Assembly (NCBI GenBank): GCA_946534895.1 | Contig: CAMNDE010000006.1 | Coordinates: 13,504-77,503 of the forward strand | Origin: an uncultured Clostridia bacterium | Lineage (GTDB): Bacteria > Bacillota > Clostridia > Christensenellales > Aristaeellaceae | Direction of reading: 5' to 3' | DNA: 64,000 nucleotides | In this document: one piece after another, positions 1-64,000 of the stretch | Position numbering within the stretch: the first letter of the stretch is position 1 | How the letters are laid out: the number at the start of each line of letters is the position of its first letter | Made by a program: the position numbers and the translations under genes | Notes under the pieces: generated by a model | Seen by the model: only the letters and a program-made list of their open reading frames with translations | Database searches by the model: none | What the model was told of the DNA's origin: nothing

Positions 1-108
1 TATAGAAGCTGGGGGAATTCTTGCTCAAACATGTTAAATGAACCTTGAAAAACTTTAATATTTTATTCCTAGGAGAAAAATATATGTGCGGCCTGCCCGG
101 CTTTCAGG

Positions 109-147
109 AAAAAAAACGGCCCTGTTCCGATGATCAGAACAGGGCTG
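109..147 (-). terminator. intrinsic terminator after sdaAA
   Basis: 9-bp stem GCCCTGTTC(119-127)/GAACAGGGC(137-145). On the minus strand it is followed by 8 T (A109-A116 on +), about 30 nt past the sdaAA stop. Confidence 0.6.
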
Positions 148-174
148 ATGGACATATCTGATTTATTTCGGGGC

Positions 175-1056
175 TCACGGACTGCCGAAGATCTGCTTCT
201 GCAGCCGGATGCCGGTGGGTGTGGCGGCGAGTCCGCCTTTTGCGGTTTCCTTGAGTGTGTCGGACATGGCATCGCCGATATTGCGCATGGCGTCCAGGCA
301 TTCATCCGCGGGAATCCGGGATTCGATGCCGGCCAGTGCCATGTCCGCACTGGAAAAGGCGATCACCAGACCGGAAGCGTTTCTCTTGATGCAGGGGATT
401 TCCACCAGACCGGCCACCGGGTCGCACACCAGGCCCAGCTGGCTGGCAATGGCCATGGCACAGGCGTGGGCGCACTGGGCGGGTGAACCGCCCATGATCT
501 CCACCAGCGCAGCGGCGGCCATGGCGGCGGCACTGCCGCATTCCGCCTGGCATCCGCCCTGGGCGCCGGCAATGCTTGCGCGGTTGGCGATCACCATGCC
601 GAAGGCGCCTGCCGTGAACATGGACATGATCACGTCCTCTTCCCGGAATCCCCGGTCTTCCACCAGGGAGACGAGACAGCCGGGCAGAATGCCGCAGCTG
701 CCGGCGGTTGGCGCGGCCACGATCCGGCCCATGGAAGCGTTGCATCCGGCTACGGCCAGGGCCCGGGCAATGGCCCGGCCCATCAGGGGACCGCAGAGTC
801 CGCCCTGCCCGTCCACATAGCTTTTCATGGCGTATCCTTCACCGCCGGTCAGACCGGAGGTGGATTTCTGATTCTTTTCCAGCCCGCTTTTTACGGATTC
901 GGTCATGACCACGAACTGGAGCTCCATTTTTTCGCGCAGTTCCAGGGCTGGGGTTTCCATGGCTTCCGCCTGATCGGCAAGCACCAGATCACTGATGCGG
1001 ATGCCCTTCTTTTCCGCCTCTGTTACCAGCTGGCTGATGGTTTCATAATTGAGCAT
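175..1056 (-). CDS. sdaAA: L-serine dehydratase, iron-sulfur dependent, alpha subunit
   Basis: 293-aa ORF with a Gly/Cys-rich core (GSCGILPGCL, GGCQAECGSAAAMAA) typical of SdaAA. RBS GGAGGG upstream. Lies 14 nt after sdaAB. Confidence 0.9.
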   Translation of the reverse strand: MLNYETISQLVTEAEKKGIRISDLVLADQAEAMETPALELREKMELQFVVMTESVKSGLEKNQKSTSGLTGGEGYAMKSYVDGQGGLCGPLMGRAIARALAVAGCNASMGRIVAAPTAGSCGILPGCLVSLVEDRGFREEDVIMSMFTAGAFGMVIANRASIAGAQGGCQAECGSAAAMAAAALVEIMGGSPAQCAHACAMAIASQLGLVCDPVAGLVEIPCIKRNASGLVIAFSSADMALAGIESRIPADECLDAMRNIGDAMSDTLKETAKGGLAATPTGIRLQKQIFGSP

Positions 1057-1070
1057 GCGTTTTCCCTCCG

Positions 1071-1739
1071 TCAGATTCTTCGGATCAGAATGGCGTTGGA
1101 GACATTCTGGATGTTCCGGAGCGCAGGCACCAGGCCTTCCGGAGGCTGTCCGTCAATCTCAATGGTCATGATGGCGTTGCCGCCCTTGTTTTCCCGGGAA
1201 AGATGAAAGCTGGCGATATTCAGGTCCGCGTATTCGAAATGCATGAGCTGGGTCACGGCGGCGATGACGCCGGGCTTGTCCTGATGCATGACCAGGATGG
1301 TGTTGTTTTCGCCGGTGAAATGGACCTGCATGCCGTCGATCTGATTGACCATGATGTTCCCGCCGCCCACGCTGGCGCCTTCCACCATGCCCTCCCCGCC
1401 GTCGAGCAGGAAATAATGGATGCGGGCAGTGTTGGGATGGGCGCCCTTGATGTCCTCAAGGACAAAGGAAAACTGCAGGCCGCAGTTTCTGGCAATGTTC
1501 AGCGCATCCCGGATTTCGGGCGAATAGCTGTGGTATCCCATAATGCCGGCCAGCAGCGCGCGGTCGGTTCCGTGGCCTTTGTATGTCTGGGCAAAGGAAC
1601 CGGACAGGGTGATCTCCACATTTTTCAGCGGACGGCTGTCGATCAGCTTGTTTGCCACCCGGCCCAGGCGCACCGCGCCGGCGGTATGTGAGCTGGAAGG
1701 ACCGATCATCACAGGTCCGATGATATCAAAGACGTTCAA
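1071..1739 (-). CDS. sdaAB: L-serine dehydratase, beta subunit
   Basis: Homology begins at (L/M)NVFDIIGPVMIGPSSSHTAG, with a C-terminal ACT-like part. TTG start at 1739 is preceded by AAGGAG (8-nt spacer). The 117 upstream codons of track ORF 1071..2090 (Pro/Arg/Ser-rich, no RBS) were trimmed. Confidence 0.85.
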   Translation of the reverse strand: MNVFDIIGPVMIGPSSSHTAGAVRLGRVANKLIDSRPLKNVEITLSGSFAQTYKGHGTDRALLAGIMGYHSYSPEIRDALNIARNCGLQFSFVLEDIKGAHPNTARIHYFLLDGGEGMVEGASVGGGNIMVNQIDGMQVHFTGENNTILVMHQDKPGVIAAVTQLMHFEYADLNIASFHLSRENKGGNAIMTIEIDGQPPEGLVPALRNIQNVSNAILIRRI

Positions 1740-2090
1740 TCTCTGTTCTCCTTTCGGTGCCGCACGGAACGCGCGCACGGGGATGGATGGGAAAACCGGA
1801 AAGGCCGCAGGCGAAGACCTGTGCCTGCAGGACATGGAAAACAGCCAGACGCTTTCACAGAAGGACATGCCCGGAGGAAAAGTCTGCATGTGTGCGTATC
1901 CGGTTGTATGAAACGCAGAACATGGGATATCCGTACAGTCCCGCTTTCCAGGCCGGGAAGCAGCGGTCTGCCGCACAGGAAACCATTCGACGGACAGGCG
2001 GCGCATTCCTCTATGGACCGGAGAAAAAGCGTTCAGCGGGGCTTCCGGTGCAGAGCGCACCATATGAGGAAAACATGAGAAAAAAAGCAC

Positions 2091-2120
2091 TTGACACGGA
2101 AACCGGCTCTGTAGTAAAGT
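2091..2120 (+). promoter_or_regulatory. sigma70-like promoter candidate (TTGACA-18-TAAAGT)
   Basis: TTGACA at 2091-2096 and TAAAGT at 2115-2120, about 30 nt upstream of a strong RBS and sORF. Confidence 0.4.
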
Positions 2121-2152
2121 CTCGGCATATCATGGGGAAGGAGGACGCTTTC

Positions 2153-2245
2153 ATGCTGGGATATGTCGTGGAACAGATGCGCACTGCGATGACCGAATAT
2201 ACCGTCGAGTATACCGGTTCTGTTTTCGTATACATAAATCCGTAG
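2153..2245 (+). CDS. 30-aa small ORF / leader peptide candidate (MLGYVVEQMRTAMTEYTVEYTGSVFVYINP)
   Basis: ATG at 2153 is preceded by GGGGAAGGAGGA (2134-2145). TAG stop at 2243-2245. Bracketed by a promoter-like site and a strong terminator. No homolog recognised. Confidence 0.35.
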   Translation: MLGYVVEQMRTAMTEYTVEYTGSVFVYINP

Positions 2246-2288
2246 CAGATGGAAGCGTAATCCCCGGCCCGGTTCGGATTGAGATGAT

Positions 2289-2323
2289 CGCCTGTCCATT
2301 GCGGACAGGCGGTTTTGTTTTTT
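2289..2323 (+). terminator. intrinsic terminator / attenuator
   Basis: Perfect 9-bp stem CGCCTGTCC(2289-2297)/GGACAGGCG(2303-2311) with a 5-nt loop, then GTTTTGTTTTTT. Sits 44 nt upstream of the methyltransferase start. Confidence 0.7.
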
Positions 2324-2366
2324 CAGAAGGATCACATCAGGAGCAAAAGAAGAAGGAGGCGGAACC

Positions 2367-3197
2367 ATGGATCTGCATGATTACAGGGATGTGGCGGAAA
2401 ACTATGACCTTTATCTGGAAAGGATGTACAGTGAGGGGCCTGCGCGCACGGAACTCTTTCAGGAATTCTATCTGAACCTGGCGCGGCAGTACGGCGGGGA
2501 CGGCATTGTGGATATTGCGTGCGGAACCGGAGCGGTTCTGCTGCATCTGGCGGCGCACGGGATACAGGCGGACGGGACAGACCTGTCGGAGGAGATGTGC
2601 CGCGTGGCGCAGGCCAAGGCGGAGCGCATGGGCCTGAAGCTGAACATACTGCCGGCGGACATGACAGAGTTTTCCTTTGGCAGGAAGTATTCCCTGGCCA
2701 TCATTGCGCGAAGCGGATTCATGCATCTTCTGACACAGGAGCAGCAGATCCGGGCGCTGAAGAATATCCGCAGCCAGCTTCTGCCCGGCGGTGTGCTCAC
2801 GTTCAATACCTTTGATCCCTGGCCGCCCGTGCAGGCACAGCAGATGCAGACAACACCGGACGACTACACATACCGGCTGGAGTATGTGAATCATGAGGGA
2901 AACCGGGAAATCATCTACAACGCCATCGCCTATGATCCCTATACCCAGCAGATGTACGGGAACTGGAAGTTTGTCACGTGCAATGCGCAGGGGGAACCCG
3001 TCGCGGAGCGGATCCGGCCGCTGCGCATGCGGCAGACATACCGCTGGGAAATCTTTCTTCTGGCAGAAGTGTGCGGGTATGAAGTGGTGGATCTTTACCG
3101 GGGATACAATGGCGACCGGGAGGATCTGAGTGATCCCTCCTCGGCATCAAAATACAATGGCAATCTGATCTGGATTCTGAGAAGAAAGGACAGGTGA
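2367..3197 (+). CDS. class I SAM-dependent methyltransferase
   Basis: 276 aa. Motif I VDIACGTGAV followed by an acidic D at the end of beta-2 (DGTDLS). RBS GAAGGAGG. Confidence 0.85.
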   Translation: MDLHDYRDVAENYDLYLERMYSEGPARTELFQEFYLNLARQYGGDGIVDIACGTGAVLLHLAAHGIQADGTDLSEEMCRVAQAKAERMGLKLNILPADMTEFSFGRKYSLAIIARSGFMHLLTQEQQIRALKNIRSQLLPGGVLTFNTFDPWPPVQAQQMQTTPDDYTYRLEYVNHEGNREIIYNAIAYDPYTQQMYGNWKFVTCNAQGEPVAERIRPLRMRQTYRWEIFLLAEVCGYEVVDLYRGYNGDREDLSDPSSASKYNGNLIWILRRKDR

Positions 3198-3203
3198 TGC
3201 GCT

Positions 3204-4250
3204 GTGAAGAAAACAGGAACACAGGTGATTGAGACAGCCAGGCTGATTCTGCGCCCGTTTACCCCGGAGGATGCGGAGGACATGTACATAAACTGGGCAT
3301 CCGACCCGGAAGTGACCAGGTTTCTTACCTGGCCGGTGCACGCGGGCGTTGAGGTCACGCGGACACTTCTTGAGGACTGGTCGGCCCGGTATGAGGACGG
3401 AGCGTATTTCAACTGGGCCATGCAGTGGAAGGCAGACGGCCGGGTAATCGGCAGCATTTCCGGGGTACGGGTGCATGAGTCGACCGGCGAGGCCGAGATC
3501 GGATACTGCCTGAGCCGGGCATACTGGGGTCAGGGCATTATGCCGGAAGCGCTGCGTGCAGTGGTGGCGTACCTGTTCGAGACGGCTGAGATGAACCGGG
3601 TCTGCGCCTGCCATGATGTGCGCAATCCCAATTCCGGCCGGGTGATGAAAAAGGCCGGCATGACCTTTGAAGGGGTTTTCCGGCAGGCAGGGAGAAACAA
3701 TCAGGGCATTGCCGATATGGCCTGGTACGCGATCCTGCGGGAAGACTGGAACGGGAGCGTGCGGAGAAAGGAAAAAAAGCCGGTCACAGCCCGTCTGGCC
3801 AGGGAAAGTGAACTGGAAAGGATCAATGAACTGCGCGGGCAGGTGTTCAGTCTGCATGCGGCCGGAAAGCCGGATGTGTTCAAGCCGGAGTTTCCGCCGG
3901 AAGTGGCGGAATATATCCATGTGATCTGGAACGATCCGGAGCAGGAGATCGTGGTTGCGGAAATGGACGGTCAGGTCTGCGGGTTCGCGGTGCTGCATCA
4001 TTTCAGCAAGCCGGAAACGCCTTTCATGCTGAAAAGGGACTTTCTGGATATTGACGAGTTCTGCGTGGATGAAGCCTGCAGAAGACAGGGCGCGGCCACG
4101 GCCATGATCGCCTTTATCCGCGAGTTTGCCCGGGAAAGGGGTTTCCATCGTCTGGAGCTGAACATGTGGGAATTCAACCGGGAAGCGCTGGCCTTCTATG
4201 AGGCCGCAGGGTTTGCCACATACCGCCGGTACATGGAAATGTTCCTGTGA
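3204..4250 (+). CDS. tandem GNAT N-acetyltransferase (RimJ/RimL-like N-domain plus a second GNAT domain)
   Basis: 348 aa, GTG start 7 nt after the upstream stop. N-half RLILRPFTPEDAEDMY...GYCLSRAYWGQGIMPEA; C-half FCVDEACRRQGAATAMIAF...NREALAFYEAAGF. Confidence 0.8.
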   Translation: MKKTGTQVIETARLILRPFTPEDAEDMYINWASDPEVTRFLTWPVHAGVEVTRTLLEDWSARYEDGAYFNWAMQWKADGRVIGSISGVRVHESTGEAEIGYCLSRAYWGQGIMPEALRAVVAYLFETAEMNRVCACHDVRNPNSGRVMKKAGMTFEGVFRQAGRNNQGIADMAWYAILREDWNGSVRRKEKKPVTARLARESELERINELRGQVFSLHAAGKPDVFKPEFPPEVAEYIHVIWNDPEQEIVVAEMDGQVCGFAVLHHFSKPETPFMLKRDFLDIDEFCVDEACRRQGAATAMIAFIREFARERGFHRLELNMWEFNREALAFYEAAGFATYRRYMEMFL

Positions 4251-4262
4251 CGGCGGAACATG

Positions 4263-4292
4263 AAAAAATGCAGCTGTGAGCTGCATTTTTTT
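4263..4292. terminator. bidirectional intrinsic terminator between convergent genes
   Basis: AAAAAATGCAGC-TGTGA-GCTGCATTTTTTT. 6-bp GC core extended by A/T pairs, with T-runs in both directions. Confidence 0.65.
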
Positions 4293-4309
4293 CTTTATGG
4301 CGCGGAGAT

Positions 4310-5599
4310 TCATGCCCTGTCCGGAAGCAGCGGGGCGGCCTTTTCCACAAACTCGCTGAATATGGAATTGGCCCAGGCAAACCAGGGACGCGTGAACTGC
4401 GCCGGATCATCCTTGTGAACGCCCTCGTGCATGAGCATTGTGCCGGCATCCATGTGTTCCAGCATGTCAGCAAGGGCGGTGATTTCCTCCGCGCTGTCCG
4501 AGGTCAGTCCCTGAACGCACAGGGAAATGGGCCAGATATAGTCTTCAGGCGTGTGCGGGCTGCCGATGCCTCTGGCGCAGGTGCCTTCATAGTAATACGG
4601 GTTTGACTGGCTCAGCACCATGCGGCGCGTGTTTTGATAAACTGGATCATCCGCAGGTACGCAGCCGAGGTACGGGAGGCTGAGCAGGCTGGGCACATTG
4701 GCGTCATCCATGAAAAGATGATTGCCCAGACCGTCCGTCTCATAGGCATAGACGTCGCCGAAGACGGGGTGACGGACGACGGCGTACTTGCGGATGCCCT
4801 CCCGGACCTCAGCGAGCAGAGTGCCGGCGCGCTCGCACAGAGAAATGTCATGCATGACGGTCTGCGCAATCTCCATGATCTGCTCAAGCGATGTGGCAGC
4901 AAACAGATTGGAGGGCACCAGGTATCCGTACCGGCAGGCATCATCACTGGGACGGAAGCCGCTCCAGATCATGCCGGTATAGGCTACGGGCGTGCCTCTG
5001 CCGCCGTTTTCCAGAGTGTCGGAGGGTGGACAGTTGCCGCGCTCAAAATAGTAGGGCGATGTTTCCGCGTGATGCTGCTCGGTTTCCCATACATGCAGGA
5101 TGGTGTCGACGGCTTTCCGGAACTGGTCTGTGCACCAGGAGACATCCCCTGTCTGCTTCCAGAAGGCATGGGTCAGGCGGATGGGATAGCAGAGGGAGTC
5201 GATCTCATACTTCTGCTCCCAGATCCAGGGCTCCTGCTCCGGTGTCCAGCTGGTCCGGTCCGCATACCCGTGCCGGCCGCTGGCTTCCCGGTTGAACGCG
5301 TTGGCGTAGGGATCCAGAATGATGTACTGGAACTGCCGCCGCATGAGCCCGAGGATGGTTTCCCTGACTTCCGGGAAATTCCGGGCGGCGGGCAGGTAAT
5401 GGTAGACCTGGGCGGAGGAATCCCGCAGCCACATGGCCGGGATGTCCCCGGTGATCAGAAACACAGAGCCGTCGGACCGCTGCAGGGTGGTATCCCAGGT
5501 GCTCCGGAAACACTGGCGGTACATTTCGGCCAGCTTATCCCGTCCTTTGCTGACAAGCAGCTGGTAAACCGGGGCGGTGGCATCCATCATCCAGTTCAT
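4310..5599 (-). CDS. glycoside hydrolase family 125 (metal-independent exo-alpha-1,6-mannosidase, DUF1237)
   Basis: 429 aa with the hallmark ITGDIPAMWLRDSSAQV and conserved acidic/aromatic blocks. RBS AAGGAGGA. No signal peptide. Confidence 0.85.
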   Translation of the reverse strand: MNWMMDATAPVYQLLVSKGRDKLAEMYRQCFRSTWDTTLQRSDGSVFLITGDIPAMWLRDSSAQVYHYLPAARNFPEVRETILGLMRRQFQYIILDPYANAFNREASGRHGYADRTSWTPEQEPWIWEQKYEIDSLCYPIRLTHAFWKQTGDVSWCTDQFRKAVDTILHVWETEQHHAETSPYYFERGNCPPSDTLENGGRGTPVAYTGMIWSGFRPSDDACRYGYLVPSNLFAATSLEQIMEIAQTVMHDISLCERAGTLLAEVREGIRKYAVVRHPVFGDVYAYETDGLGNHLFMDDANVPSLLSLPYLGCVPADDPVYQNTRRMVLSQSNPYYYEGTCARGIGSPHTPEDYIWPISLCVQGLTSDSAEEITALADMLEHMDAGTMLMHEGVHKDDPAQFTRPWFAWANSIFSEFVEKAAPLLPDRA

Positions 5600-5686
5600 G
5601 ACAAAGTCCTCCTTATACAGTGCACCGGCGGCAGGATGCAGGGGTGCAGCATCTTTTTCACGGGGAAGGTACGGACGGTGAAGGGG

Positions 5687-7987
5687 TTATTCCATGCTTC
5701 CCGAGACGAGAATTCCGCTTCCCGTGCTCCGGTAATCCAGAAGAAGCGTGCGGGTTTCCGCGTCCCAGGCGGAACACAGCTGCACAGGATGCCCGTCAGT
5801 ATCCGCCGCGCTCAGGTCTTCCGGCGCTTTCGGCAGCCGAATCCGGACAAAGGCGTGGATCCCCTGGGCCGCGCGTAAATGCAGCATCAGGGCATCCGGG
5901 GTCACGCGGGTCTCTTCGATCCTGGCGGAGGATCCGATCACGCGGAACGACTCGTTTTCGATTTTCGAGAAATCGAACAGAATGGCGCTGCTGTCGGGCT
6001 GGATTTCCTTCCGGTGTAGAATCCGGAAATCGTTTTCCAGCATGTCCGCAAACAGACCTTCAAAGACTTTGGGCTCATCACTGACGCTTTCATCCATGAC
6101 CGCGCTGATCAGGTACGGCCCGCGCCAAAGGGTCAGATGATTGCGGTCCTGCCAGAATATGCCCGCTTCCTCAAGCACCTGATGGACAGTATTGCGCCAC
6201 AGGTCCGCCGCCTCTCTGGAAAGGCAGAAACGGAACGGGGGAGTCCGGACCACAGTAACGGCGCCTTTGCCGGAAGGATATGTGCCATTCGGCGCACTTG
6301 CCTGTATGCCGCACAGGTGGAGAAGATGCCCGGACGGATCCGCATACCCGGCATCTGCCCACCAGGAACGCACCTGATGGAACGGGTCCGAGCTGTCGCC
6401 GACATAGACCAGACGTCCGCCGGCCCGGACCCAGGCTGCCAGTTCCTCATGAATGACGGGTGAGGCGGGCTTCTGGAATTCATAGCTCAGGATGAGTACA
6501 CGCATGCCCCTGAGATAGCCGGGAAACCGCTGCAGATTGTCCAGCTGCACAGGCCGGACGGCCAGGCCGTACTTGAGCAGGGGCAGCGCCAGACCATAGA
6601 ACTGCGGGAATGCGCCGCTCTGGATGAAATCCAGGGCCAGATCCCTGTCTGCGGCAATTTCCTGCATGAGCTGCCGGGAATGCTCCCGGTTGAATGAGAC
6701 CGGATCCGTATTCTTGCAGAGAACAGAGAACATCCGGCCCGCAAGCCCGGTGTTTTTCCCGGTGCCGTCGGGAAACGTGCGCTGATACAGAGCGCTGTCG
6801 GACAGAAAGATGCCCACGTCGCTCTGCTGACCGTCGAATTTCCACTCCGGCTGGTCCATGTCCCCAAGCATCTGGAAAACGGAGGAAAGCAGGGTGGCGT
6901 AGCTTTCGGGAATGGGCTTCGGCTCCACGCTTCCGTGAAGGGCCCGGAGCGCCTGCCCGGCTGCCGTGTTTTCATCATAGGAAGCACCTGCGGGCAGACG
7001 CGGGTATCTGCCTTCAAACACCCGGTGGGGCCATGGGCAGATCTCGTAGTGCCACACCATGGGCTGGAGCAGGGAAGCGGTCAGCGTCTTGCGGTAATTG
7101 AGCTCATAGTTTTCCCAGGTATACAGAGGACGGTCTTCAATGGGATCGTTCAGGAACCACATCTGACGGTCCGTGCCCCGGACGAGCTCCTGCATGACGC
7201 CGTACTCCAGAAAGGCGGTCTCAAACGTGCGCTCCCGGTAGATGCCCTCATAGACATTGCCTTCCCGGCTGGTGCCTGTCCAGACCTGGGCAATATAGCC
7301 GTCCACCGAGGGAATGTTCAGAAGCTCCGCCTCGGGACTGAGGATTTTCCAGGTCGTGTAATTGATCAGGCTGTGGGTGGGCACATAGAAGCGCAGTTCC
7401 TTCTGATAAGTCCGGCGGGCATACTCCTTGACTGCCCGGCTGATGCGCTCAATGGCCCGGCAGTACAGGTATACCTTCAGCCGCGCGCAGCGCCAGGCCG
7501 CGTCCGTGCCTGAATGCGGGGGCTGCCAGGGCTCGTGATACCATTCCTCGTATTCCCGGCGGAACGCGGGGGAGTATCCGCTGAAATCCCAGTATTCCGG
7601 TTCCTCCATATGAATGGCTTCCACGCCGCAGTCCACGGCAGGCTTCAGCTTTTCAATCAGATAATCCGCAAAGGAAAGGGTCGGGCACATATAGGGCACG
7701 GTGGGGTTGTGGGAAACTTCCCTGTCATCGCGGCTGCGCTGGGCTTCATCCCAGTGCTTTTTTCCGTCCCAGTCCCCGTCCAGGTAATCCTGGTATTCGC
7801 CCCAGGAAATACCCGTCATGAGATGCACGACATATCCCTGCTCGCGGAAGGCGCGGACCCTTTCGGGCATGCTGGGATCAATGCCGTACACCATGACAAA
7901 GTCACAGCGCAGATCAATCATGGGGGAATAGGGTGCCAGTTCCTGGCAGCCTGTCAGTTCCGTATGAGGGGAGCGGATATAGGCCAT
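5687..7987 (-). CDS. uncharacterised 766-aa cytoplasmic protein, glycoside-hydrolase-like (function unknown)
   Basis: Long ORF with RBS AGGAGATGAG and coding-like composition. The N-half looks like a TIM barrel (AIHMEEPEYW). The middle VLILSYEF...WVRAGGRLVYVGD resembles the GATase-like domain of GH42 enzymes. 87 nt upstream of GH125 on the same strand. Confidence 0.7.
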   Translation of the reverse strand: MAYIRSPHTELTGCQELAPYSPMIDLRCDFVMVYGIDPSMPERVRAFREQGYVVHLMTGISWGEYQDYLDGDWDGKKHWDEAQRSRDDREVSHNPTVPYMCPTLSFADYLIEKLKPAVDCGVEAIHMEEPEYWDFSGYSPAFRREYEEWYHEPWQPPHSGTDAAWRCARLKVYLYCRAIERISRAVKEYARRTYQKELRFYVPTHSLINYTTWKILSPEAELLNIPSVDGYIAQVWTGTSREGNVYEGIYRERTFETAFLEYGVMQELVRGTDRQMWFLNDPIEDRPLYTWENYELNYRKTLTASLLQPMVWHYEICPWPHRVFEGRYPRLPAGASYDENTAAGQALRALHGSVEPKPIPESYATLLSSVFQMLGDMDQPEWKFDGQQSDVGIFLSDSALYQRTFPDGTGKNTGLAGRMFSVLCKNTDPVSFNREHSRQLMQEIAADRDLALDFIQSGAFPQFYGLALPLLKYGLAVRPVQLDNLQRFPGYLRGMRVLILSYEFQKPASPVIHEELAAWVRAGGRLVYVGDSSDPFHQVRSWWADAGYADPSGHLLHLCGIQASAPNGTYPSGKGAVTVVRTPPFRFCLSREAADLWRNTVHQVLEEAGIFWQDRNHLTLWRGPYLISAVMDESVSDEPKVFEGLFADMLENDFRILHRKEIQPDSSAILFDFSKIENESFRVIGSSARIEETRVTPDALMLHLRAAQGIHAFVRIRLPKAPEDLSAADTDGHPVQLCSAWDAETRTLLLDYRSTGSGILVSGSME

Positions 7988-8135
7988 GGCTTCTCATCTC
8001 CTGCGTGGCTGGGAATGCATACAGACAAACGCGGGTATATGTAAAGGATACCATGCGGGAAGCTGCGAAGCAATCCTGTTCCCGCGCGAACCTGTCCGCT
8101 TTTTCAGGCATTCCGGGCATCGGGGACAAAAGAAA

Positions 8136-8175
8136 GCCCGGAAGCCTGGCTGCTGATGCTGCCGGGATTCCGGGC
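8136..8175 (-). terminator. possible terminator after DegV gene
   Basis: Stem GCCCGGAA(8136-8143)/TTCCGGGC(8168-8175) with a structured loop. The minus strand continues TTTCTTTTGT. Weak. Confidence 0.3.
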
Positions 8176-8224
8176 ATGGAAACGGACCCGCCTGGGTCAC
8201 GCGGTGGATGCCGGGTAGGCGGGA

Positions 8225-9076
8225 TTATTCGCCTGCGATAAACAGTACGCCGAGCGTGCCGGGACCGCAGTGGCTGGACACGGTGCAGCCTGCACGCGTG
8301 ATGAGGATTTCATCAAAGTGGTGCAGGCCTTCCAGGTACGTTTTTATCTGGCCTATGATTTCATCACTGCAGCCGGAGTGGGTGATGAATACGCGGTCAG
8401 GCTTGGCGGTGAGCAGGTCGGGTTCCATGTCATGCACATATTTTGTGAAGACCACGGGCATCTTGCCGCGGTATTTCTTGGTGGCCAGCATGCGGCCGTT
8501 TTCGACGGCAATCCGCGGATGCAGGTTCAGCGTGCTGCCCAGCAGGGCGGCAACACTGCTGCAGCGTCCGCCCCTGTGCAGGTAAGTCAGTGTGTCGACC
8601 ACAAAGCTTGCCCGGACTCTTGGGCGGATGGATTCCAGGTGCCGGATGATTTCATCCGCTCCGCATCCCTGCGAGGCCATCAGCGCTGCCTCAATGACCT
8701 GCAGTCCGATGCCGGTGGAAAGATTCTCCGAATTGAAGACATGGATTTTCTGATCTGCTTTGAGCTCCGCTGCGGCCATCCGGAACACGTTTCCGGTGGT
8801 GGACATGGTATCGGAAATGGAAAAGCAGATGACTTCGTCTCCGCTTTCCACATAACGCCGCAGCAGCTTTTCCACTGTGTCATAGGATACGGCGGCAGTG
8901 CGGGGCGTGGTTTTGTTGGCATCCGACCAGACATAGATTTCATCCGGCGTGATATTTACGCCGTCAAGATACTCCCTGTCCCCCAGTTCAATGCACAGGG
9001 GCACAATTTCAATGCTGTAGCGCTTGATCAATTCCGGCGACAGATCACAGGTGCTGTCGGAAACGATTCGGATCAT
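8225..9076 (-). CDS. DegV family fatty-acid-binding protein
   Basis: 283 aa. The N-terminus MIRIVSDSTCDLSPELIKRYSIEIVPL is the canonical DegV start. RBS GGAGGA. Confidence 0.9.
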   Translation of the reverse strand: MIRIVSDSTCDLSPELIKRYSIEIVPLCIELGDREYLDGVNITPDEIYVWSDANKTTPRTAAVSYDTVEKLLRRYVESGDEVICFSISDTMSTTGNVFRMAAAELKADQKIHVFNSENLSTGIGLQVIEAALMASQGCGADEIIRHLESIRPRVRASFVVDTLTYLHRGGRCSSVAALLGSTLNLHPRIAVENGRMLATKKYRGKMPVVFTKYVHDMEPDLLTAKPDRVFITHSGCSDEIIGQIKTYLEGLHHFDEILITRAGCTVSSHCGPGTLGVLFIAGE

Positions 9077-9224
9077 GATACATCCTCCATAGGAAAAATA
9101 GCCGGTTCTGCCTATTTATTATATCATTGAACAGTAAAATACAAAAGTGCATCCTGGTATGTGCGCATGCAGGGCATGATTGAAGGACAGATGATTACTG
9201 CAACAGATAACGCAATATTGTTTC

Positions 9225-9253
9225 TTGTCCGCGTCCGACCCCGCCGGTATAAT
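9225..9253 (+). promoter_or_regulatory. promoter candidate TTGTCC-17-TATAAT
   Basis: TTGTCC at 9225-9230 and perfect TATAAT at 9248-9253, 32 nt before the RBS GGAGGG and the ATG at 9285. Confidence 0.45.
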
Positions 9254-9284
9254 CATTGCAGACCGATCAGACGGAGGGAAAGAC

Positions 9285-9975
9285 ATGCACGAAAAGCGCG
9301 GTCAATATGAAGCACTGTTCAGGGATCAGCCGGTGTGGAAATCCATCTTTGCCCTGGCGGTGCCGTCGCTTCTGACCATACTGATCATGATCTTCTACAA
9401 TATGGCCGACATGTTTTTCATCGCCCGGCTGGGCGACACGGTAAAAGTGGCGTCGGTTTCCATTGTCACTCCGGTGTTCAGCACGATCATGGCGCTGAGC
9501 ACGATGATCGGCGTGGGCGGCAGTGCCACCATCGCGGGTGCCTTCGACAGGGGAGACTCGGAAAGGGCGGGGAATGTGTCCAGTCTATGCTTCTACAGCG
9601 CTGCCCTGCTGCTGATCTTCCAGAACCCGCTGCTGCGCCTGCTGGGCACCAAGCCGGAAATGATGGAGGATTCGCGCACCTATCTCCAGGTGCTTGCCTG
9701 CGGGACGGTGTTCATGCTGATCTCCTCGGCCATGGGCATGCATGCTGGTCCGGGCGGAGGGTGCGGTCAAGGAGGGCATGTACGGCAATCTGGCGGGAAC
9801 GCTGACCAATATTGTGCTGGATCCGCTGTTTATCCTGGTGTTTGGATGGGGTGTTGCCGGAGCGGCAGCGGCCACGGTGATCGGCAACATGGTGAGCACT
9901 TGCTATTACATTTCCCTGGTGATCGCGGGCATCATGACCGCTTTCCTGATTCCCCTGCTGGTCAGGCTCCTGTGA
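9285..9975 (+). pseudogene. MATE-family efflux transporter, frameshifted and 3-prime truncated
   Basis: MATE N-terminus (WKSIFALAVPSLLTILIMIFYNMADMFFIARLG). The frame breaks at tandem ATGC-ATGC (9738-9745); removing 4 nt restores SAMGMLVRAEGAVKEGMYGNLAGT. The second frame stops at 9975 after about 230 aa in total, roughly half a MATE. Confidence 0.75.
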
Positions 9976-10267
9976 CGGGCTGAAATAGAGAGCATCAGGC
10001 ATGAAAATCATGCTCAGGAACCAAATGGCCGGCATGCTGCCGGAAAAAAACTGAAACAGCTGAACCGATACCGGTATTTCCGTTTTTGTCCTGGAGACTG
10101 TTGATTGTCCGACAGTGTCCGTGACTTTTTGCACTGCTCTTGTGGGATATGCCCGTCTCCGTTATACTTGTCCTATAAAGGCCGATGGTGCGGGCGTTTT
10201 CCAGAGAGACAGGGGGATTTTTTGCCGTACCCATGGCCGGTTTCTGAAACGGCGGCCCGGCATGTGA

Positions 10268-13267
<3,000 letters not shown>

Positions 13268-13386
13268 ACCCCGATTTCCATCCTGCCGGCGGGGCCGGGA
13301 TGGTTGCGCTGGGATATAACGCGCGGCTGACCAGGGAAGGGCAGAATGCATGAAAATGTGCTGCCGGGAAGGCGGCTGTACATACT

Positions 13387-13430
13387 GAAAGCGCTTTGCA
13401 GAAAAAGTCTGCAAAGCGCTTTCTTGATTT
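13387..13430 (+). terminator. intrinsic terminator after beta-galactosidase
   Basis: 15-bp perfect stem GAAAGCGCTTTGCAG(13387-13401)/CTGCAAAGCGCTTTC(13409-13423), then TTGATTT. Confidence 0.55.
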
Positions 13431-13526
13431 CAGGGACTGCATGGCGCAGCCCTTCACGTTGGTGAAGGTCATGACGGGGAACACCAGCTGCGCCGCCGGA
13501 CCGGGTCAGGGCAATGCCCGGGCAGG

Positions 13527-13880
13527 TCATGCCATCAGGTTCCGGAAGGCCTCAAAGGAATCATCACTCATTTCCCAGCTGAAGGAAATGGCATCGCGCA
13601 TGGCCAGGGACGGTTCCACACCGGCTCTTGTGAGCAACTGCTGGAAAAAAAGGACGCGTGTCCGGAGCCGTTCGGAATGTGTTTTCCCTTTGGCGGTAAA
13701 GACCAGATTTCCATCGGGTTCCACTTCCATCAGTTCCTGCTCCCGCAGCTGCCGGAGTGCAGTACTGACGGCGGCTTTGGATACACCCAGATAATGTGCC
13801 ACATCGACAGATCTCACGCACGGATATGTTTCCTTGAGCATCTGCACGGCAAACAGATATCGGTCGTGTGTGCTGTTCAT
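13527..13880 (-). CDS. short DtxR/MntR-family transcriptional regulator (117 aa)
   Basis: N-terminal wHTH YLFAVQMLKETYPCVRSVDVAHYLGVSKAAVSTALRQLREQELM plus a helical segment as in the iron-dependent-repressor fold. ATGA overlap with the upstream AraC-HTH gene. Confidence 0.8.
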   Translation of the reverse strand: MNSTHDRYLFAVQMLKETYPCVRSVDVAHYLGVSKAAVSTALRQLREQELMEVEPDGNLVFTAKGKTHSERLRTRVLFFQQLLTRAGVEPSLAMRDAISFSWEMSDDSFEAFRNLMA

Positions 13881-14245
13881 GGCTCGGTTTCCTCCTGGCC
13901 GGCGGAAGCATGGCGCTTCCGGTATTCACTGGGCGTACAGCCTTCGATTTTTCGGAAAACATGCGTGAAATGGGAGGAGGACACAAATCCTACGGTCTCT
14001 CCGACCTTTGAGATGCTCAGATCCGTGGCTGTCAGAAGTTCCCTGGCATTTTTGCAGCGTACGGCCTGGTGATAGGCGAGCGGGGTTATGCCCGTCTGAC
14101 GCTTGAAGGTACGCATCAGATAGCTTCCGTTCACAAACAGTGCGCCTGCAAGCTTTTCCAGGGAGAATTTTTCAGTGCTGTGTGTATTCAGATAATCCAG
14201 AGCTGCCTCCGTGAGAGCCTTGCCGCCGGTCTGCCTGGTATTCAA
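13877..14245 (-). CDS. AraC-type HTH-only transcriptional regulator (122 aa)
   Basis: Two HTH_18-like helices (FSLEKLAGALFVNGSYLMRTFKRQTG...SISKVGETVGFVSSSHFTHVFRKIEGCTPSEYR) and no sensor domain. TTG start with RBS AGGAAGGTGA. Confidence 0.8.
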   Translation of the reverse strand: MNTRQTGGKALTEAALDYLNTHSTEKFSLEKLAGALFVNGSYLMRTFKRQTGITPLAYHQAVRCKNARELLTATDLSISKVGETVGFVSSSHFTHVFRKIEGCTPSEYRKRHASAGQEETEP

Positions 14246-14276
14246 GCCGAGTCACCTTCCTGATCCGTGTCCTGAA

Positions 14277-14320
14277 ATTAGTTATATCTAACCTTCTGAT
14301 AAATGTTAACATAAACTAAC
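14277..14320. promoter_or_regulatory. two 5-6-5 inverted-repeat operator candidates
   Basis: ATTAG-TTATAT-CTAAC (14277-14292) and GTTAA-CATAAA-CTAAC (14305-14320), 32-60 nt upstream of the regulator operon start in an AT-rich divergent region. Confidence 0.45.
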
Positions 14321-14345
14321 CGCGTTGTCACGGCTTTTGGAAAAA

Positions 14346-14386
14346 GGTCAATATTGGGCAATTAAACAAGTCAAACTGGTCAATAT
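14346..14386. repeat. direct repeat GGTCAATAT x2 (32-bp period)
   Basis: GGTCAATAT at 14346-14354 and at 14378-14386, between the divergent promoters. Confidence 0.5.
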
Positions 14387-14412
14387 CAGGATAGAAATAC
14401 GATAAATGGTTG

Positions 14413-14421
14413 TGCTATGAT
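14413..14421 (+). promoter_or_regulatory. extended -10 (TGcTATGAT) for the iron-uptake operon
   Basis: TG at 14413-14414 and TATGAT at 14416-14421. Weak -35 (TAGAAA around 14392). Confidence 0.35.
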
Positions 14422-14430
14422 ATGGCGCAA

Positions 14431-14446
14431 GTTAGTGAAAACTAAC
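14431..14446. promoter_or_regulatory. perfect 5-6-5 inverted repeat GTTAG-TGAAAA-CTAAC (operator candidate)
   Basis: Lies 10 nt downstream of the -10 element and 50 nt upstream of the FTR1 start. Same architecture as the two sites at 14277-14320. Confidence 0.5.
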
Positions 14447-14495
14447 GGTTTCCCTTCTTCTGGGGAAGAAGCGGGAAGGAAATGGAGGACTTAGA

Positions 14496-16244
14496 ATGAG
14501 AAAGTCAAGGCTCGCCGCGAGTCTGCTGTGCGGCCTGATGGTAATGATGCTGGTGCTGCCCATGGGGGCTTTTGCCGAAGAAGCGTCCACCCGCTGGGCG
14601 GATGCCTCGGATGAAATAGACAAGTACCTGGACGCCGCTTTTGAGAGCTATCTGGATGGCGATGCGAAAACGGCCTATGACAATGTGAGCAACGCCTATT
14701 TCCGGGTATATGAAACCACCGGTTTTGAGCGGCAGACCATGAGCTATGTTTCCGGCAACCGGAAAAATGCGGTGGAAATGCAGTTTTCCGCCTGCAAGGC
14801 CGCGGTGAAGAAGGAAAACACGGACCAGGAGACCATCGTCTCTGTCCGAAGCGCGCTGAAAAAGCTGAAGACCATGATCCGCGAGGACGGGAACAAGCTT
14901 GCGGCGATACAGGGCGGTGTGCAGAGCGAAACCAAGTATTACAAGCGCGGTGAGCTGGTGTCCACTGATCCCTATCCGGAATACTCGGCTGACCCCGGTG
15001 CCGCACAGAAGTATGCCAACTGGTATGAGGCGGCAACCCTGGTAAAGGAACTTCTGGATACCGCCTACATGGGATATCTGGACAAGGATTTTGAGGCGGC
15101 TCAGGACAACCTGAACACCGCCTACTACTCCGTGTATGAAGAGTCCGGGCTGAATCACAGGATCTATACGGACCTGACATTGAAAGACCGGCAGAAAATG
15201 GATGGCTACTTTTCCAACCTGCAGGGCCTGCTCGATAACGCGCAGGTCAAGTATCAGAAAAACAAGTACCGTACCACCACCGATGGCGCCAAGAACACGG
15301 TGCTGAAGCTGGCCAAGGCGCTGGACACGAAGGAAGAGGAAGCCAGGGCAGCGCTTGCTGCGGAATCAGGCGAAGCGGCCGGTGAAACCCAGGAGGAAGC
15401 CGCGCAGCAGACCGATCCCCGGCTGCTGACGTTCCTGGGTGCCTTCGGCATCATTGTCCGTGAGGGCCTGGAAGCCATTCTGGTCATCGCTGCCATCATC
15501 GCGTACCTGACCAAGAGCGGGAACAGCAGGAACCTCAAGAATGTGTATATCGGCGCGGCTGCCGGTGTGGCGGCCAGCTTCATCGCCGCCGGCATTCTGG
15601 CCTGGGAAAAGCAGGCGTTTGTAGGCGCGGGTCTTGCACAGGAAGTGATCGAGGGCATTACCGCACTGATTGCTGTGTGTGTGCTGTTCTATGTGAGCAA
15701 CTGGATGATCTCCAAGGCGGAAGCCGCTTCCTGGAGCCGGTATATCGACGGCAAGGTGCAGTCCTCCGTGGAACAGGGCAGTGCCTTCGCTCTGGCATTC
15801 ACTGCCTTCCTCTCCGTGTTCCGTGAAGGCGCGGAAGTGGTGCTGTTCTACCAGCCGATGCTTTCGGAAGGCAATCCCGGAATGGTGTGGGCCGGCTTCG
15901 GCGCAGGCTGCGTGCTTCTGGTGTTCGTGTATCTGGCGATCACCAAGCTGTCCATCAAGCTGCCGATCAAGCTGTTCTTCACCGCGACATCCATTCTGAT
16001 GGCGATCATGTGCGTTTCCTTCCTGGGCAGCGGCATCAAGGAGCTGGCGGAAGGCAACGTGTTTGACCTGACACTGCGTGTGCCCGGTGTACCGGAGAAC
16101 GACGTGATTCAGATCTTCGGCATTTATCCCTGGATGGAAACTCTGCTGCCTCAGCTGATCCTTTCGATCATCCTGCTGGTCACGTTCCTGATGGCCCATT
16201 ACCGCGGCCGGATCGATGCGCTGAAAGCACAGTATTCCAAGTAA
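14496..16244 (+). CDS. FTR1-family high-affinity iron permease with a long N-terminal extracytoplasmic domain
   Basis: 582 aa. Signal/TM segment, then two REXXE motifs (VREGLEAIL, FREGAEVVL) in a 7-TM C-half. RBS GGAGGA. Confidence 0.9.
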   Translation: MRKSRLAASLLCGLMVMMLVLPMGAFAEEASTRWADASDEIDKYLDAAFESYLDGDAKTAYDNVSNAYFRVYETTGFERQTMSYVSGNRKNAVEMQFSACKAAVKKENTDQETIVSVRSALKKLKTMIREDGNKLAAIQGGVQSETKYYKRGELVSTDPYPEYSADPGAAQKYANWYEAATLVKELLDTAYMGYLDKDFEAAQDNLNTAYYSVYEESGLNHRIYTDLTLKDRQKMDGYFSNLQGLLDNAQVKYQKNKYRTTTDGAKNTVLKLAKALDTKEEEARAALAAESGEAAGETQEEAAQQTDPRLLTFLGAFGIIVREGLEAILVIAAIIAYLTKSGNSRNLKNVYIGAAAGVAASFIAAGILAWEKQAFVGAGLAQEVIEGITALIAVCVLFYVSNWMISKAEAASWSRYIDGKVQSSVEQGSAFALAFTAFLSVFREGAEVVLFYQPMLSEGNPGMVWAGFGAGCVLLVFVYLAITKLSIKLPIKLFFTATSILMAIMCVSFLGSGIKELAEGNVFDLTLRVPGVPENDVIQIFGIYPWMETLLPQLILSIILLVTFLMAHYRGRIDALKAQYSK

Positions 16245-16320
16245 CACAGATACCCCCGCGGACAGCCCCGCGCAGTCCGCGCAGGATATACAATTGACAA
16301 TGATGTAGGAGGATTTCACG

Positions 16321-16869
16321 ATGAAAAAGTTTTTTGCCCTGCTGCTGACTGCTATGCTGCTGATGAGCATGACCGCCGTTGGTCTCGCTGAAGAAGCGGG
16401 TTTCGATGAATATGAACTGGGTGTGGAAGGCGAGCAGACCGTCGACTTCATGACCCTGTCAATGGTGTATTTCCAGCCCGTGGACATGGCTCCCGCCGAG
16501 AATGCCACCCCCAAGGAAGGCTCTGACCTGCACATCGAAGTGGACCTGACCGCCAATGAGAACCCCTATGGCTTCCCGGTGGACGGCTGGGTGCCCTATC
16601 TGAGCATTGACTTCGTGATCAAGGATCTGGAAGGCAAGGAAGTGTATTCCGGTTCCATGATGCCCATGGCCGCCAGCGATGGCCCCCACTATGGCAACAA
16701 CATCCCTCTGGCAGAAGGCGAGTACACCGTGACCCTGTACATCAAGAGCCCTGCTGAGAACGGCTACCTGCTGCATGTGGATGCGGAAACCGGCGTTGAG
16801 GCGGATTCCTTCTGGACCGAGCCTCTGGAAGTCACCTGGACCGGCTGGAAGTTCGTCAAGGAATGGTAA
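16321..16869 (+). CDS. P19/Tp34-type periplasmic iron-transport protein
   Basis: 182 aa, signal peptide. Blocks VYFQPVDM, NENPYGFPVDGWVPYL and PMAASDGPHYGNN are typical of the P19 (FtrA-like) family that partners with FTR1. Confidence 0.85.
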   Translation: MKKFFALLLTAMLLMSMTAVGLAEEAGFDEYELGVEGEQTVDFMTLSMVYFQPVDMAPAENATPKEGSDLHIEVDLTANENPYGFPVDGWVPYLSIDFVIKDLEGKEVYSGSMMPMAASDGPHYGNNIPLAEGEYTVTLYIKSPAENGYLLHVDAETGVEADSFWTEPLEVTWTGWKFVKEW

Positions 16870-16895
16870 GCTGATTCCCGGATAATACTGTCAGT

Positions 16896-16934
16896 ATGCT
16901 GGCGCGTCCCCCGCGGGGGAGGACGCGCCAGCAT
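16896..16934 (+). promoter_or_regulatory. very stable intercistronic stem-loop (processing/stabiliser or partial terminator)
   Basis: 14-bp perfect stem ATGCTGGCGCGTCC(16896-16909)/GGACGCGCCAGCAT(16921-16934). No adjacent U-tract. 27 nt after the P19 stop. Confidence 0.5.
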
Positions 16935-16973
16935 TGTGTGCGTTTACAGATAATTATTTTTGGGGGTTCTGAC

Positions 16974-18269
16974 GTGTTCAAGTATATCTGGATGGTGACG
17001 CAGGATCTGTTTCTTGCCGTCACACTGACCACCCTCATGCATGTGATGCTGTCACGGCTGCTTGGCAGAAAGGGACAGATGGTCCATGGAATCGCCCTGA
17101 TCGCGGGCGTTCTCGCTTCTGTCACGCTGGCTGCCGTGAAATTCAATACGAGACTCATTATATCCAGCCATTGGAATCATTACATTTACGCGGTTATTCT
17201 GGTGCTGACACTGCTGGTTCTGATCCTGACGGCCCTGTTCGGCCGGAAGGAAAACGGGAAAATGCATGCGGGGAGCATGATTCTCTGCGCTGCGGGTTCC
17301 CTTCTGTCAGCCACGCTGATCTTCTATGCCCTGCCCGGCGTACTGCTGTATCCGTTCAGCTTCAATACCATGGGCCAGGGCTATCTGTCCTCATATTACA
17401 TGGTGCGTATGGCCGGATGGCTTGGCGCACTGGTACTCCTGTTCGTATATTCGCGCCTGCTTTCACGCTGTGCGCTGTACATAAAGCCCTACGGCCTGGT
17501 TCCCTTTGCGATGAACGCAGGCCTGCTTTCCTTTGCTGCATACTGTTTCGGCCGCTACTTTGTTCCCTGGGTCAACCGGGCCAAGTGGCTCAAGTGGCCT
17601 GTGAAATACACGGGTGACGCCTACGGGTGGATCGGCGACTGGATGATGTTTACCGCCAATCATTCCATGCTGTTCATCTGGATCACGGTAGTGATCGCCG
17701 CGGTGATGGCAGTCCTGCTCTTCCGGCAGGGCACAGTCATCCGGGAACCCTATGACAACCCCGCCCAGCTACGCAAGCTGAAAGCCCGGAACCGGCACTG
17801 GCGGCGTGTGGCCGCAGGCATTCTGGTGTGCATCTGCCTGTGCACGGTGATCATGACAGTGGTAAAGACCAACGACACCAAGCAGGTGGAGCTTTCCGCG
17901 CCGGAAGCGTATACCGTGGACGAGGCAGCCGGTGTCATTCTGGTACCGATGGAGGCTGTCAGCGACGGACATCTGCACCGGTTTGAGTACAAGACGGAAA
18001 AGAACATCAATGTCCGCTGGATCGCGGTGAAGAAACCGGGTTCCGCATCCTACGGCGTGGGTCTGGATGCCTGCGAGGTGTGCGGCAATGCGGGATACTT
18101 TGAGCGCAGCGGCCAGGTCATCTGCAAGCGCTGCGACGTGGTGATGAACATCAACACCATTGGCTTCAAGGGCGGCTGCAACCCGATTCCCTTGCCTTAC
18201 GAGGTGAAGGACGGCAGCCTGGTCTTCAAGCTGAGCGATATTATTGCGGGTGAAAAAGAATTCAGATAA
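16974..18269 (+). CDS. DUF2318-family membrane protein with C-terminal Cys-rich domain
   Basis: Multi-TM N-half, then CEVCGNAGYFERSGQVICKRCDVVMN...GGCNPIPL. The GTG at 16974 follows GGGGG. The track start at 16896 lies inside the hairpin and was rejected. Same gene order as Campylobacter cj1658-1663, as I recall it. Confidence 0.8.
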   Translation: MFKYIWMVTQDLFLAVTLTTLMHVMLSRLLGRKGQMVHGIALIAGVLASVTLAAVKFNTRLIISSHWNHYIYAVILVLTLLVLILTALFGRKENGKMHAGSMILCAAGSLLSATLIFYALPGVLLYPFSFNTMGQGYLSSYYMVRMAGWLGALVLLFVYSRLLSRCALYIKPYGLVPFAMNAGLLSFAAYCFGRYFVPWVNRAKWLKWPVKYTGDAYGWIGDWMMFTANHSMLFIWITVVIAAVMAVLLFRQGTVIREPYDNPAQLRKLKARNRHWRRVAAGILVCICLCTVIMTVVKTNDTKQVELSAPEAYTVDEAAGVILVPMEAVSDGHLHRFEYKTEKNINVRWIAVKKPGSASYGVGLDACEVCGNAGYFERSGQVICKRCDVVMNINTIGFKGGCNPIPLPYEVKDGSLVFKLSDIIAGEKEFR

Positions 18270-18284
18270 GGAGGGCGCTTCGCA

Positions 18285-19580
18285 ATGCTGTTCCGTATGA
18301 TACGCGGTGTGCTCTTTCATCAGAAGGGCAAAATGCTGCTGATCGCTCTGACCATTGTGCTCGGTGCATCGCTGGCAACAGGGATGCTGAACGTGGTCAT
18401 GGGCGTGGAAGAAAAAGTGAACAAGGAACTGAAAAACTACGGTGCCAATATCACGGTCAAGCCCAAGGATTCCTCACTTCTCGCCGATATCTATGATGTG
18501 GGCGAAGGCGAGGAGCTGAATACGGCCTATCTGCGCGAGGATGAGCTCGGCAAGCTGAAGACCATATTCTGGGCGTTCAATATCGTGGACTTCGCCCCGT
18601 TCCTGGACACGCAGGTGGCCCTGCCGGACGGCAGCACGGCCCGGATGACGGGCACCTGGTTCAATCATCATCTGGACCTTCCCACCGGTGAGAGCCTGGA
18701 CGCGGGCGTGGTGGGCATGCGGTCCTGGTGGGATGTGACAGAAGGACGCTGGCTGGACGAAAAGGATGAAAATGCCGCGTCCGAGGTCATGGCGGGCACG
18801 CTGCTGGCCCAGAGAATGGGCTGGCACGCGGGCGATACCGTGCATATTGCCACCGTTCAGGGGGAAAAGGATGTGACCATTGCCGGCGTGTATGATGCGG
18901 GCGGCGATGAGGACGAGCAGATGTTCGGCATCCTTGACCTGGTGCAGGAAATGACCGACCGGGAAAACAAGGTGGCCTCCATTGAAGTGTCTGCCCTGAC
19001 GACCCCGGACAATGAACTGGCCCGCCGCGCGGCACGCAATCCGGCCGCCCTGTCCTCCCGGGACTACGAGACCTGGTACTGCACGGCCTATGTCAGTGCC
19101 ATCTGCTATCAGATCCAGGAAGTGATCACGGGCTCGGTGGCCAGCGCAGTGCGCAAGGTGGCGGAAAGCGAAGGCACCATCCTGGACAAGACCAAGCTGC
19201 TGATGATCCTGATCACGGCGCTGAGCCTTATCGGTTCGGCACTGGGCATCTCGAACCTGGTGACCGCCTCCGTCATGGAGCGGAGCCAGGAAATCGGCCT
19301 GTTCAAGGCCATCGGCGCCCGGGATCATTCGATCACCGGCGTTGTCATGACCGAGATTCTGATCACCGCGCTGGTGGGATTTGGCGTCGGATATTTCCTG
19401 GGACTGGGTTTTGCGCAGCTCATCGGACAGAGCGTGTTCGGCTCGGCCATTGACCCGAATCCCAAGGTCGCGCCGATCGTAGCCGGTCTGATCGCCCTGG
19501 TCACCATCGCCGGCAGCCTTCCTGCCATCCGCCAGGTGCTGCGCCTGCGGCCTGCAGAAGTGCTGCACGGTGGACATTGA
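18285..19580 (+). CDS. ABC transporter permease, FtsX/MacB-like
   Basis: 431 aa. TM1, a large extracytoplasmic domain, then a C-terminal FtsX 3-TM bundle (ERSQEIGLFKAIGA). RBS AAGGAGGG. Confidence 0.85.
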   Translation: MLFRMIRGVLFHQKGKMLLIALTIVLGASLATGMLNVVMGVEEKVNKELKNYGANITVKPKDSSLLADIYDVGEGEELNTAYLREDELGKLKTIFWAFNIVDFAPFLDTQVALPDGSTARMTGTWFNHHLDLPTGESLDAGVVGMRSWWDVTEGRWLDEKDENAASEVMAGTLLAQRMGWHAGDTVHIATVQGEKDVTIAGVYDAGGDEDEQMFGILDLVQEMTDRENKVASIEVSALTTPDNELARRAARNPAALSSRDYETWYCTAYVSAICYQIQEVITGSVASAVRKVAESEGTILDKTKLLMILITALSLIGSALGISNLVTASVMERSQEIGLFKAIGARDHSITGVVMTEILITALVGFGVGYFLGLGFAQLIGQSVFGSAIDPNPKVAPIVAGLIALVTIAGSLPAIRQVLRLRPAEVLHGGH

Positions 19581-19596
19581 GAAGGTGAAGAGAACG

Positions 19597-21057
19597 ATGA
19601 CAAAACGAAGAATGTTTCTGCGCATGATCACCGCGTCGCTGCTGCGCCGGCGCTCCCGCATGATCATCGCACTGCTGTCCATTGGCATTGGAGCCACGAT
19701 TCTGGCCGGTCTTGTAACCATTTATGTGGACGTGCCCCGGCAGATGGGTGCCCAGTTCCGTTCCTACGGCGCGAACATGCTCCTGCTGCCCAAAAACAAT
19801 GAGATCCTGAACAGCGAAAATCTTGCGGAAGCCCTGAAACAGATCCCGGAATCCGAGCTGGTGGGTGCCGCGCCTTACCGCTATGTACGGCTGGATATGA
19901 CCACGCGTCAGCAGTCCTTCACTGCGGCGGGCACGGACTTTACGCAGATTACGAAAACAAGCCCGTATTTCAGCATTGAAGGCGAGTATCCTTCGGCGAC
20001 CCGTCAGGTGCTGGTGGGAAAGGAAATCGCGGAGAATATCGGCGTCAGGATCGGTTCCACCATGGAACTGACCTATCAGCCGACAAGCGCTTCCGGCACC
20101 AGGACCCCGGAAGAGAGCCGGGTGCCGGGAGCATCGCTGTCCGGCCAGGCGGAAGGCTTTGGCGGCGGCATGATCTATGTGACGGCAGAGCTTGATGACC
20201 AGGCGAGGATTGCATCGGTTTCCGTGGACGTATCCACCCAGACGCCGGAATACGGCGGACGCATTTCCGAGGATGAAGCGTTCCTGAATCAGTTTGCGGG
20301 AAAAACCCTGCCGCTTGCGCTGGGCGACGGTGTGGATGCCCTGAGCGGCGCCACTGTGACGTCCGCCGCGGTTGTGGATGCCCTGAACAGGGCAACGGAA
20401 ACCACCGCGGCCGCACAGCCGAAAACCCTGAACTTTACCGTTACCGGGATTCTGACCACCGGCGGTGAGGAAGAAGGGTACGTGTTCCTTTCCATTCAGG
20501 ACATGGAAAACATGACCGGAGCGGACCGCCTGGACGTGGCGGAGCTTTCGGTGTCCGCATCTGTGGAACAGCTGGAAGCCTACACGGAGGCGATCACGGC
20601 AGGAAGCGACAGCGTTCAGGCCAGACTGGTCAAGCGCGTGGCACGCTCCGAGGCTTCGGTACTGGAAAAACTGACAGCACTGGTGTTCCTGGTCACGCTG
20701 GTTGTGCTGCTTCTGACCATGATCTGTGTCAGCACCACGATGATGGCTGTCGTTTCCGAACGCCGCAGGGAAATCGGCCTGCGCAAGGCGCTGGGCGCGT
20801 CTGACGGCTCCATCCGTGCGGAATTCCTGGGCGAAGGCCTGTTCCTGGGACTGCTGGGCGGCGTGATGGGCGCGCTCCTGGGCTTTGTGTTCGCCCAGGT
20901 GGTCAGCGTCAATGTGTTTGGCTCTTCCATCACTTTCCAGCCGCTGCTGCTGCCTGCCGCCATCATCGTTTCCATGGCGATTGCCGCGGCGTCCTGCCTG
21001 CTGCCGATCAAGCGCGCAGTGGCCATTGATCCGGCTATCGTCCTGAAAGGAGAATGA
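19597..21057 (+). CDS. FtsX/MacB-like permease carrying an inserted FMN_bind domain
   Basis: FtsX C-terminus (ERRREIGLRKALGA). The extracytoplasmic loop contains IYVTAELDD..ISEDEAFLNQFAGK...DALSGATVTSAAVVDAL. Start at 19597 (RBS GAAGGTGAAGAG) or at 19570. Confidence 0.8.
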   Translation: MTKRRMFLRMITASLLRRRSRMIIALLSIGIGATILAGLVTIYVDVPRQMGAQFRSYGANMLLLPKNNEILNSENLAEALKQIPESELVGAAPYRYVRLDMTTRQQSFTAAGTDFTQITKTSPYFSIEGEYPSATRQVLVGKEIAENIGVRIGSTMELTYQPTSASGTRTPEESRVPGASLSGQAEGFGGGMIYVTAELDDQARIASVSVDVSTQTPEYGGRISEDEAFLNQFAGKTLPLALGDGVDALSGATVTSAAVVDALNRATETTAAAQPKTLNFTVTGILTTGGEEEGYVFLSIQDMENMTGADRLDVAELSVSASVEQLEAYTEAITAGSDSVQARLVKRVARSEASVLEKLTALVFLVTLVVLLLTMICVSTTMMAVVSERRREIGLRKALGASDGSIRAEFLGEGLFLGLLGGVMGALLGFVFAQVVSVNVFGSSITFQPLLLPAAIIVSMAIAAASCLLPIKRAVAIDPAIVLKGE

Positions 21058-21061
21058 CATC

Positions 21062-21736
21062 ATGAGCTTGCTTGAACTGAGAAATATATCGAAGATTTAC
21101 GGGGAATTAAAGGCACTGGATAATGTGAGCATCCATGTGGACCAGGGGGAATGGGTGGCGATCATGGGACCTTCCGGCAGCGGAAAGAGCACCATGATGA
21201 ACATTATCGGGTGCATGGACAAGCCCACCAAGGGCGAGGTTCTGCTGGACGGCGTGGACATTGCCAAGGAGAGCAGCAAAAAGCTGACGGACATCCGCAG
21301 GGACAAGATCGGCCTGATCTTCCAGCAGTTCCACATGGTCAATTACCTGACCGCCGTGGAAAACGTGATGGTGTCCCAGTACTATCACTCTATGCCCGAT
21401 GAAAAGGAAGCCCTGGAGGCTCTGGAGCGTGTGGGCCTCAGGGAGCGTGCACGGCATCTGCCCAGCCAGCTGTCCGGCGGCGAGCAGCAGCGTGTGTGCG
21501 TGGCGCGGGCGCTGATCAATCATCCCGAGCTGGTCCTGGCCGACGAACCCACCGGCAACCTGGACGAAGCCAATGAAAACATTGTGCTGGGTCTGTTTGC
21601 CCAGCTCCACAGGGAGGGCACCACCCTGATCGTGGTTACCCATGACCCGGAGGTGGCGGAAGCCGCCCAGCGCACCATTGTGCTGGAGCACGGCAAGGTC
21701 GCCCGTGAAATCATCAACGAAAACTTCGGAAAATAA
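21062..21736 (+). CDS. ABC transporter ATP-binding protein (MacB/LolD type)
   Basis: Walker A GPSGSGKST, signature LSGGEQQR, Walker B LVLADEPT. Confidence 0.9.
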   Translation: MSLLELRNISKIYGELKALDNVSIHVDQGEWVAIMGPSGSGKSTMMNIIGCMDKPTKGEVLLDGVDIAKESSKKLTDIRRDKIGLIFQQFHMVNYLTAVENVMVSQYYHSMPDEKEALEALERVGLRERARHLPSQLSGGEQQRVCVARALINHPELVLADEPTGNLDEANENIVLGLFAQLHREGTTLIVVTHDPEVAEAAQRTIVLEHGKVAREIINENFGK

Positions 21737-21762
21737 CGATAACGGAAACAGGGGATTGAACC

Positions 21763-22149
21763 ATGAAAAAGCAGACAATACCCGCCGTCATTCTTCTGGC
21801 TGCAGCGCTGGTGACTGCGATCGGCAGCCAGACCTTCCTTTCCCCCTGCGTCCATGAAGACGGTTCCTTTGGTCCGTGTCACTGGGCAGGACAGACGCTT
21901 CTGGGACTGGGCTGTGTGCTTGGCGTTATGGCAGTGCTCTGCCTGTGCGTGAAACGTGCGCGGCAGGGTGCGTATCTCAGCGCCCTGCCCGTGTGCCTTA
22001 TGGGCATTGCGACGCCGGGCACGCTGATTGACATCTGCCATATGAGCACCATGCAGTGCCGGATGGTGATGCAGCCCGCCATGATCATCCTGTTTTCGCT
22101 TGCGCTGATCACTGCCCTGACCGGCGCGATCCTGACCGGGAGAGAGTAA
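21763..22149 (+). CDS. DUF4418-like small Cys/His-rich membrane protein
   Basis: 128 aa, 4 predicted TM segments. SPCVHEDGSFGPCHW and CHMSTMQC motifs. RBS GGGGA. Confidence 0.65.
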   Translation: MKKQTIPAVILLAAALVTAIGSQTFLSPCVHEDGSFGPCHWAGQTLLGLGCVLGVMAVLCLCVKRARQGAYLSALPVCLMGIATPGTLIDICHMSTMQCRMVMQPAMIILFSLALITALTGAILTGRE

Positions 22150-22156
22150 CGAGCCG

Positions 22157-23356
22157 ATGAAAAACTTTTCCTTATCTGTCAAAAACCTGACCCGCAGGCC
22201 GGGACGTACGCTGGCGCTGACCCTTCTGACCGCCTTCCTTGCGCTGGCGGTCTTTGGCGGATCGGTGGTGGTGCTCTCGCTGCGCAGCGGACTGAACAGT
22301 CTGGAGGCCCGGCTTGGCGCGGATATCATTCTGGTGCCCTCCGAGGCCCAGAGCAAGGTGAGCTTCCAGAACATGTTCCTGCAGGGAACCACAGGCGCGT
22401 TTTACATGGATGCTTCCGCCCTGGACCAGGCACTGGAAGTGGAAGGCGTGGAAAAGGCCGCGCCGCAGACTTTCCTGGCCTCCCTGAAAGCGGACTGCTG
22501 TTCCATCAAGATCCAGGTGATCGGCATTGACCCGCAGCGGGATTTCACGGTGCAGCCCTGGATTTCCCGGAGTCTTACGCGGGAACTGGGAGACATGGAC
22601 GTGGCTGTGGGCTGCAAGGTGGAAGCGGAAGTGGGAGAAATCATCCGTATCTATGATCAGCGCTGCAAGGTGGTTGCGCGGCTCGAAGCCACCGGTACCG
22701 GGCTGGATACGGCTGTGTACTGCAATATGGACACCATGAACACGCTGCTTCAGGCGGCGGAGGCCATGGGCGTAAGCCACCGGATTGAAAGCGGGGACCA
22801 GGTGATCTCCGCTGTGTATGTAAAGGTAAAGGATGGCTGCGATATCGGCACGGTCAACAGTCAGCTGAACGGACATATCCGCAAGGTGACCGCTGTGCGC
22901 ACGCGCAGCATGATCACCGGCGTATCGGACAGTCTGGCGGGCATCAGCCGCACAGTCACAATACTGATTGTGGCGGTATGGGTTCTGGCGTTCATGATTC
23001 TGCTGCTGGCTTTTGCACTGATCATCCGGGAAAGGTCCAGAGAGTTTGCCGTACTCCGGCTAGTGGGTGCATCCCGCGGCATGCTCTCGCGCCTGGTGCT
23101 GCAGGAGTCTTCCGTGTGCGGGCTGCTGGGCGGACTGACCGGCATTCTGGTGGCGGCGCTGTTTCTGTTTCCCTTCGCCCAGCTCATTGAAAGCGCACTG
23201 AAGCTTCCGTATCTGATGCCGGATACGGGGAAGGTGCTGCTGCTGGCAGGAGGAACCATGCTTCTTTCCGTGCTTGTGGCGGCGCTGGCCAGCATTGCCG
23301 CCGCGTACCGCCTGAGCCGGGTGGATCCCGGCATCGCCCTGCGGGAGGGAAACTGA
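22157..23356 (+). CDS. ABC transporter permease, FtsX-like
   Basis: 399 aa. TM1, an extracytoplasmic domain, then an FtsX bundle (ERSREFAVLRLVGAS). Confidence 0.85.
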   Translation: MKNFSLSVKNLTRRPGRTLALTLLTAFLALAVFGGSVVVLSLRSGLNSLEARLGADIILVPSEAQSKVSFQNMFLQGTTGAFYMDASALDQALEVEGVEKAAPQTFLASLKADCCSIKIQVIGIDPQRDFTVQPWISRSLTRELGDMDVAVGCKVEAEVGEIIRIYDQRCKVVARLEATGTGLDTAVYCNMDTMNTLLQAAEAMGVSHRIESGDQVISAVYVKVKDGCDIGTVNSQLNGHIRKVTAVRTRSMITGVSDSLAGISRTVTILIVAVWVLAFMILLLAFALIIRERSREFAVLRLVGASRGMLSRLVLQESSVCGLLGGLTGILVAALFLFPFAQLIESALKLPYLMPDTGKVLLLAGGTMLLSVLVAALASIAAAYRLSRVDPGIALREGN

Positions 23357-23357
23357 T

Positions 23358-24077
23358 ATGCGCATGAAAGCTGAAAACATTTCCAAACGCTATTTCCGCA
23401 AAACCGGCGATGCCAATCACTTTTTTGCCGTAAAGCCGCTGAGCCTGGAGCTCCGGAGCGGTGAGGTCATCGTGCTGATGGGCCGGAGCGGTTCAGGCAA
23501 GACGACACTGCTGAACATGCTCTGCGGTCTTCTAGTGCCCACGGAGGGCAGCATCTATCTGGACGATACCGACCTGTACAGTCTGGATGACCGGAAACTT
23601 TCCCGGCTGCGCAGCGAAAGAATCGGCGTCGTTCCCCAGGGCAGGAGCGCCATTGATACCCTGAGTGTGCTGGAAAACATTCTGCTCCCGGCAAAACTCT
23701 ACGGCAGGGCACTTCCGCTGGACGGTGCGGAGAAGTGGATGGAGCGCCTGGGCATTGCCCACCTCAGGGATGCCAGGCCTGCTGAACTGTCAGGCGGAGA
23801 ACTCCGCCGCATGGCCATCGTCCGCGCCTTGGCCGGGGAGCCAGATCTGCTCTTTGCCGATGAGCCCACCGGGGACCTGGACGACGAAAACACAGCTCTG
23901 GTCCTGTCTGCGTTTAGTGACTATGCGCACGAAGAGAATAAGGGCGTATTCATTGTTACCCATGAGAATGACGCCCTGAAGTATGCCGACAGAAGCTTCA
24001 GAATGGATGGCGGCCTGATGTTTTCCGCTCAGGAAAAGTGCGCTCCGGCAGACATGTGCTCACCGGAGGCACCATGA
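23358..24077 (+). CDS. ABC transporter ATP-binding protein
   Basis: Walker A GRSGSGKTT, signature LSGGELRR, Walker B LLFADEPT. Starts 1 nt after the permease stop. Confidence 0.9.
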   Translation: MRMKAENISKRYFRKTGDANHFFAVKPLSLELRSGEVIVLMGRSGSGKTTLLNMLCGLLVPTEGSIYLDDTDLYSLDDRKLSRLRSERIGVVPQGRSAIDTLSVLENILLPAKLYGRALPLDGAEKWMERLGIAHLRDARPAELSGGELRRMAIVRALAGEPDLLFADEPTGDLDDENTALVLSAFSDYAHEENKGVFIVTHENDALKYADRSFRMDGGLMFSAQEKCAPADMCSPEAP

Positions 24078-24144
24078 ATGCAGGCACACCCGGGAAAATA
24101 CCTCGGCGGCATGCGGGCAGGCTTTTGAAAGGAAGCGGAAAGCC

Positions 24145-24921
24145 GTGAAGGTCTACGAATTCGGTCTGGAACACGGGGAAACGTTTGTCATGTTCCAGTG
24201 CGCGGCTGAGCCCTGGTGGGTATTCCGGAAGTCAGCGGAAGCCATGGCCCGGGATTATCATGTGTACCTGATCATTGCGGACGGGCATGATGAGGCGGGA
24301 ACCGAGTTTGTGTCGCTGGAGAAGAACGTGAAGGATGCGGCGGATGTGCTGCGCCGGAAAGGTGTCCGGCACATTGAAGCCATGTACGGCGTTTCCATGG
24401 GCGGAGCGAGCGTGATCCGGTTTCTTGCCACGGAAGACATTCCCGTAGACCGCGCGGTCATTGACGCGGGCATCACGCCCTATCCCTATCCGCGCCTGAT
24501 CTGCCGCCTGATTGCGCTGAAGGACTGGGTGACGATGATGCTTGGCACCAAGTCCATGCATATGATGAAGCTGGCAGCCCCGCCGGAGCGATGGACGCCT
24601 GAGGGAGAGGACCCGGAAGAACATTATCGGAAAATCTTCGATTTTGAAAAGCACCATTTCACGCCGCGGACTATCTACAATGTCTTCTGGTCGACGAACA
24701 ACTATGCGATGCCGGATCCTGTGCCGAAGGTTCCCACCCGTATCGAATACTGGTACGGAGAGGAAGAAAAGCGCGCAAGGAAGCAGGACCTGGCATATAC
24801 CCGGAAAGTCTATCCGCAGACCGTTTCAAGAGAATTCCAGGGCCTGGCGCATGCGGAGCTTGTACTCATGTTCCCGGAGCGGTTTTCCAGGGAAATACAT
24901 CGGTTTCTCAGGGAGGAATAG
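24145..24921 (+). CDS. alpha/beta-fold hydrolase
   Basis: 258 aa, GTG start with RBS GAAAGGAAG. Nucleophile elbow GVSMGG. Confidence 0.7.
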   Translation: MKVYEFGLEHGETFVMFQCAAEPWWVFRKSAEAMARDYHVYLIIADGHDEAGTEFVSLEKNVKDAADVLRRKGVRHIEAMYGVSMGGASVIRFLATEDIPVDRAVIDAGITPYPYPRLICRLIALKDWVTMMLGTKSMHMMKLAAPPERWTPEGEDPEEHYRKIFDFEKHHFTPRTIYNVFWSTNNYAMPDPVPKVPTRIEYWYGEEEKRARKQDLAYTRKVYPQTVSREFQGLAHAELVLMFPERFSREIHRFLREE

Positions 24922-24924
24922 TAC

Positions 24925-25524
24925 GTGAATCCGCTGAACAGGCAATGGTTCTACCGGGGGTTCAGGAAAGTGCTCCGAGGAGCATTCGGCCGGGAAAAGG
25001 CTGAGGATGTCTGGCGTGAAGCCGGGCGGGAATATGCCGGGATGCTTGCCGTGAATCCTGAACTGAAACGGCAGAGGGGGGCCATGGTGCTTCCGGCTGT
25101 CGCCCTGTACCGGGTTCTGGAATGGCGCGGCGCTGATGCGGAAGAGATGCTGAACAGCTATGGCGACGGGATGGGAAAGCGTTTTGCCAGGCTTGTGCAC
25201 GGCATCACACGGCTGCCCGGTGTGTCCAGGATGATCTGGCGGCATACTGGCCGCATCATGGACCGGATGAGCGGTGAACGCCTGGGCTACAGACGGCGCA
25301 TCGTTTCCAGGCCGCCGGACATGTACGGCGTGGATATCCTGTCCTGTCCCTATCATGAACTGGCAAGACAGCTGGGGGAGGAAAAGGCCGTCCTGTGCAT
25401 CTGTCATATGGACAAGGCCTATATGCAGGGGTTTTACCACATCCGCTATGAGCGGAGCGCCGCGGTGTCGGAAGGTGCGGAATGCTGTGATTACCGGCTG
25501 CGTTTTGATCCGGCCAGAGAGTGA
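24925..25524 (+). CDS. L-2-amino-thiazoline-4-carboxylic acid hydrolase-like protein
   Basis: 199 aa. C-terminal Cys pattern ILSCPYHELARQLG...LCICHMDKAY...CCDYRL resembles the ATC_hydrolase family. GTG start after GGGAGGAA. Confidence 0.6.
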   Translation: MNPLNRQWFYRGFRKVLRGAFGREKAEDVWREAGREYAGMLAVNPELKRQRGAMVLPAVALYRVLEWRGADAEEMLNSYGDGMGKRFARLVHGITRLPGVSRMIWRHTGRIMDRMSGERLGYRRRIVSRPPDMYGVDILSCPYHELARQLGEEKAVLCICHMDKAYMQGFYHIRYERSAAVSEGAECCDYRLRFDPARE

Positions 25525-25594
25525 GACAGCGCGCCGGCTCTGTGCGTGTTCACGGCTGCTGTCCTGTGGAAAAGCGAAAGGAAGCTGACGCACC

Positions 25595-26074
25595 ATGATA
25601 TTTGTGCAGCTCGTTCTGTTCTGTACCGCGTTCACTCTTTTGGTGAAGCTCGGTGTCGGAAAACGTGCACTGAACGGTCTGTTTTTCTATCCGGAGCCTG
25701 TGCAGGAGAAGGCGTATGCCCTGGGCCTGGCCAGCCGGGCGTCCGTGGCCCGGAGGCGGAAATGGTTCATGCCCGTGTTTGTTCTGGTGATGCTGGCAGC
25801 GCTGCTGCTGATCATTGGACTGTGGAACGGGATTCATGAATTCCGGCCGGCCTATCTGCAGGCGCTTTTGTTTCTCGAAGTCATGAACTGGTATGACGGG
25901 ATCGTCATTGACCGCCTCTGGGTCGGACACAGCCGCTTCTGGGTCATTCCCGGACTGGAGGACATTCCCTTTGTGCAGACCTGGCCGCAGGTGCTGAAAA
26001 AGCGCGGTATTCTGACAGGCATCTGGATTGTCGGAGCCGCGGCTGTTGCGGGACTGACAGTGCTCATTTTCTGA
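25595..26074 (+). CDS. hypothetical membrane protein
   Basis: 159 aa, 3-4 hydrophobic segments. RBS GAAAGGAAG. No family recognised. Confidence 0.6.
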   Translation: MIFVQLVLFCTAFTLLVKLGVGKRALNGLFFYPEPVQEKAYALGLASRASVARRRKWFMPVFVLVMLAALLLIIGLWNGIHEFRPAYLQALLFLEVMNWYDGIVIDRLWVGHSRFWVIPGLEDIPFVQTWPQVLKKRGILTGIWIVGAAAVAGLTVLIF

Positions 26075-26321
26075 GCAGCATGGCAGGAGCCCGAGCGCTT
26101 CCGACCGGAGATGCATAGAGCCTGGAGAAAAGATGGAAACCGATATGAAATACGGAATGTATGGAGCCATGGTGCCCCTGCTGGTCCGCAGGCCTGCGTT
26201 TGCATACCTGGATAAAACGGCTCCCGGCGTGGATGCGGATGCTGTCAGGAAAGCGTGAGGCAGAAAATCATGCGAGACGGAAAAGTAGGCAGCATCTGAA
26301 GGGGAAGCATATGTATCATAT

Positions 26322-26344
26322 GCCGGCGGATCAGCCGGCTTTTT
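26322..26344 (+). terminator. intrinsic terminator closing the plus-strand unit
   Basis: GCCGGC-GGATCA-GCCGGC followed by TTTTT (26340-26344). Confidence 0.5.
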
Positions 26345-26426
26345 CTGTACCGGAAAACAGCGAGTGTGCAAACCATGAAACGGCTTTTCCCGGTTATCCT
26401 GAAACCCTGCAATGCGGAAATCGGGA

Positions 26427-26460
26427 AACAAAAAAGCACGGCGGCAGTATGCCGCCATGC
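26427..26460 (-). terminator. intrinsic terminator after the hydrogenase cluster
   Basis: 11-bp stem (26436-26446 / 26450-26460, one G-U pair). The minus strand continues TTTTTTGTTT. 8 nt past the stop at 26468. Confidence 0.65.
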
Positions 26461-26467
26461 GATTGTG

Positions 26468-27889
26468 CTACTGAAGAGGTGAGATGGCATCCAGAATGGT
26501 TTTTTCCAGGGCTTCACGGCCATAGCTGTCCACGGCGGCCCTGTTCTTTTCACCGTGGGTCAGATTGCCTGCACCGCCAATGCAGCCGCTCACGCACGCC
26601 ATGCCCTCGATAAAATTGGCGTCCAGCGCATTCCGGCTCTTTTTGAGCAGGGCAATGCGGCATTCCTCGATGCCGTCGCAGGCGCAGGCTTTCAGCTGGA
26701 AGTCATCCAGATGCTGTTCCTTCAGGCCCTCGGCCACAGCGTCGGACAGACCGCCGCTGCGGGCGAAGATCCGGCCGAAGTAGCTGGCATTGTCCAGCAC
26801 ATCCTCGGGCAGGGTGGTAATGTCGATGTCCCTGCTGTCCAGAAGAGCCTGCAGTTCCTCAAAGGTGATGGCGGCATCTACATAGGGCTTCACATCGTCC
26901 AGCTGCACTTCAGCCTTTTTGGCAGTGCAGGGGCCGATGAATACGATTTTGACGTTCTCATCGTGTTCCCTGATGTATTTGGCGATGGTTGCCATCGGTG
27001 ACAGATTATGGGAGATATAGGGAACCAGTGCCGGGAAGGCGGTCCTGACATAGCGCACGAAGGCGGGACAGCAGGAGGATGTGAGGAACCCCTTTTCCGT
27101 CAGCTCCCTGGATTCGGCCTGTGCCACCATATCCGCGCCAAGGGCGGCTTCCACGACAGTGTAGAAGCCCAGCTTCTTGATGCCGGTGACGACCTGACCG
27201 AGTTTGGCGTAATTCAGCTGGCTGCCGATGGCAGGCGCTACCAGGGCGTAAACCTTGTATCGGGTATTGTCCTGGCTTTTTTTCAGCATGTCGATCACAT
27301 TGATGATAAAGGACCGGTCTGTAATCGCGCCAAAGGGACACTGGTATACGCATGCGCCGCACTGGATGCACTTTTCGTCGTCGATCTTGGCTGCGTTGCC
27401 CTCATTGATGGAAATGGCCTTGATTTTGCAGGCGTTCTGACAGGGACGCTTGCGGTTGACAATGGCGCTGTAGGGGCAGACTTTGGCGCACTGGCCGCAT
27501 TCCACGCACTTGGTTTTGTCGATGTGGGCCTCGTGCTTGTGGTCAAAGGAGATTGCGCCGCGTCTGCATGCATCCTCGCACCGATGGGCCAGACATCCCC
27601 GGCAGGAATCAGTCACCTGATAGCCCACGGCGGGACAGTCGTCACAGGCAATATCGATTACATTGATGATGTTGGCAGGATTGCCGCCGCCCATGGCCAG
27701 TTTGACGCGCTCGGCCAGGATGGCCCGCTCCTTGTACACGCAGCAGCGCATGGTGGGCACTTTGCCGGGGACGATCATTCTGGGAATGTCCAGCACGTTG
27801 TCCAGCAGTGTGTCATTCCAGGCCTGCCGGGCCACTTCCCGCAGCACCTTGTATTTCAGGTATTGGACTTTGGTATCAAACTTGTACAT
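26468..27889 (-). CDS. [FeFe] hydrogenase, group B-like (catalytic-type H-domain with N-terminal 4Fe-4S domains)
   Basis: 473 aa. H-cluster motifs TSSCCPAFV, IGPCTAKKAE and EGMACVSGCIGGAG. Two CxxCxxCxxxCP ferredoxin motifs. RBS AAGGAG. Confidence 0.85.
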   Translation of the reverse strand: MYKFDTKVQYLKYKVLREVARQAWNDTLLDNVLDIPRMIVPGKVPTMRCCVYKERAILAERVKLAMGGGNPANIINVIDIACDDCPAVGYQVTDSCRGCLAHRCEDACRRGAISFDHKHEAHIDKTKCVECGQCAKVCPYSAIVNRKRPCQNACKIKAISINEGNAAKIDDEKCIQCGACVYQCPFGAITDRSFIINVIDMLKKSQDNTRYKVYALVAPAIGSQLNYAKLGQVVTGIKKLGFYTVVEAALGADMVAQAESRELTEKGFLTSSCCPAFVRYVRTAFPALVPYISHNLSPMATIAKYIREHDENVKIVFIGPCTAKKAEVQLDDVKPYVDAAITFEELQALLDSRDIDITTLPEDVLDNASYFGRIFARSGGLSDAVAEGLKEQHLDDFQLKACACDGIEECRIALLKKSRNALDANFIEGMACVSGCIGGAGNLTHGEKNRAAVDSYGREALEKTILDAISPLQ

Positions 27890-27898
27890 GTCTGCTCC

Positions 27899-29068
27899 TT
27901 AGAAATAACTGACTTTGATGCGCTTGCCCATCTTCTTGAGGGCTTCCGACAACTCGTGCACCAGATTCATTTTGATGTTGAAGTTGATGGGCAGGTCAGG
28001 ATTCTGATGGGCCGGATTGATGGCTTTGCCCACATAGAAGTTGATGTCGGTGGCCTCCTCAAACAGCAGGCGGCTGATCATGGATGCGCCGTCCCTGCCG
28101 TTGCTCCAGGCTTCGTAGCGTTTGTTTTCGCCGATGTAATCCTTGGCGTATTCCACTACCCGGTTCACCGTGATCACGCCTTCGGTGACCAGGTCCACGC
28201 CCTCAAGATAGGCAATGGGCGGAATGTCATCGGTAAAATCCAGGGATGCGCGCAGCGGCTTGTCCAGCCATTTGGCGGCAATGGAGGAGGTGGTGCCTCC
28301 GCAGATGATGTGCTTGCCTTCCTTGGCGAAGAACAGGCTCATCATGCGGTTGCCGTCGTCCCGGTTGCTGGGCGGGCCGAAGAGCATGTTCATGGGCACG
28401 CGCTTGCGGATGCGCACCACACAGGAGGTGGCGTCGTCCCCGGGCTTCCCGCCGTAGAGCTTGTTGCACTCGTCCACCAGCAGGGTAGAGAGATTCTTGG
28501 CCGTGTAGCCGCACAGATTCATGGCTTCCATGAAGGTGATTATATCTTCCCGCTTCCAGCCGAAATTGTAGGCGATGCCGATGCCGGCGTGTGGACAGCC
28601 ATCGCTCATGGCGATGAAGACGTCATCCTCCTGCAGGCGAATCAGCGAACGAAAAATCAGCTTGCCGCCAATGGTGGTTTCTGTGCGGGGATATTCCCAA
28701 TTTTCACCGTTTCGCAGCACGATCACCTGGGGATTGTCATACTGGATCAGTTCCGCCGTCTGGTTGCGGATCAGGCGGATGATGGTGAAGGTGGAATAGG
28801 CCACGCCCCGCATGGAATCCACCGGCAGGGTGGCGGCGATGGTTTCCACGCACTCCTCGATGGACAGCCCTGCGGCCAGCATGGTGGAAATGATCTTGCT
28901 GGTGAGGGTGGACAGGATGCTGGCTTTTACGCCGCTGCCCAGGCCGTCGGCCAGCACGATCACCGTGGAGCCATCCTCCTGCTCCACCACCTCCACATGG
29001 TCGCCGCAAAGCTGCTCGCCCACGTGGTTGACGCTTTTATAGCCGATATCACAAGTCAAATCATTCAT
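27899..29068 (-). CDS. SpoIIE/PP2C-family serine phosphatase with an uncharacterised C-terminal domain
   Basis: 389 aa. CGDHVEVV...VLADGLGSGVKASI, IAMSDGCPHAG and GDDATSCVVRI (PP2C metal-binding Asp motifs). About 170 extra C-terminal residues. 8-nt overlap with the upstream gene. Confidence 0.85.
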   Translation of the reverse strand: MNDLTCDIGYKSVNHVGEQLCGDHVEVVEQEDGSTVIVLADGLGSGVKASILSTLTSKIISTMLAAGLSIEECVETIAATLPVDSMRGVAYSTFTIIRLIRNQTAELIQYDNPQVIVLRNGENWEYPRTETTIGGKLIFRSLIRLQEDDVFIAMSDGCPHAGIGIAYNFGWKREDIITFMEAMNLCGYTAKNLSTLLVDECNKLYGGKPGDDATSCVVRIRKRVPMNMLFGPPSNRDDGNRMMSLFFAKEGKHIICGGTTSSIAAKWLDKPLRASLDFTDDIPPIAYLEGVDLVTEGVITVNRVVEYAKDYIGENKRYEAWSNGRDGASMISRLLFEEATDINFYVGKAINPAHQNPDLPINFNIKMNLVHELSEALKKMGKRIKVSYF

Positions 29069-30737
29069 TGGTAATGGACTCCTTCAGCTTGGACAAGGCG
29101 ATCTTGGTTTCCGCGGCGGTTTCGCCAAGCAGGCTGGCGATCTCCTGCACGATGCGCATCTGCTTGTCCACCACCTTGTCGGCCACTTCCACGGTCTGGC
29201 GGCTGATCTCCTCCCGCTGGCGGCGGGCTTCCTCCTCGTCGCTCACGTCGCGCATGATGCACAGCAGCATGCGGCCGTCCTCGGCGGGCACGATGGTCTG
29301 CTGGATGGTGCAGCCGTATTCGGCCAGGTAGGAACGCTGATGGAAAATGCCGCGGCCCGTGTTTTTCACCTTCAGGAAAGGCGCGGGGTCCAGGATGCGG
29401 ATCACCTGGTCGCCCAGCACGGCGTTTTCGGAGTGCAGCTTCAGGATCTTGAGGGCGGCAGGATTGATCTGCTGAACTTCCAGTTGATCGTTGAGCATGA
29501 TGATGCCGTTGGGGCTGTTGCGGGCAATGGTATCGTTGACGTTTTCGGCCTTCTCCATCAGATAGGGCAGGCACATGGAGATTTCCGCCTTGCCCTGGTA
29601 GATGGCAATGGCTTTTTCCCGGCAGGTATCATAGCCGCAGGAGCCGCAGTTGAGTTCCTGGCTGGGCTTGAACTTGCCCATCTTGCGCAGGATATCCCGG
29701 ATCTCGGTTTCGCTGGGCATGACAGCCCGCTGATCGATGGGCTCAAAGCGCTTCCGCAGCTGGCGGATCTCCGGCTGGTCGATCTCAAAATCCCTGGTGC
29801 CGGCGTACTGAGCCACTGCCAGATAGTCCTTGAGCGGGCTGTGCCCGTATTTTTCCATGACCGGGCCGCCGGCGCAGCTGCCCACGCAGGCACTCATTTC
29901 GATGAAGCAGTGATGGATTTTTCCTGCCTCAATCTCCCTGAGTGCCGCGATGCAGTTCTCCACGCCGTCCAGCGCCAGATAGCTGAAACCAGGCGCGTCC
30001 ATGGCCATGGTTTTCAGGATGCCGCCGGTGGTGGGAAAGAAGCGGGCAAGGCTGTGTTCGTCCGGCTGCTGCCGGCGCTGGATTTCGATGCCTTCCTTTT
30101 TCAGCCAGTTGGTCAGTTCCTCATAGGTCAGCACGGCGTCCACAATGCCTTCGTAGTATTCCGCCTCATCCTTCTTGGCCACGCAGGGGCCGATGAATAC
30201 GGTTTTCGCGTTGGGAATCCGCCGCTTGATGTCCTCGCAGTGGGCCTGCATGGGCGACAGTACATCTGCCAGACAGGGCAGCACCCGCGGGAAATACTTC
30301 TGGATCAGCAGGTTGATGGAATGGCAGCAGGAGGAGATGACTACGTCCCGGTTTTCTTCCTTCAGGATACGGTCATATTCCCGCTTGACCAGCGTGGCGC
30401 CGAGAGCGGTTTCCTCCACGTCGTAGAAGCCCAGCTTTTTCAGCGCTTCCCGCATGGCTTCAATGCCCACTCCGTCATAGTTGGCCACAAAGGAGGGCGC
30501 CAGGGACACCACCACCGGATCACCGCTCTGGATGAGTACTCTGGCCTTTTCGGTTTCGTCCACGATTTCCTTGGCGTTCTGCGGGCAGACCACAAAGCAG
30601 TGTCCGCAGAGGATGCATTCATTGCCGATAATGTGTGCCTGGTTGCCGGAGAAGCGTATGGACTTCACCGGGCAGTGGCGAATGCACTTGTAGCAGTTTT
30701 TGCAGTTGGATTTTTTCAGCGTCAGACAGTTCGGCAT
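29061..30737 (-). CDS. hydS: sensory-type [FeFe] hydrogenase (group C, HydS/HfsB-like) with PAS domain
   Basis: 558 aa. Two N-terminal 4Fe-4S motifs. Altered H-cluster motifs SSCCHS, IGPCVAKKDE and EMSACVGSCAGG. An extra C364-x2-C-x4-C-x16-C389. A PAS-like segment from about 400-500, then a coiled-coil tail. Confidence 0.85.
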   Translation of the reverse strand: MPNCLTLKKSNCKNCYKCIRHCPVKSIRFSGNQAHIIGNECILCGHCFVVCPQNAKEIVDETEKARVLIQSGDPVVVSLAPSFVANYDGVGIEAMREALKKLGFYDVEETALGATLVKREYDRILKEENRDVVISSCCHSINLLIQKYFPRVLPCLADVLSPMQAHCEDIKRRIPNAKTVFIGPCVAKKDEAEYYEGIVDAVLTYEELTNWLKKEGIEIQRRQQPDEHSLARFFPTTGGILKTMAMDAPGFSYLALDGVENCIAALREIEAGKIHHCFIEMSACVGSCAGGPVMEKYGHSPLKDYLAVAQYAGTRDFEIDQPEIRQLRKRFEPIDQRAVMPSETEIRDILRKMGKFKPSQELNCGSCGYDTCREKAIAIYQGKAEISMCLPYLMEKAENVNDTIARNSPNGIIMLNDQLEVQQINPAALKILKLHSENAVLGDQVIRILDPAPFLKVKNTGRGIFHQRSYLAEYGCTIQQTIVPAEDGRMLLCIMRDVSDEEEARRQREEISRQTVEVADKVVDKQMRIVQEIASLLGETAAETKIALSKLKESITNE

Positions 30738-30739
30738 GC

Positions 30740-30979
30740 TTACACCCTTGCTTTAATCTCTTTTTCGAAGAAGGAAGAAACCGTTTCCGGGGACACGGAG
30801 AAGAATTCCCCGTCCACCGTGACGCACACGCCCTGCTGGCATTTGCCCATGCAGAAGGTGCCGCCCAGTTCGATCTTGTCGCTCAGGTTTTCTTTGGCGA
30901 TCAGGTCCTGCAATTGCTCCACCACGGGCCGGGAACCCTTGATATGGCAGGAAGAACCGATACAAACTGTAACTTTCAT
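30740..30979 (-). CDS. thioredoxin-like [2Fe-2S] ferredoxin (NuoE/HfsA-like)
   Basis: MKVTVCIGSSCHIKG...FCMGKCQQG (4 Cys). ATG at 30979 is preceded by AAAGGAGA (6-nt spacer); the track TTG at 30985 was rejected. Confidence 0.75.
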   Translation of the reverse strand: MKVTVCIGSSCHIKGSRPVVEQLQDLIAKENLSDKIELGGTFCMGKCQQGVCVTVDGEFFSVSPETVSSFFEKEIKARV

Positions 30980-31011
30980 TGTCAAATCTCCTTTTTATTG
31001 ATTTTCAAAGA

Positions 31012-31043
31012 GAAGGGGAGCCGCTTCTCTCTTGCTCCCCTTC
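31012..31043 (-). promoter_or_regulatory. stem-loop between the kinase and the [2Fe-2S] gene (weak terminator/attenuator candidate)
   Basis: 10-bp stem GAAGGGGAGC(31012-31021)/GCTCCCCTTC(31034-31043). The minus strand continues TCTTTGAAAAT. Confidence 0.35.
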
Positions 31044-31077
31044 CCATTCAAAGCCAAGCATGCGGAAGAAAACAGAC

Positions 31078-31827
31078 TTAATGATATTCCACCACGCTGG
31101 CCCAGGAGAGCAGGAATTCCCGTTCCTTTTCATTGCCCTTCACCGATTGGCTGGCTGCCACGATGGGCATCCATTTCTGCACATACTGCATGTCTGTGCC
31201 GCTCTTTTCGCAGAACAGGTTCAGGTATTCCTTGGCCCCTTCGATATCGCCGTTCAGCCAGAACAAAAGATAGGTACGCGCCGCGTCGGCGGAGGCGTTG
31301 CCCTGGGTCACATGGCTCCAGTCGATCACGTAGGGCGTGCCGTCCTGGCTGATAATCACGTTGGAGGGCCAGAAATCGCCGTGGCACACCTTGTTGTGGG
31401 TGGGCATGCCCTCCAGCCGAGCATGCAGGTCATAGCGGGTGGTTGCGTCCAGATCGGCCTGGCTGATCTTGCGGCTCATCTTGTCCTTAAGCCGATTCAG
31501 CATGGGGCAGGTTTTGCTCTGCACTTCCATCTGGATGTCCACGAACTGATTTAAATACTTCGACTTATTGTCCGGATCTTCCTTCATGAGCTGGGATAAA
31601 GTTTTCCCCTGGATGAATTCGGAGAGAATGGCCCATTTGCCCTCGATCATGGTCACGCCCAGGATCTTGGGAATATGCAGCCCGGTTTCCTCGATGCGGG
31701 CCTGGTTCAGCGCTTCATTGAGGATATCGGCCTTGGAATAGTTTTCGTTGAACACTTTGACGCACTGGTCGCCATCCCGGTAAATGGTCTTGGCGTTACG
31801 TACGGCAATCACACGATCCAGATTCAT
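31078..31827 (-). CDS. APH/choline-kinase-fold phosphotransferase (putative protein kinase)
   Basis: 249 aa. Catalytic loop VCHGDFWPSNVII and metal-binding VIDWSH. RBS GAAGGAGGAG. Starts 16 nt after the adhE stop. Confidence 0.8.
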   Translation of the reverse strand: MNLDRVIAVRNAKTIYRDGDQCVKVFNENYSKADILNEALNQARIEETGLHIPKILGVTMIEGKWAILSEFIQGKTLSQLMKEDPDNKSKYLNQFVDIQMEVQSKTCPMLNRLKDKMSRKISQADLDATTRYDLHARLEGMPTHNKVCHGDFWPSNVIISQDGTPYVIDWSHVTQGNASADAARTYLLFWLNGDIEGAKEYLNLFCEKSGTDMQYVQKWMPIVAASQSVKGNEKEREFLLSWASVVEYH

Positions 31828-31843
31828 GGTTTTCTCCTCCTTC

Positions 31844-34546
31844 TCACTTTTTCCGGCCGGTCCGATAGGCCTTCTTCACAGCGTCGTCCTGCACAGCGCC
31901 CAGGTCGTCCGCCGTGGGCTTCGGTGCTTCAGCAAAATGCTTTTCGCCGTAATAGGCATTCAGATACATCTGCCGGATTTCACTCATGAGCGGGTAGCGC
32001 GGATTGGCACCGGTGCACTGGTCATCGAAGGCCTGCTCCACCATGTCGTCCAGCCGGTTCAGGAAGTCCTTCTCATCCGGCACATAGTCCCGGATGGTGG
32101 GCTTGATGTCCACATAGGTCTTCAGGTCGTTGATCATCTTGATCAGGCCTTCCAGCTTGTCGCGGTCGCTAGTGCCCTTCACGCCCAGTGCTTCGGCCAC
32201 TTCGGCGTAGCGGCGCAGGGTATGGGGATGATCGTACTGCGGGAAGGTACCCATCTTGGCAGGGGCTTCGGCGGCATTGAAGCGCAGCACCTCTTCGATC
32301 ATCAGTGCGTTGGCCACGCCGTGGGGGATATGGTGGAAGGCGCCCAGCTTATGGGCCATGGAGTGGCACACGCCCAGGAAGGCGTTGGCAAAGGCCATGC
32401 CGGCCATGGTGGCGGCGTTGGCCATCTTTTCCCGGGCCTCCACGTCCGTCAGACCGTTGTCATAGGCTCTGGGCAGGTATTCAAAGATGGTCTGCAGCGC
32501 CTTGATGGCGAGGCCGTCAGTGTAATCCGTGGCCATCATGGAGGCGTAGGCTTCCAGTGCGTGGGTCACCGCGTCAATGCCGCTGGCAGCGGTCAGACCT
32601 TTGGGCGCGGTCATATGGAAGTCCGTGTCAACAATGGCCATATTGGGCAGCAGCGCATAATCCGCCAGGGGATATTTCACGCCGCTCTGTTCGTCGGTGA
32701 TCACGGCGAAGGGGGTTACCTCACTGCCGGTGCCGGCAGAGGTGGGGATGGCGATGAAATAGGCCTTTTCGCCCATTCTGGGGAAGGTGTATACACGCTT
32801 GCGGATGTCCATGAAGCGCATGGCCATATCCTGGAAATCGACCTCGGGATGCTCGTAGAGCACCCACATGATCTTGCCGGCATCCATGGCGCTGCCGCCG
32901 CCAAGGGCGATGATCACATCGGGCTGAAACAGGCGCATCTGCTCCGCGCCGGCCTTGGCACAGGCCAGGGTGGGATCGGGAGCCACATCAAAGAAGGTGG
33001 CGTGCTGAATGCCCAGTTCATCCAGCTTTTCGGTGATGGGCCGGGTATTGCCGTTGTGATAGAGGAAGCTGTCCGTGACGATAAACGCCTTCTTTTTGCC
33101 CATCACGTGCTTGAGCTCATCCAGCGCCACCGGCAGGCAGCCTTTCTTGATATACACCTTTTCCGGCGCACGGAACCACAGCATGTTCTCTCTCCTTTCG
33201 GCTACGGTTTTGATGTTCAGCAGGTGCTTGACGCCCACATTTTCGGATACGGAATTACCACCCCAGCTTCCGCAGCCCAGCGTGAGGGAAGGAGCCATTT
33301 TGAAGTTGTACAGATCCCCGATGCCGCCCTGGGAAGAAGGCGTGTTCACCACAATGCGGCAGGTCTTCATCCGGGCCGCGAAGGCATCCAGCACCTCAGG
33401 CTTCTTCTGGGTGTCGGCATACAGGGAAGCGGTGTGGCCGTAGCCACCGTCGGCGATCAGACGTTCTGCCTTGCTGAAGGCATCCTCCAGATCACGGGCG
33501 CGGTACATGGCCAGCACGGGACTGAGCTTTTCATGGGCAAATTCCTCGGAAAGCTCCACGGAATCCACTTCACCGATCAGCACCTTGGTGCCTTCCGGCA
33601 CGGTAACGCCTGCCAGGGAAGCGATCCTGCAGGCGCTCTGGCCCACGATTTTGGCATTCAGTGCGCCATTGATCAGGATGGTATGACGCACCCTGTCCAG
33701 CTCAGTGTCTTTGAGGAACCAGCAGCCGCGGCTGGCAAATTCGGTTTTGACCGTCTCATATATGCTGTCCAGCACGATCACGCTCTGCTCGGAGGCGCAG
33801 ATCATGCCGTTGTCAAAGGTTTTGGAATGGATGATGGAATTGACCGCCAGCACCAGGTTGGCGCTGTCGTCGATGACGGCGGGCACGTTGCCCGCGCCCA
33901 CGCCCAGGGCGGGCTTGCCGCTGGAATAGGCAGCCTTCACCATGCCGGGGCCGCCGGTGGCCAGGATAATATCCGCTTCCCGCATCAGGGTGTTGGTCAT
34001 GTCCAGGGAAGGCACGTCGATCCAGCTGATGATGCCCTCCGGCGCGCCGGCCTTCACCGCCGCGTCCAGCACCACCTTCGCCGCGGCAATGGTGGATTTC
34101 TTTGCCCGGGGATGGGGGCTGAAAATGATGCCGTTGCGGGTTTTCAGGCAGATCAGCGCCTTGAAAATGGCGGTGGAGGTGGGATTGGTGGTGGGAATGA
34201 CCGCCGCTACCACGCCGATGGGCTCGGCAATCTTCTTCATGCCGTAAGCCTTGTCTTCCTCGATGACGCCGCAGGTCTTGGTATCCCGATAGGCGTTGTA
34301 AATGTATTCGCTGGCGTAGTGGTTCTTGATCACCTTGTCCTCCACCACGCCCATGCCGGTTTCCTCCACGGCCAGCTTGGCCAGGGGGATGCGGGCCTGG
34401 TTGGCAGCCGTAGCTGCGGCCAGGAAGATTTTATCCACCTGCTCCTGGGTATAGCCGGCGTAAATCTGCTGGGCGGCGCGCACCCGCGCGATGGCCGCTT
34501 CCAGCGTTTCCACGCTGTCCACCATGTCAAATGCTTTGGTATCCAT
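31844..34546 (-). CDS. adhE: bifunctional acetaldehyde-CoA/alcohol dehydrogenase
   Basis: 900 aa. ALDH half (ICASEQS catalytic Cys) plus an iron-ADH half (GGGSAMDAGK, HSMAHKLG). ATG at 34546 is preceded by GAGGAGGAA; the 11 upstream track codons were trimmed. Confidence 0.95.
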   Translation of the reverse strand: MDTKAFDMVDSVETLEAAIARVRAAQQIYAGYTQEQVDKIFLAAATAANQARIPLAKLAVEETGMGVVEDKVIKNHYASEYIYNAYRDTKTCGVIEEDKAYGMKKIAEPIGVVAAVIPTTNPTSTAIFKALICLKTRNGIIFSPHPRAKKSTIAAAKVVLDAAVKAGAPEGIISWIDVPSLDMTNTLMREADIILATGGPGMVKAAYSSGKPALGVGAGNVPAVIDDSANLVLAVNSIIHSKTFDNGMICASEQSVIVLDSIYETVKTEFASRGCWFLKDTELDRVRHTILINGALNAKIVGQSACRIASLAGVTVPEGTKVLIGEVDSVELSEEFAHEKLSPVLAMYRARDLEDAFSKAERLIADGGYGHTASLYADTQKKPEVLDAFAARMKTCRIVVNTPSSQGGIGDLYNFKMAPSLTLGCGSWGGNSVSENVGVKHLLNIKTVAERRENMLWFRAPEKVYIKKGCLPVALDELKHVMGKKKAFIVTDSFLYHNGNTRPITEKLDELGIQHATFFDVAPDPTLACAKAGAEQMRLFQPDVIIALGGGSAMDAGKIMWVLYEHPEVDFQDMAMRFMDIRKRVYTFPRMGEKAYFIAIPTSAGTGSEVTPFAVITDEQSGVKYPLADYALLPNMAIVDTDFHMTAPKGLTAASGIDAVTHALEAYASMMATDYTDGLAIKALQTIFEYLPRAYDNGLTDVEAREKMANAATMAGMAFANAFLGVCHSMAHKLGAFHHIPHGVANALMIEEVLRFNAAEAPAKMGTFPQYDHPHTLRRYAEVAEALGVKGTSDRDKLEGLIKMINDLKTYVDIKPTIRDYVPDEKDFLNRLDDMVEQAFDDQCTGANPRYPLMSEIRQMYLNAYYGEKHFAEAPKPTADDLGAVQDDAVKKAYRTGRKK

Positions 34547-35183
34547 ACTGTTCCTCCTCTTCCGGTTTTCCTGTCTCACTGGCTGTCATTCGGAGATAAG
34601 CCAGGGATAAAGCGATGTTTTCCTGATGCACGGTCACATGGGACGGCACTTTGATGGGGACCGGCGCAAAACTGAGGATTGCATTCAGTCCGGCGGCTAT
34701 CATCTCATTGGCGGCTGTCTGGGCTGCCGCGGACGGTACCGTCAGTATGCCCGCCTGAACGGGATGCGAAGCGCAGAAGTCATTAAGCCGGTTCATGGGG
34801 TACACCGGAGTGTGCCCGTGAAATAAAGGCAAAGCGGAAGCGTGCAGGTCAAAGGCAGCGATGATTTCCATGCCGTAATCCCTGAAGCCGTCGTATTCCA
34901 TCAGGGCTGAGCCCAGCCTGCCCGCGCCGACAATCACCGCGGAGACGGGCATGTCCACGCCCAGTGTTCTCTCCAGATCCCGGAGAAGAACCTGGACGGG
35001 ATAGCCAACCTTGGGAAGCCCGGCTGTGCATATGCGGGCAAGGTCCTTGCGCACCTGAACTTCGCCCAGCCCCAGTCCTCTGGCGATCTGCGTGGCGGAA
35101 ACCTTTTCCGCATCCATTCTGCGCAGATAGCGCAGATACATGGGCAGTCGTCCCAGTGTCGCTTTTGAAAGCGTACTCTGCAA
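34527..35183 (-). CDS. rex: redox-sensing transcriptional repressor Rex
   Basis: SKATLGRLPMYLRYL wHTH plus Rossmann motif VIVGAGRLGSAL. TTG at 35183 is preceded by AAGGGGG (8-nt spacer), giving the usual length of about 218 aa. The alternative start at 35243 is not excluded. Confidence 0.85.
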   Translation of the reverse strand: MQSTLSKATLGRLPMYLRYLRRMDAEKVSATQIARGLGLGEVQVRKDLARICTAGLPKVGYPVQVLLRDLERTLGVDMPVSAVIVGAGRLGSALMEYDGFRDYGMEIIAAFDLHASALPLFHGHTPVYPMNRLNDFCASHPVQAGILTVPSAAAQTAANEMIAAGLNAILSFAPVPIKVPSHVTVHQENIALSLAYLRMTASETGKPEEEEQYGYQSI

Positions 35184-35293
35184 AGGAGCAGCCCCCTTTC
35201 GATACACATCATATCGAATTGCCGGGGCTTTGCGAATTACCAAAACCGTATAGCCGATATATCACAGTTGATAAGTTGCGCTCCATTATGTGC

Positions 35294-35331
35294 AAAAAAA
35301 GAAGCTTTGCTGCCGGATGCGACAGCAAAGC
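35294..35331 (-). terminator. intrinsic terminator after LysR gene
   Basis: Stem GCTTTGCTG(35304-35312)/CAGCAAAGC(35323-35331). The minus strand continues TTCTTTTTTT. Confidence 0.65.
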
Positions 35332-35347
35332 GTTTGCCGGAATCGAT

Positions 35348-36277
35348 TTATTCTCTTTTGGGAATACAGGCGCGCCTGGACCGGGTCAGCTCCGTGATAA
35401 AGCACTTGTCCAGTTCTGTCAGCTGGTAGTCCTGCCGGTGAATCAGCATATCCCGGTACATCCGCTGATTATCCGCACATTTCCGCTGCACCAGATGCAG
35501 CTGACGCAGAAGCCGCTCCGGCAGGGGCGATACCCACATAAAGGTTTCAGGGTTTTCGGCAAGCAGATCCAGCTGACTTCCCCGTTCAAACACGAAGATG
35601 CGCCTTGGCGTCTGCGGCAGCTCCTCATCCCGGACCGCAGAAAGCGGCAGGGAAGGCACGTAAGGATCGGCGTGCGCAATCTGGATGTAGTGCTGCAGAT
35701 CGGAAAAATGGATCGTGTCCATGGCTGCAAGGCCGCAGTCTTCCCGCATGACAAGCACATACCTGAACTCCGCGACGATTTCACCGCTCAGGCCCTTCTC
35801 CGCCATCATCTGCTTGAAATACTTATCGTAGCCTGCCGCATAGCGGATGATGCCCAGGTTATATCCGACCTCCAGGATGTTTTTCACTGCGTGCAGCGCA
35901 TTGGTTTCCTGGTAAAAGATTTCCACGTTATCCTTTCCCAGCAACCGGGAAAAGGAAGCAAAGGCATCCGATATATAACTGGCCCTGGGCACGGAAATGG
36001 AAAAACGCCGTTTGCCGGGTTTCCGTTCCTTGTACTGGCTTTCCATCTCGTCCACCTGCTCCAGAATCTTCTGTGCCTGACGGACAAAGAGTTCACCGTC
36101 CGGGGTGAGCATCATGCCTTTGGATGAGCGGCGGAAGAACTGGATGCCAAGGTCCGATTCCATTTCCCTGACCACTCTGCTCAGATTGGGCTGGGCAACA
36201 TGCAGTTCTTCTGATGCCCGGTTAAGGGAACCGTTTTCTGCAATGGAAACCACATATTTCAGATGCAGGATATTCAT
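35348..36277 (-). CDS. LysR-family transcriptional regulator
   Basis: 309 aa. N-terminal HTH MNILHLKYVVSIAENGSLNRASEELHVAQPNLSRVV plus a LysR substrate-binding domain. Confidence 0.9.
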   Translation of the reverse strand: MNILHLKYVVSIAENGSLNRASEELHVAQPNLSRVVREMESDLGIQFFRRSSKGMMLTPDGELFVRQAQKILEQVDEMESQYKERKPGKRRFSISVPRASYISDAFASFSRLLGKDNVEIFYQETNALHAVKNILEVGYNLGIIRYAAGYDKYFKQMMAEKGLSGEIVAEFRYVLVMREDCGLAAMDTIHFSDLQHYIQIAHADPYVPSLPLSAVRDEELPQTPRRIFVFERGSQLDLLAENPETFMWVSPLPERLLRQLHLVQRKCADNQRMYRDMLIHRQDYQLTELDKCFITELTRSRRACIPKRE

Positions 36278-36425
36278 TCGTTTTTTTCCTCTCTGCAGAT
36301 CGCTCCGGTCCTCGCAAAGCTTTTGTATGCAAGTCCTGTCAGATTTCGATGTGCGGCGGGAAAATCCTGCCTTGGAAGGAAGTCTGTGTCCGGCCGGACA
36401 TATGTCTGCGGACAGTCCGGGCGTG

Positions 36426-36459
36426 AAAAAAGGAGATGATGCCGGTCATCTCCTTTTTT
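36426..36459 (-). terminator. intrinsic (bidirectional-looking) terminator after AraC gene
   Basis: AAAAA-AGGAGATGA-TGCCGG-TCATCTCCT-TTTTT. Perfect 9-bp stem. Confidence 0.7.
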
Positions 36460-36480
36460 CGCGTGTGGTTTGCGGTTTGT

Positions 36481-37392
36481 TCACTGTACGGTGTCTTCCG
36501 GGGCGTTTGCGCCCGGATTCCCGCGCTTGCCCTGCTCTGAAGTCCGGTAGGCGGTGGGACTGAGTCCGTAATACTTTTTGAAGGCTGCCGAGAAGACCAG
36601 CTGATCGCTGTATCCGGACCTGGAAGTGATTTCCTTGACGGAGAGGGATGTGTCCCGCAGAAAAGATGCGGCATGGCGCATGCGGCATGCGATGAGATAC
36701 TGCTGCGCGGAACGCTTCAGCTCTTTCTGGAAGGCGCGGTTCAGCGTGGTACGGGAAATGCCGATATGGCTGGCCACATCCTCCACGGTGATCGAGGAAT
36801 GCATGTACATTTCCTTGATATAGGCGCGACCGAGCTCGGCATAGAGGACGTCCGGTGATTCGGTTCTGGTGAATTCCAGACCGCCGCTGGTCTTTTCATA
36901 TTCTGCTGCCAGCAGGGAGAAAAGATGGATCATGCAGGCTTCCCGTGCCAGGGTGTCGGAGGCGGAGAGGGACCTGCGGCCGATGATGTTCTCGATGCAG
37001 GCCAGTACCTGATCGGTTTCCTTCAGGGGAAGCACCAGCTGATCCCGGGTGAATCCGCACTTGCGGAGGACGGTTTCTGCCCGTACGCCCTGAAACCCGA
37101 TCCAGGCATAGGACCACGGGTGATTGCTGTCCGAGCCGTATACGATGGGTTCACCCGGGCGGATGAGAAACATCTGTCCGGCATGAAGGGCGTGGGTCTT
37201 GTCCCGGGCGGAATAAAAGCCCGCTCCGGAGAGGACAAAATGAAGAATGTATTCTGTGCGCGGTACGGACACAATATGAAACGGCTTGCAGTCTTCTGTA
37301 CCCACATGAACCAGCGTCAGTTCCAGAGAAGGTTCCACCAGCCCTTCCAGAACACGGTAGGAACTGCTGGAGAAAAATGCTGCGTTTTTCAT
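36481..37392 (-). CDS. AraC-family transcriptional regulator (cupin sensor + HTH)
   Basis: Start MKNAAFF at 37392 follows GGGAGGAA. C-terminal HTH_18 (ISRTTLNRAFQKE...GYSDQLVFSAAFKKYYGLSPTAYR). Divergent from the alpha-galactoside genes. Confidence 0.85.
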   Translation of the reverse strand: MKNAAFFSSSSYRVLEGLVEPSLELTLVHVGTEDCKPFHIVSVPRTEYILHFVLSGAGFYSARDKTHALHAGQMFLIRPGEPIVYGSDSNHPWSYAWIGFQGVRAETVLRKCGFTRDQLVLPLKETDQVLACIENIIGRRSLSASDTLAREACMIHLFSLLAAEYEKTSGGLEFTRTESPDVLYAELGRAYIKEMYMHSSITVEDVASHIGISRTTLNRAFQKELKRSAQQYLIACRMRHAASFLRDTSLSVKEITSRSGYSDQLVFSAAFKKYYGLSPTAYRTSEQGKRGNPGANAPEDTVQ

Positions 37393-37461
37393 GATTCCTC
37401 CCAGCTGCTTCCCATGCAGCGCGGTATTCGTCTGAAACATTTTAACATATCAGAAGCGATT

Positions 37462-37473
37462 TGAACATGTTCA
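37462..37473. promoter_or_regulatory. perfect 12-bp palindrome TGAACATGTTCA in the divergent promoter region
   Basis: Read directly from the sequence, overlapping a TTGAAC -35-like hexamer with TATAAT at 37479-37484. Role unknown. Confidence 0.25.
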
Positions 37474-37559
37474 TATTCATATAATTTGGCTACGTCAGAA
37501 TATTTCAAATCTGGTAAGAATGGGACATAATCAGCACAACAAAGGGACGCGAGAGGGGC

Positions 37560-39221
37560 ATGAACGTGTTTGAAACCATCAAGCGTGCTCCGGATGCGGT
37601 AGAGGTCGAAAGCAGGGCCGCAGTCGGAAATGACATAGATCATGGAAAGTTCTGCCTGAAGGATGTCACGGTAGAGGCAAAGGCAGGAAAAGACGGACTG
37701 GAGATCAGTGTGGCGGCGGAGAAAACGCCGGTGAGCCGCGTAAGACTGCGCTGGCATTTTGGGGAAAAGCTGCGCGGCCGGGTGCTGGGAGATGCATGGG
37801 AGCGTGCCTATGCCGATCTGGAATGGGAAACCATTACACCCTGGCACACGCTGCCGTGGTACTGCCTGGTCAATGACGGCACAAGCACCGTGGGATACGG
37901 TGTAAAAACCCGGGCCGGGGCCATCTGCTCATGGCAGATCGATCCGGAAGGCGTCACCCTGAAGCTGGATGTGCGCTGCGGCGGGGACGGAGTGCTGCTG
38001 AACGGAAGAGTCCTGCATGCGGCCACGGTGGTTTCCGAGCTGTATGAAGACATGAGTGCCTTTGTGGCGGCCCAGGCGTTCTGCCGCAGGATGAATACGG
38101 ACCCGATTCTGCCGGAAAAGCCGGTTTACGGGGCCAACAACTGGTACTACGCCTACGGGCGCAGTTCCCGGGAAGACATCCTGAAGGATGCGGAGTATCT
38201 GGCAAAGCTCACGGAAGGCGTGGAGAACAGGCCGTACATGGTCATAGATGACGGCTGGCAGACCGGGCGTTATGACGCCCAGGGCTGCTACGAGAAGATC
38301 TACAACGGAGGCCCCTGGGTCCCGAATGACCGGTTCGGGGACATGCGGGAGCTGGCCCGGGAGATCAGTGAGCGCGGAGTGATCCCGGGTATCTGGGTCC
38401 GGCTGCTGCAGGATGATCTGAGCGGCCTGCCGGACACATGGAAGCTGCCTGCCGGCGGCCTGGATCCGTCAGTGCCCGGTGTGCTGGATCTGGTCCGGGA
38501 AACCGTGAAAACCATTGCAGACTGGGGCTATCGGCTGCTGAAGCATGATTTCAGTACCTTTGACATGGTGGGCCGCTGGGGCGGTGAGATGCCCGATGAG
38601 ATGGCCAAGGACGGCTGGCACTTTGCGGACCGCACGAGAACCACAGCGGAAATCATGGTCGGTCTGTACCGGACGATTTATGAGGCCGCAAAGCCTTCCG
38701 GCATGCTGATTCTCGGCTGCAACGCGGTGGGCCATCTGGGAGCGGGACTCATGCACATGAACCGCACCGGAGATGACACCAGCGGGCTCATGTGGGAGCG
38801 GACGCTGCGCTTCGGTGTCAATACGCTGGCCTTCCGGATGCCTCAGCACGGCGCGTTCTATGATACGGACGCGGACTGCATGGGCATTACCGGCGGGATT
38901 CCCTGGTCGTTCAACCGGCAGTGGGGCAGGCTGCTGAGCCTGAGCGGAACATCCATGTTCGTGTCGGTGAAGCCGGGTTCCCTGACGCCGGACGAGGAAC
39001 AGGAACTGTCCGAAATGCTTCGCGAAAACGCCCGGAGGCGTGCCCCGGCGGAACCGCTGGACTGGCAGGATACCGGGCTTCCCCAGGAATGGCTGCTGGA
39101 CGGTCAGAAGACAGATTTTCACTGGTATGAGCCCGCAGGACTCAGGATCGGCTGCGCGGGCGGGCCCGTGTGGGAACGCGTATGGCGGGAGGTTTCCGCC
39201 GTGCTGGATGCAAAGGAATGA
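37560..39221 (+). CDS. clan GH-D (alpha-galactosidase-like) glycoside hydrolase, family uncertain
   Basis: 553 aa. YMVIDDGWQ, YRLLKHDF (nucleophile-type KxD) and NRTGDDTS (acid/base-type) blocks resemble GH27/GH36 active-site strands. Confidence 0.7.
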   Translation: MNVFETIKRAPDAVEVESRAAVGNDIDHGKFCLKDVTVEAKAGKDGLEISVAAEKTPVSRVRLRWHFGEKLRGRVLGDAWERAYADLEWETITPWHTLPWYCLVNDGTSTVGYGVKTRAGAICSWQIDPEGVTLKLDVRCGGDGVLLNGRVLHAATVVSELYEDMSAFVAAQAFCRRMNTDPILPEKPVYGANNWYYAYGRSSREDILKDAEYLAKLTEGVENRPYMVIDDGWQTGRYDAQGCYEKIYNGGPWVPNDRFGDMRELAREISERGVIPGIWVRLLQDDLSGLPDTWKLPAGGLDPSVPGVLDLVRETVKTIADWGYRLLKHDFSTFDMVGRWGGEMPDEMAKDGWHFADRTRTTAEIMVGLYRTIYEAAKPSGMLILGCNAVGHLGAGLMHMNRTGDDTSGLMWERTLRFGVNTLAFRMPQHGAFYDTDADCMGITGGIPWSFNRQWGRLLSLSGTSMFVSVKPGSLTPDEEQELSEMLRENARRRAPAEPLDWQDTGLPQEWLLDGQKTDFHWYEPAGLRIGCAGGPVWERVWREVSAVLDAKE

Positions 39222-39264
39222 TTTGCCGTCAGGCAATTCATCATAGAAAAAGGAGGACAAAACC

Positions 39265-40869
39265 ATGAAAAAGATCGTAGCCCTGTTACTGTTCGCGGTT
39301 ATGATGACAACCGGTCTGGCTGCTTTCGCGGATCCTGCGGAAAACACCATGCCCATTGTTACCGACGGCAGCGTGAAGCTGTCGGTGTTCATGGCCATGG
39401 AAAGCGGTTCTGAGCAGGCCATGGCCACCTATGATGACCATCCGGCCATTCAGACCTGGGAGGAAGTCACCGGTATTGACTTCACCTTCATTCATCCGCC
39501 GGCGGGCGATGACGGCACCTATTTCAACACTCTGGTTGCTTCCGGTCAGTGGCCTGACATCTGGATCGGCACCGGATTCACCGATTACTATCCCGGCGGC
39601 GTGCCCCAGGCTGTGGCCGACGGCATCCTGATGAACCCCAATGAACTGGTGGACGCCTATGCTTCCAACTACATGAAGGTCCGCAACAGCTGGGACGAAG
39701 CCACCGTCCGCAACTTCACCACCGATGACGGCCTGTATCGCTTCGGCGCTGCCACCCAGGTGCCCCCTGTGGTGGACAAGCAGCACAGCGGTCTGGTCAT
39801 CCGCAAGGACTGGCTGGACAAGTGGGGACTGGAAGTTCCTGTGACCATCGAAGACTTCACCAACGTGCTGCGTGCTTTCAAGGAGCACGGCGTGGAAGTG
39901 CCCTTCGCCGGCATGAGGCTGGATAACTGGATGTGGGCCGGCAGCAACATGCTCAGCGCCTGCTTCGGCGTCATGAACGACTCCTTCCAGCTCAACGAAG
40001 ACGGCGCCACCGTGACCTATTCCGTCCTGGAGCCCGGCTACAAGGACTGGCTGAACCTGCTGCGCGGCTGGATGGCAGAAGGCCTGATCGACCGTGACAT
40101 GGTGAACCGCAATGATTCCGACGCCCAGGCCCTGTTCACCAGCGGCCGCGCCGGTGCCACCTTTGCCGGCAACTGGCAGACCCAGCAGATGAACGCCCTT
40201 GGCCAGGTCTCCGATCCTGAGTTCGATCTCATCGGCCTGACTTCCCTGAAGCCTGTGGACGATCCTGACTTTGTCAACGAGTTCGGCGATCCCATCTACA
40301 ATGGTTCCAACACCATGTGGTGGACCATCTCCACCACCTGCAAGTATCCGGAAGCCGCCATGCGCGCTCTGGACTACCTGTACAGCTATGACGGCATTGA
40401 ACTGATGGTTTTCGGTCCCAAGGAATGGAAGGGTGAAGTGATTCACTCTGTGGATGAGACCGGCATGCGCGTGTTCAGCGATTACATTCTCCACAACCCG
40501 AACGTACCCTACAACACCATCCGTTATCAGTACACCATCCAGAACCTGAGCTCCGAATACTGCGCTGACATGGAGATGCAGCAGTACAGCGCTCCTGTGA
40601 ACGCCCAGTGCTGGGATGCCTGGACCAAGGATCTGACCAACCGCCGCAGAGTGCCGGGTTCCATCACCCTGACCTCCGACGAGTCCATCACCCAGGTGAA
40701 CACCATGAACAATGTCCGCACCTATATCCGCGAGCACATCAACCTGATCGTGTGCGGAGACGAGGACATTGAGAACTGGGAGAAGGATGTCCAGTACGTC
40801 TATTCCTTCGGCATCGACGAAGTCATCGCCGTACAGCAGGCAGCCTTCAACCGCTACCTCGCCCGTTAA
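39265..40869 (+). CDS. ABC transporter extracellular solute-binding lipoprotein (large LplA-type)
   Basis: 534 aa, signal peptide, family-1 SBP features. RBS AAAGGAGGA. Confidence 0.9.
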   Translation: MKKIVALLLFAVMMTTGLAAFADPAENTMPIVTDGSVKLSVFMAMESGSEQAMATYDDHPAIQTWEEVTGIDFTFIHPPAGDDGTYFNTLVASGQWPDIWIGTGFTDYYPGGVPQAVADGILMNPNELVDAYASNYMKVRNSWDEATVRNFTTDDGLYRFGAATQVPPVVDKQHSGLVIRKDWLDKWGLEVPVTIEDFTNVLRAFKEHGVEVPFAGMRLDNWMWAGSNMLSACFGVMNDSFQLNEDGATVTYSVLEPGYKDWLNLLRGWMAEGLIDRDMVNRNDSDAQALFTSGRAGATFAGNWQTQQMNALGQVSDPEFDLIGLTSLKPVDDPDFVNEFGDPIYNGSNTMWWTISTTCKYPEAAMRALDYLYSYDGIELMVFGPKEWKGEVIHSVDETGMRVFSDYILHNPNVPYNTIRYQYTIQNLSSEYCADMEMQQYSAPVNAQCWDAWTKDLTNRRRVPGSITLTSDESITQVNTMNNVRTYIREHINLIVCGDEDIENWEKDVQYVYSFGIDEVIAVQQAAFNRYLAR

Positions 40870-40884
40870 TTCCTGATATAAACT

Positions 40885-40916
40885 GCAAGGGGCCTGGCGC
40901 CAGTCAGGCCCTTTGC
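40885..40916 (+). promoter_or_regulatory. intercistronic stem-loop after the SBP gene
   Basis: 12-bp stem GCAAGGGGCCTG/CAGGCCCTTTGC (1 mismatch). No U-tract. Confidence 0.45.
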
Positions 40917-40959
40917 AGGCCGGGGAACACGATTCCCAAAACGTAAGGAGTGAGAGCGC

Positions 40960-41898
40960 ATGACCACCCAGGTGAAATACAGGAAGGAGCCCTTCCGGAC
41001 ACGCCTGGTCCGAAACATCCGGCAGCATCCCTGGCTGTATGTGATGATCCTGCCGGCTGTTGCCTATTTCATTATTTTCCACTATCTGCCGATGTATGGC
41101 GTTGTGATCGCGTTTCAGGATTACCATCCGATCCGCGGAATCGCCAAGAGTTCCTGGGTTGGATTCAAGCACTTCAGCAATTTCCTGAACGGTCCGTTCT
41201 TCTGGCGCCTGCTGCGCAATACCCTGTCCATCAATATCGGACTCCTGCTGGTGGGCTTCCCGCTGCCCATCATCTTTGCCCTGATGCTCAATGAGTGCAA
41301 GTCGGGCAAGTTCAAGAAGACCGTGCAGACCCTGACGTACATGCCGCACTTTGTATCCTCCGTTGTTGTCTGCGGTCTGATGGTCATCTTCTGCCGCAGC
41401 GACGGCGTGCTGACCTATATCCTGTCATGGTTCGGATTGCCGCAGTCAAACCTTTTGACGTACAAGCAGTATTTCCAGCCGCTGTATATTGCCATGAACG
41501 TCTGGCAGGAACTGGGCTGGGACTCCATTATCTATTTCGCGGCCCTGGCCGGCGTGGACGCTTCCCTGTATGAAGCGGCCTATGTGGACGGCGCGGGACG
41601 CTGGCGTCAGATGCTGCACGTCACCATCCCCAGCATTCTGCCGACCATCGTGATCCTTCTGGTCATGCGTGTGGGCAACCTGCTGAGCCTTGGCTGGGAC
41701 CGTATCTTCCTGCTCTACAACGATATGGTCATGGAAACAGCAGACGTTATTTCCACCTATGTGTACCGTACAGGTATGGTACAGATGCAGTATTCCTTCG
41801 CATCTGCTGTAGGCCTGATGAACTCTCTGGTCAATGTGGTGCTGCTGATCGGCGCCAATGCCCTGAGCCGCAGGTTCACGGACAGCAGCCTTTGGTAA
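40960..41898 (+). CDS. sugar ABC transporter permease (LplB-type)
   Basis: 312 aa, 6 TM segments, with the EAA-loop YEAAYVDGAGRWRQMLHVTIP. Confidence 0.9.
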   Translation: MTTQVKYRKEPFRTRLVRNIRQHPWLYVMILPAVAYFIIFHYLPMYGVVIAFQDYHPIRGIAKSSWVGFKHFSNFLNGPFFWRLLRNTLSINIGLLLVGFPLPIIFALMLNECKSGKFKKTVQTLTYMPHFVSSVVVCGLMVIFCRSDGVLTYILSWFGLPQSNLLTYKQYFQPLYIAMNVWQELGWDSIIYFAALAGVDASLYEAAYVDGAGRWRQMLHVTIPSILPTIVILLVMRVGNLLSLGWDRIFLLYNDMVMETADVISTYVYRTGMVQMQYSFASAVGLMNSLVNVVLLIGANALSRRFTDSSLW

Positions 41899-41914
41899 GG
41901 AGGAGGGGAACAGA

Positions 41915-42808
41915 ATGGAAGTTATGAGACGACACAGGAGCCCCGGTGACTGGATTGCCGATTTCATCATTGTCACGGTGATGATTTTCCTTTCACTGAT
42001 CTGCGTGTATCCGATTCTTTTCACGCTGTTTGCATCCTTCAGCGATGCCAAGGCACTGCTGAACCGTACCGGACTGCTTTTCGCCCCGCTGCAGCCCTAT
42101 ACCCTGGAAGGCTACCGCCTGGCGTTCTCCAATGTGAAGCTGGCCAACAGTATCTGGAACACGCTGATCTACGTGATCGGCGGTACATGCCTGGGTACTG
42201 TGATCACGGCCATGGCGGCGTTCGTGCTTTCACGGAAGACCTTCCTGCTGCGCGGCTTCGTCATGAAGATGATCACGGTGACCATGTTCTTCAGCGGCGG
42301 CATTATCCCGCTGTTCATCATTGTCAAGGGCATCGGCATCTACAACACCCGCTGGGCGTTTCTGCTGCCATGGATCATCAGTGCGTACAACATGATCATC
42401 ATGCGCACCTTCTTTGAAGGCGTGCCCGCGGCTCTGGAGGAAGCGGCGTATCTGGACGGCGCGACCGACCTGCAGATCTTCTACAAGATTTATGTACCCC
42501 TGTCCAAGGCAGTCATTGCCGTGATTATCATGTATTACGGCGTGGCCTGGTGGAACAGCTGGTATCAGTCCCTGGTCTTCCAGCCGGACAACAAGCTGTG
42601 GCCCATGCAGATGATTCTCAGGGAAACCCTGATCAGCAATGACCGGTCCGCCACCATGGACGTGACCAGCATGGCTGAGGAATCCTATACCCGTGAACTG
42701 GTGAAGTACTGCACGGTGATCATTGCCACCGTCCCGATTCTCATTGTTTATCCCTTCGTGCAGAAGCACTTCGTCAAGGGTGCCATGATCGGTGCCGTGA
42801 AGGGCTGA
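41915..42808 (+). CDS. carbohydrate ABC transporter permease (LplC-type)
   Basis: 297 aa, with the EAA-loop EEAAYLDGATDLQIFYKIYVP. Confidence 0.9.
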   Translation: MEVMRRHRSPGDWIADFIIVTVMIFLSLICVYPILFTLFASFSDAKALLNRTGLLFAPLQPYTLEGYRLAFSNVKLANSIWNTLIYVIGGTCLGTVITAMAAFVLSRKTFLLRGFVMKMITVTMFFSGGIIPLFIIVKGIGIYNTRWAFLLPWIISAYNMIIMRTFFEGVPAALEEAAYLDGATDLQIFYKIYVPLSKAVIAVIIMYYGVAWWNSWYQSLVFQPDNKLWPMQMILRETLISNDRSATMDVTSMAEESYTRELVKYCTVIIATVPILIVYPFVQKHFVKGAMIGAVKG

Positions 42809-42843
42809 TGTCCGGCGACAATGTTTGAGAAGGAGGATTGCCT

Positions 42844-43974
42844 ATGCTTGTGAATCGACCGCCCATGGGCTGGAATACGTGGAACACATTCGGCCAGGAT
42901 ATATCGGACAGTCTGGTGCGTGAGAGCACGGATGCCTTTGTCAGCCTGGGCCTGAAGGATGCGGGATATGAGTATGTCGTGATTGACGACTGCTGGAGCA
43001 AAAAGCTCCGGAATCCTGAAACGGACCGTCTGGAGGCGGAACCGACCAAGTTCCCGGAAGGGATGAAGGCAGTCGCGGACTATGTCCATTCCAGAGGCCT
43101 CAAGTTCGGCATGTATTCCTGCGCCGGGCAGCGCACCTGTGCGGATTATCCGGGTTCCTTTGATCATGAGTTCCTGGACGCGGAAACCTTTGCATCCTGG
43201 GGCGTGGACTACCTGAAGTACGATTTCTGCTACAAGCCCGGCAATATTGACGGCGTGCTGCTTTACCGCCGCATGGGCATGGCCCTGCGGGCCAGCGGCC
43301 GGGACATCCTGTTCTCTGCCTGCAACTGGGGCAGCGATGACGTATGGAGCTGGATCCGCTCAGTGGGTGCGCACATGTACCGCTCCACCGGGGATATCTT
43401 TGACAATCCGGAATCCTACCGCGGCATTGCCCGGAGTCAGCTGCCCAAGCTGGGCACTTCCGCACCGCAGTGCTTCAATGATATGGACATGCTCACCGTG
43501 GGCATGTATGGAAAGGGCCTCGTGGGCACCACCGGGTGCAATGATGCGGATTACCGCAGTCAGTTTGCGCTCTGGTGCATGTCCAGCGCGCCTCTGATGC
43601 TCGGATGCGATATCCGGTCCATGAATGAAGAGACCCTGAAGCTGGTGACCAACCGGGATCTGATTCGCATTGATCAGGACCTGGAAGCCCGGCCGCCCAT
43701 TGTGGTGAATCATCCCTGGTTCGGCGACAGGATGCTGACCCTGATGAAGCATCTTGACGACGGAACCTATGCCCTGGGCTTCTTCAACATGGGCGAGGAT
43801 GATGCGGAAACCTATGCCACCTTCAGCGACTTCGGCCTGCCTGCCGGCGCCGGCTATGATGTGGCTGTGCGCGGCGTCCTGCACGAAGAAGAGGGCGTAA
43901 AGCGCGAATACATGCGCGTGCATGTGCCTGCCCATGACTGCCGTGTGTATCTGGCAGAACTGAAAAAAAGATGA
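42844..43974 (+). CDS. GH27 alpha-galactosidase
   Basis: [19 protein letters not shown] and DYLKYDFC motifs. The ATG at 42844 lies 7 nt after AGGAGG; the track TTG at 42838 was rejected. Confidence 0.9.
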
Positions 43975-44159
43975 AGTGCGCTTCCTGCGGTACTGTGCTG
44001 ACCCGGGATGAAACAGGGCTTTCCCGGAAGCTGATCAGCCGGGCTGCGACGGAATGCTTCTGCCTGGACTGTCTGGGAAAGCGGTTCCGGGTTTCCCGGG
44101 AACAGCTTCTGGAGATGGCGGAACATTTCCGAAAGGCCGGGTGCACGCTCTTTGCCTGA
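43971..44159 (+). CDS. 62-aa Cys-rich (zinc-ribbon-like) protein, function unknown
   Basis: MKCASCG...CFCLDC...GC. ATGA overlap with the GH27 stop. Followed directly by a strong terminator. Confidence 0.55.
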
Positions 44160-44168
44160 ATCAGAATC

Positions 44169-44206
44169 CAGCCGGGAAGGACATGCCTTCCCGGCTGTAG
44201 TTTTTT
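44169..44206 (+). terminator. intrinsic terminator
   Basis: Perfect 12-bp stem CAGCCGGGAAGG/CCTTCCCGGCTG with a 5-nt loop, then TAGTTTTTT. Confidence 0.8.
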
Positions 44207-44263
44207 CCATCCTGCGGGATGCATGAGGGCATCCATGACCGGACGATAAAGGAGCGATCAATC

Positions 44264-46480
44264 ATGAGCATTGTCTACAATGAGGAGCAGCGGATCTTTT
44301 CCCTGACCACGGCGCATCATCTCTATCAGATGCAGGTGGCGGAAGGCGGCGTCCTGCTCCACCTTTACTACGGCCCAATAACCGGAGCGGACATGAGCTA
44401 CCTGGTCCGCATGGCTGACCGGGGATTTTCCGGGAATCCGTATGAACAGAGAAGCAACCGCGGCTTTTCCCTGGATACGCTTCCCCAGGAATACGCCTGT
44501 TCGGGCGTGGGAGACTACCGGGCCCCGGCTGTGAGGGCCGTCAGCGAAAACGGCAGCCGCAGCACGGATCTGCGCTACCAGGGATACCGGACAGAAAAAA
44601 AGCGCGTGCCGCTGCCCGGGCTGCCCTTTGTCCGTGAAGCGGAGGACACGGAGACGCTTGTGATCACGATGAAGGATGAAGTGACCGGCCTGGAAGCCGA
44701 GCTTTTCTGGCATGTGTTCCCGTCCAGTGACGTGATTTCCCGGTCCGTCCGTCTGATCAATGCCGGCAGTGCGCCGATCACACTGGAAAAAGCGGCTTCC
44801 TTCAGTCTGGATTTTTCCTACGGACAGTATGATGTCATCCATTTCCACGGGCGCCACTGCATGGAGCGCACCGCTGAGCGGCTGCATCTGCCGCATACCC
44901 AGGTTTCCTTCGGGTCTGAGCGGGGCATGTCCAGCCATCATCACAATCCGTTTGTCATCCTCTGCGACCGCACGGCTTCGGAAAACCAGGGCGGGTGCTG
45001 GGGATTCATGCTCATGTATTCCGGCGGGCATCTGGAGGAGATAGAGGTCAGTCAGACGGGCAGTGTCCGGGTGGTGGCCGGGCTTCAGCCGGAAGGGTTC
45101 TCCTGGCGCCTGAATCCGGGCGAGGACTTTTATACGCCCGAGGCGATCCTGACATGCAGCAGTGAGGGACTGAACGGCCTGTCCCGCAATCTCCACCGGA
45201 TTATCCGCGAGCATGTCATTGATCCCAGATACAGTGCAGCCTATCGTCCCGTGCTGCTCAACAGCTGGGAGGCGGCCTATTTTCACTTCAATGCGGAGAA
45301 GCTCCTGCAGTTTGCCAGGAGTGCCAGCACCCTGGGCATGGAAATGCTGGTGCTGGATGACGGATGGTTCGGCAGCCGGGACAACGACCTGTCCGGTCTG
45401 GGCGACTGGGTCGTCAATGAAGGAAAGCTGGGCTGCTCCATGAAGGAGCTCTCGGAGCAGGTCCACGCACTCGGACTGAAGTTCGGGCTCTGGTTTGAGC
45501 CGGAAATGGTCAATGAGGACTCGGACCTGTTCAGGGCGCATCCGGACTGGGCGCTTTCCGATCCCGGCAGAAAGCCCACCATGGCGCGGAATCAGCTGGT
45601 GCTGGATATGTCCAGGCAGGAAGTGGTGGATTATCTGTTTGAGGCCATGTGCGATGTTCTGGATAAAGCGCGTATCGAATATGTGAAATGGGATTTCAAC
45701 CGCAGTATTGCCAACTGTTTTTCCCATGCTCTTCCGGCGGACAGGCAGGGCGAGGTGGCCCACCGGTTCATCCTGGGCACGTATCAGCTGCTGTCCCGGC
45801 TTCTTTCCCGGTATCCGGACCTGATGATTGAAGGTTGCTCGGGAGGCGGCGGGCGCTTCGATGCCGGCATGCTGTTCTACTGCCCCCAGATCTGGTGCTC
45901 CGATGACACGGATCCCATTGAACGCCTGGATATCCAGCGCGGAACTTCCTACGGCTATCCTGTCAGCACCATGGGTGCCCATGTCTCCGCCTCGCCGAAT
46001 CACCAGACGGGACGCAGCACACCGCTTCATACCCGGGGTGTCGTGGCACAGTCCGGAACCTTCGGCTATGAGATGAATGTCAATCACCTCACGGAGGAGG
46101 AGAAGCAGGAAATCCGCGGACAGATTACCGGTTACAGGCGGTTCGCGGAGCTCATTGCCCACGGCGATTACTACAGGCTCAATGAACTGGATGATATGGC
46201 AGAATGCTCGGCCTGGATGTTCGTATCCCCGGACAGGAAGGAAGCGCTGGTCAGCATGGTGATGACGCATCTGCGGGCCAATGGCCCCTTCCCGTGGTTC
46301 CGTCTTCAGGGGCTGATGCCGGATGGCGTGTATGCGCTTGAGGTTACGGATCCCCGGGGCACGGAGATGCAGAGCGCCGGCTGTGTTACGGGAGCCGCGC
46401 TGATGCAGGGCGGGTACGCGTTCCCGTATGCATGGGGCGACTACCGGGCCATGCAGCTCCACCTTACGCGTGTGAACTGA
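44264..46480 (+). CDS. GH36 alpha-galactosidase
   Basis: Start MSIVYNEEQRIF follows AAAGGAG. YVKWDFNR (nucleophile), CSGGGGRFD and WCSDDTD motifs. Confidence 0.9.
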   Translation: MSIVYNEEQRIFSLTTAHHLYQMQVAEGGVLLHLYYGPITGADMSYLVRMADRGFSGNPYEQRSNRGFSLDTLPQEYACSGVGDYRAPAVRAVSENGSRSTDLRYQGYRTEKKRVPLPGLPFVREAEDTETLVITMKDEVTGLEAELFWHVFPSSDVISRSVRLINAGSAPITLEKAASFSLDFSYGQYDVIHFHGRHCMERTAERLHLPHTQVSFGSERGMSSHHHNPFVILCDRTASENQGGCWGFMLMYSGGHLEEIEVSQTGSVRVVAGLQPEGFSWRLNPGEDFYTPEAILTCSSEGLNGLSRNLHRIIREHVIDPRYSAAYRPVLLNSWEAAYFHFNAEKLLQFARSASTLGMEMLVLDDGWFGSRDNDLSGLGDWVVNEGKLGCSMKELSEQVHALGLKFGLWFEPEMVNEDSDLFRAHPDWALSDPGRKPTMARNQLVLDMSRQEVVDYLFEAMCDVLDKARIEYVKWDFNRSIANCFSHALPADRQGEVAHRFILGTYQLLSRLLSRYPDLMIEGCSGGGGRFDAGMLFYCPQIWCSDDTDPIERLDIQRGTSYGYPVSTMGAHVSASPNHQTGRSTPLHTRGVVAQSGTFGYEMNVNHLTEEEKQEIRGQITGYRRFAELIAHGDYYRLNELDDMAECSAWMFVSPDRKEALVSMVMTHLRANGPFPWFRLQGLMPDGVYALEVTDPRGTEMQSAGCVTGAALMQGGYAFPYAWGDYRAMQLHLTRVN

Positions 46481-46532
46481 TGCGTATGAAATGGTCCTGC
46501 TCTGCGCCATTGCGTGAAAGAACGATATAGGG

Positions 46533-46582
46533 AACGGCCCGGCGGTCCTTCCGGAAACGGAAAGACTGCCGGGCCGTTTTCC
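46533..46582 (+). terminator. intrinsic terminator after GH36
   Basis: Stem AACGGCCCGGC(46533-46543)/GCCGGGCCGTT(46568-46578) with a structured loop, then TTTTCC. Confidence 0.55.
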
Positions 46583-46693
46583 AATATGCGTGTCTCAGGG
46601 GGTGAACCAGGGGGGACGGTTTCAGGCGGCAGCGGCCTTGGGGAACTGTCGGACAGGGAGAAAAATAATTTTGGTTAAATTGACAATTAATAG

Positions 46694-46721
46694 TTGACAG
46701 CAGATGCAAAAGCAGTAAAAT
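46694..46721 (+). promoter_or_regulatory. promoter TTGACA-16-TAAAAT
   Basis: TTGACA at 46694-46699 and TAAAAT at 46716-46721, in an AT-rich block upstream of the NrtR-like gene. Confidence 0.5.
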
Positions 46722-46758
46722 GGTTATGGTCAATGGGACCAAAATGGAGAGTGAGATC

Positions 46759-47469
46759 ATGCATGAAGCATTGCAGCCGGAACGGCTGTATGTAACGGTG
46801 GATATTCTGATCCTGTCAGTGCGTGAAGGAAAACTGACGATTCTGCTGTCCAGGAGAAATGATCCGCCGTATGCCAGACGGTGGGCACTGCTGGGCAGGT
46901 TCCTGGGGCTGGATGAATCGATGGAAAGCGCGGTCCGGAAGCTGATGGACGAGATGCTTCCGATCGCCGATCCGTTCATGGAGCAGCTCTATACATTCGC
47001 GGATGTGAACAGGGATCCCCGGGGGCGGGTGATTTCCTCAGCCTACCTGGTGATCCTGCCCTGGCAGCGGCTGAACGCGGAACTGGCAAAGGGGAATACG
47101 CCCCTGAGACCCTATGAGGTCCGGATGGACCGGACAGGGCTGATCCTGAAAGGGGAGGACGGAGAAATCCTGAGAGGAAGCGATCTGGCCTTTGACCACG
47201 GAAGAATTATCGAGACAGGCGTGACCCGGCTGCAGGGAAAGATTGACTATACGGATATCGGATTCCGGTTCCTGAACGATACGGAGGCGTTTTCCCTGAG
47301 CGAACTGCAGACCGTCTTTGAGGCGGTGCTGGACAGGCCATTGGACATAAGCAATTTCAGAAGGTTCATTCTGGGCAGGTATGAGAAGAACGGAAGGATG
47401 GTACAGACAGAGCAGGCGGAGAAAAAGGGAAGAGGCCGCCCGGCGGTTCTGTACAGACTGAAAGACTGA
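46759..47469 (+). CDS. NrtR-like Nudix-related transcriptional regulator
   Basis: Degenerate Nudix box (GRFLGLDESMESAVRKLMDEML) plus a C-terminal wHTH ending GRGRPAVLYRLK. Upstream of pncA-pncB. The start at 46759 follows GGAGAGTGAG. Confidence 0.75.
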   Translation: MHEALQPERLYVTVDILILSVREGKLTILLSRRNDPPYARRWALLGRFLGLDESMESAVRKLMDEMLPIADPFMEQLYTFADVNRDPRGRVISSAYLVILPWQRLNAELAKGNTPLRPYEVRMDRTGLILKGEDGEILRGSDLAFDHGRIIETGVTRLQGKIDYTDIGFRFLNDTEAFSLSELQTVFEAVLDRPLDISNFRRFILGRYEKNGRMVQTEQAEKKGRGRPAVLYRLKD

Positions 47470-47485
47470 ACAGGAGGCGGACAGT

Positions 47486-48031
47486 GTGAAGGAAAAGAAA
47501 TTCCTGATCGTGGTGGACATGCAGAAGGACTTTATTGACGGAGCACTGGGAACAAAGGAAGCGCAGGAAATCGTGGATGCGGCGGCAGCGCGGATCCGCG
47601 CCTGCCGTCAGGCGGGATGGCGGATCATTGCCACCCTGGACACCCATGGGGAAAACTATATGGAAACATTGGAAGGGAAGAATCTTCCTGTGCCGCACTG
47701 CATCCGCGGTACCGAGGGCTGGGCGCTGAATCCCAGGATCCGGGACGCTCTGGGCGATGATGCGCTGCTGGTGGAAAAGCCCACGTTTGGCAGCGTACGG
47801 CTTCCGGAAATCATTGCGGGGGAAGCAGACGGCGAAACGCCGGCCATGGAGCTGATCGGGCTGTGCACGGACATCTGCGTGGTATCCAATGCGCTGCTGC
47901 TGAAAGCCTGTTTCCCGGAGGCGGACATAGCTGTGAATCCCCGGTGCTGCGCCGGAGTGACGCCGGAAAAGCATGCATCTGCGCTGGAAACCATGAAGAG
48001 CTGTCAGATCCGTATGGCATGTGTACAGTGA
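47486..48031 (+). CDS. pncA: nicotinamidase / isochorismatase-family hydrolase
   Basis: 181 aa. FLIVVDMQKDF, and the catalytic Cys in LIGLCTDICV. GTG start after CAGGAGG. Confidence 0.8.
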   Translation: MKEKKFLIVVDMQKDFIDGALGTKEAQEIVDAAAARIRACRQAGWRIIATLDTHGENYMETLEGKNLPVPHCIRGTEGWALNPRIRDALGDDALLVEKPTFGSVRLPEIIAGEADGETPAMELIGLCTDICVVSNALLLKACFPEADIAVNPRCCAGVTPEKHASALETMKSCQIRMACVQ

Positions 48032-48141
48032 AGAAAAAGCGATGGAAGCGCCGGAACCCTGCGCAGACCGGTACGGCTGTGCCATTGTGCGGGAAGAATA
48101 ACTGAACATTATGAAACTGGGAATAAAGGAGAAAACGATCT

Positions 48142-49335
48142 ATGAAACTGGATCCCATCGTCGTATCCCTGCTGGATACGGACCTGTATAAATTCAATAT
48201 GGATCAGGTGATTTTTCACAAGCATACGGACCTGAGCGGAGAATACTACTTCCGCTGCAGGAACGAGGGCGTGACCTTTTCCAGAGAGGTCTTCGATGAA
48301 ATCAACGCCCAGATCGATCATCTGTGCACGCTGACCTTCACAGAGGAGGAACTGGACTATCTGCGGTCCATCCGGTTTATCAAGAACGATTATGTCGAAT
48401 ATCTCCGCCTGTGGCGGCCGATCCGGGACTATGTGGAAACGGAGCTGACCGAGGAGGGTGAGCTCAGAATCGTGGTGCGGGGGCCGCTGTTCTCCGCAAT
48501 GCAGTTTGAGATTTACCTGCTGGAAATCGTGAACGAGGTATACTTCCGGCTGACATATGATTATGAAAAGCTTCTGGCTTCGGCCAGGGAACGGCTGGAA
48601 CAGAAAATCCAGGACTTCCGGGACGGAAAATACACGTTCATTTTTGCTGAGTTCGGCTGCCGCAGACGGCTGAGCCGGGAATGGGAAGACGAGGTGGTGC
48701 GCCGCCTGGCTGCCGAGACGGGCCATTGTATAGGCACATCCAATGTTTATCTGGCGAAAAAGTATAATCTGACGCCGATCGGGACCTATGCGCACGAATT
48801 CGTCCAGATGTATCAGGGAATCGACTCCATCCCCCTGGCCTATACCAACCATTACGCGCTGGAAGACTGGTACGACGAGTACCGCGGCGATAACGGGACG
48901 GCACTGACGGACACTGTGACCACTGATCTGTTCCTGCTGGACTTCAACCGTGCCATGGTCAACAACTTTACTGGCGTGAGGCATGACAGTGGAGATCCCT
49001 ATGCCTGGGGCGAGAAGATGATTGCCCATTACCGGAAGTACGGGGTGGACCCGAAAACAAAGCTTCTGCTGTTCAGTGACAGCCTTGATTTTGACCGTGC
49101 TCAGGCTCTGCATGAATACTTCAGCGACCGTGCGAAGGTTTCTTTCGGGATTGGCACATTCTGCTCCAACGATACATGCGAGAAGGCACTGAACATTGTG
49201 ATCAAGCTGCAGACGGTGAACGGCCGGGCTGTGGCGAAGCTGTCCGATACGCCCGGCAAGGCCATGTGCCGCGACGCAGACTATCTGGAATATCTGAAAC
49301 GTTCCGTGGCGTTCCGGCTGAACAGGGAAAAGTGA
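48142..49335 (+). CDS. pncB: nicotinate phosphoribosyltransferase
   Basis: 397 aa. N-terminus LLDTDLYKFNM, plus GTYAHEFVQ and GVRHDSGDP blocks. Confidence 0.9.
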   Translation: MKLDPIVVSLLDTDLYKFNMDQVIFHKHTDLSGEYYFRCRNEGVTFSREVFDEINAQIDHLCTLTFTEEELDYLRSIRFIKNDYVEYLRLWRPIRDYVETELTEEGELRIVVRGPLFSAMQFEIYLLEIVNEVYFRLTYDYEKLLASARERLEQKIQDFRDGKYTFIFAEFGCRRRLSREWEDEVVRRLAAETGHCIGTSNVYLAKKYNLTPIGTYAHEFVQMYQGIDSIPLAYTNHYALEDWYDEYRGDNGTALTDTVTTDLFLLDFNRAMVNNFTGVRHDSGDPYAWGEKMIAHYRKYGVDPKTKLLLFSDSLDFDRAQALHEYFSDRAKVSFGIGTFCSNDTCEKALNIVIKLQTVNGRAVAKLSDTPGKAMCRDADYLEYLKRSVAFRLNREK

Positions 49336-49410
49336 GCGGCAGGTTTGCTGCATCAGCACCGATCACGCATCTGAACGGGAGAGCGGGTAAACGGTGCGAA
49401 AGCCAATAAA

Positions 49411-49476
49411 AAGAAGAGCAGGAATCATCTGAACCATTTATCGTTCGGACAGATCCTGTTCTTCTTATTTCTTTTC
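49411..49476 (+). terminator. long-stem terminator after pncB
   Basis: AAGAAGAGCAGGA(49411-49423)/TCCTGTTCTTCTT(49454-49466), then ATTTCTTTTC. Confidence 0.5.
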
Positions 49477-49575
49477 ATAATGCAGTAACTTCTGCTTCAT
49501 GATGGTTACCAAGCGATAGCGATACAAGATTTTTCGGAATCTATTGACAAACCGACGGAAGAAGAATAAATTATA

Positions 49576-49589
49576 TACGCAAGCGGTTG
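49576..49589. promoter_or_regulatory. LacI-family operator / cre-like imperfect palindrome
   Basis: CGCAAGCGGTTGCA (10 of 14 positions symmetric) just downstream of TTGACA at 49544-49549 and upstream of the LacI gene. Confidence 0.3.
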
Positions 49590-49617
49590 CATAAAATACG
49601 ATGGAGGTGGATGAGGT

Positions 49618-50610
49618 ATGGCTGTTACGATTCACGATGTGGCCAAGTTGGCCGGTGTCAATTCATCCACCGTTTCCCGGGTCATCAACGGAAAAGCCAC
49701 GATCACACCCGACACAAAGGCACGGGTCTTTGCGGCCATGCGGGAACTGGATTACCACCCCAACTCTCTGGCGCGCAGCCTGGCCAGCGGCCTGAGCGGC
49801 GCGATTGGCGTGGTGGTCAACGCCCGTGATGCTGAAGCCTTCAGCAATGTGTTTTTCAGCCGAAGTCTGTTTGCGATTGAACAGGCAGCGCAGGCCCGCG
49901 GGTATCAGGTGATTATTGCCAACGGCGCGCAAAGCCGGGGCAGCACCATAGAAAACCTGATGAAGGAGCATAAGGTGGACGGACTGATTCTGCCCCCCAC
50001 TACGGTGAAGCCTGCCCTGATGGATACAATCGGTGATTTTCCCTATGTGGTGCTCGGCACACCGGATACACTGCGCAGTGAAACATGCTGGGTAGACAAT
50101 AACAATGAACAGGGGGCCGAGATGGCTGTCCGGCATTTGCAGAAGCAGGGATACCAGCGTATTGCCTATCTGGGCGGACATCTGAAACGGGGTTTTACCA
50201 AGCGCCGTATCCGGGGCTACCAGAATGCCAATATCGGAACGGAAACCATCCTGACAACCGATGGCACCGCGGAAAATGCCTGTATGCTGGCAACCGAGGA
50301 ACTGAAAAAGTCAGATCACTGCGATGCCTTTGTCTGCAATGACAATCTGGCAGCTTTTGGTCTGCTGAAAGCCTGCAGGGCACAGCATCTGTCTGTGCCT
50401 CAGGAAATCGGGATTGTGGCTTTTGATAATTATCCTCTGGCTGAATACATGGATCCGCCGCTGACCATTGTGGATATTGATACCGCCATGCTGGGTGAAC
50501 AGTCTGCTCAGCTTCTTTTCCGGCGCATTGAAAACAAGGTGGGGAATCAGCAGATTATGCTGTCCGCAAATCTGGTTGTCAGAGCTTCATCAGAGAGGAA
50601 GGCGAAATAA
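49618..50610 (+). CDS. LacI-family transcriptional regulator
   Basis: N-terminal HTH VTIHDVAKLAGVNSSTVSRVING plus a periplasmic-binding-fold sensor. Confidence 0.9.
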   Translation: MAVTIHDVAKLAGVNSSTVSRVINGKATITPDTKARVFAAMRELDYHPNSLARSLASGLSGAIGVVVNARDAEAFSNVFFSRSLFAIEQAAQARGYQVIIANGAQSRGSTIENLMKEHKVDGLILPPTTVKPALMDTIGDFPYVVLGTPDTLRSETCWVDNNNEQGAEMAVRHLQKQGYQRIAYLGGHLKRGFTKRRIRGYQNANIGTETILTTDGTAENACMLATEELKKSDHCDAFVCNDNLAAFGLLKACRAQHLSVPQEIGIVAFDNYPLAEYMDPPLTIVDIDTAMLGEQSAQLLFRRIENKVGNQQIMLSANLVVRASSERKAK

Positions 50611-52275
50611 ATGAACAAGTCTGCCGTAAGGCACCTTTCTTTTTACCCCTTTGTGCAAGCGCTTGCACGAATGAAGGCTCGTTTTATGCTGGAATCCGCA
50701 GCCGGTGATCTGATCGCCTGTGAACTGGTGTGGTGGAAGCGCAGCACGCCCGAAGAACAGCATGCGGTGTCCATGCATGTTGCCATCAGCAACCGGTGTA
50801 CGGATCAGTGGCAGGCGGAAGTAAGCTTTCAGGAGGAAGTACACTATATCAAGTATGGATTCCGGTTGACCGATCAGGCAGGAAATACCTTCTGGTATAA
50901 CGCTTACGGCTTTCATGGGGCAGATACGCCCGAAGGCAGCTTTGAGATACTGCAGATCAATAAAACCGACGTGCTGCGGGTTCCTGCCTGGAGCCAGGGC
51001 TGCATTTACTATCAGATTTTCCCGGAGCGCTTTGCGAAATCCGGGAAGATCCGGGGTCCTTTTGACGCATGGGACGCCGAGCCTACCCGAGAAAACTTTC
51101 TGGGAGGCGATTTGCGCGGCATTATTGAGCGTCTGCCGTATCTGAATGATCTGGGGATCGAATGCATATATCTGAATCCCATCTTTTTGGGGGATTTCAA
51201 TCACAAGTACGCAACCACGGATTATTTCAAGGTTGATCCCATGTTCGGCACGGAACCCGATCTGATGGAGCTGGTGGAAAAAGCACACTGTCTGGGCATT
51301 CGCGTGATTCTGGACGGCGTGTTTAACCATGTGGGCATACATTTTGCACCTTTCCTGGACTTTATGGAGAAGGGCGAAAAAAGCGCGTACCGGGACTGGT
51401 TCTATCCCAAGCGGTATCCCATCCGGATTGATTCTGCCTGCTATGAGTGCGTGGGTGACTATCCCTACATGCCGCGGCTTAACGGAGCAAATCCGGAAGT
51501 GAGAGGCTATGTCCAGAAAGTGCTGCTGTACTGGCTGGAGCACGCGCATATTGACGGCTGGCGTTTTGATGTGGCGGATGAACTTGACCGGCATGCGGTC
51601 ACCATCTGGCGTGAAGCAGTGAAGCGCTGTTATCCCGATGCCCTGATCCTGGCCGAAACCTGGGGAAATGCCTCCCGGCTCCTGGGACCGGACGGTTTTG
51701 ACAGCGCCATGAATTACCTGTTCCGTGACGCTGTGATTGATTTCTTTGCGAAGGGCACGATTACGGCCCGGCAGTTTCAGGATCGCCTGGACAGCATGCT
51801 GATGGACTATCCCGAAGAGATCAATCTGTCCATGTATAACCTGATGGGCAGCCACGATACCGCGCGTTTCCTGACGGAATCCGGGGATGAGGTCTGGCGG
51901 CTGCGGCTTGCCATGGCATTCCAGATGCTGTTTCCCGGGGCGCCTGCCATCTATTACGGCGATGAACTGGGGATGACCGGGGAAAACGATCCGGGCTGCC
52001 GGGGAGGAATGGCATGGGATGCACCGGATGAGGCGCTGCATGCATGGCAGAAGGAAATGATTGCCCTGCGGAAAAGGCACAAGTGCCTTCGAACAGGCAC
52101 ATACCGCGTCCTGACTGCAGATGATACCCTGTTTGCCCTGCAGCGGGCCGATGAAAATGACCGTGTGACTGCTGTCTTCAACACCGGCGATGCATCACAG
52201 ACTTTGGACTTGACGGAGGTGGAGGAACCTGTGCACATTCCGCCGCATTCCGTAAAGATCATAGAAAGACCATGA
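50611..52275 (+). CDS. GH13 alpha-glycosidase (neopullulanase/cyclomaltodextrinase-like)
   Basis: GH13 regions DGVFNHV, GWRFDVADE, LAETWG and MGSHDTAR. ATG immediately follows the LacI stop. Confidence 0.9.
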   Translation: MNKSAVRHLSFYPFVQALARMKARFMLESAAGDLIACELVWWKRSTPEEQHAVSMHVAISNRCTDQWQAEVSFQEEVHYIKYGFRLTDQAGNTFWYNAYGFHGADTPEGSFEILQINKTDVLRVPAWSQGCIYYQIFPERFAKSGKIRGPFDAWDAEPTRENFLGGDLRGIIERLPYLNDLGIECIYLNPIFLGDFNHKYATTDYFKVDPMFGTEPDLMELVEKAHCLGIRVILDGVFNHVGIHFAPFLDFMEKGEKSAYRDWFYPKRYPIRIDSACYECVGDYPYMPRLNGANPEVRGYVQKVLLYWLEHAHIDGWRFDVADELDRHAVTIWREAVKRCYPDALILAETWGNASRLLGPDGFDSAMNYLFRDAVIDFFAKGTITARQFQDRLDSMLMDYPEEINLSMYNLMGSHDTARFLTESGDEVWRLRLAMAFQMLFPGAPAIYYGDELGMTGENDPGCRGGMAWDAPDEALHAWQKEMIALRKRHKCLRTGTYRVLTADDTLFALQRADENDRVTAVFNTGDASQTLDLTEVEEPVHIPPHSVKIIERP

Positions 52276-52287
52276 GGAGGAAGAAAA

Positions 52288-53532
52288 ATGCGTACCTTCA
52301 CAAGAATGCTGACTCTTTTGCTTGCGTGCATGATGCTCGCAGCCATCTGCCCGGCCATGGCCGAGGATCAGACCGTGACCATTAACTTCTGGCACCACTA
52401 CAGTGCCCAGTCCGCCGAGAACGAAACCCTGATGAATGTACTGATCCCTGCCTTTGAGGCAGAAAACCCCGGTATCAAGGTGAATGCTGTTTCCCACGAG
52501 TGGGCTGAGCTCCATGACAAGGTTCTGGTCAGCGCAAATTCCAATGCCCTGCCGGATGTGGCCCGCTGCGATATTGCCTGGCTTCCTGAGTTTCAGAAAA
52601 TGGGCATTCTGGTGGCCCTGGATGAAGAAATGGCTGACTTCACCAGCGTCAGCGGACAGCTGCTGGACAGCGCCATGTCCACTGCAGTCATTGGCGGTCA
52701 TTACTATGCGCTGGCTCTGAACACGAACAGCAAAATTGTGTTCTACAATACCGACATGCTGGAAGCTGCCGGCGTGGAAGTGCCTGCCACCATGGATGAG
52801 TGGGCGGAAGCGATCAGAAAGCTCTCTGGTGAGAACGCCAACGGGCAGCAGGTTTGGGGCTGGAACGAGCCCGCTCTGGCCGGCTGGAACATCTGCCCCT
52901 TTATCTGGAGCTTCGGCGGCAGCCTGACCAATGAGGATCAGACCGTGGCTACCGGGTATATCAACAGTCCTGCTACCGTGAAGGCCATCGAGACGTTTGC
53001 CGAGCTTGTGAAGGCTGGCTGCATCACCGGATTCAATGCCGGCGATATCCCCATGACCGATGGCTTCGGCACCGGACGTTATGCCATGATGCTGGAAGGC
53101 CCCTGGAAGTCTGCGGAGCTGGCTGGTGCCTATCCCGATGTGGCCTATGGCACCGCGCCTATTCCCGCCGGTGAAGGCGGCAGCGTTTCCGTGCTGGGCG
53201 GTGAGGACATTGCCATGTTCAATTCTGCCAATAAGGAAGCCGCATGGAAATTCATGCAGTTCATGACCAGTGAATACGCTGAGACCGAAATGGCCAAGTG
53301 CGGCCAGATCCCTGTGAACAAGGCTGCTCTGGAAAGCGAAACTGTCAAGGCCGCTGATTATGCCCCCTTCATCGAGGCAATCAGGACTGCGAAAGCCCGT
53401 CCCACTGTGGCGGCATGGAGCGAAATGGACAATGATCTGCAGGTGGCTATGAACGCTGTAGTCACGGGCGAAAAGACTGCACAGGAAGCAATGGATGAAC
53501 TTGCCGCGTCCTGGGATACTCTTCTGAAGTAA
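52288..53532 (+). CDS. sugar ABC transporter substrate-binding protein
   Basis: 414 aa, signal peptide, MalE-like family-1 SBP. Confidence 0.9.
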   Translation: MRTFTRMLTLLLACMMLAAICPAMAEDQTVTINFWHHYSAQSAENETLMNVLIPAFEAENPGIKVNAVSHEWAELHDKVLVSANSNALPDVARCDIAWLPEFQKMGILVALDEEMADFTSVSGQLLDSAMSTAVIGGHYYALALNTNSKIVFYNTDMLEAAGVEVPATMDEWAEAIRKLSGENANGQQVWGWNEPALAGWNICPFIWSFGGSLTNEDQTVATGYINSPATVKAIETFAELVKAGCITGFNAGDIPMTDGFGTGRYAMMLEGPWKSAELAGAYPDVAYGTAPIPAGEGGSVSVLGGEDIAMFNSANKEAAWKFMQFMTSEYAETEMAKCGQIPVNKAALESETVKAADYAPFIEAIRTAKARPTVAAWSEMDNDLQVAMNAVVTGEKTAQEAMDELAASWDTLLK

Positions 53533-53538
53533 AAAAGC

Positions 53539-53572
53539 CAGGCGGGGACAGGAATCATCCTGCCCCCGCCTG
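53539..53572 (+). promoter_or_regulatory. intercistronic stem-loop after the SBP gene
   Basis: 14-bp stem CAGGCGGGGACAGG/CCTGCCCCCGCCTG (1 mismatch) with a 6-nt loop. No U-tract. Confidence 0.5.
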
Positions 53573-53589
53573 TCAGGGAGTGTGGATAT

Positions 53590-54474
53590 ATGATTACGAA
53601 ATCTCGTATCAATCGGGTGCAGATCATAGGACTGCTGCTGCCGGGACTGCTCGTTTTTGGACTGTTTACCGTCTATCCGATCATCCGCCTGTTCTGGATG
53701 AGCCTGTGCGATATGAGTTTTTCTTCCATGCTCATTCAGCCCTTTGCAGGAATCATGAACTACCGGGAAGTGTTCAGTGACTCCACTTTCTGGACGGTTT
53801 TCGTCAACAGCATAGTGTATACGCTCATCACGGTACCCGGCCAGATGGCGCTGGGTCTCTTTGTTGCTGTCCTGCTGAACGGCATCAGGCGTTTCAGCGT
53901 CACTTTCCGGGTGATCAACTACCTGCCGGTGGTAACCTCCTGGGTGATTGCCTCTCTGGTTTTCCGCTACATTTTCAACACGGAAGGCCTGCTCAATTAT
54001 TTCTTATGGAAAATCATCGGTGTCACATCCGGCAATATCCGCTGGCTGGATACCCGCTGGAGTGGATTGTCGGTTGCCATGATTCTGGGGATATGGAAGG
54101 GTATTGGCTGGAACATGGTGATTTTTCTGGCTGCCTTGCAGCAGGTGCCTCAGGATCTGTATGAGGCTGCGGAGATCGACGGCTGCGGAACCTGGAAAAA
54201 GTTTGTAAATGTCACACTGCCCGCTATCCGGGGAACCATCCTGTTCGCCCTGATCGAGCTGACCATCGGCGGATTCAATGTGTTTACTTCTATCAAAATG
54301 ATCACTGGCGGAAAACCTGCCCATCAGACAGATACATTGCTGACCTGGATGTATTACAAGGCATTCAGTACGGGAAAATTCGGCTATGCGGCGGCGCTCA
54401 GTTTTGTGATGGCTCTGTCCCTGGGGCTTCTGGCCATCGTGCAGTTCCGTATGATGCGAAGCAGAGATGCGTAA
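53590..54474 (+). CDS. sugar ABC transporter permease (MalF-like)
   Basis: 294 aa, with the EAA-loop YEAAEIDGCGTWKKFVNVTLP. Confidence 0.9.
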   Translation: MITKSRINRVQIIGLLLPGLLVFGLFTVYPIIRLFWMSLCDMSFSSMLIQPFAGIMNYREVFSDSTFWTVFVNSIVYTLITVPGQMALGLFVAVLLNGIRRFSVTFRVINYLPVVTSWVIASLVFRYIFNTEGLLNYFLWKIIGVTSGNIRWLDTRWSGLSVAMILGIWKGIGWNMVIFLAALQQVPQDLYEAAEIDGCGTWKKFVNVTLPAIRGTILFALIELTIGGFNVFTSIKMITGGKPAHQTDTLLTWMYYKAFSTGKFGYAAALSFVMALSLGLLAIVQFRMMRSRDA

Positions 54475-54487
54475 GGAGGATGGCAAA

Positions 54488-55339
54488 ATGAAAAGCAGAA
54501 ATGCCATAAGGATACGAGCTGCTGTCGTCCGTTATCTGCTGCTGGCTGTGGGTACTGTAATTTTCACTCTGCCCATGATCTATATGATATCGACTTCTCT
54601 GCGGCCCAACGGCGCGCTTTATGAATATCCGCCGCGCTTCTTCCCGAAGTGGGAAGCGCTGACACTGGAAAACTACGATTATATTCTGCATCAGAGCAAG
54701 TTTTATCTGAACTTCCTTAACTCTGTGATGGTTTCCGTTTCCACCATCACGCTTGCAGCGCTGGTGGGTTCCGCCATGGCATTCGTGCTTGGCAAGTTCA
54801 AATCAAAAGGCACGAACCTTCTGTTCGCGTTCATCATTATCACCATGATCATTCCGGGCACCACCATGATTGTGCCGCAGTTTGAACTGGCCACCAAGCT
54901 GGGCATGGTCAACAAGCTGTGGGGACTGATTCCGTTCTATGTAGCCTGGGTGATTCCGTTCTCGACATTCATGATCAAGGGCTTTATGGAGAACATTCCC
55001 GGCGAGATCATGGAAGCAACCTGGATTGACGGGGCGGATGTGTGGACGGTGTATACGAAGATTGCCATGCCGCTGGCTTCACCGGCAATTGCTTCGGTCA
55101 GCATTTTCAATTTCCTGACCGCATGGGAGGAATATCCATGGGCCAATACCGTCATCAATGACAACAGTAAACGCACATTACCCATTGCCATTGCCGGATT
55201 CTTTGGTCAGCATCAGTTTACTCAATGGGGCTACGTCTTCGCCATGTCCGTGCTGACGCTGATCCCTGTGGTGCTGATTTTCATCCTGTGTCAGAAGTTT
55301 TTTGTGCAGGGGCTGACGGCGGGCAGCGTAAAGGGATGA
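54488..55339 (+). CDS. carbohydrate ABC transporter permease (MalG-like)
   Basis: The ATG at 54488 lies 7 nt after AAGGAGGA. EAA-loop MEATWIDGADVWTVYTKIAMP. Confidence 0.9.
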   Translation: MKSRNAIRIRAAVVRYLLLAVGTVIFTLPMIYMISTSLRPNGALYEYPPRFFPKWEALTLENYDYILHQSKFYLNFLNSVMVSVSTITLAALVGSAMAFVLGKFKSKGTNLLFAFIIITMIIPGTTMIVPQFELATKLGMVNKLWGLIPFYVAWVIPFSTFMIKGFMENIPGEIMEATWIDGADVWTVYTKIAMPLASPAIASVSIFNFLTAWEEYPWANTVINDNSKRTLPIAIAGFFGQHQFTQWGYVFAMSVLTLIPVVLIFILCQKFFVQGLTAGSVKG

Positions 55340-55537
55340 CCTTGTGACAGCAAGATGCAATGCAAAGCAGGCGCAGATGACTTCTGTTTCCAAATCATTT
55401 TCACTGACAATCAGATCTGTTCTGTCCTGGACAGCTTTTCGTAAGGGTCTGTTCTGCTTTTCAGAACAGATCGGGCTCACAGAAAAAAGAGGGAAGCCTG
55501 TTTCACTTCTCATCCTCAATTTCAATGATCAGTTTTT

Positions 55538-55574
55538 GAGCGGGATAAGCACTGCTTTCCCGCTCCTTTTGTGT
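55538..55574 (+). terminator. intrinsic terminator about 200 nt after the maltodextrin operon
   Basis: GAGCGGGA(55538-55545)/TCCCGCTC(55558-55565), then CTTTTGTGT. Confidence 0.45.
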
Positions 55575-55663
55575 ATACGGATGACCAGACTTACATTCAA
55601 GAGCGGCGTCACGGCAGAAATGCGATCAGGGCCTGTAAGAATCTTTCGCAGAGCGGGAGCAGT

Positions 55664-56296
55664 TCAGCAAAGTCCAAATATTCTCTCAGCCAGTGTCAGT
55701 GTTTCTGTTACGTTCCTGCTCTCATCCCGGAGGATCACCGGGAAACCGGAGTGCAGGAAGCGCTCATACCGTTCCCGGGAGTTGATTCGTGCAAGGCCAT
55801 GCCGATAGTTTTCCATGGCGGCTTCCGGGTCCGGTTCCTCCATAATCAGGCGGTAGAGGAACTGCTTTTCACGGTCCGGGCGCTCAAAGAACCGGCGAAC
55901 GGAGATTTCCGGGTCAGCCAGCATGATCAGTACGTGGCCGGGAGCAGCGATCTCCCGCAGGGTTTTCAGGGAGATGTTGGTGTCCACAAAGACCGGCCTG
56001 CCCTGAGCCGCTGCTTCCGGGAGGAGGCGCAGTTCCAGTGTTTCACACTCCATGGCGACATTGTCAAACCATGTTTCGTATGCTTCCGGCGTCCTGCGGA
56101 TGAAATCATGCCAGTCTTCCAGATCCCTGGTATAGGTCAGATTGGGAAATTCCTCCCTGCTCAGTTCCGGCAGCAGCTGGTCATGGTAATTCTCTCCGCA
56201 TTCGATGCCGTCATATTTTTCCGCCAGCAGGTGAACCATGGTGGATTTCCCGGCATAGGCGGTGCCGGTAATGAAGTATGCATTCTCAAATCTCAT
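55664..56296 (-). CDS. P-loop NTPase / small-molecule kinase-like protein
   Basis: 210 aa with Walker A GTAYAGKST. No closer family recognised. Confidence 0.7.
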   Translation of the reverse strand: MRFENAYFITGTAYAGKSTMVHLLAEKYDGIECGENYHDQLLPELSREEFPNLTYTRDLEDWHDFIRRTPEAYETWFDNVAMECETLELRLLPEAAAQGRPVFVDTNISLKTLREIAAPGHVLIMLADPEISVRRFFERPDREKQFLYRLIMEEPDPEAAMENYRHGLARINSRERYERFLHSGFPVILRDESRNVTETLTLAERIFGLC

Positions 56297-56332
56297 AGAA
56301 TTCCCTCAAGCTGTTTTCCGCAGGATCAGCCA

Positions 56333-57004
56333 TCACCACACATGCGGAATGACCTTATACCTGACCCGTTTCTTATACTCCCGGTATCCCGGAAGGCCTT
56401 CCTCCAGCACCTGCTCCTCGTTGCGGATGCGCCTGGCGATAATCGGAATATAGGCCAGTATGATGATGAAGGAGAGCGGCGAGCCCAGCACCAGCGGCAT
56501 GGAGAGGAACAGGAGCAGGGTGGCCATATACATGGGGTGCCGGACGACGCCGTACAGCCCGGTGTCGATGACCTTCTGGTTTTCCTGCACCTCCACCGTC
56601 CGTGAAAGCCAGACGTTTTCCCGCAGCACCTCGGCATACAGCGCATAAGCCAGCAGGAACAGAACCGCCGCGGCCCAGGACACCCAGGCCGGCAGTACCA
56701 GCCAGCCAAAACGGATATTCAGCCCCGCCACGATAAATGCCGCCAGGAACATCAGTCCGCTGAGGGCAATGACGGTTTTCTGCTCGGACTGTTTTTCCCT
56801 GACATCGAGACGCTTCCGCAGCAGTTCAGGAGACTTCTTCATCATGATCAGCCCGGCGATGAACATAGGGATAAAGAGAATGCCCAGCAGAAGCCATCCC
56901 TGCCAGTATGCAAATGTCCCCGCAGGCAGGAACAGCAGCAGACCGACCATCAGCAGGCCGGCCAGGAATTTTGCGATTGCCTGTTTGAAGAGCTTTGCGT
57001 CCAT
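56333..57004 (-). CDS. isoprenylcysteine carboxyl methyltransferase (ICMT/PEMT)-family membrane methyltransferase
   Basis: 223 aa, multi-TM. C-terminal GLYGVVRHPMYMATLLLF...RRIRNEE motif. Confidence 0.8.
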   Translation of the reverse strand: MDAKLFKQAIAKFLAGLLMVGLLLFLPAGTFAYWQGWLLLGILFIPMFIAGLIMMKKSPELLRKRLDVREKQSEQKTVIALSGLMFLAAFIVAGLNIRFGWLVLPAWVSWAAAVLFLLAYALYAEVLRENVWLSRTVEVQENQKVIDTGLYGVVRHPMYMATLLLFLSMPLVLGSPLSFIIILAYIPIIARRIRNEEQVLEEGLPGYREYKKRVRYKVIPHVW

Positions 57005-57005
57005 G

Positions 57006-57833
57006 CTATGCCTCCCAGTTGTTCCGCAGCCATTGAAGGGACTGTTTCAATGCTTTGATCGTTTTGGTTTCCAGCACGCACCGGGCGTTCCGCGCTTCCG
57101 CCATCATCAGGCGTTCACGCAGGTCAATCTCCCCGTCGCCCAGGGCCAGGTGATTCCTCGGCGGTGTTTCTGTTCCGTCGTGGATATGGAAATGGATCAG
57201 CTTGTCCCGATGCTCCATCAGAAACGGTACATCCACTTCACGGGTGGCCCAGGAGTGCCCGATATCCCAGGTCAGCCCGAATTTCGGGCTTTCCAGAAGA
57301 TACGAGACGGCCTCTTTCTCATACGCCCGGAAGCCGTCCGTGTTTTCAACGGCGATCATAATGCTGCTGTCACCGATCCAGGTTTCGCACAGAGCGCGGA
57401 AAGCGGCATAGGACTGCATATAGCGCTCAAAATCCCGCTCATACATCTGCACCTTCCGATCGGGCAGCGTGATGTAGATGCCGTGGTGCATGTGCATGTT
57501 CAGCGTCAGCGGCTGACGGGAATCACCGAAGCGATCCCGCAGGGGCAGCAATGCCTTCGCCGCGAGAATGGTCCGCCGGACCGTTTCCAGATAAGCCTGC
57601 GACACCAGCGGGTTGAAATCCGCGATGTTCAGGTTTTCATCCAGATGAATGGTATAGTACAGCCCGTGCATTTTCGCGGTCCGGGTCAGTTCGTCTGTCC
57701 GCTCCAGCCTGTCCACCTGATATTCCGGGAAATTCATATTCAGCTCAATGAAGCTCAGCCCCAGTTCTTCGCACAGGGCGGCGTTCTCCCCAAGAGTACG
57801 ATTCTCGATCAGTGTCGGCATGCCAAGCTGCAT
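57006..57833 (-). CDS. sugar phosphate isomerase/epimerase (xylose-isomerase-like TIM barrel)
   Basis: 275 aa. FIELNMNFPE, AVENTDG and IHFHIHDG blocks. Confidence 0.8.
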   Translation of the reverse strand: MQLGMPTLIENRTLGENAALCEELGLSFIELNMNFPEYQVDRLERTDELTRTAKMHGLYYTIHLDENLNIADFNPLVSQAYLETVRRTILAAKALLPLRDRFGDSRQPLTLNMHMHHGIYITLPDRKVQMYERDFERYMQSYAAFRALCETWIGDSSIMIAVENTDGFRAYEKEAVSYLLESPKFGLTWDIGHSWATREVDVPFLMEHRDKLIHFHIHDGTETPPRNHLALGDGEIDLRERLMMAEARNARCVLETKTIKALKQSLQWLRNNWEA

Positions 57834-57888
57834 CGTTTCCCGCCTCCCTTTTCATGGCTGATCACATGGACTGCCCAGGCAAACGTCT

Positions 57889-58323
57889 TTATTCCTGATC
57901 CCGGATGTTTTCCAGCGCCTGATTGATCTGCTTCTCATCCTGCTTGTCCAGCCAGTGGCTGGAAAGCCATACAAAGGCATACACCAGAAAGAAGACCACG
58001 CTCACACCGAGACAGCCCGCTGCGTCCGTGTACCACTGGAACAGCCAGCCCATGCCGAGGATGACGGCATAGAGCGCCAGCGCATGCAGGGCGACCCTGA
58101 ACAGGAAGGTTTTCGGGTCCCACTGATCCCTGTTCTTAAGCAGCAGAGTCGGCAGTGCGCAGAGGACTCCGGTCAGGATGATGGTGATGGGATGATACCA
58201 CAGGAGTACGATGTCCTTTCCGTCACCGGAGAAATGCTGGAATACCGCCAGAATGCCGTTCAGGAACAGGATGCCGGTGGAAATCATCATGCTCTGGACA
58301 AAGATCTTTTTTGCTCCGTTCAC
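57889..58323 (-). CDS. DUF3021-like small membrane protein
   Basis: 144 aa, 4 TM segments. ATGA overlap with the upstream LytTR gene, a common LytTR-DUF3021 pairing. Confidence 0.7.
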   Translation of the reverse strand: MNGAKKIFVQSMMISTGILFLNGILAVFQHFSGDGKDIVLLWYHPITIILTGVLCALPTLLLKNRDQWDPKTFLFRVALHALALYAVILGMGWLFQWYTDAAGCLGVSVVFFLVYAFVWLSSHWLDKQDEKQINQALENIRDQE

Positions 58324-58757
58324 AGGATTCCAAGCCTCCTTTTGATATCACGGACATAGCTTCTGGAAATGACCACCTGTTCATCGTTCAGGAGAACCGC
58401 GACCATCCTGCCTCCCGGCTCCGCCCGGACATTCCGGATCTTGCGCAGGTTCACGATCATGGATTTGGAGATGCGCACATGGTACATCCCCAGTTTTGCT
58501 TCCAGCTCATACAGACGGTCCCGGGACTCAAAGCAGTCGTCCCTGGTGTAGACAAAGGTGCGCTTGTCCACGGACTCGATGTAATAGATCTGCGTCAGCC
58601 TGCAGAACCAGGTGCTCCGGTCCTTGGTCACCGTAATGCCGCCGGCCCCGTTTTCCAGCAGATCCATGGCGCTCAGGATGTCCGGGGTTTTCTCCACAGC
58701 CCGGATCACTGCCAGCTCCTTCTCCTTGGCGTCCACCTGTTCATATCGGACCCGCAT
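58320..58757 (-). CDS. LytTR-family DNA-binding protein (no receiver domain)
   Basis: 145 aa. IYYIESVDKRTFVYT...MYHVRISKSMIVNLRKI is typical of LytTR. RBS AAGGAG. Confidence 0.85.
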   Translation of the reverse strand: MRVRYEQVDAKEKELAVIRAVEKTPDILSAMDLLENGAGGITVTKDRSTWFCRLTQIYYIESVDKRTFVYTRDDCFESRDRLYELEAKLGMYHVRISKSMIVNLRKIRNVRAEPGGRMVAVLLNDEQVVISRSYVRDIKRRLGIL

Positions 58758-58778
58758 GACCTTTTCTCCTTACGTGTG

Positions 58779-59548
58779 TTATGGCTCTCCTGCGGCAGCT
58801 GGACTGCCGGATTCCTTCGGCTTCGGCCGGGAGAGCCAGCCCCGGAACATGCCGCCCTGCAGTACGGACAGGATCGTAAAGAAGATATCCGCAAACAGGA
58901 TGAAGAGGAAAGAGGGCACCATGATGCGCGTATAGCGCTTGCCGGCGTCCGTGCCCCGGTTCACGTGCAGCGCCAGGCGAAGCATCAAAACAATGATCCC
59001 GCAGGCCAGCAGGAGCAGCTCACCGGCGCTGATGGCGAAGGACTTGACCGGTTCCCAGGGGTTTTCGCCCTGTATCATGCCCAGAATGACGTTCAGCAGC
59101 GTCAGGCCCAGCAGCACTGTGAGCATGATGCGTTCCACGTTCAGCATTACGCCGCCGCCGATGCCGATGCCGCCGCACCATGTAAGACCGCTGCGCGCGC
59201 AGAAGTTCTCCAGTACCTGCATCAGGGGTTCATTCTGCCGGCCTTCGATGAAGCCGTTGTTGGCAATGGCGTAGATCTTGAGCCGGAGCCGGTTTTCCCG
59301 GCAGAATACTTCCATCTTTTGCAGGAAGGGCAGCACATGGGAGGGGAGGCTGTCCACATACAGCGGGGTCACAAAGATCACTTTATCAGCGGTCCGGAGC
59401 GCATCCAGGATCGCGGGATAATCCGCAGGCGTTCGCAGCTGAAAGACCTTTTTCTCACCTCGGATCATCCATCCGGCACAGTGCGCGAGAAAGCCGGAAG
59501 CGCTCATCCGGCGTTTGGGGCTGCAGTTGATCAGAATAGTGCTGTTCA
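58779..59548 (-). CDS. flavodoxin-like fold protein fused to a C-terminal membrane domain
   Basis: Start MNSTILINCSPKR at 59548 (track ORF trimmed). ADKVIFVTPLYVDSLP flavodoxin_2-like N-half, then about 4 hydrophobic helices. Confidence 0.65.
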
Positions 59549-60037
59549 TTACGCCTGCCCTCCCGCCTCGTTTGCATCCGCGCAGAAGATGACACTGTGC
59601 TCCCGGAAGCCCAGATTGACCGCGTTGCGCTCTGTCATCAGCCGCAGCGTCTGCTTTTCCGCTTCGGTGCAGGTCCCATAGGCGATGACACGGAAGCAGC
59701 CCTTCCTGCCGTACCGCAGCGTATGGTGCATCTGCCCGCCGCGATAGGTGCTGAGGGGCGTCGACAGACCGATGCTCCTGTCCAGCAGGTTTTTCACCGC
59801 CGGACTGTACCCGCCGTACAGATTTCCGGTGATAACGGTCAGGTCTTCGCTCATGCCGAGCACCCTGCAGGATTCCTGCAGCGTATCCTTCATGGCACAG
59901 GCGGCGGGGTGCTTTGTCCAGCACCGGAAGCAGCCCTGGCAGGGTGCGTACCGCCCGTCCGCACAGATCACCTGATCTGCGGCGGCAAGCAGCCTGGCGT
60001 TCTGTTCCTTTCCCAGATCGTGAATGATGGTTTTCAT
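59549..60037 (-). CDS. flavodoxin-family / NAD(P)H-dependent oxidoreductase-like protein
   Basis: Start MKTIIHDLG at 60037. CQGCFRCW motif and ITGNLYGGYSPAVKNLLDR. Its stop abuts the next start. Confidence 0.7.
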   Translation of the reverse strand: MKTIIHDLGKEQNARLLAAADQVICADGRYAPCQGCFRCWTKHPAACAMKDTLQESCRVLGMSEDLTVITGNLYGGYSPAVKNLLDRSIGLSTPLSTYRGGQMHHTLRYGRKGCFRVIAYGTCTEAEKQTLRLMTERNAVNLGFREHSVIFCADANEAGGQA

Positions 60038-60039
60038 GC

Positions 60040-60366
60040 TCGCATCTTCCCTTCGCTTGGGTATCATCGGCCTGTCCGGCCGCATGACCCATCCTACAGG
60101 AAATCAGGGAAAGCACAAGCGATTCTCTGCCAAGGTGCACGTATGCACTACCAAGATGCATTCGTACATCAATCCCGTGTTCTTGATTCAGTACATTCTG
60201 TCATCATATCGCAGGGTGATAAAAACGGCTGATCTGCGTCATCCCGGCAGATGGCTGCAAACATCTTCCCAGCGGTGTGACAGCGAACCCGGTTCCACTC
60301 CGGCTGGAAGTCCCTGGGGACGCCCCGCTGGAACAGGAGATATTCGTTAGTCCATGGGAATTTCAT
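60040..60366 (-). pseudogene. possible degraded MmcQ/YjbR-family gene
   Basis: The 65-aa ORF (60169-60366) has ...AGKMFAAICRDDADQPFLS..., like the N-half of YjbR-family proteins, then stops. Weak continuation in other frames. Low certainty. Confidence 0.3.
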
Positions 60367-60374
60367 GTTTCCGG

Positions 60375-61094
60375 TCAGGCATATGGGAGCAGCTTTCGCC
60401 GGATCAGCGCAAGATCGGCAGGGGAGAGACCGCTCTGCTCAAAGTAACGATTGATTCCGCCAAAGTGTGAGGCGGCCAGAGCCAGAAAGCGATCCATGCT
60501 GGTTTCATTCGCCAGGACAATGCGCCGGTCTGTCTCAGGGTGTTCCGCCAGGTAGCGTTCCAGGCGGTCCTGATTGTAATACCGACTGACTGCGTAGTCT
60601 TCAATAATGAGCTGCCGGTCCACGCCGCAGGCTGACAGCAGCAGCGCAGCAATGACGCCGGTTCTGTCCTTACCGGCCGTACAGCAGAACAGGACGCCGG
60701 TGTCAGATGAAGCGACAGCATGGATTGCCTCTGCGGCTTCGTGCTGCTGAGCAATCTGCAGGTAGGTGAACGGTACTTCTTCCAGTGTATCAGGTGGCAC
60801 ACTGCCGGCTGTGATGGGGAAATGTTGATAGGTAAAGCCCGGCCGTCCGGCATAAGCGCAGGGCCTGCGTTCTGTCTCTGAATCGGTTCGCAGGTCAATG
60901 ATGGTGGTGATGTTCAGGTTCTTCAGCCGCTGTTCATCCGTTTCACAGAACACAACGGGCGCGTCGCTGCGCCAGATTCTGTTCCGCTGCGTCCATCTTC
61001 CTGCTGAGATTGGAAAGCCGCCCAAATCCCGGGTGTTGGTTGTCGAGGACAGCAGGCTTTGATATCTGCGCCTGCCTGAAGTGTTGTCACACAT
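60375..61094 (-). CDS. protein-tyrosine phosphatase-like (CX5R) protein
   Basis: Active-site CTAGKDRTG. The ATG at 61094 follows AGGAAGGAG; the track start at 61142 was trimmed. Confidence 0.8.
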   Translation of the reverse strand: MCDNTSGRRRYQSLLSSTTNTRDLGGFPISAGRWTQRNRIWRSDAPVVFCETDEQRLKNLNITTIIDLRTDSETERRPCAYAGRPGFTYQHFPITAGSVPPDTLEEVPFTYLQIAQQHEAAEAIHAVASSDTGVLFCCTAGKDRTGVIAALLLSACGVDRQLIIEDYAVSRYYNQDRLERYLAEHPETDRRIVLANETSMDRFLALAASHFGGINRYFEQSGLSPADLALIRRKLLPYA

Positions 61095-61146
61095 GGTTCC
61101 GTTCTCCTTCCTGATCCGGATTCGGGCAGATACAGGCAGCATATCT

Positions 61147-61245
61147 CAGACCAAGCGCTCTCTCCGCCAGCGTCAGCGTTTCCTTCACACTACGGCGTTC
61201 ATCCCGGCGGATCACCGGGAAGCCGGAATGCGGGAAGCGCTTATA
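61147..61245 (-). pseudogene. 3-prime remnant of a paralog of the P-loop gene at 55664-56296
   Basis: Translates to YKRFPHSGFPVIRRDERRSVKETLTLAERALGL, versus YERFLHSGFPVILRDESRNVTETLTLAERIFGL at the C-terminus of 55664..56296. DNA is also similar by eye. No upstream body is present. Confidence 0.6.
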
Positions 61246-61648
61246 GTGCTTTGCGGATCCCTGTACGAATGAAACGGATCAGCTCTTCCAGATCGTCGAA
61301 TTCATCGTAATCCCCCATGATGCCTTCGCGATGATAGACGATGCCTGCCTGTTCATTGCGTTCCAGACAATCCAGCAGCTCCTCCACACCGTACCGGCGG
61401 GCGAATTCCGCGAAAGCCCGGGGTTTGATCTTGTCCGCATACAGCCCTTTGCGGCAGGCGGCGGGCTCACATTCATAGCACCCGGCGATCCCTTTGTCGA
61501 TGCCGCAGCGGCGCACCTCGCACCATTCCGCATCCCTGCACCAGGAAAGCTCCAGAAAGCCGTCGCGCCGGCAGCCCTTGCAGAGCGCGTTCTCCGAGCA
61601 CAGACAGCAGGCCAGCCCGCAGCGGGCGATACCCAGCTCACGTTTCAT
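61241..61648 (-). CDS. DUF3795-like Cys-rich protein
   Basis: Start MKRELGIARCGLACCLCSE at 61648 (ATGA overlap with the upstream gene). Multiple CxxC motifs. Confidence 0.75.
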   Translation of the reverse strand: MKRELGIARCGLACCLCSENALCKGCRRDGFLELSWCRDAEWCEVRRCGIDKGIAGCYECEPAACRKGLYADKIKPRAFAEFARRYGVEELLDCLERNEQAGIVYHREGIMGDYDEFDDLEELIRFIRTGIRKAL

Positions 61649-62205
61649 GTGTTTTCTGTCCCCTCCGTTATCGTCCTGCAGAAAGCTTCGATCTCCTCCC
61701 GCCGCGGCTCCACAGCCTCCCTGTATTCCACGCCGGTGAGGCCCAGACGGCCGCAGCATTGAATCTCCAGGTGGCCGTAAAAATGCTCGATGGTAGAGAT
61801 AATACGCTCGCATTCCTTCATGCCCGGGCCGGTGCGCAGGGCAACAACGTAGCCCTTCTTACCGGGTGTGAGCGACGCGCAGGGTTCATGGGTGTTGCAC
61901 CAGGGCGTGCAGCGGTCGATGAAGGCCTTGAACTGCCCGGGAACATCCGCCCAGTAAGAGGGTGAAACGCAGATGACGGTATCTGCCCGTTCGAATTCCT
62001 GCATCAGCTGTTCCACATCGTCGTGCATGACGCACTGCGCTGTTTGATGGCAGGTCCGGCAGCCCCTGCAGAAGGCAATGTCATAGTCGTCAATGCACAC
62101 GCTCCGGACGGAAAAACGCTCAGTGAGCTGCCGGGCAATGATCCCGGCAATCGCCGCGGTTGCACCGTCCCGGACGGGACTGCAGTTGATGATCAGTGCG
62201 TTCAT
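61645..62205 (-). CDS. flavodoxin-family iron-sulfur flavoprotein-like oxidoreductase
   Basis: Start MNALIINCSPVRDG at 62205 follows AAAGGAAGGAA. CRGCRTCHQTAQC and VICVSPSYWADVPGQFKAFIDR. Confidence 0.8.
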   Translation of the reverse strand: MNALIINCSPVRDGATAAIAGIIARQLTERFSVRSVCIDDYDIAFCRGCRTCHQTAQCVMHDDVEQLMQEFERADTVICVSPSYWADVPGQFKAFIDRCTPWCNTHEPCASLTPGKKGYVVALRTGPGMKECERIISTIEHFYGHLEIQCCGRLGLTGVEYREAVEPRREEIEAFCRTITEGTENT

Positions 62206-62231
62206 GCGGTTCCTTCCTTTCCCGGTTTTTC

Positions 62232-62786
62232 TCATTCTTCCCGCAGCGTGTCGTAGAAACCATAATCCACCTGTCCGTGCATCCCTTCCAGCGCTCCGGG
62301 CACCAGTTCCTTCACCATCAGGCAGCTGACATGGGGCAGATGAATGTTCGGCCCGGCTACGATGCCGTGGTCGGCGCTGGTGACGAAGCCTCTGGGATTG
62401 TAGTTCTTTGGATTGCCCTCCACCAGCACCGCACGGAAGCCCATGGCCTGAGCCCGCCGGAACCCCTCCTCGATCAGCGCCCTGGAGATGCCCTGTCGCT
62501 GGACATCTGTCCGCACGGCCACCGGTGAGAGGAGCAGCAGCTCGCTTTCATATCGTCCTTCGATGTGAAAGCGGGAGAACATCGCATAGCCGAGAATCTC
62601 ATCCGCTTCATTGAGCATCAGCAGCTCCAGTTCGGGCAGGTAATACTTCTTTGCCCGGATCTCTTCCGCCAGGCGGCGGACGGTGCGGCCCTCCTCCGGG
62701 CTGTCCCAGTCGGCAAACACCCGCTCCACCATGTCCAGGGCGGGGGAGAGATACCGGGGTTCCATGGGCCTGATGATTCGATCCAT
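62232..62786 (-). CDS. GNAT-family N-acetyltransferase
   Basis: 184 aa. LLLLSPVAVRTDVQRQGISRALIEEG (acetyl-CoA-binding Q/RxxGxG/A). RBS GGAGGA. Confidence 0.85.
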   Translation of the reverse strand: MDRIIRPMEPRYLSPALDMVERVFADWDSPEEGRTVRRLAEEIRAKKYYLPELELLMLNEADEILGYAMFSRFHIEGRYESELLLLSPVAVRTDVQRQGISRALIEEGFRRAQAMGFRAVLVEGNPKNYNPRGFVTSADHGIVAGPNIHLPHVSCLMVKELVPGALEGMHGQVDYGFYDTLREE

Positions 62787-62916
62787 GATATAAATCCTCC
62801 GAATCTGGTCTCAGCGTTGTTCTGTCAGGAAAAGTATAGCATCCGGAGAATTGGCACGCCAGATGGCTTTTCCGGGGACTCGCAGACGGTACTTGCCGCA
62901 ATGGTGCTGCAGACGC

Positions 62917-63279
62917 TCACGTCTGATCGGGATAATCCCAGAAATGCCCCTTGTGGAAATTCTCGTTGCCCAGCGGTTTGGCTGTCAGCCGGAAGATGAC
63001 GCAGCCGTCCGGGCATACGACGGTCTTGGAATACTTCCCGTCGCCGCCGACGTTTTCCAGATCGCCGCCGCTGCGGACGGCCTCCATCAGCGGATACAGC
63101 ATCATCATGGTCTTGGAGCAGATGCCGTAGCCCTGCTGATTGACCGGACAGCCGTAGGTACAGGTATATTGGTCGCCAATCTCCTCACCGTTGCGGCAAT
63201 ACCGCTCCGTGTGATCCCCGTGTAAATAGCCGGTTACCTCGACCGTGAACTCATATTCCTCATCGTACCACTTCTTCAT
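62917..63279 (-). CDS. TIGR04076-like Cys-rich protein
   Basis: YEFTVEVTG...CTYGCPVN...GICSKTMMMLYPLMEAVRSGGD...VVCPDGCVIFRL. The ATG at 63279 lies 9 nt after AGGAG; a start at 63288 is also possible. Confidence 0.7.
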   Translation of the reverse strand: MKKWYDEEYEFTVEVTGYLHGDHTERYCRNGEEIGDQYTCTYGCPVNQQGYGICSKTMMMLYPLMEAVRSGGDLENVGGDGKYSKTVVCPDGCVIFRLTAKPLGNENFHKGHFWDYPDQT

Positions 63280-63306
63280 CTTGATCATCTCCTATCGGCA
63301 GATCCA

Positions 63307-63520
63307 TCACATCCGCATGCCGGTACAGGTCGGGGACGGCATTCTGATCTGCCCGCCGCCCCGCTGCCGGCAGCCGAAGCAGCCCCGGCAGGGCGTGATC
63401 TGCTCATCCCGCACATGGATGATGTTCACTGCATGTTCGCTTTTGCGGTTCAGTCCCCGGAGAAAAGCGTCCGTCATGCGGAAGATATCGCGCTTTTCCC
63501 AGGAGTGCCGTTCAGCACAA
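63307..63520 (-). pseudogene. possible fragment of a flavodoxin-family gene
   Basis: MTDAFLRGLNRKSEHAVNIIHVRDEQITPCRGCFGC matches the first ~60 residues of flavodoxin-family proteins such as 61645..62205, then runs into Gly/Arg nonsense and a stop. Confidence 0.3.
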
Positions 63521-63526
63521 GGATTT

Positions 63527-64000
63527 TCATCCAATACTTTTCCTGTCTGTGTTCGTGAAATTCGCTGTTTCCTTCTCCAAAAGGCGGAACACGTTGGCAA
63601 CCAGATACCCGTCGGCGACGGCGTGATTCATCCGGACGCTGAGTGGCATCATCAGCCTGCCGTTTTCCTCGCGGTATTTTCCCCAGTTGATGATAGGGAG
63701 AAAATACAGGTATCCATCGGGCAACTCAATGTTCAGGGCATCATAGGACAGCCAGGAGATATAGGAGGCGTCAAACCAGTTGGGATGGTTCGCAGCATCG
63801 AGACCGTATTCCCGCGTCTGTTTTGCCTTTTCCACATCCTCCAGGGCATGGCGATAGAACCAGTCGTAATCCTCTCTGTACTGCGTATAAACCGGTGTGC
63901 AGGTCTCTGTGTCCTCGTGGAACACATACTGCGTTGGATGGATGACATCATAGCAAATCAGCTCGTCCGTCTGCCACAGATACGCCATCCGATAATCCTC
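63527..64000 (-). CDS. cat: type A chloramphenicol O-acetyltransferase (partial; N-terminus beyond the window)
   Basis: VIHPTQYVFHEDTET..., LPIINWGKY and LMPLSVRMNHAVADGY (catalytic His block). The alignment from memory starts at about CAT residue 75, so the gene continues past 64000. Confidence 0.8.
   Translation of the reverse strand, partial: EDYRMAYLWQTDELICYDVIHPTQYVFHEDTETCTPVYTQYREDYDWFYRHALEDVEKAKQTREYGLDAANHPNWFDASYISWLSYDALNIELPDGYLYFLPIINWGKYREENGRLMMPLSVRMNHAVADGYLVANVFRLLEKETANFTNTDRKSIG

What the first reader, a model, noticed from the sequence alone, without database searches (positions are those of the whole stretch)
20137..20397. FMN_bind domain with an SGATVTS flavinylation motif inserted in the extracytoplasmic loop of an FtsX permease
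Within the large loop between TM1 and the C-terminal FtsX bundle of the gene at 19597..21057, the translation reads GGGMIYVTAELDDQARIASVSVDVSTQTPEYGGRISEDEAFLNQFAGKTLPLALGDGVDALSGATVTSAAVVDALNRA. The SGAT-x-S sequence (nt 20344-20364) matches the ApbE flavin-transferase target motif of FMN_bind domains. The paralogous permease at 18285..19580 has no such insert.

Established knowledge: covalently flavinylated FMN_bind domains act in extracytosolic electron transfer, and I recall bioinformatic surveys linking some of them to iron assimilation.

Inference: this domain could act as an extracellular ferric reductase or electron relay, physically mounted on an ATP-driven MacB-like machine that feeds Fe(II) to P19/FTR1. 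No ApbE gene and no obvious membrane electron donor are present in this window.
Basis: partly seen in the sequence, partly recalled or inferred. Interest (0 to 1): 0.62.

Follow-up and report, generated by a model that had tools for sequence, protein, structure and literature searches.

The report
Flavin domain grafted into iron-uptake permease
A rumen Clostridia bacterium carries the known P19/FTR1 iron-uptake gene cluster, but the flavin-carrying redox protein that is normally a separate seventh gene is built into the outer loop of one of the cluster's ABC-transporter permeases, which suggests where the redox partner works in a system whose mechanism is still unknown.

Summary
Gene 19597..21057 (486 aa) is a MacB/FtsX-type permease. 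Its outer domain carries a complete FMN_bind domain (Pfam 3.4e-10, residues 190-267) with the ApbE motif D247-A-L-S-G-A-T253. The motif's D, G, A and T are invariant in 22 homologues. The genome encodes one ApbE with a signal peptide.

The cluster has the gene order of the C. jejuni cj1658-1663 iron-uptake system: FTR1, P19, DUF2318, FtsX, FtsX, ATPase. The literature already records that Gram-positive versions carry a separate FMN-binding seventh gene where Proteobacteria have thioredoxins. Here that gene is absent and the domain sits at a beta-hairpin tip of permease 2.

Other lineages carry a two-CxxCH (dihaem c-type) insert at the same site and also lack a seventh gene. Their unfused relatives have a separate small cytochrome or FMN_bind gene.

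The fusion therefore indicates that the redox module works on permease 2. Ferric reduction is inferred, not shown. A candidate electron source exists elsewhere in the genome: the rnf operon lacks rnfG, and the only RnfG is a multi-FMN protein next to apbE.

Verdict: a new variant of a known kind, of moderate interest.

The parts
14496..16244 (+). FTR1-family iron permease, 582 aa. It has a roughly 300-aa N-terminal extracytoplasmic extension and two RExxE motifs (REGLE, REGAE).
   Evidence: Pfam FTR1 1.9e-25 at residues 314-518. NCBIfam EfeU/Ftr1 5e-36. Motifs read in the translation.
16321..16869 (+). P19 (Iron_transport family) secreted iron-binding protein with a signal peptide. It is the only P19 in the genome.
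   Evidence: Pfam PF10634 1.9e-46. Single genome hit.
16896..18269 (+). DUF2318/FtrD-like polytopic membrane protein, the counterpart of cj1660. Its C-terminal domain carries CxxC-x13-CxxC. The true start is probably near 16992.
   Evidence: Pfam PF10080 3.4e-28 at residues 355-456. Hydropathy and Cys positions.
18285..19580 (+). Permease 1 (FtsX plus MacB periplasmic core domain), without an insert.
   Evidence: Pfam FtsX 2.6e-19 and MacB_PCD 1.4e-12; no FMN_bind.
19597..21057 (+). Permease 2 (486 aa). It is a type VII ABC (MacB/LolCE-fold) permease that carries the FMN_bind insert.
   Evidence: Pfam. AlphaFold model, mean pLDDT 75.8. Foldseek top hits are LolE, LolC and MacB, 4.7e-17 and weaker.
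20077..20421 (+). Inserted segment, residues 161-275, lying between two strands of the periplasmic domain (E155-160 and E276-287). The Pfam FMN_bind core is at nt 20164-20397.
   Evidence: In 92 representatives of 50%-identity clusters the median length between these two strands is 14 aa. DSSP of the model. The LolE alignment places the gap between LolE residues 169 and 175.
20335..20364 (+). ApbE recognition motif D247-A-L-S-G-A-T253-V-T-S256. T253 (nt 20353-20355) is the predicted FMN attachment site.
   Evidence: The motif D-x-x-[S/T]-G-A-[S/T] is given in PMC12052999. Invariance in 22 homologues.
21062..21736 (+). ABC ATPase of the permease pair, the counterpart of cj1663.
   Evidence: Pfam ABC_tran 1.5e-35. 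It is 88-96% identical across related loci.
21763..24077 (+). Appended module: a DUF4418 Cys/His-rich four-TM protein, a third FtsX permease and a second ATPase. It travels with the fused cluster. Its role is unknown.
   Evidence: Pfam. DUF4418, FtsX3 and ABC2 were all found in 32 of 37 long related loci.
13527..14245 (-). Two small divergent regulator genes upstream, taken from an earlier first-reader note. I did not characterise them.
Evidence: tblastn finds one or both at the same upstream position in most Christensenellales-type loci.

Best explanation
Permease 2 of an extended cFtr1-P19 iron-uptake system (FTR1, P19, DUF2318, FtsX, FtsX, ATPase) has captured an RnfG-type FMN_bind domain at the tip of a beta-hairpin in its extracytoplasmic (MacB/LolCE-like) domain.

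Shown:
- The domain, its ApbE motif with an invariant threonine, and its position outside the membrane.
- An ApbE with a signal peptide in the genome.
- The absence of the separate FMN-binding seventh gene that unfused relatives carry.
- An independent parallel: a dihaem c-type insert at the same site, in clusters that likewise lack a separate cytochrome gene.

Inferred:
- After export, ApbE attaches FMN to T253.
- The flavin is the system's extracytoplasmic one-electron relay. It does the job that thioredoxins, a free FMN protein or a small cytochrome do in other versions. That job is most likely reduction of chelated Fe(III) so that P19 and FTR1 can take up the iron.
- The fusion implies that this redox step happens on permease 2. 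The ATPase-driven movements typical of type VII ABC machines may position or gate it.
- Electrons most plausibly come from the membrane through the Rnf complex, whose only RnfG is a multi-flavin protein encoded beside apbE. The DUF2318 protein or a NapH-like polyferredoxin are alternatives.
For: Domain and motif.

Topology: residues 1-21 are Arg/Lys-rich, TM1 is at about 22-40, and the fold matches MacB, LolC and LolE.

ApbE: there is one copy, and its product has an N-terminal signal sequence. It is present in 28 of 30 other genomes with the fused permease.

Synteny with cj1658-1663, and the known swap of thioredoxin for an FMN protein: PMC6083913, PMC8238504, and B. breve SifE in PMC5449479.

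Complementary pattern:
- Unfused permease 2 with a seventh-gene FMN_bind: L090, L091, L099.
- Unfused permease 2 with a seventh-gene cytochrome c7-like protein: L092.
- Dihaem insert with no seventh gene: L087-L089. The two CxxCH motifs keep a fixed spacing in 9 proteins.
- FMN insert with no separate FMN_bind gene: 35 of 38 loci hold exactly one FMN_bind-like hit, inside permease 2. Two more hold split hits within that gene. Only L047 has a second FMN_bind ORF, about 9 kb away.

Quick tree with the insert removed: the two FMN-fused rows scored (the window and P0122) pair at 100 SH-aLRT. They sit among unfused forms that have a separate FMN gene (P0336, P0358). The haem-fused forms sit in the other half of the tree, at two or more places.

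Electron source: the rnf operon reads C-D-E-A-B with no room for rnfG. The multi-FMN RnfG lies beside apbE. The permease insert is 47% identical (2e-18) to the extra RnfG repeats.

Functional precedent: deletion of cj1660-1665 homologues impairs growth under iron limitation (PMC6083913).
Against: There is no biochemical evidence that T253 is flavinylated or that the domain reduces iron.

The direction of electron flow is not determinable from sequence. FTR1-type systems such as Fet3/Ftr1, EfeUOB and FtrABCD couple uptake to Fe(II) oxidation, and rumen iron is largely Fe(II).

The hairpin tip is a permissive, hypervariable site. Many homologues carry only Ala/Gly/Ser/Gln or acidic low-complexity inserts there. 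Position alone therefore does not prove a working site.

The insert resembles multi-flavin RnfG repeats, not the seventh-gene FMN proteins, which match it only at the motif. 'Replacement of the seventh gene' is therefore a functional inference, not a demonstrated gene fusion.

The link to Rnf rests on gene content only. The RnfG gene is cut by a contig end.

Evidence of transcription is weak. It consists of contigs in one run labelled metatranscriptomic.
Confidence: 0.62

Rival explanations
1. The flavin accepts electrons rather than donating them. As in Fet3/Ftr1, EfeUOB and FtrABCD, Fe(II), which is abundant in the rumen, would be oxidised at P19/FTR1 during transport. The permease-borne FMN would carry the electron away to the membrane, for example towards DUF2318, Rnf or a polyferredoxin.
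For: FTR1 has both RExxE motifs. Pfam names the in-cluster membrane protein 'FtrD-like iron-sulfur containing'. The habitat is anoxic rumen or gut. In other lineages the same slot is filled by c-type haems, which can work in either direction.
Against: This part rests on my own knowledge. Covalent FMN domains and thioredoxins have low midpoint potentials, which suits them to donating electrons to Fe(III) chelates better than to oxidising Fe(II). The authors who described these systems favour reduction (PMC6083913, PMC8238504). No cupredoxin or ferroxidase partner is in the cluster.
Confidence: 0.15
2. The redox module serves something other than iron valence. Examples would be keeping the copper site of P19 or the Cys cluster of DUF2318 reduced, or releasing iron from a specific organic chelate by reducing the ligand. 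In that case the ABC machine, not the flavin, would do the iron hand-over.
For: In Proteobacteria the equivalent slot holds thioredoxins, which are thiol-disulfide reductants. DUF2318 has a conserved CxxC...CxxC domain and DUF4418 is Cys-rich. The substrate of the ABC part is unknown (PMC6083913).
Against: Thioredoxin, FMN and c-type haem are interchangeable in this slot. That argues for a generic electron-transfer role rather than thiol chemistry, because haem c and FMN domains are not disulfide reductases.
Confidence: 0.13
3. The domain is a passenger. It would be a structurally tolerated insertion in a hypervariable loop, with no essential role in iron uptake, and possibly not flavinylated.
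For: The same loop carries functionless-looking low-complexity inserts of 20-180 aa in many homologues.
Against: The ApbE motif residues are invariant and the whole domain is conserved across Christensenellales, Lachnospiraceae and Oscillospiraceae at 61-87% identity. A separate FMN gene is absent exactly where the insert is present. ApbE co-occurs with it. There is a parallel haem case.
Confidence: 0.05

Closest known systems
Extended cFtr1-P19 iron-uptake system of Campylobacter jejuni (cj1658-cj1665, which is CJJ81176_1649-1656; Liu et al. 2018, PMC6083913). Yersinia pestis FetMP plus y2367-y2362 is a related example.
   Same: The first six genes have the same families in the same order: FTR1, P19, DUF2318, FtsX, FtsX, ATPase. 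The genes downstream of p19 are required for iron-limited growth in that system.
   Different: C. jejuni has two separate periplasmic thioredoxins as genes 7 and 8. Here there is no separate redox gene and an FMN_bind domain sits inside permease 2. This cluster also has a DUF4418-FtsX-ATPase module appended. The host is a Gram-positive-type anaerobe with no outer membrane.
Gram-positive P19 clusters with a separate FMN-binding protein. Examples are Bifidobacterium breve bfeUO/sifABCDE, where SifE is the FMN protein (PMC5449479), and the 260 P19 clusters with an FMN-binding gene in Meheust et al. 2021 (PMC8238504).
   Same: The same system and the same cofactor class. ApbE-type flavinylation is expected. 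In the quick tree the window's permease (insert removed) falls in the same starred 42-row group as unfused forms that have a separate FMN gene.
   Different: In those clusters the FMN domain is a small membrane-anchored protein encoded after the ATPase (L090, L091, L099). Here it is an internal insertion in the permease. By sequence the insert is closer to multi-flavin RnfG repeats (47%) than to those seventh-gene proteins. I found no mention of FtsX or of a permease fusion in the main text of PMC8238504, PMC11334425 or PMC12052999.
Type VII ABC transporters (MacB, LolCDE, FtsEX), which act by mechanotransmission.
   Same: Four-TM FtsX fold with a large periplasmic Porter/Sabre-type domain between TM1 and TM2. 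The permease pair is heterodimeric with a single ATPase gene, as in LolCDE. The insertion maps between LolE residues 169 and 175. From memory, this is the region of the LolC 'Hook' hairpin that recruits LolA.
   Different: No known member carries a redox cofactor domain in its periplasmic domain. The substrate, or the mechanical work done, in P19 systems is unknown.
RnfG/NqrC FMN_bind domains and multi-flavinylated proteins (PMC10339131; PDB 8p2b, 7zc6_G, 9eri_G).
   Same: The same domain family and the same flavinylation motif. The insert is 44-47% identical to the extra repeats of this genome's multi-FMN RnfG.
   Different: It is not part of an Rnf or Nqr complex. It is a single domain embedded in an ABC permease.

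Membership tests
FMN_bind (PF04205) ApbE substrate | HMM match above the curated threshold | tested here: met
   40.9 bits against a cut-off of 22, E 3.4e-10, covering profile positions 3-76 of 77. RnfG models TIGR01947 and NF045876 also match residues 172-275.
FMN_bind (PF04205) ApbE substrate | Flavinylation motif D-x-x-[S/T]-G-A-[S/T] with a conserved acceptor Thr or Ser | tested here: met
   The motif is D247-A-L-S-G-A-T253. D, G, A and T are invariant in 22 homologues. Motif definition from PMC12052999.
FMN_bind (PF04205) ApbE substrate | Extracytosolic location of the domain | tested here: met
   The domain lies between TM1 (about 22-40, after a positively charged N-terminus) and TM2 (about 360-378) of a MacB-fold permease. 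This is a prediction, not an experiment.
FMN_bind (PF04205) ApbE substrate | ApbE flavin transferase encoded in the genome | tested here: met
   One ApbE (2e-80) with a signal sequence, on contig C152. ApbE is present in 28 of 30 other genomes with the fused permease.
FMN_bind (PF04205) ApbE substrate | Covalently bound FMN on the threonine | not testable with these tools
   Needs in-gel fluorescence or mass spectrometry of the expressed protein.
Type VII ABC (MacB/FtsX) permease | FtsX C-terminal TM bundle, plus a periplasmic core domain between TM1 and TM2 | tested here: met
   Pfam FtsX 5.5e-22. Precomputed PF12704 hit. Foldseek hits to LolE, LolC and MacB down to 4.7e-17.
Type VII ABC (MacB/FtsX) permease | Cognate ABC ATPase | tested here: met
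   The adjacent gene 21062..21736 matches ABC_tran at 1.5e-35.
Extended cFtr1-P19 iron-uptake system (cj1658-1665 type) | Gene order FTR1, P19, DUF2318, FtsX, FtsX, ATPase | tested here: met
   The same order is found in 37 related loci and in L087-L092, L098 and L099.
Extended cFtr1-P19 iron-uptake system (cj1658-1665 type) | Separate extracytoplasmic redox protein (thioredoxin, FMN protein or cytochrome) as gene 7 | tested here: not met
   There is no such gene; DUF4418 follows the ATPase. The only FMN_bind in the region is inside permease 2. This is the feature in which the locus departs from the described system.
Extended cFtr1-P19 iron-uptake system (cj1658-1665 type) | Iron-responsive expression and a role in iron acquisition | not tested
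There are no expression or growth data for this organism.

The most novel reading that the evidence does not exclude
The P19-system ABC machine may be an ATP-driven redox gate. ATP hydrolysis would swing the hairpin of permease 2, and with it the covalently bound flavin (or dihaem, or a docked seventh-gene protein), between two positions. One is an extracytoplasmic electron donor, here a multi-flavin RnfG 'wire' emanating from the Rnf complex. The other is iron held by P19, DUF2318 or FTR1. Cytoplasmic ATP would thereby be coupled to extracytoplasmic electron delivery. This would give type VII ABC transporters a new kind of mechanical work, and it would explain why cj1661-1663 homologues are needed for iron uptake.
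Probability: 0.15. Interest if true: 0.8.

Novelty: new variant of a known kind. Interest (0 to 1): 0.5.

Why it matters
The role of the FtsX-FtsX-ATPase part of P19/FTR1 iron-uptake systems is an acknowledged unknown. These systems occur in Campylobacter, Yersinia, Bifidobacterium, Treponema and many gut anaerobes.

Two independent natural fusions place the system's redox cofactor on the same hairpin of permease 2. One is an FMN domain in rumen Clostridia. The other is a dihaem insert in other lineages. Together they are a Rosetta-stone argument that the redox step takes place on the ABC machine. This turns a vague model into testable predictions about docking site, T253 flavinylation and ATP dependence.

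The fused protein is also a convenient single-polypeptide handle for structural work.

In addition, the detached multi-flavin RnfG beside apbE suggests a route by which Rnf could feed extracytoplasmic redox reactions in Gram-positive anaerobes.

Tried and rejected
1. Literature. I searched for a described FtsX-FMN_bind fusion. I also searched the text of PMC8238504, PMC11334425 and PMC12052999 for FtsX, permease and P19 and found no mention. The P19 sheet of the eLife supplement is not held because the file was cut. The authors' table may therefore list these proteins without comment.

2. Origin of the insert. I tested whether it is simply the seventh-gene FMN protein fused in, and rejected that. 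BLASTP against the seventh-gene proteins of L090 and L091 matches only around the motif (E 1e-4 to 5e-3). The genome's multi-FMN RnfG repeats match at 47% identity (2e-18).

3. 'Metal-binding hot spot'. His- or Met-rich inserts occur at the site in P0145, P0248, P0230, P0228 and P0372. However, only one of 119 Actinomycetaceae-type hits is His-rich; most inserts are low complexity. I downgraded the idea to 'permissive loop'.

4. Known flavinylation-associated membrane donors. PepSY_TM, DUF4405, MsrQ-like Ferric_reduct and DsbD are all absent from this 95%-complete genome.

5. Distribution. The pattern scan of genome contigs used two narrow peptides, so it reached only relatives of 61% identity or more. 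It cannot give the full distribution.

6. Transcription. One run labelled metatranscriptomic holds contigs over the gene. The tool warns that DNA may be present and that contig depth is not expression, so I treat this as weak.

7. Geometry. I could not measure distances or superpose the model on LolC.

8. Tree. The careful tree search did not finish, so I used the quick IQ-TREE result. Only two FMN-fused rows passed my coverage filter.
Full report
**1. The observation**

S-G-A-T-V-T-S is encoded at nt 20344-20364.

Pfam finds the FtsX C-terminal bundle at residues 365-479 (5.5e-22). It finds a nearly full-length FMN_bind domain at 190-267 (3.4e-10, 40.9 bits, cut-off 22). NCBIfam RnfG models match residues 172-275. 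A profile built from 22 homologues hits solved RnfG chains (9eri_G, 7zc6_G) over residues 171-268 at about 1e-6. In a single-sequence alignment the flavinylated 'TGATITS' segment of RnfG lines up with 'SGATVTS'.

The motif D247-x-x-S-G-A-T253 fits the ApbE recognition motif D-x-x-[S/T]-G-A-[S/T] (PMC12052999). In an alignment of 22 homologues (65-87% identity to the window protein, mean column identity 73%), D247, G251, A252, T253 and S256 are invariant.

The neighbouring permease, 18285..19580, has MacB_PCD and FtsX only.

**2. Anatomy of the protein**

The N-terminus is Arg/Lys-rich. TM1 lies at about residues 22-40, and three further TM helices lie at about 360-470.

An AlphaFold model built on the 22-sequence alignment has mean pLDDT 75.8, with 80-88 over the insert. 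Its best PDB matches are LolE, LolC and MacB (E down to 4.7e-17). This is a type VII ABC permease.

In the model, strand 155-160 is followed by the insert (161-275) and then by strand 276-287. I compared 92 representatives of 50%-identity clusters that have both halves of the permease. In these the median length of this connection is 14 residues. The FMN_bind domain therefore sits at the tip of what is ordinarily a short beta-hairpin of the periplasmic domain.

A profile alignment to E. coli LolE puts the gap between LolE residues 169 and 175. The N-terminal half of that alignment is weak. From memory, this is the region of the LolC 'Hook' hairpin that recruits LolA. That correspondence is a lead I could not verify by superposition.

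**3. The cluster**

Genes 14496-21736 encode, in order:
- FTR1, with both RExxE motifs
- P19
- a DUF2318/FtrD-like membrane protein with a C-terminal CxxC...CxxC domain
- FtsX permease 1
- FtsX permease 2, with the insert
- an ABC ATPase

This is the gene order of C. jejuni cj1658-1663. Liu et al. (PMC6083913) showed that the genes downstream of p19 are needed for iron-limited growth. They also noted that where Proteobacteria have a thioredoxin as the seventh gene, Actinobacteria, Firmicutes, Spirochaetes and Synergistetes have an FMN-binding protein. B. breve SifE is such a protein (PMC5449479). Meheust et al. counted 260 P19 clusters with an FMN-binding gene and proposed a redox role in iron assimilation (PMC8238504).

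What is not described in the papers I could search is an FMN domain inside the permease.

**4. The fusion replaces the seventh gene, and it is not unique to flavin**

In the window the ATPase is followed by DUF4418, not by a redox protein. I scanned the six-frame translations of the window region and 37 long related loci with an HMM of the insert. In 35 of the 38 there is exactly one FMN_bind-like hit, inside permease 2. Two further loci (L067, L076) have split hits within that same gene. Only L047 has a second FMN_bind ORF, about 9 kb away.

Context look-ups of unfused homologues show a complementary picture:
- P0336 and P0358 (373-378 aa) are followed by a small FMN_bind protein (L090, L091).
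- P0278 (380 aa) is followed by a 91-aa cytochrome c7-like protein (L092).
- Schaalia clusters have FMN_bind, ApbE and FeoAB after the ATPase (L099).

At the same hairpin, other homologues carry a 55-61-aa insert with two CxxCH haem-binding motifs at fixed spacing. There are nine such proteins. Their clusters read FUR, FTR1, P19, FtrD-like, FtsX, FtsX(dihaem), ATPase, with no separate redox gene (L087-L089). The dihaem insert resembles the free cytochrome of L092 (39% identity over 51 residues, 7e-7).

I built a quick maximum-likelihood tree of the permeases with the insert removed. The two FMN-fused rows that passed my filter (the window and P0122) pair at 100 SH-aLRT. They lie among unfused forms that have a separate FMN gene. 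The haem-fused forms lie in the other half of the tree, near P0278, at two or more places. The insertion of a redox module at this hairpin therefore happened independently for two cofactors. This is the main thing I add to the finding.

**5. Caveats on the site**

The same loop is hypervariable. Many homologues carry acidic, Gly-rich or Ala/Ser/Gln-rich inserts of 20-180 residues, and a few carry His- or Met-rich tracts. The loop is thus a permissive place for insertions. That weakens any argument from position alone.

The argument rests instead on two things. One is the mutual exclusion between insert and seventh gene. The other is the conservation of the cofactor-binding residues.

**6. Origin of the insert**

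The insert matches the seventh-gene FMN proteins only around the motif. It is 44-47% identical (2e-18) to the extra FMN_bind repeats of a multi-flavin RnfG encoded in the same genome. In the representatives search its best domain-level matches were multi-FMN_bind proteins with 3-13 repeats. It therefore looks like a captured repeat of a multi-flavinylated protein, not a fused SifE.

**7. The rest of the genome**

The assembly has 188 contigs and is 95% complete.

- It has one ApbE (2e-80), whose product has a signal sequence.
- Immediately downstream of apbE is a protein whose first 174 residues match the full RnfG model (TIGR01947, 166.6 bits, cut-off 102). At least two more FMN_bind domains follow before the contig ends.
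- The rnf operon on another contig reads rnfC-D-E-A-B. rnfD and rnfE overlap, so there is no room for rnfG.
- PepSY_TM, DUF4405, MsrQ-like and DsbD families are absent.
- Two NapH-like polyferredoxins exist. One is fused to a C-terminal thioredoxin-like domain.

At genome level, however, Rnf with an extended flavin chain is an attractive candidate. This is an inference from gene content only.

ApbE is present in 28 of 30 other genomes (MAGs) that carry the fused permease.

**8. Distribution**

The architecture PF02687 plus PF04205 characterises all 120 listed hits of more than 3,000. A pattern scan of one genome per species found 193 relatives. The best 80 are all rumen or gut Clostridia MAGs: Christensenellales, Lachnospiraceae, Oscillospiraceae and Blautia.

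All six core genes were found in 36 of 37 long loci, and DUF4418, FtsX3 and ABC2 were all found in 32 of 37. The ATPase is 88-96% identical where permease 2 is 61-87% identical.

Near-identical sequence occurs in bovine gut metagenomes and in one run labelled metatranscriptomic. That is weak evidence of expression.

**9. Mechanism**

Shown: the architecture, the motif, the topology prediction, the presence of ApbE, and the exclusion pattern.

Inferred: ApbE flavinylates T253 outside the membrane. The flavin is the redox relay of the uptake system, most likely reducing chelated Fe(III) for P19/FTR1. The reaction takes place on permease 2. ATP-driven movement of the type VII machine may position it.

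Rivals:
- The flavin is an electron sink for Fe(II) oxidation, as in other FTR1-type systems.
- The redox module maintains thiols or copper, or reduces a ligand.
- The domain is a passenger.

**10. Verdict**

This is a real and well-conserved feature. It is a new architectural variant of a known system, with moderate interest. It does not reveal a new kind of system. It does localise the redox step to the ABC permease and offers a tractable single-chain object for experiments.

Noticed in passing
Own genome, outside the window: G000:C29:23600-28336 (L093) and G000:C152:1-2563 (L001, L003-L005): The rnf operon reads rnfC-D-E-A-B with no rnfG; rnfD and rnfE overlap. The only RnfG (TIGR01947, 166.6 bits) is encoded elsewhere, directly downstream of apbE. 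It carries at least two extra FMN_bind repeats before the contig ends. This looks like an Rnf complex with an extracytoplasmic multi-flavin extension.
   Followed up: partly
L087:5498-6829, L088:3239-4570, L089:5195-6526: Permease 2 homologues carry a dihaem insert (two CxxCH, fixed spacing) at the same hairpin. Their clusters are FUR-FTR1-P19-FtrD-like-FtsX-FtsX-ATPase with no separate redox gene. The quick tree needs at least two origins for this insert.
   Followed up: yes
L092:9931-10206; L090:6750-7163; L091:6848-7312: Unfused clusters carry a small cytochrome c7-like protein (L092) or a small FMN_bind protein (L090, L091) as the seventh gene. This complements the fused forms.
   Followed up: yes
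L098:8001-9428 and L099:8001-9536 (Schaalia / Actinomycetaceae): Permease 2 has a His-rich insert at the same site. L099 continues with FMN_bind, ApbE and FeoAB. L098 has an ORF with no Pfam hit in the seventh position, followed by ApbE and FeoB. Most Actinomycetaceae relatives have only Ala/Gly/Ser/Gln low-complexity inserts there.
   Followed up: partly
window 21763-24077: The DUF4418 (Cys/His-rich, four TM) - FtsX - ATPase module follows the iron cluster directly. All three genes were found in 32 of 37 long related loci. The module is absent from the unfused and haem-type clusters I looked up. Its function is unknown.
   Followed up: partly
window 14496-15430: The FTR1 permease has a roughly 300-aa N-terminal extracytoplasmic extension after a signal or anchor sequence, with no Pfam or NCBIfam hit. 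An earlier first-reader note describes an internal duplication there.
   Followed up: no
Own genome: G000:C4:56971-58605 (-) (L094): A NapH-like polyferredoxin membrane protein (Fer4_5, 3.7e-11) is fused to a C-terminal thioredoxin-like domain (WATTCAPC). It is another possible route for electrons across the membrane.
   Followed up: no
Own genome: G000:C55:21282-22361 (-) (L002): A protein with a twin-arginine signal and a Cys-rich middle part ends in an FMN_bind domain. It is the best FMN_bind hit in the genome (5.9e-18). It is unrelated to Rnf or to the iron cluster.
   Followed up: no
window 21062-21736 against loci L010-L085: The ABC ATPase is 88-96% identical across Christensenellales, Lachnospiraceae and Oscillospiraceae loci, where permease 2 is only 61-87% identical and DUF2318 is 44-87%. 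This suggests unusually strong constraint or recent lateral spread of the cluster.
   Followed up: no

Follow-up and report, generated by a model that had tools for sequence, protein, structure and literature searches.

The H2 partial pressure decides what fermenters of the gut and rumen release, which is either acetate and H2, the latter feeding methanogens, or ethanol as the sink of electrons. The sensor pathway behind this H2-dependent switch to ethanol is still described as unsolved. The window analysed here, 64,000 nucleotides of a contig from an uncultured Clostridia bacterium, contains genes for a putative H2-sensing [FeFe] hydrogenase, the NADH-responsive repressor Rex and the ethanol-forming enzyme AdhE side by side. 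The question is whether they form a single H2-responsive unit and, if so, what is new about it. We established the identity of the genes, their orthology and synteny, and the conserved cis-elements. The locus is probably the chromosomal counterpart of Rumal_3400-3407 of Ruminococcus albus 7 in an uncultured Aristaeella-related Clostridia bacterium of the rumen or gut (Christensenellales), acting as a module for fermentation at high H2. It does not open the question of the sensor pathway, since R. albus 7 already offers a model operon with transcript data. The additions of this analysis are a conserved LysR gene upstream of the operon, a dyad that tracks with this gene, and the finding that the kinase is structurally nearest to small-molecule kinases.

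Gene content and boundaries of the cluster

Seven genes are located on the minus strand in the order rex, adhE, an APH-fold kinase gene, a [2Fe-2S] protein gene (fdx), hydS, a PP2C phosphatase gene and a group-B-type [FeFe] hydrogenase gene.

34527..35183, minus strand: rex, NADH/NAD+-sensing repressor, 218 aa (NF003994, 208.6 bits, cutoff 130)
31844..34546, minus strand: adhE, bifunctional acetaldehyde-CoA/alcohol dehydrogenase, 900 aa (NF010378, 1384 bits, cutoff 951)
31078..31827, minus strand: APH-fold phosphotransferase, 249 aa (Pfam APH, 51.8 bits)
31010..31045, minus strand: hairpin in the kinase-fdx gap, 12-bp stem without a U-tract
30740..30979, minus strand: thioredoxin-like [2Fe-2S] protein, 79 aa, in HfsA-like position (PF01257, 31.2 bits)
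29061..30737, minus strand: HydS, group C putative H2-sensing [FeFe] hydrogenase, 558 aa (Fer4, Fe_hyd_lg_C, PF04060, PAS_8)
27899..29068, minus strand: SpoIIE/PP2C phosphatase, 389 aa (PF07228, 50.9 bits, residues 32-220)
26468..27889, minus strand: HydA2/HfsD-type ferredoxin-dependent [FeFe] hydrogenase, group B, 473 aa (TIGR04105)
26427..26460, minus strand: intrinsic terminator ending the unit, 11-bp stem (8 G-C pairs) followed by TTTTTTGTTT

The gene content, coordinates and junctions proposed in a first-pass annotation of this DNA were all confirmed by the ORF list, Pfam and NCBIfam. The same holds for the 20-nt overlap of rex and adhE and for the closing terminator with its stem and T-run. 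The other junctions are a 16-nt gap between adhE and the kinase gene, a 98-nt gap between the kinase gene and fdx, a 2-nt gap between fdx and hydS, an 8-nt overlap of hydS and the phosphatase gene, and a 9-nt gap before the hydrogenase gene. No promoter-like sites were found in the intergenic gaps of the unit, which is bracketed by terminators, one before the promoter and one after the last gene.

The ORF extends rex to 35243 (35243..34527). However, the likely start is the TTG codon at 35183, since it is preceded by the candidate ribosome-binding site GAAAGGGGG and the NCBIfam match begins at residue 23-25 of the long ORF. The protein has the GxGxxG motif and belongs to the Rex family by its NF003994 match. 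The ATG start codon of adhE is preceded by GAGGAGG, and the encoded protein is 73% identical to AdhE of R. albus.

The hairpin between the kinase gene and fdx had been called a weak stem-loop. With its 12-bp stem and a folding energy of -35.8 kcal/mol for the region (z = -2.8), it is not weak, and it may divide the unit or dampen its transcription. For want of a U-tract it does not qualify as a canonical terminator. Nor is it conserved: in R. albus the gap is 17 nt long, and in Aristaeella lactis a hairpin sits between fdx and hydS instead. A role as terminator was rejected on these two grounds.

The setting of the cluster looks chromosomal, with a GC content of 57%. Long ORFs on the plus strand opposite the cluster were judged to be shadow ORFs and rejected as genes. 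Rfam and tRNA scans of the whole 64-kb window were empty.

The two hydrogenases and the [2Fe-2S] protein

Both hydrogenase assignments of the first-pass annotation are supported by the labels of the R. albus orthologs in a HydDB-based supplement. HydS is 71% identical to Rumal_3405, labelled FeFe Group C3, and the last gene product is 75% identical to Rumal_3407, labelled FeFe Group B (PMC6776011). The latter product scores 557 bits with the TIGR04105 "B1" model (cutoff 450; Rumal_3407 scores 577 bits) and 164 bits with the group A model (cutoff 406). Its motifs are TSSCCP, GPCTAKKAE and EGMACVSGC. It combines the group B1/B3 model match with the M353->G replacement, as is characteristic of group B.

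HydS has the architecture of group C, with an H-domain carrying three cluster motifs (SSCCHS, GPCVAKKDE, EMSACVGSC), a C-terminal 4-Cys motif and a PAS domain. The Pfam scores are 165 bits for Fe_hyd_lg_C and 42 bits for PF04060, which represents the 4-Cys motif. The PAS domain claimed earlier was recovered as a PAS_8 match, but its score of 21.6 bits is 0.2 below the Pfam cutoff of 21.8. The order of domains, two [4Fe-4S] clusters, H-domain, 4-Cys motif and PAS, is the same in TmHydS and TamHydS (PMC10055695, PMC11376134). The second-sphere replacements M353->G and M497->S are shared with TmHydS; group C substitutions accompany very low activity in TmHydS and TamHydS, and the mechanism of signal transduction in group C is still described as unknown (PMC10055695, PMC11376134). 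There are two differences. The ortholog of the window HydS is filed as C3 in the HydDB-based table, and the position equivalent to C299 of CpI, alanine in TmHydS, is still cysteine here. With this proton-relay cysteine, part of SSCCHS, in place, HydS may have more catalytic activity than its Thermotoga counterpart.

The small [2Fe-2S] protein has the ligand pattern CX4C...CX3C and is 81% identical to the first of two R. albus copies. Among HydS-type and HydA2-type proteins no solved structure was found; those available are of group A enzymes.

The kinase and the phosphatase

The metal-binding residues D23, D41, D156, D211 and D212 of the phosphatase are invariant in the alignment, as expected of an active PP2C, and the enzyme is predicted to be functional. 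In all species examined, its gene and hydS share 8 nt. The catalytic residues K24, H149, G150, N156 and D169 of the kinase are invariant as well. The AF2 model of the kinase (pLDDT 81) has APH(3'), choline kinase and FN3K as its top Foldseek matches. At the family level the kinase matches APH and TIGR02172 best, and RIO1, Bud32 and Pkinase only faintly. The first-pass annotation had treated the two enzymes as a pair. This pairing must be regarded as a conjecture, since the kinase resembles APH and choline kinases, which act on small molecules. A Pfam search of HydS, the phosphatase and the kinase revealed no DNA-binding domain.

The counterpart in R. albus and conservation of the gene order

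All seven genes match Rumal_3400-3407 on plasmid pRUMAL01 of R. albus 7 in the same order and on the same strand, with 47-81% identity (BLASTP). By this comparison the locus is the counterpart of a published operon, and the arrangement is not new. Zheng et al. (2014) reportedly described the R. albus cluster and hypothesised that HydS controls adhE and hydA2. The control of adhE by HydS, as suggested in the first-pass annotation, is thus already in print for R. albus: the hypothesis of Zheng et al. was summarised by Eminoglu et al. (PMC5707799), and the cluster and the hypothesis can also be found in PMC6776011 and PMC10838669.

The R. albus order is rex-adhE(aad)-kinase-fdx-fdx-hydS-PP2C-hydA2, with two fdx genes against one in the window. 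The 8-nt overlap of hydS and the phosphatase gene, the LysR gene directly upstream and the dyad element are shared. On the other hand, the R. albus cluster resides on a 420-kb plasmid, rex and adhE are separated there by a 16-nt gap instead of overlapping, the gap before fdx is the short one described above, and Rex is divergent (47% identity).

Each of the genes Rumal_3400-3407 drops 90-130-fold in co-culture with H2-consuming Wolinella, and read levels are similar across all eight (Greening et al. 2019, PMC6776011). A response of the whole unit to H2 has therefore been seen for the orthologous unit; H2-dependent co-expression is on record in R. albus only. Sensing of H2 by the group C enzyme was proposed for this species (PMC6776011). 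AdhE and the ferredoxin-only hydrogenase are co-induced there at high H2, the alternative being acetate and the bifurcating HydABC (PMC6776011). Hence the earlier picture of a switch that chooses between ethanol and H2 does not apply to R. albus, where AdhE and this hydrogenase are induced together and are not alternatives.

The predicted conservation of rex-adhE-kinase-hydS was observed. Twenty-one loci, representing at least 21 other species, keep the full order, and 13 more loci start with adhE. The same eight genes in the same order are present in A. lactis, a relative that is available in culture. Operons of this kind occur widely among the Oscillospirales and Christensenellales living in the guts of ruminants and humans. 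The recurrence of the identical order in dozens of species goes far beyond chance, and chance adjacency of the seven genes was excluded by this survey. The core fdx-hydS-pp2c-hyd occurs in nearly every locus that is not cut by a contig end, the MAG locus L003 lacking the hydrogenase gene. Some loci retain the phosphatase gene without the kinase gene. The hfs-like core stands alone in Monoglobus and in loci L003, L032, L023, L079 and L081. Physical linkage of all parts, as claimed for this locus, is frequent without being a rule: the MAG-derived HydS proteins nearest to that of the window (91-93% identity) are encoded without rex-adhE-kinase upstream. None of the findings named beforehand as contrary to a linked H2-responsive unit, namely placement outside group C, H2-insensitive units or an unconserved gene order, was made.

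The promoter region and the upstream LysR gene

Directly upstream of rex lies a LysR-family gene that was overlooked in the first-pass annotation; the terminator at 35331-35304 separates it from rex. The elements of this region are as follows.

35348..36277, minus strand: LysR-type transcription regulator gene, 309 aa (Pfam HTH_1, 63.8 bits, cutoff 26.6)
35304..35331, minus strand: intrinsic terminator ending lysR, 12-bp stem then TTCTTTTTTT
35248..35275, minus strand: conserved dyad CTTATCAACTGTGATATATCGGCTATAC, candidate LysR box just upstream of the -35 element (PWM)
35208..35236, minus strand: sigma-70-like promoter, TTCGCA, 17-nt spacer, TATGAT
35198..35218, minus strand: inverted repeat TTCGATA-N7-TATCGAA over the -10 element, read from the sequence

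The LysR_substrate match of the regulator (18 bits) is below the cutoff, and its best NCBIfam matches, CidR and AlsR, are both weak. A LysR homolog is found immediately upstream in 38 of the 56 loci with enough flanking sequence, R. albus and A. lactis included.

The candidate promoter has the same position as the -35 and -10 elements of related loci. Adjoining the -35 element is a dyad of about 26 nt with the pattern TTATC-N6-GATAT; its R. albus counterpart is TATATCGATAAAGATAATATCGATATAC. It is the top PWM match of the whole window with 25.2 bits, the runner-up scoring 16.0. No further LysR-type dyads were found by PWM in the 64 kb, where the next scores are 16 and 14 bits. In a leave-one-out analysis, a score of at least 14 bits, reached by 0.5% of random 250-nt windows, was obtained for 30 of the 39 loci with the LysR gene and for 4 of the 31 loci without it. 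The dyad and the LysR gene thus co-occur (p = 7e-8). LysR-type regulation is expected to show a regulator gene adjoining its target and, at about -65 to -40, a dyad of T-N11-A type. Both are seen here, and the dyad is predicted to be the site of this regulator.

The situation with Rex is different in the window and in its relatives. As in the clostridial Rex regulon, where TTGTTAANNNNTTAACAA precedes adhE, the rex gene is adjacent to adhE, and canonical Rex boxes cover the -10 element of this cluster in about 22 related loci. However, no match to this box was found in the whole 64 kb with up to three mismatches allowed. Matches to the actinobacterial and bacillary consensus TGTGAAN6TTCACA are at chance level, with none in the promoter. 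The spot of the relatives' Rex box is occupied by the inverted repeat listed above, which is common to one other locus only (L007). The NADH input through Rex assumed earlier is therefore not demonstrable in this window. Compared across species, the promoter of this operon type is predicted to have a conserved design of two parts, a LysR-type dyad that is joined by a Rex box in most species. This design provides a handle on the output step of the pathway.

Related regulatory systems

The four-gene core has the domain content and order of hfsABCD of Thermoanaerobacterium saccharolyticum (Shaw 2009; Eminoglu 2017, PMC5707799; PMC11837493), that is, a small Fe-S protein, a PAS-bearing hydrogenase, a PP2C phosphatase and a ferredoxin-linked hydrogenase. 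HfsB is homologous to HydS and HfsD to HydA2 (PMC5707799, PMC11837493). The likeness includes a genetic link between hfsB and adhE expression: deletion of hfsA/hfsB raises the adhE transcript 2-3-fold (Eminoglu et al., PMC5707799). In contrast to the window, adhE and rex of Thermoanaerobacterium are at loci apart from hfs, and no kinase has been described in the hfs operon (PMC5707799), which is treated as encoding the main catalytic, ferredoxin-linked hydrogenase (PMC11837493).

The regulatory [NiFe] hydrogenase of the Hox system has been cited as an analogy for HydS (PMC5707799, PMC6776011). HoxBC-HoxJ-HoxA of Cupriavidus necator shares the logic of a low-activity hydrogenase that serves as H2 sensor and steers hydrogenase transcription via phosphorylation. 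However, its metal site and fold are unrelated, and it acts through a histidine kinase and a response regulator, in place of which the window has PP2C, the APH-fold kinase, Rex and LysR.

Possible mechanism and alternatives

All steps that lead from H2 binding to transcription are ones that we infer. A single promoter upstream of rex would drive all seven genes through the hydrogenase gene. Accumulation of H2 would make the bifurcating hydrogenase route unfavourable, and for this reason both AdhE and the group B hydrogenase would be needed. At high H2, AdhE would re-oxidise NADH as ethanol and the ferredoxin-only group B hydrogenase would dispose of reduced ferredoxin, both being on together. 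HydS, as a low-activity group C enzyme, would signal H2 through the oxidation state of the H-cluster and of the accessory Fe-S clusters, perhaps together with the small [2Fe-2S] protein. The signal would pass through the PAS domain and the invariant C-terminal helices of HydS to the PP2C phosphatase, which, perhaps opposed by the APH-fold kinase, would set the state of a target. The output would occur at the promoter with the dyad for the upstream LysR-type regulator, and in most relatives the Rex operator over the -10 element would add the NADH/NAD+ input.

The unity of the operon may be doubted. The locus could consist of two separately controlled units, a Rex/LysR ethanol operon (rex-adhE-kinase), whose transcript would be ended or attenuated by the hairpin at 31045-31010, and an hfs-type operon (fdx-hydS-pp2c-hyd) placed downstream by happenstance. 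This would agree with the presence of a 12-bp hairpin within the 98-nt gap, with the many genomes in which the modules are apart, such as those with the core only, and with the separate loci of adhE and hfs in T. saccharolyticum (PMC5707799). However, the hairpin has no U-tract, a promoter-like site was not found in the gap, most relatives, like R. albus, have a hairpin-free gap of only about 17-25 nt, and all eight R. albus genes shift by the same factor (PMC6776011). Two units are therefore unlikely. Another doubt concerns HydS, which might be no dedicated H2 sensor: the fdx-HydS-PP2C-Hyd proteins would then form a multi-subunit or self-regulating catalytic hydrogenase, and H2 would act indirectly, via NADH/NAD+ and Rex and via a metabolite and LysR. 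Both L1-motif cysteines are kept, no DNA control elements can be recognised apart from the Rex boxes and the LysR-type site, none of HydS, PP2C and the kinase has a recognised DNA-binding domain, and for Thermoanaerobacterium hfs has been presented as the main ferredoxin-linked hydrogenase (PMC11837493). We nevertheless consider this improbable given the group C substitutions and the PAS domain of HydS, and since hydrogenase activity and adhE expression rose on deletion of hfsB alone but not of the whole operon (PMC5707799). A 100-fold effect may also exceed what Rex de-repression alone usually produces.

A third doubt concerns the APH-fold gene, which may encode a small-molecule kinase, specific for a metabolite or an antibiotic and co-expressed with adhE, and not the partner of PP2C. 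The top structural matches to APH(3'), choline/ethanolamine kinase and fructosamine-3-kinase (TM about 0.5-0.57), the best family matches, and the loci with PP2C but no kinase all point this way. However, some APH-fold enzymes phosphorylate proteins, the weak RIO1, Bud32 and Pkinase matches suggest an atypical protein kinase, and in more than 45 species the gene is closely packed with adhE on one side and the sensor module on the other. On balance we give a small-molecule kinase a fairly low probability. More speculative is the role of the upstream LysR regulator (36277-35348; Rumal_3399 in R. albus). With a low probability, this regulator supplies the step that the HydS pathway lacks at the level of transcription: it would bind the dyad and activate the operon, its activity being set directly or indirectly by the HydS-coupled PP2C and the APH-fold kinase. 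No paper connecting LysR with HydS and adhE was found in the literature searched. If true, this would complete the wiring of a group C [FeFe] hydrogenase sensor for the first time.

A minor observation concerns the C-terminal 165 residues of the phosphatase. Nothing was found for them in Pfam at E<=10, and the best hit of a PDB profile search has E = 0.08. The AF2 pLDDT of this part is below 50, and the alignment is shallow, with homologs all at least 83% identical. The domain was found in about 1,037 representative clusters and rarely occurs there without a fused PP2C.

Gene content and organization

Seven tightly packed genes occupy positions 35243 to 26427 of the minus strand, and sequence comparison allows firm assignment of all of them to families.

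Genes of the cluster, in order, and its terminator
rex, minus strand: NF003994, 209 bits against a cutoff of 130
adhE, minus strand: NF010378, 1384 bits against a cutoff of 951
kinase gene, minus strand: APH-fold phosphotransferase, 249 aa
fdx, minus strand: thioredoxin-like [2Fe-2S] protein, 79 aa
hydS, minus strand: 558 aa, with two [4Fe-4S] motifs, an [FeFe]-hydrogenase H-domain, a PF04060 4-Cys motif and a PAS domain
PP2C gene, minus strand: SpoIIE/PP2C phosphatase, 389 aa
last hydrogenase gene, minus strand: 473 aa; group B1/B3 model TIGR04105, 557 bits against a cutoff of 450
26460-26427, minus strand: cluster terminator

Reading the junctions in the sequence reproduced those of the first-pass annotation (rex/adhE overlap, 20 nt; adhE-kinase gap, 16 nt; hydS/PP2C overlap, 8 nt; PP2C-hydrogenase gap, 9 nt), as well as the terminator; fdx and hydS are separated by 2 nt. 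The start codon of rex is most likely TTG at 35183, preceded by GAAAGGGGG, rather than that at 35243. The stem-loop in the 98-nt kinase-fdx gap (31045-31010), previously described as weak, has a strong 12-bp stem and lacks a U-tract. In Aristaeella lactis it is fdx and hydS, not kinase and fdx, that flank a terminator-like hairpin with a T-run (8271-8332 of locus L083); the position of internal hairpins shifts within this lineage.

A plus-strand terminator-like hairpin (26322-26339) opposes the cluster terminator, forming a convergent termination zone (26322-26460). The 302-aa ORF at 25550-26458 of the minus strand is probably spurious, since its start lies inside the stem of the terminator and Pfam gives no match. 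The very long plus-strand ORFs opposite the cluster (27008-29074, 29340-31001 and 31784-34654; 688, 553 and 956 aa) can most probably be explained as shadow ORFs in a genome with 57% GC.

The Ruminococcus albus counterpart

A tblastn search of plasmids with the window HydS matched pRUMAL01 of R. albus 7 at 71% identity. The annotated order there is LysR, then rex - adhE - phosphotransferase - fdx - fdx - hydS - SpoIIE - hydrogenase. Each of the seven window proteins finds its best match in this cluster (47-81% identity), and the gene order is the same. Greening et al. (PMC6776011) described it as a "putative eight-gene cluster" down-regulated 111-fold when H2 was removed by Wolinella; the fold changes of Rumal_3400 to Rumal_3407 in their supplementary table are -130, -121, -114, -109, -107, -122, -101 and -90. 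The supplement assigns Rumal_3405 to FeFe Group C3 and Rumal_3407 to FeFe Group B, and orthology with these genes supports the group C and group B classes proposed from the window sequence. The main text of the same paper places R. albus HydA2 in "group A1", at odds with its own supplement; it is a group B enzyme by the supplementary alignment and by TIGR04105 of NCBIfam (577 bits). Eminoglu et al. (PMC5707799) credit Zheng et al. 2014 with proposing HydS as an H2 sensor whose PAS domain relays the signal to the neighbouring kinase. The window cluster is real and correctly annotated, but both the operon and the hypothesis had been published before; Zheng and colleagues, in their 2014 abstract, reportedly already described one transcription unit including aad, kinase, phosphatase and Rex.

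Conservation across genomes

A genome scan with the HydS alignment yielded 80 loci from different species, nearly all of them MAGs of rumen or gut Clostridia, onto which the seven proteins were mapped. The full rex-adhE-kinase-fdx-hydS-PP2C-hydrogenase order occurs in 21 loci; linkage of all parts is not obligatory. Thirteen further loci start with adhE, while rex-kinase, rex-fdx, kinase or fdx come first in smaller numbers of loci. The fdx-hydS-PP2C-hydrogenase core is found in nearly all loci uncut by contig ends, and the hydS/PP2C overlap is kept throughout. Most loci carry two copies of fdx, against a single one in the window's lineage. In A. lactis, a cultured rumen bacterium, the order is LysR-rex-adhE-kinase-fdx-hydS-PP2C-hydrogenase, with protein lengths equal to those of the window (55-88% identity; 56.5% GC). 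This similarity puts the window within or close to the Aristaeellaceae/Christensenellales. Monoglobus has the four-gene core only. Upstream rex-adhE-kinase genes are missing from the MAG loci with the nearest HydS copies, L003 (93%) and L032 (91%). L003, the exception to the core, lacks the downstream hydrogenase gene as well; these copies may represent a paralogous stand-alone sensor module or a recent rearrangement.

Candidate regulator and promoter elements

Elements upstream of the cluster
36277-35348, minus strand: LysR-type regulator gene, directly upstream of the cluster
35331-35304, minus strand: terminator of the LysR gene
35275-35248, minus strand: dyad, the top weight-matrix match within 64 kb
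35218-35198, minus strand: inverted repeat TTCGATA-N7-TATCGAA over the -10 box, where relatives carry the Rex box

Of the 56 loci whose flanking sequence is long enough, 38 have a LysR homolog at the equivalent position, R. albus and A. lactis among them. The R. albus gene, Rumal_3399, does not appear among the differentially expressed genes listed in the PMC6776011 supplement, which include Rumal_3400-3407. Stacking of the promoter regions revealed a shared design: a dyad of about 26 nt with the consensus TATATCGATA-nn-GATAATACCGATAT directly upstream of the -35 box, a sigma-70-type promoter and, in about 22 loci, the canonical clostridial Rex box TTGTTAAAATATTAACAA overlying the -10 box. With a leave-one-out weight matrix, dyads of at least 14 bits turned up in 30 of 39 loci with the LysR gene, against 4 of 31 loci without it and 0.5% of random 250-nt windows (Fisher p = 7e-8 for co-occurrence with the LysR gene). 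This p-value overstates independence, as the species are related; on the other hand, the intergenic DNA around the dyad cannot otherwise be aligned. The LysR gene and the dyad both recur in dozens of species, R. albus among them. No papers connecting the LysR gene and the dyad with HydS were found in the literature searched, and relative to the published operon they appear to be the new element here. They give a direct experimental handle on the missing output step of the HydS pathway.

Consensus searches of the 64 kb found no canonical Rex box in the window. The TTCGATA-N7-TATCGAA repeat is common to the window and one other locus (L007) only, and the Rex wing motif differs in the window's lineage.

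HydS, phosphatase and kinase

The aligned H-cluster motifs of the window HydS are SSCCHS, GPCVAKKDE and EMSACVGSC. The replacements M353->G and M497->S are common to this HydS and TmHydS, but the window HydS retains the cysteine replaced by alanine in TmHydS. The near-invariant helical tail C-terminal to the PAS domain could plausibly be an interaction surface.

The metal-binding aspartates of the PP2C protein are invariant. Its C-terminal domain (165 aa, 27902-28396, minus strand) is strongly conserved, has no relatives in Pfam or PDB and gave no usable AF2 model. The domain defines a small family, with about 1,037 representative clusters in a set of 1.84 billion proteins; in nearly every case it follows a PP2C domain (HfsC-type) in a fusion protein, and a few proteins of about 162 aa may be stand-alone versions.

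Possible mechanism

The reading with the best support is that of an H2-responsive module through which high H2 induces AdhE together with a ferredoxin-only hydrogenase. HydS and the PP2C protein would form the sensor head, and LysR, with Rex in most species, would act at the promoter. Gene content, synteny and cis-elements are directly observed, as is the H2 response, the latter in R. albus only. How the signal gets from the H-cluster to the promoter is our inference; the 2024 literature still called this route unknown. Since AdhE and the hydrogenase are co-induced, the switch between ethanol and H2 proposed in the first-pass annotation is inverted.

Three rival readings remain. The cluster may comprise two transcription units divided at the kinase-fdx hairpin. 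HydS may instead be part of a catalytic hydrogenase, the effect of H2 being indirect, via NADH. The kinase, finally, may phosphorylate a small molecule. Its catalytic residues are intact, and the solved structures nearest to its usable model (pLDDT 81) are aminoglycoside, choline and fructosamine kinases; thus the label "Ser/Thr protein kinase" is an assumption.

Other features of the window

A putative iron-uptake/efflux block lies on the plus strand (14496-23356), within a few kb of the Fe-S-rich cluster, with an FTR1 iron permease, an FtrD-like membrane Fe-S protein, FMN-binding/FtsX permeases and an ABC ATPase. Sugar genes at 10301-13267, 36481-40869, 44219-46480 and 50611-53532 (GH2 beta-galactosidase; AraC regulator and sugar-binding proteins; GH36 alpha-galactosidase; GH13 amylase and binding protein) fit the Aristaeella-like placement and reflect a saccharolytic gut or rumen lifestyle.
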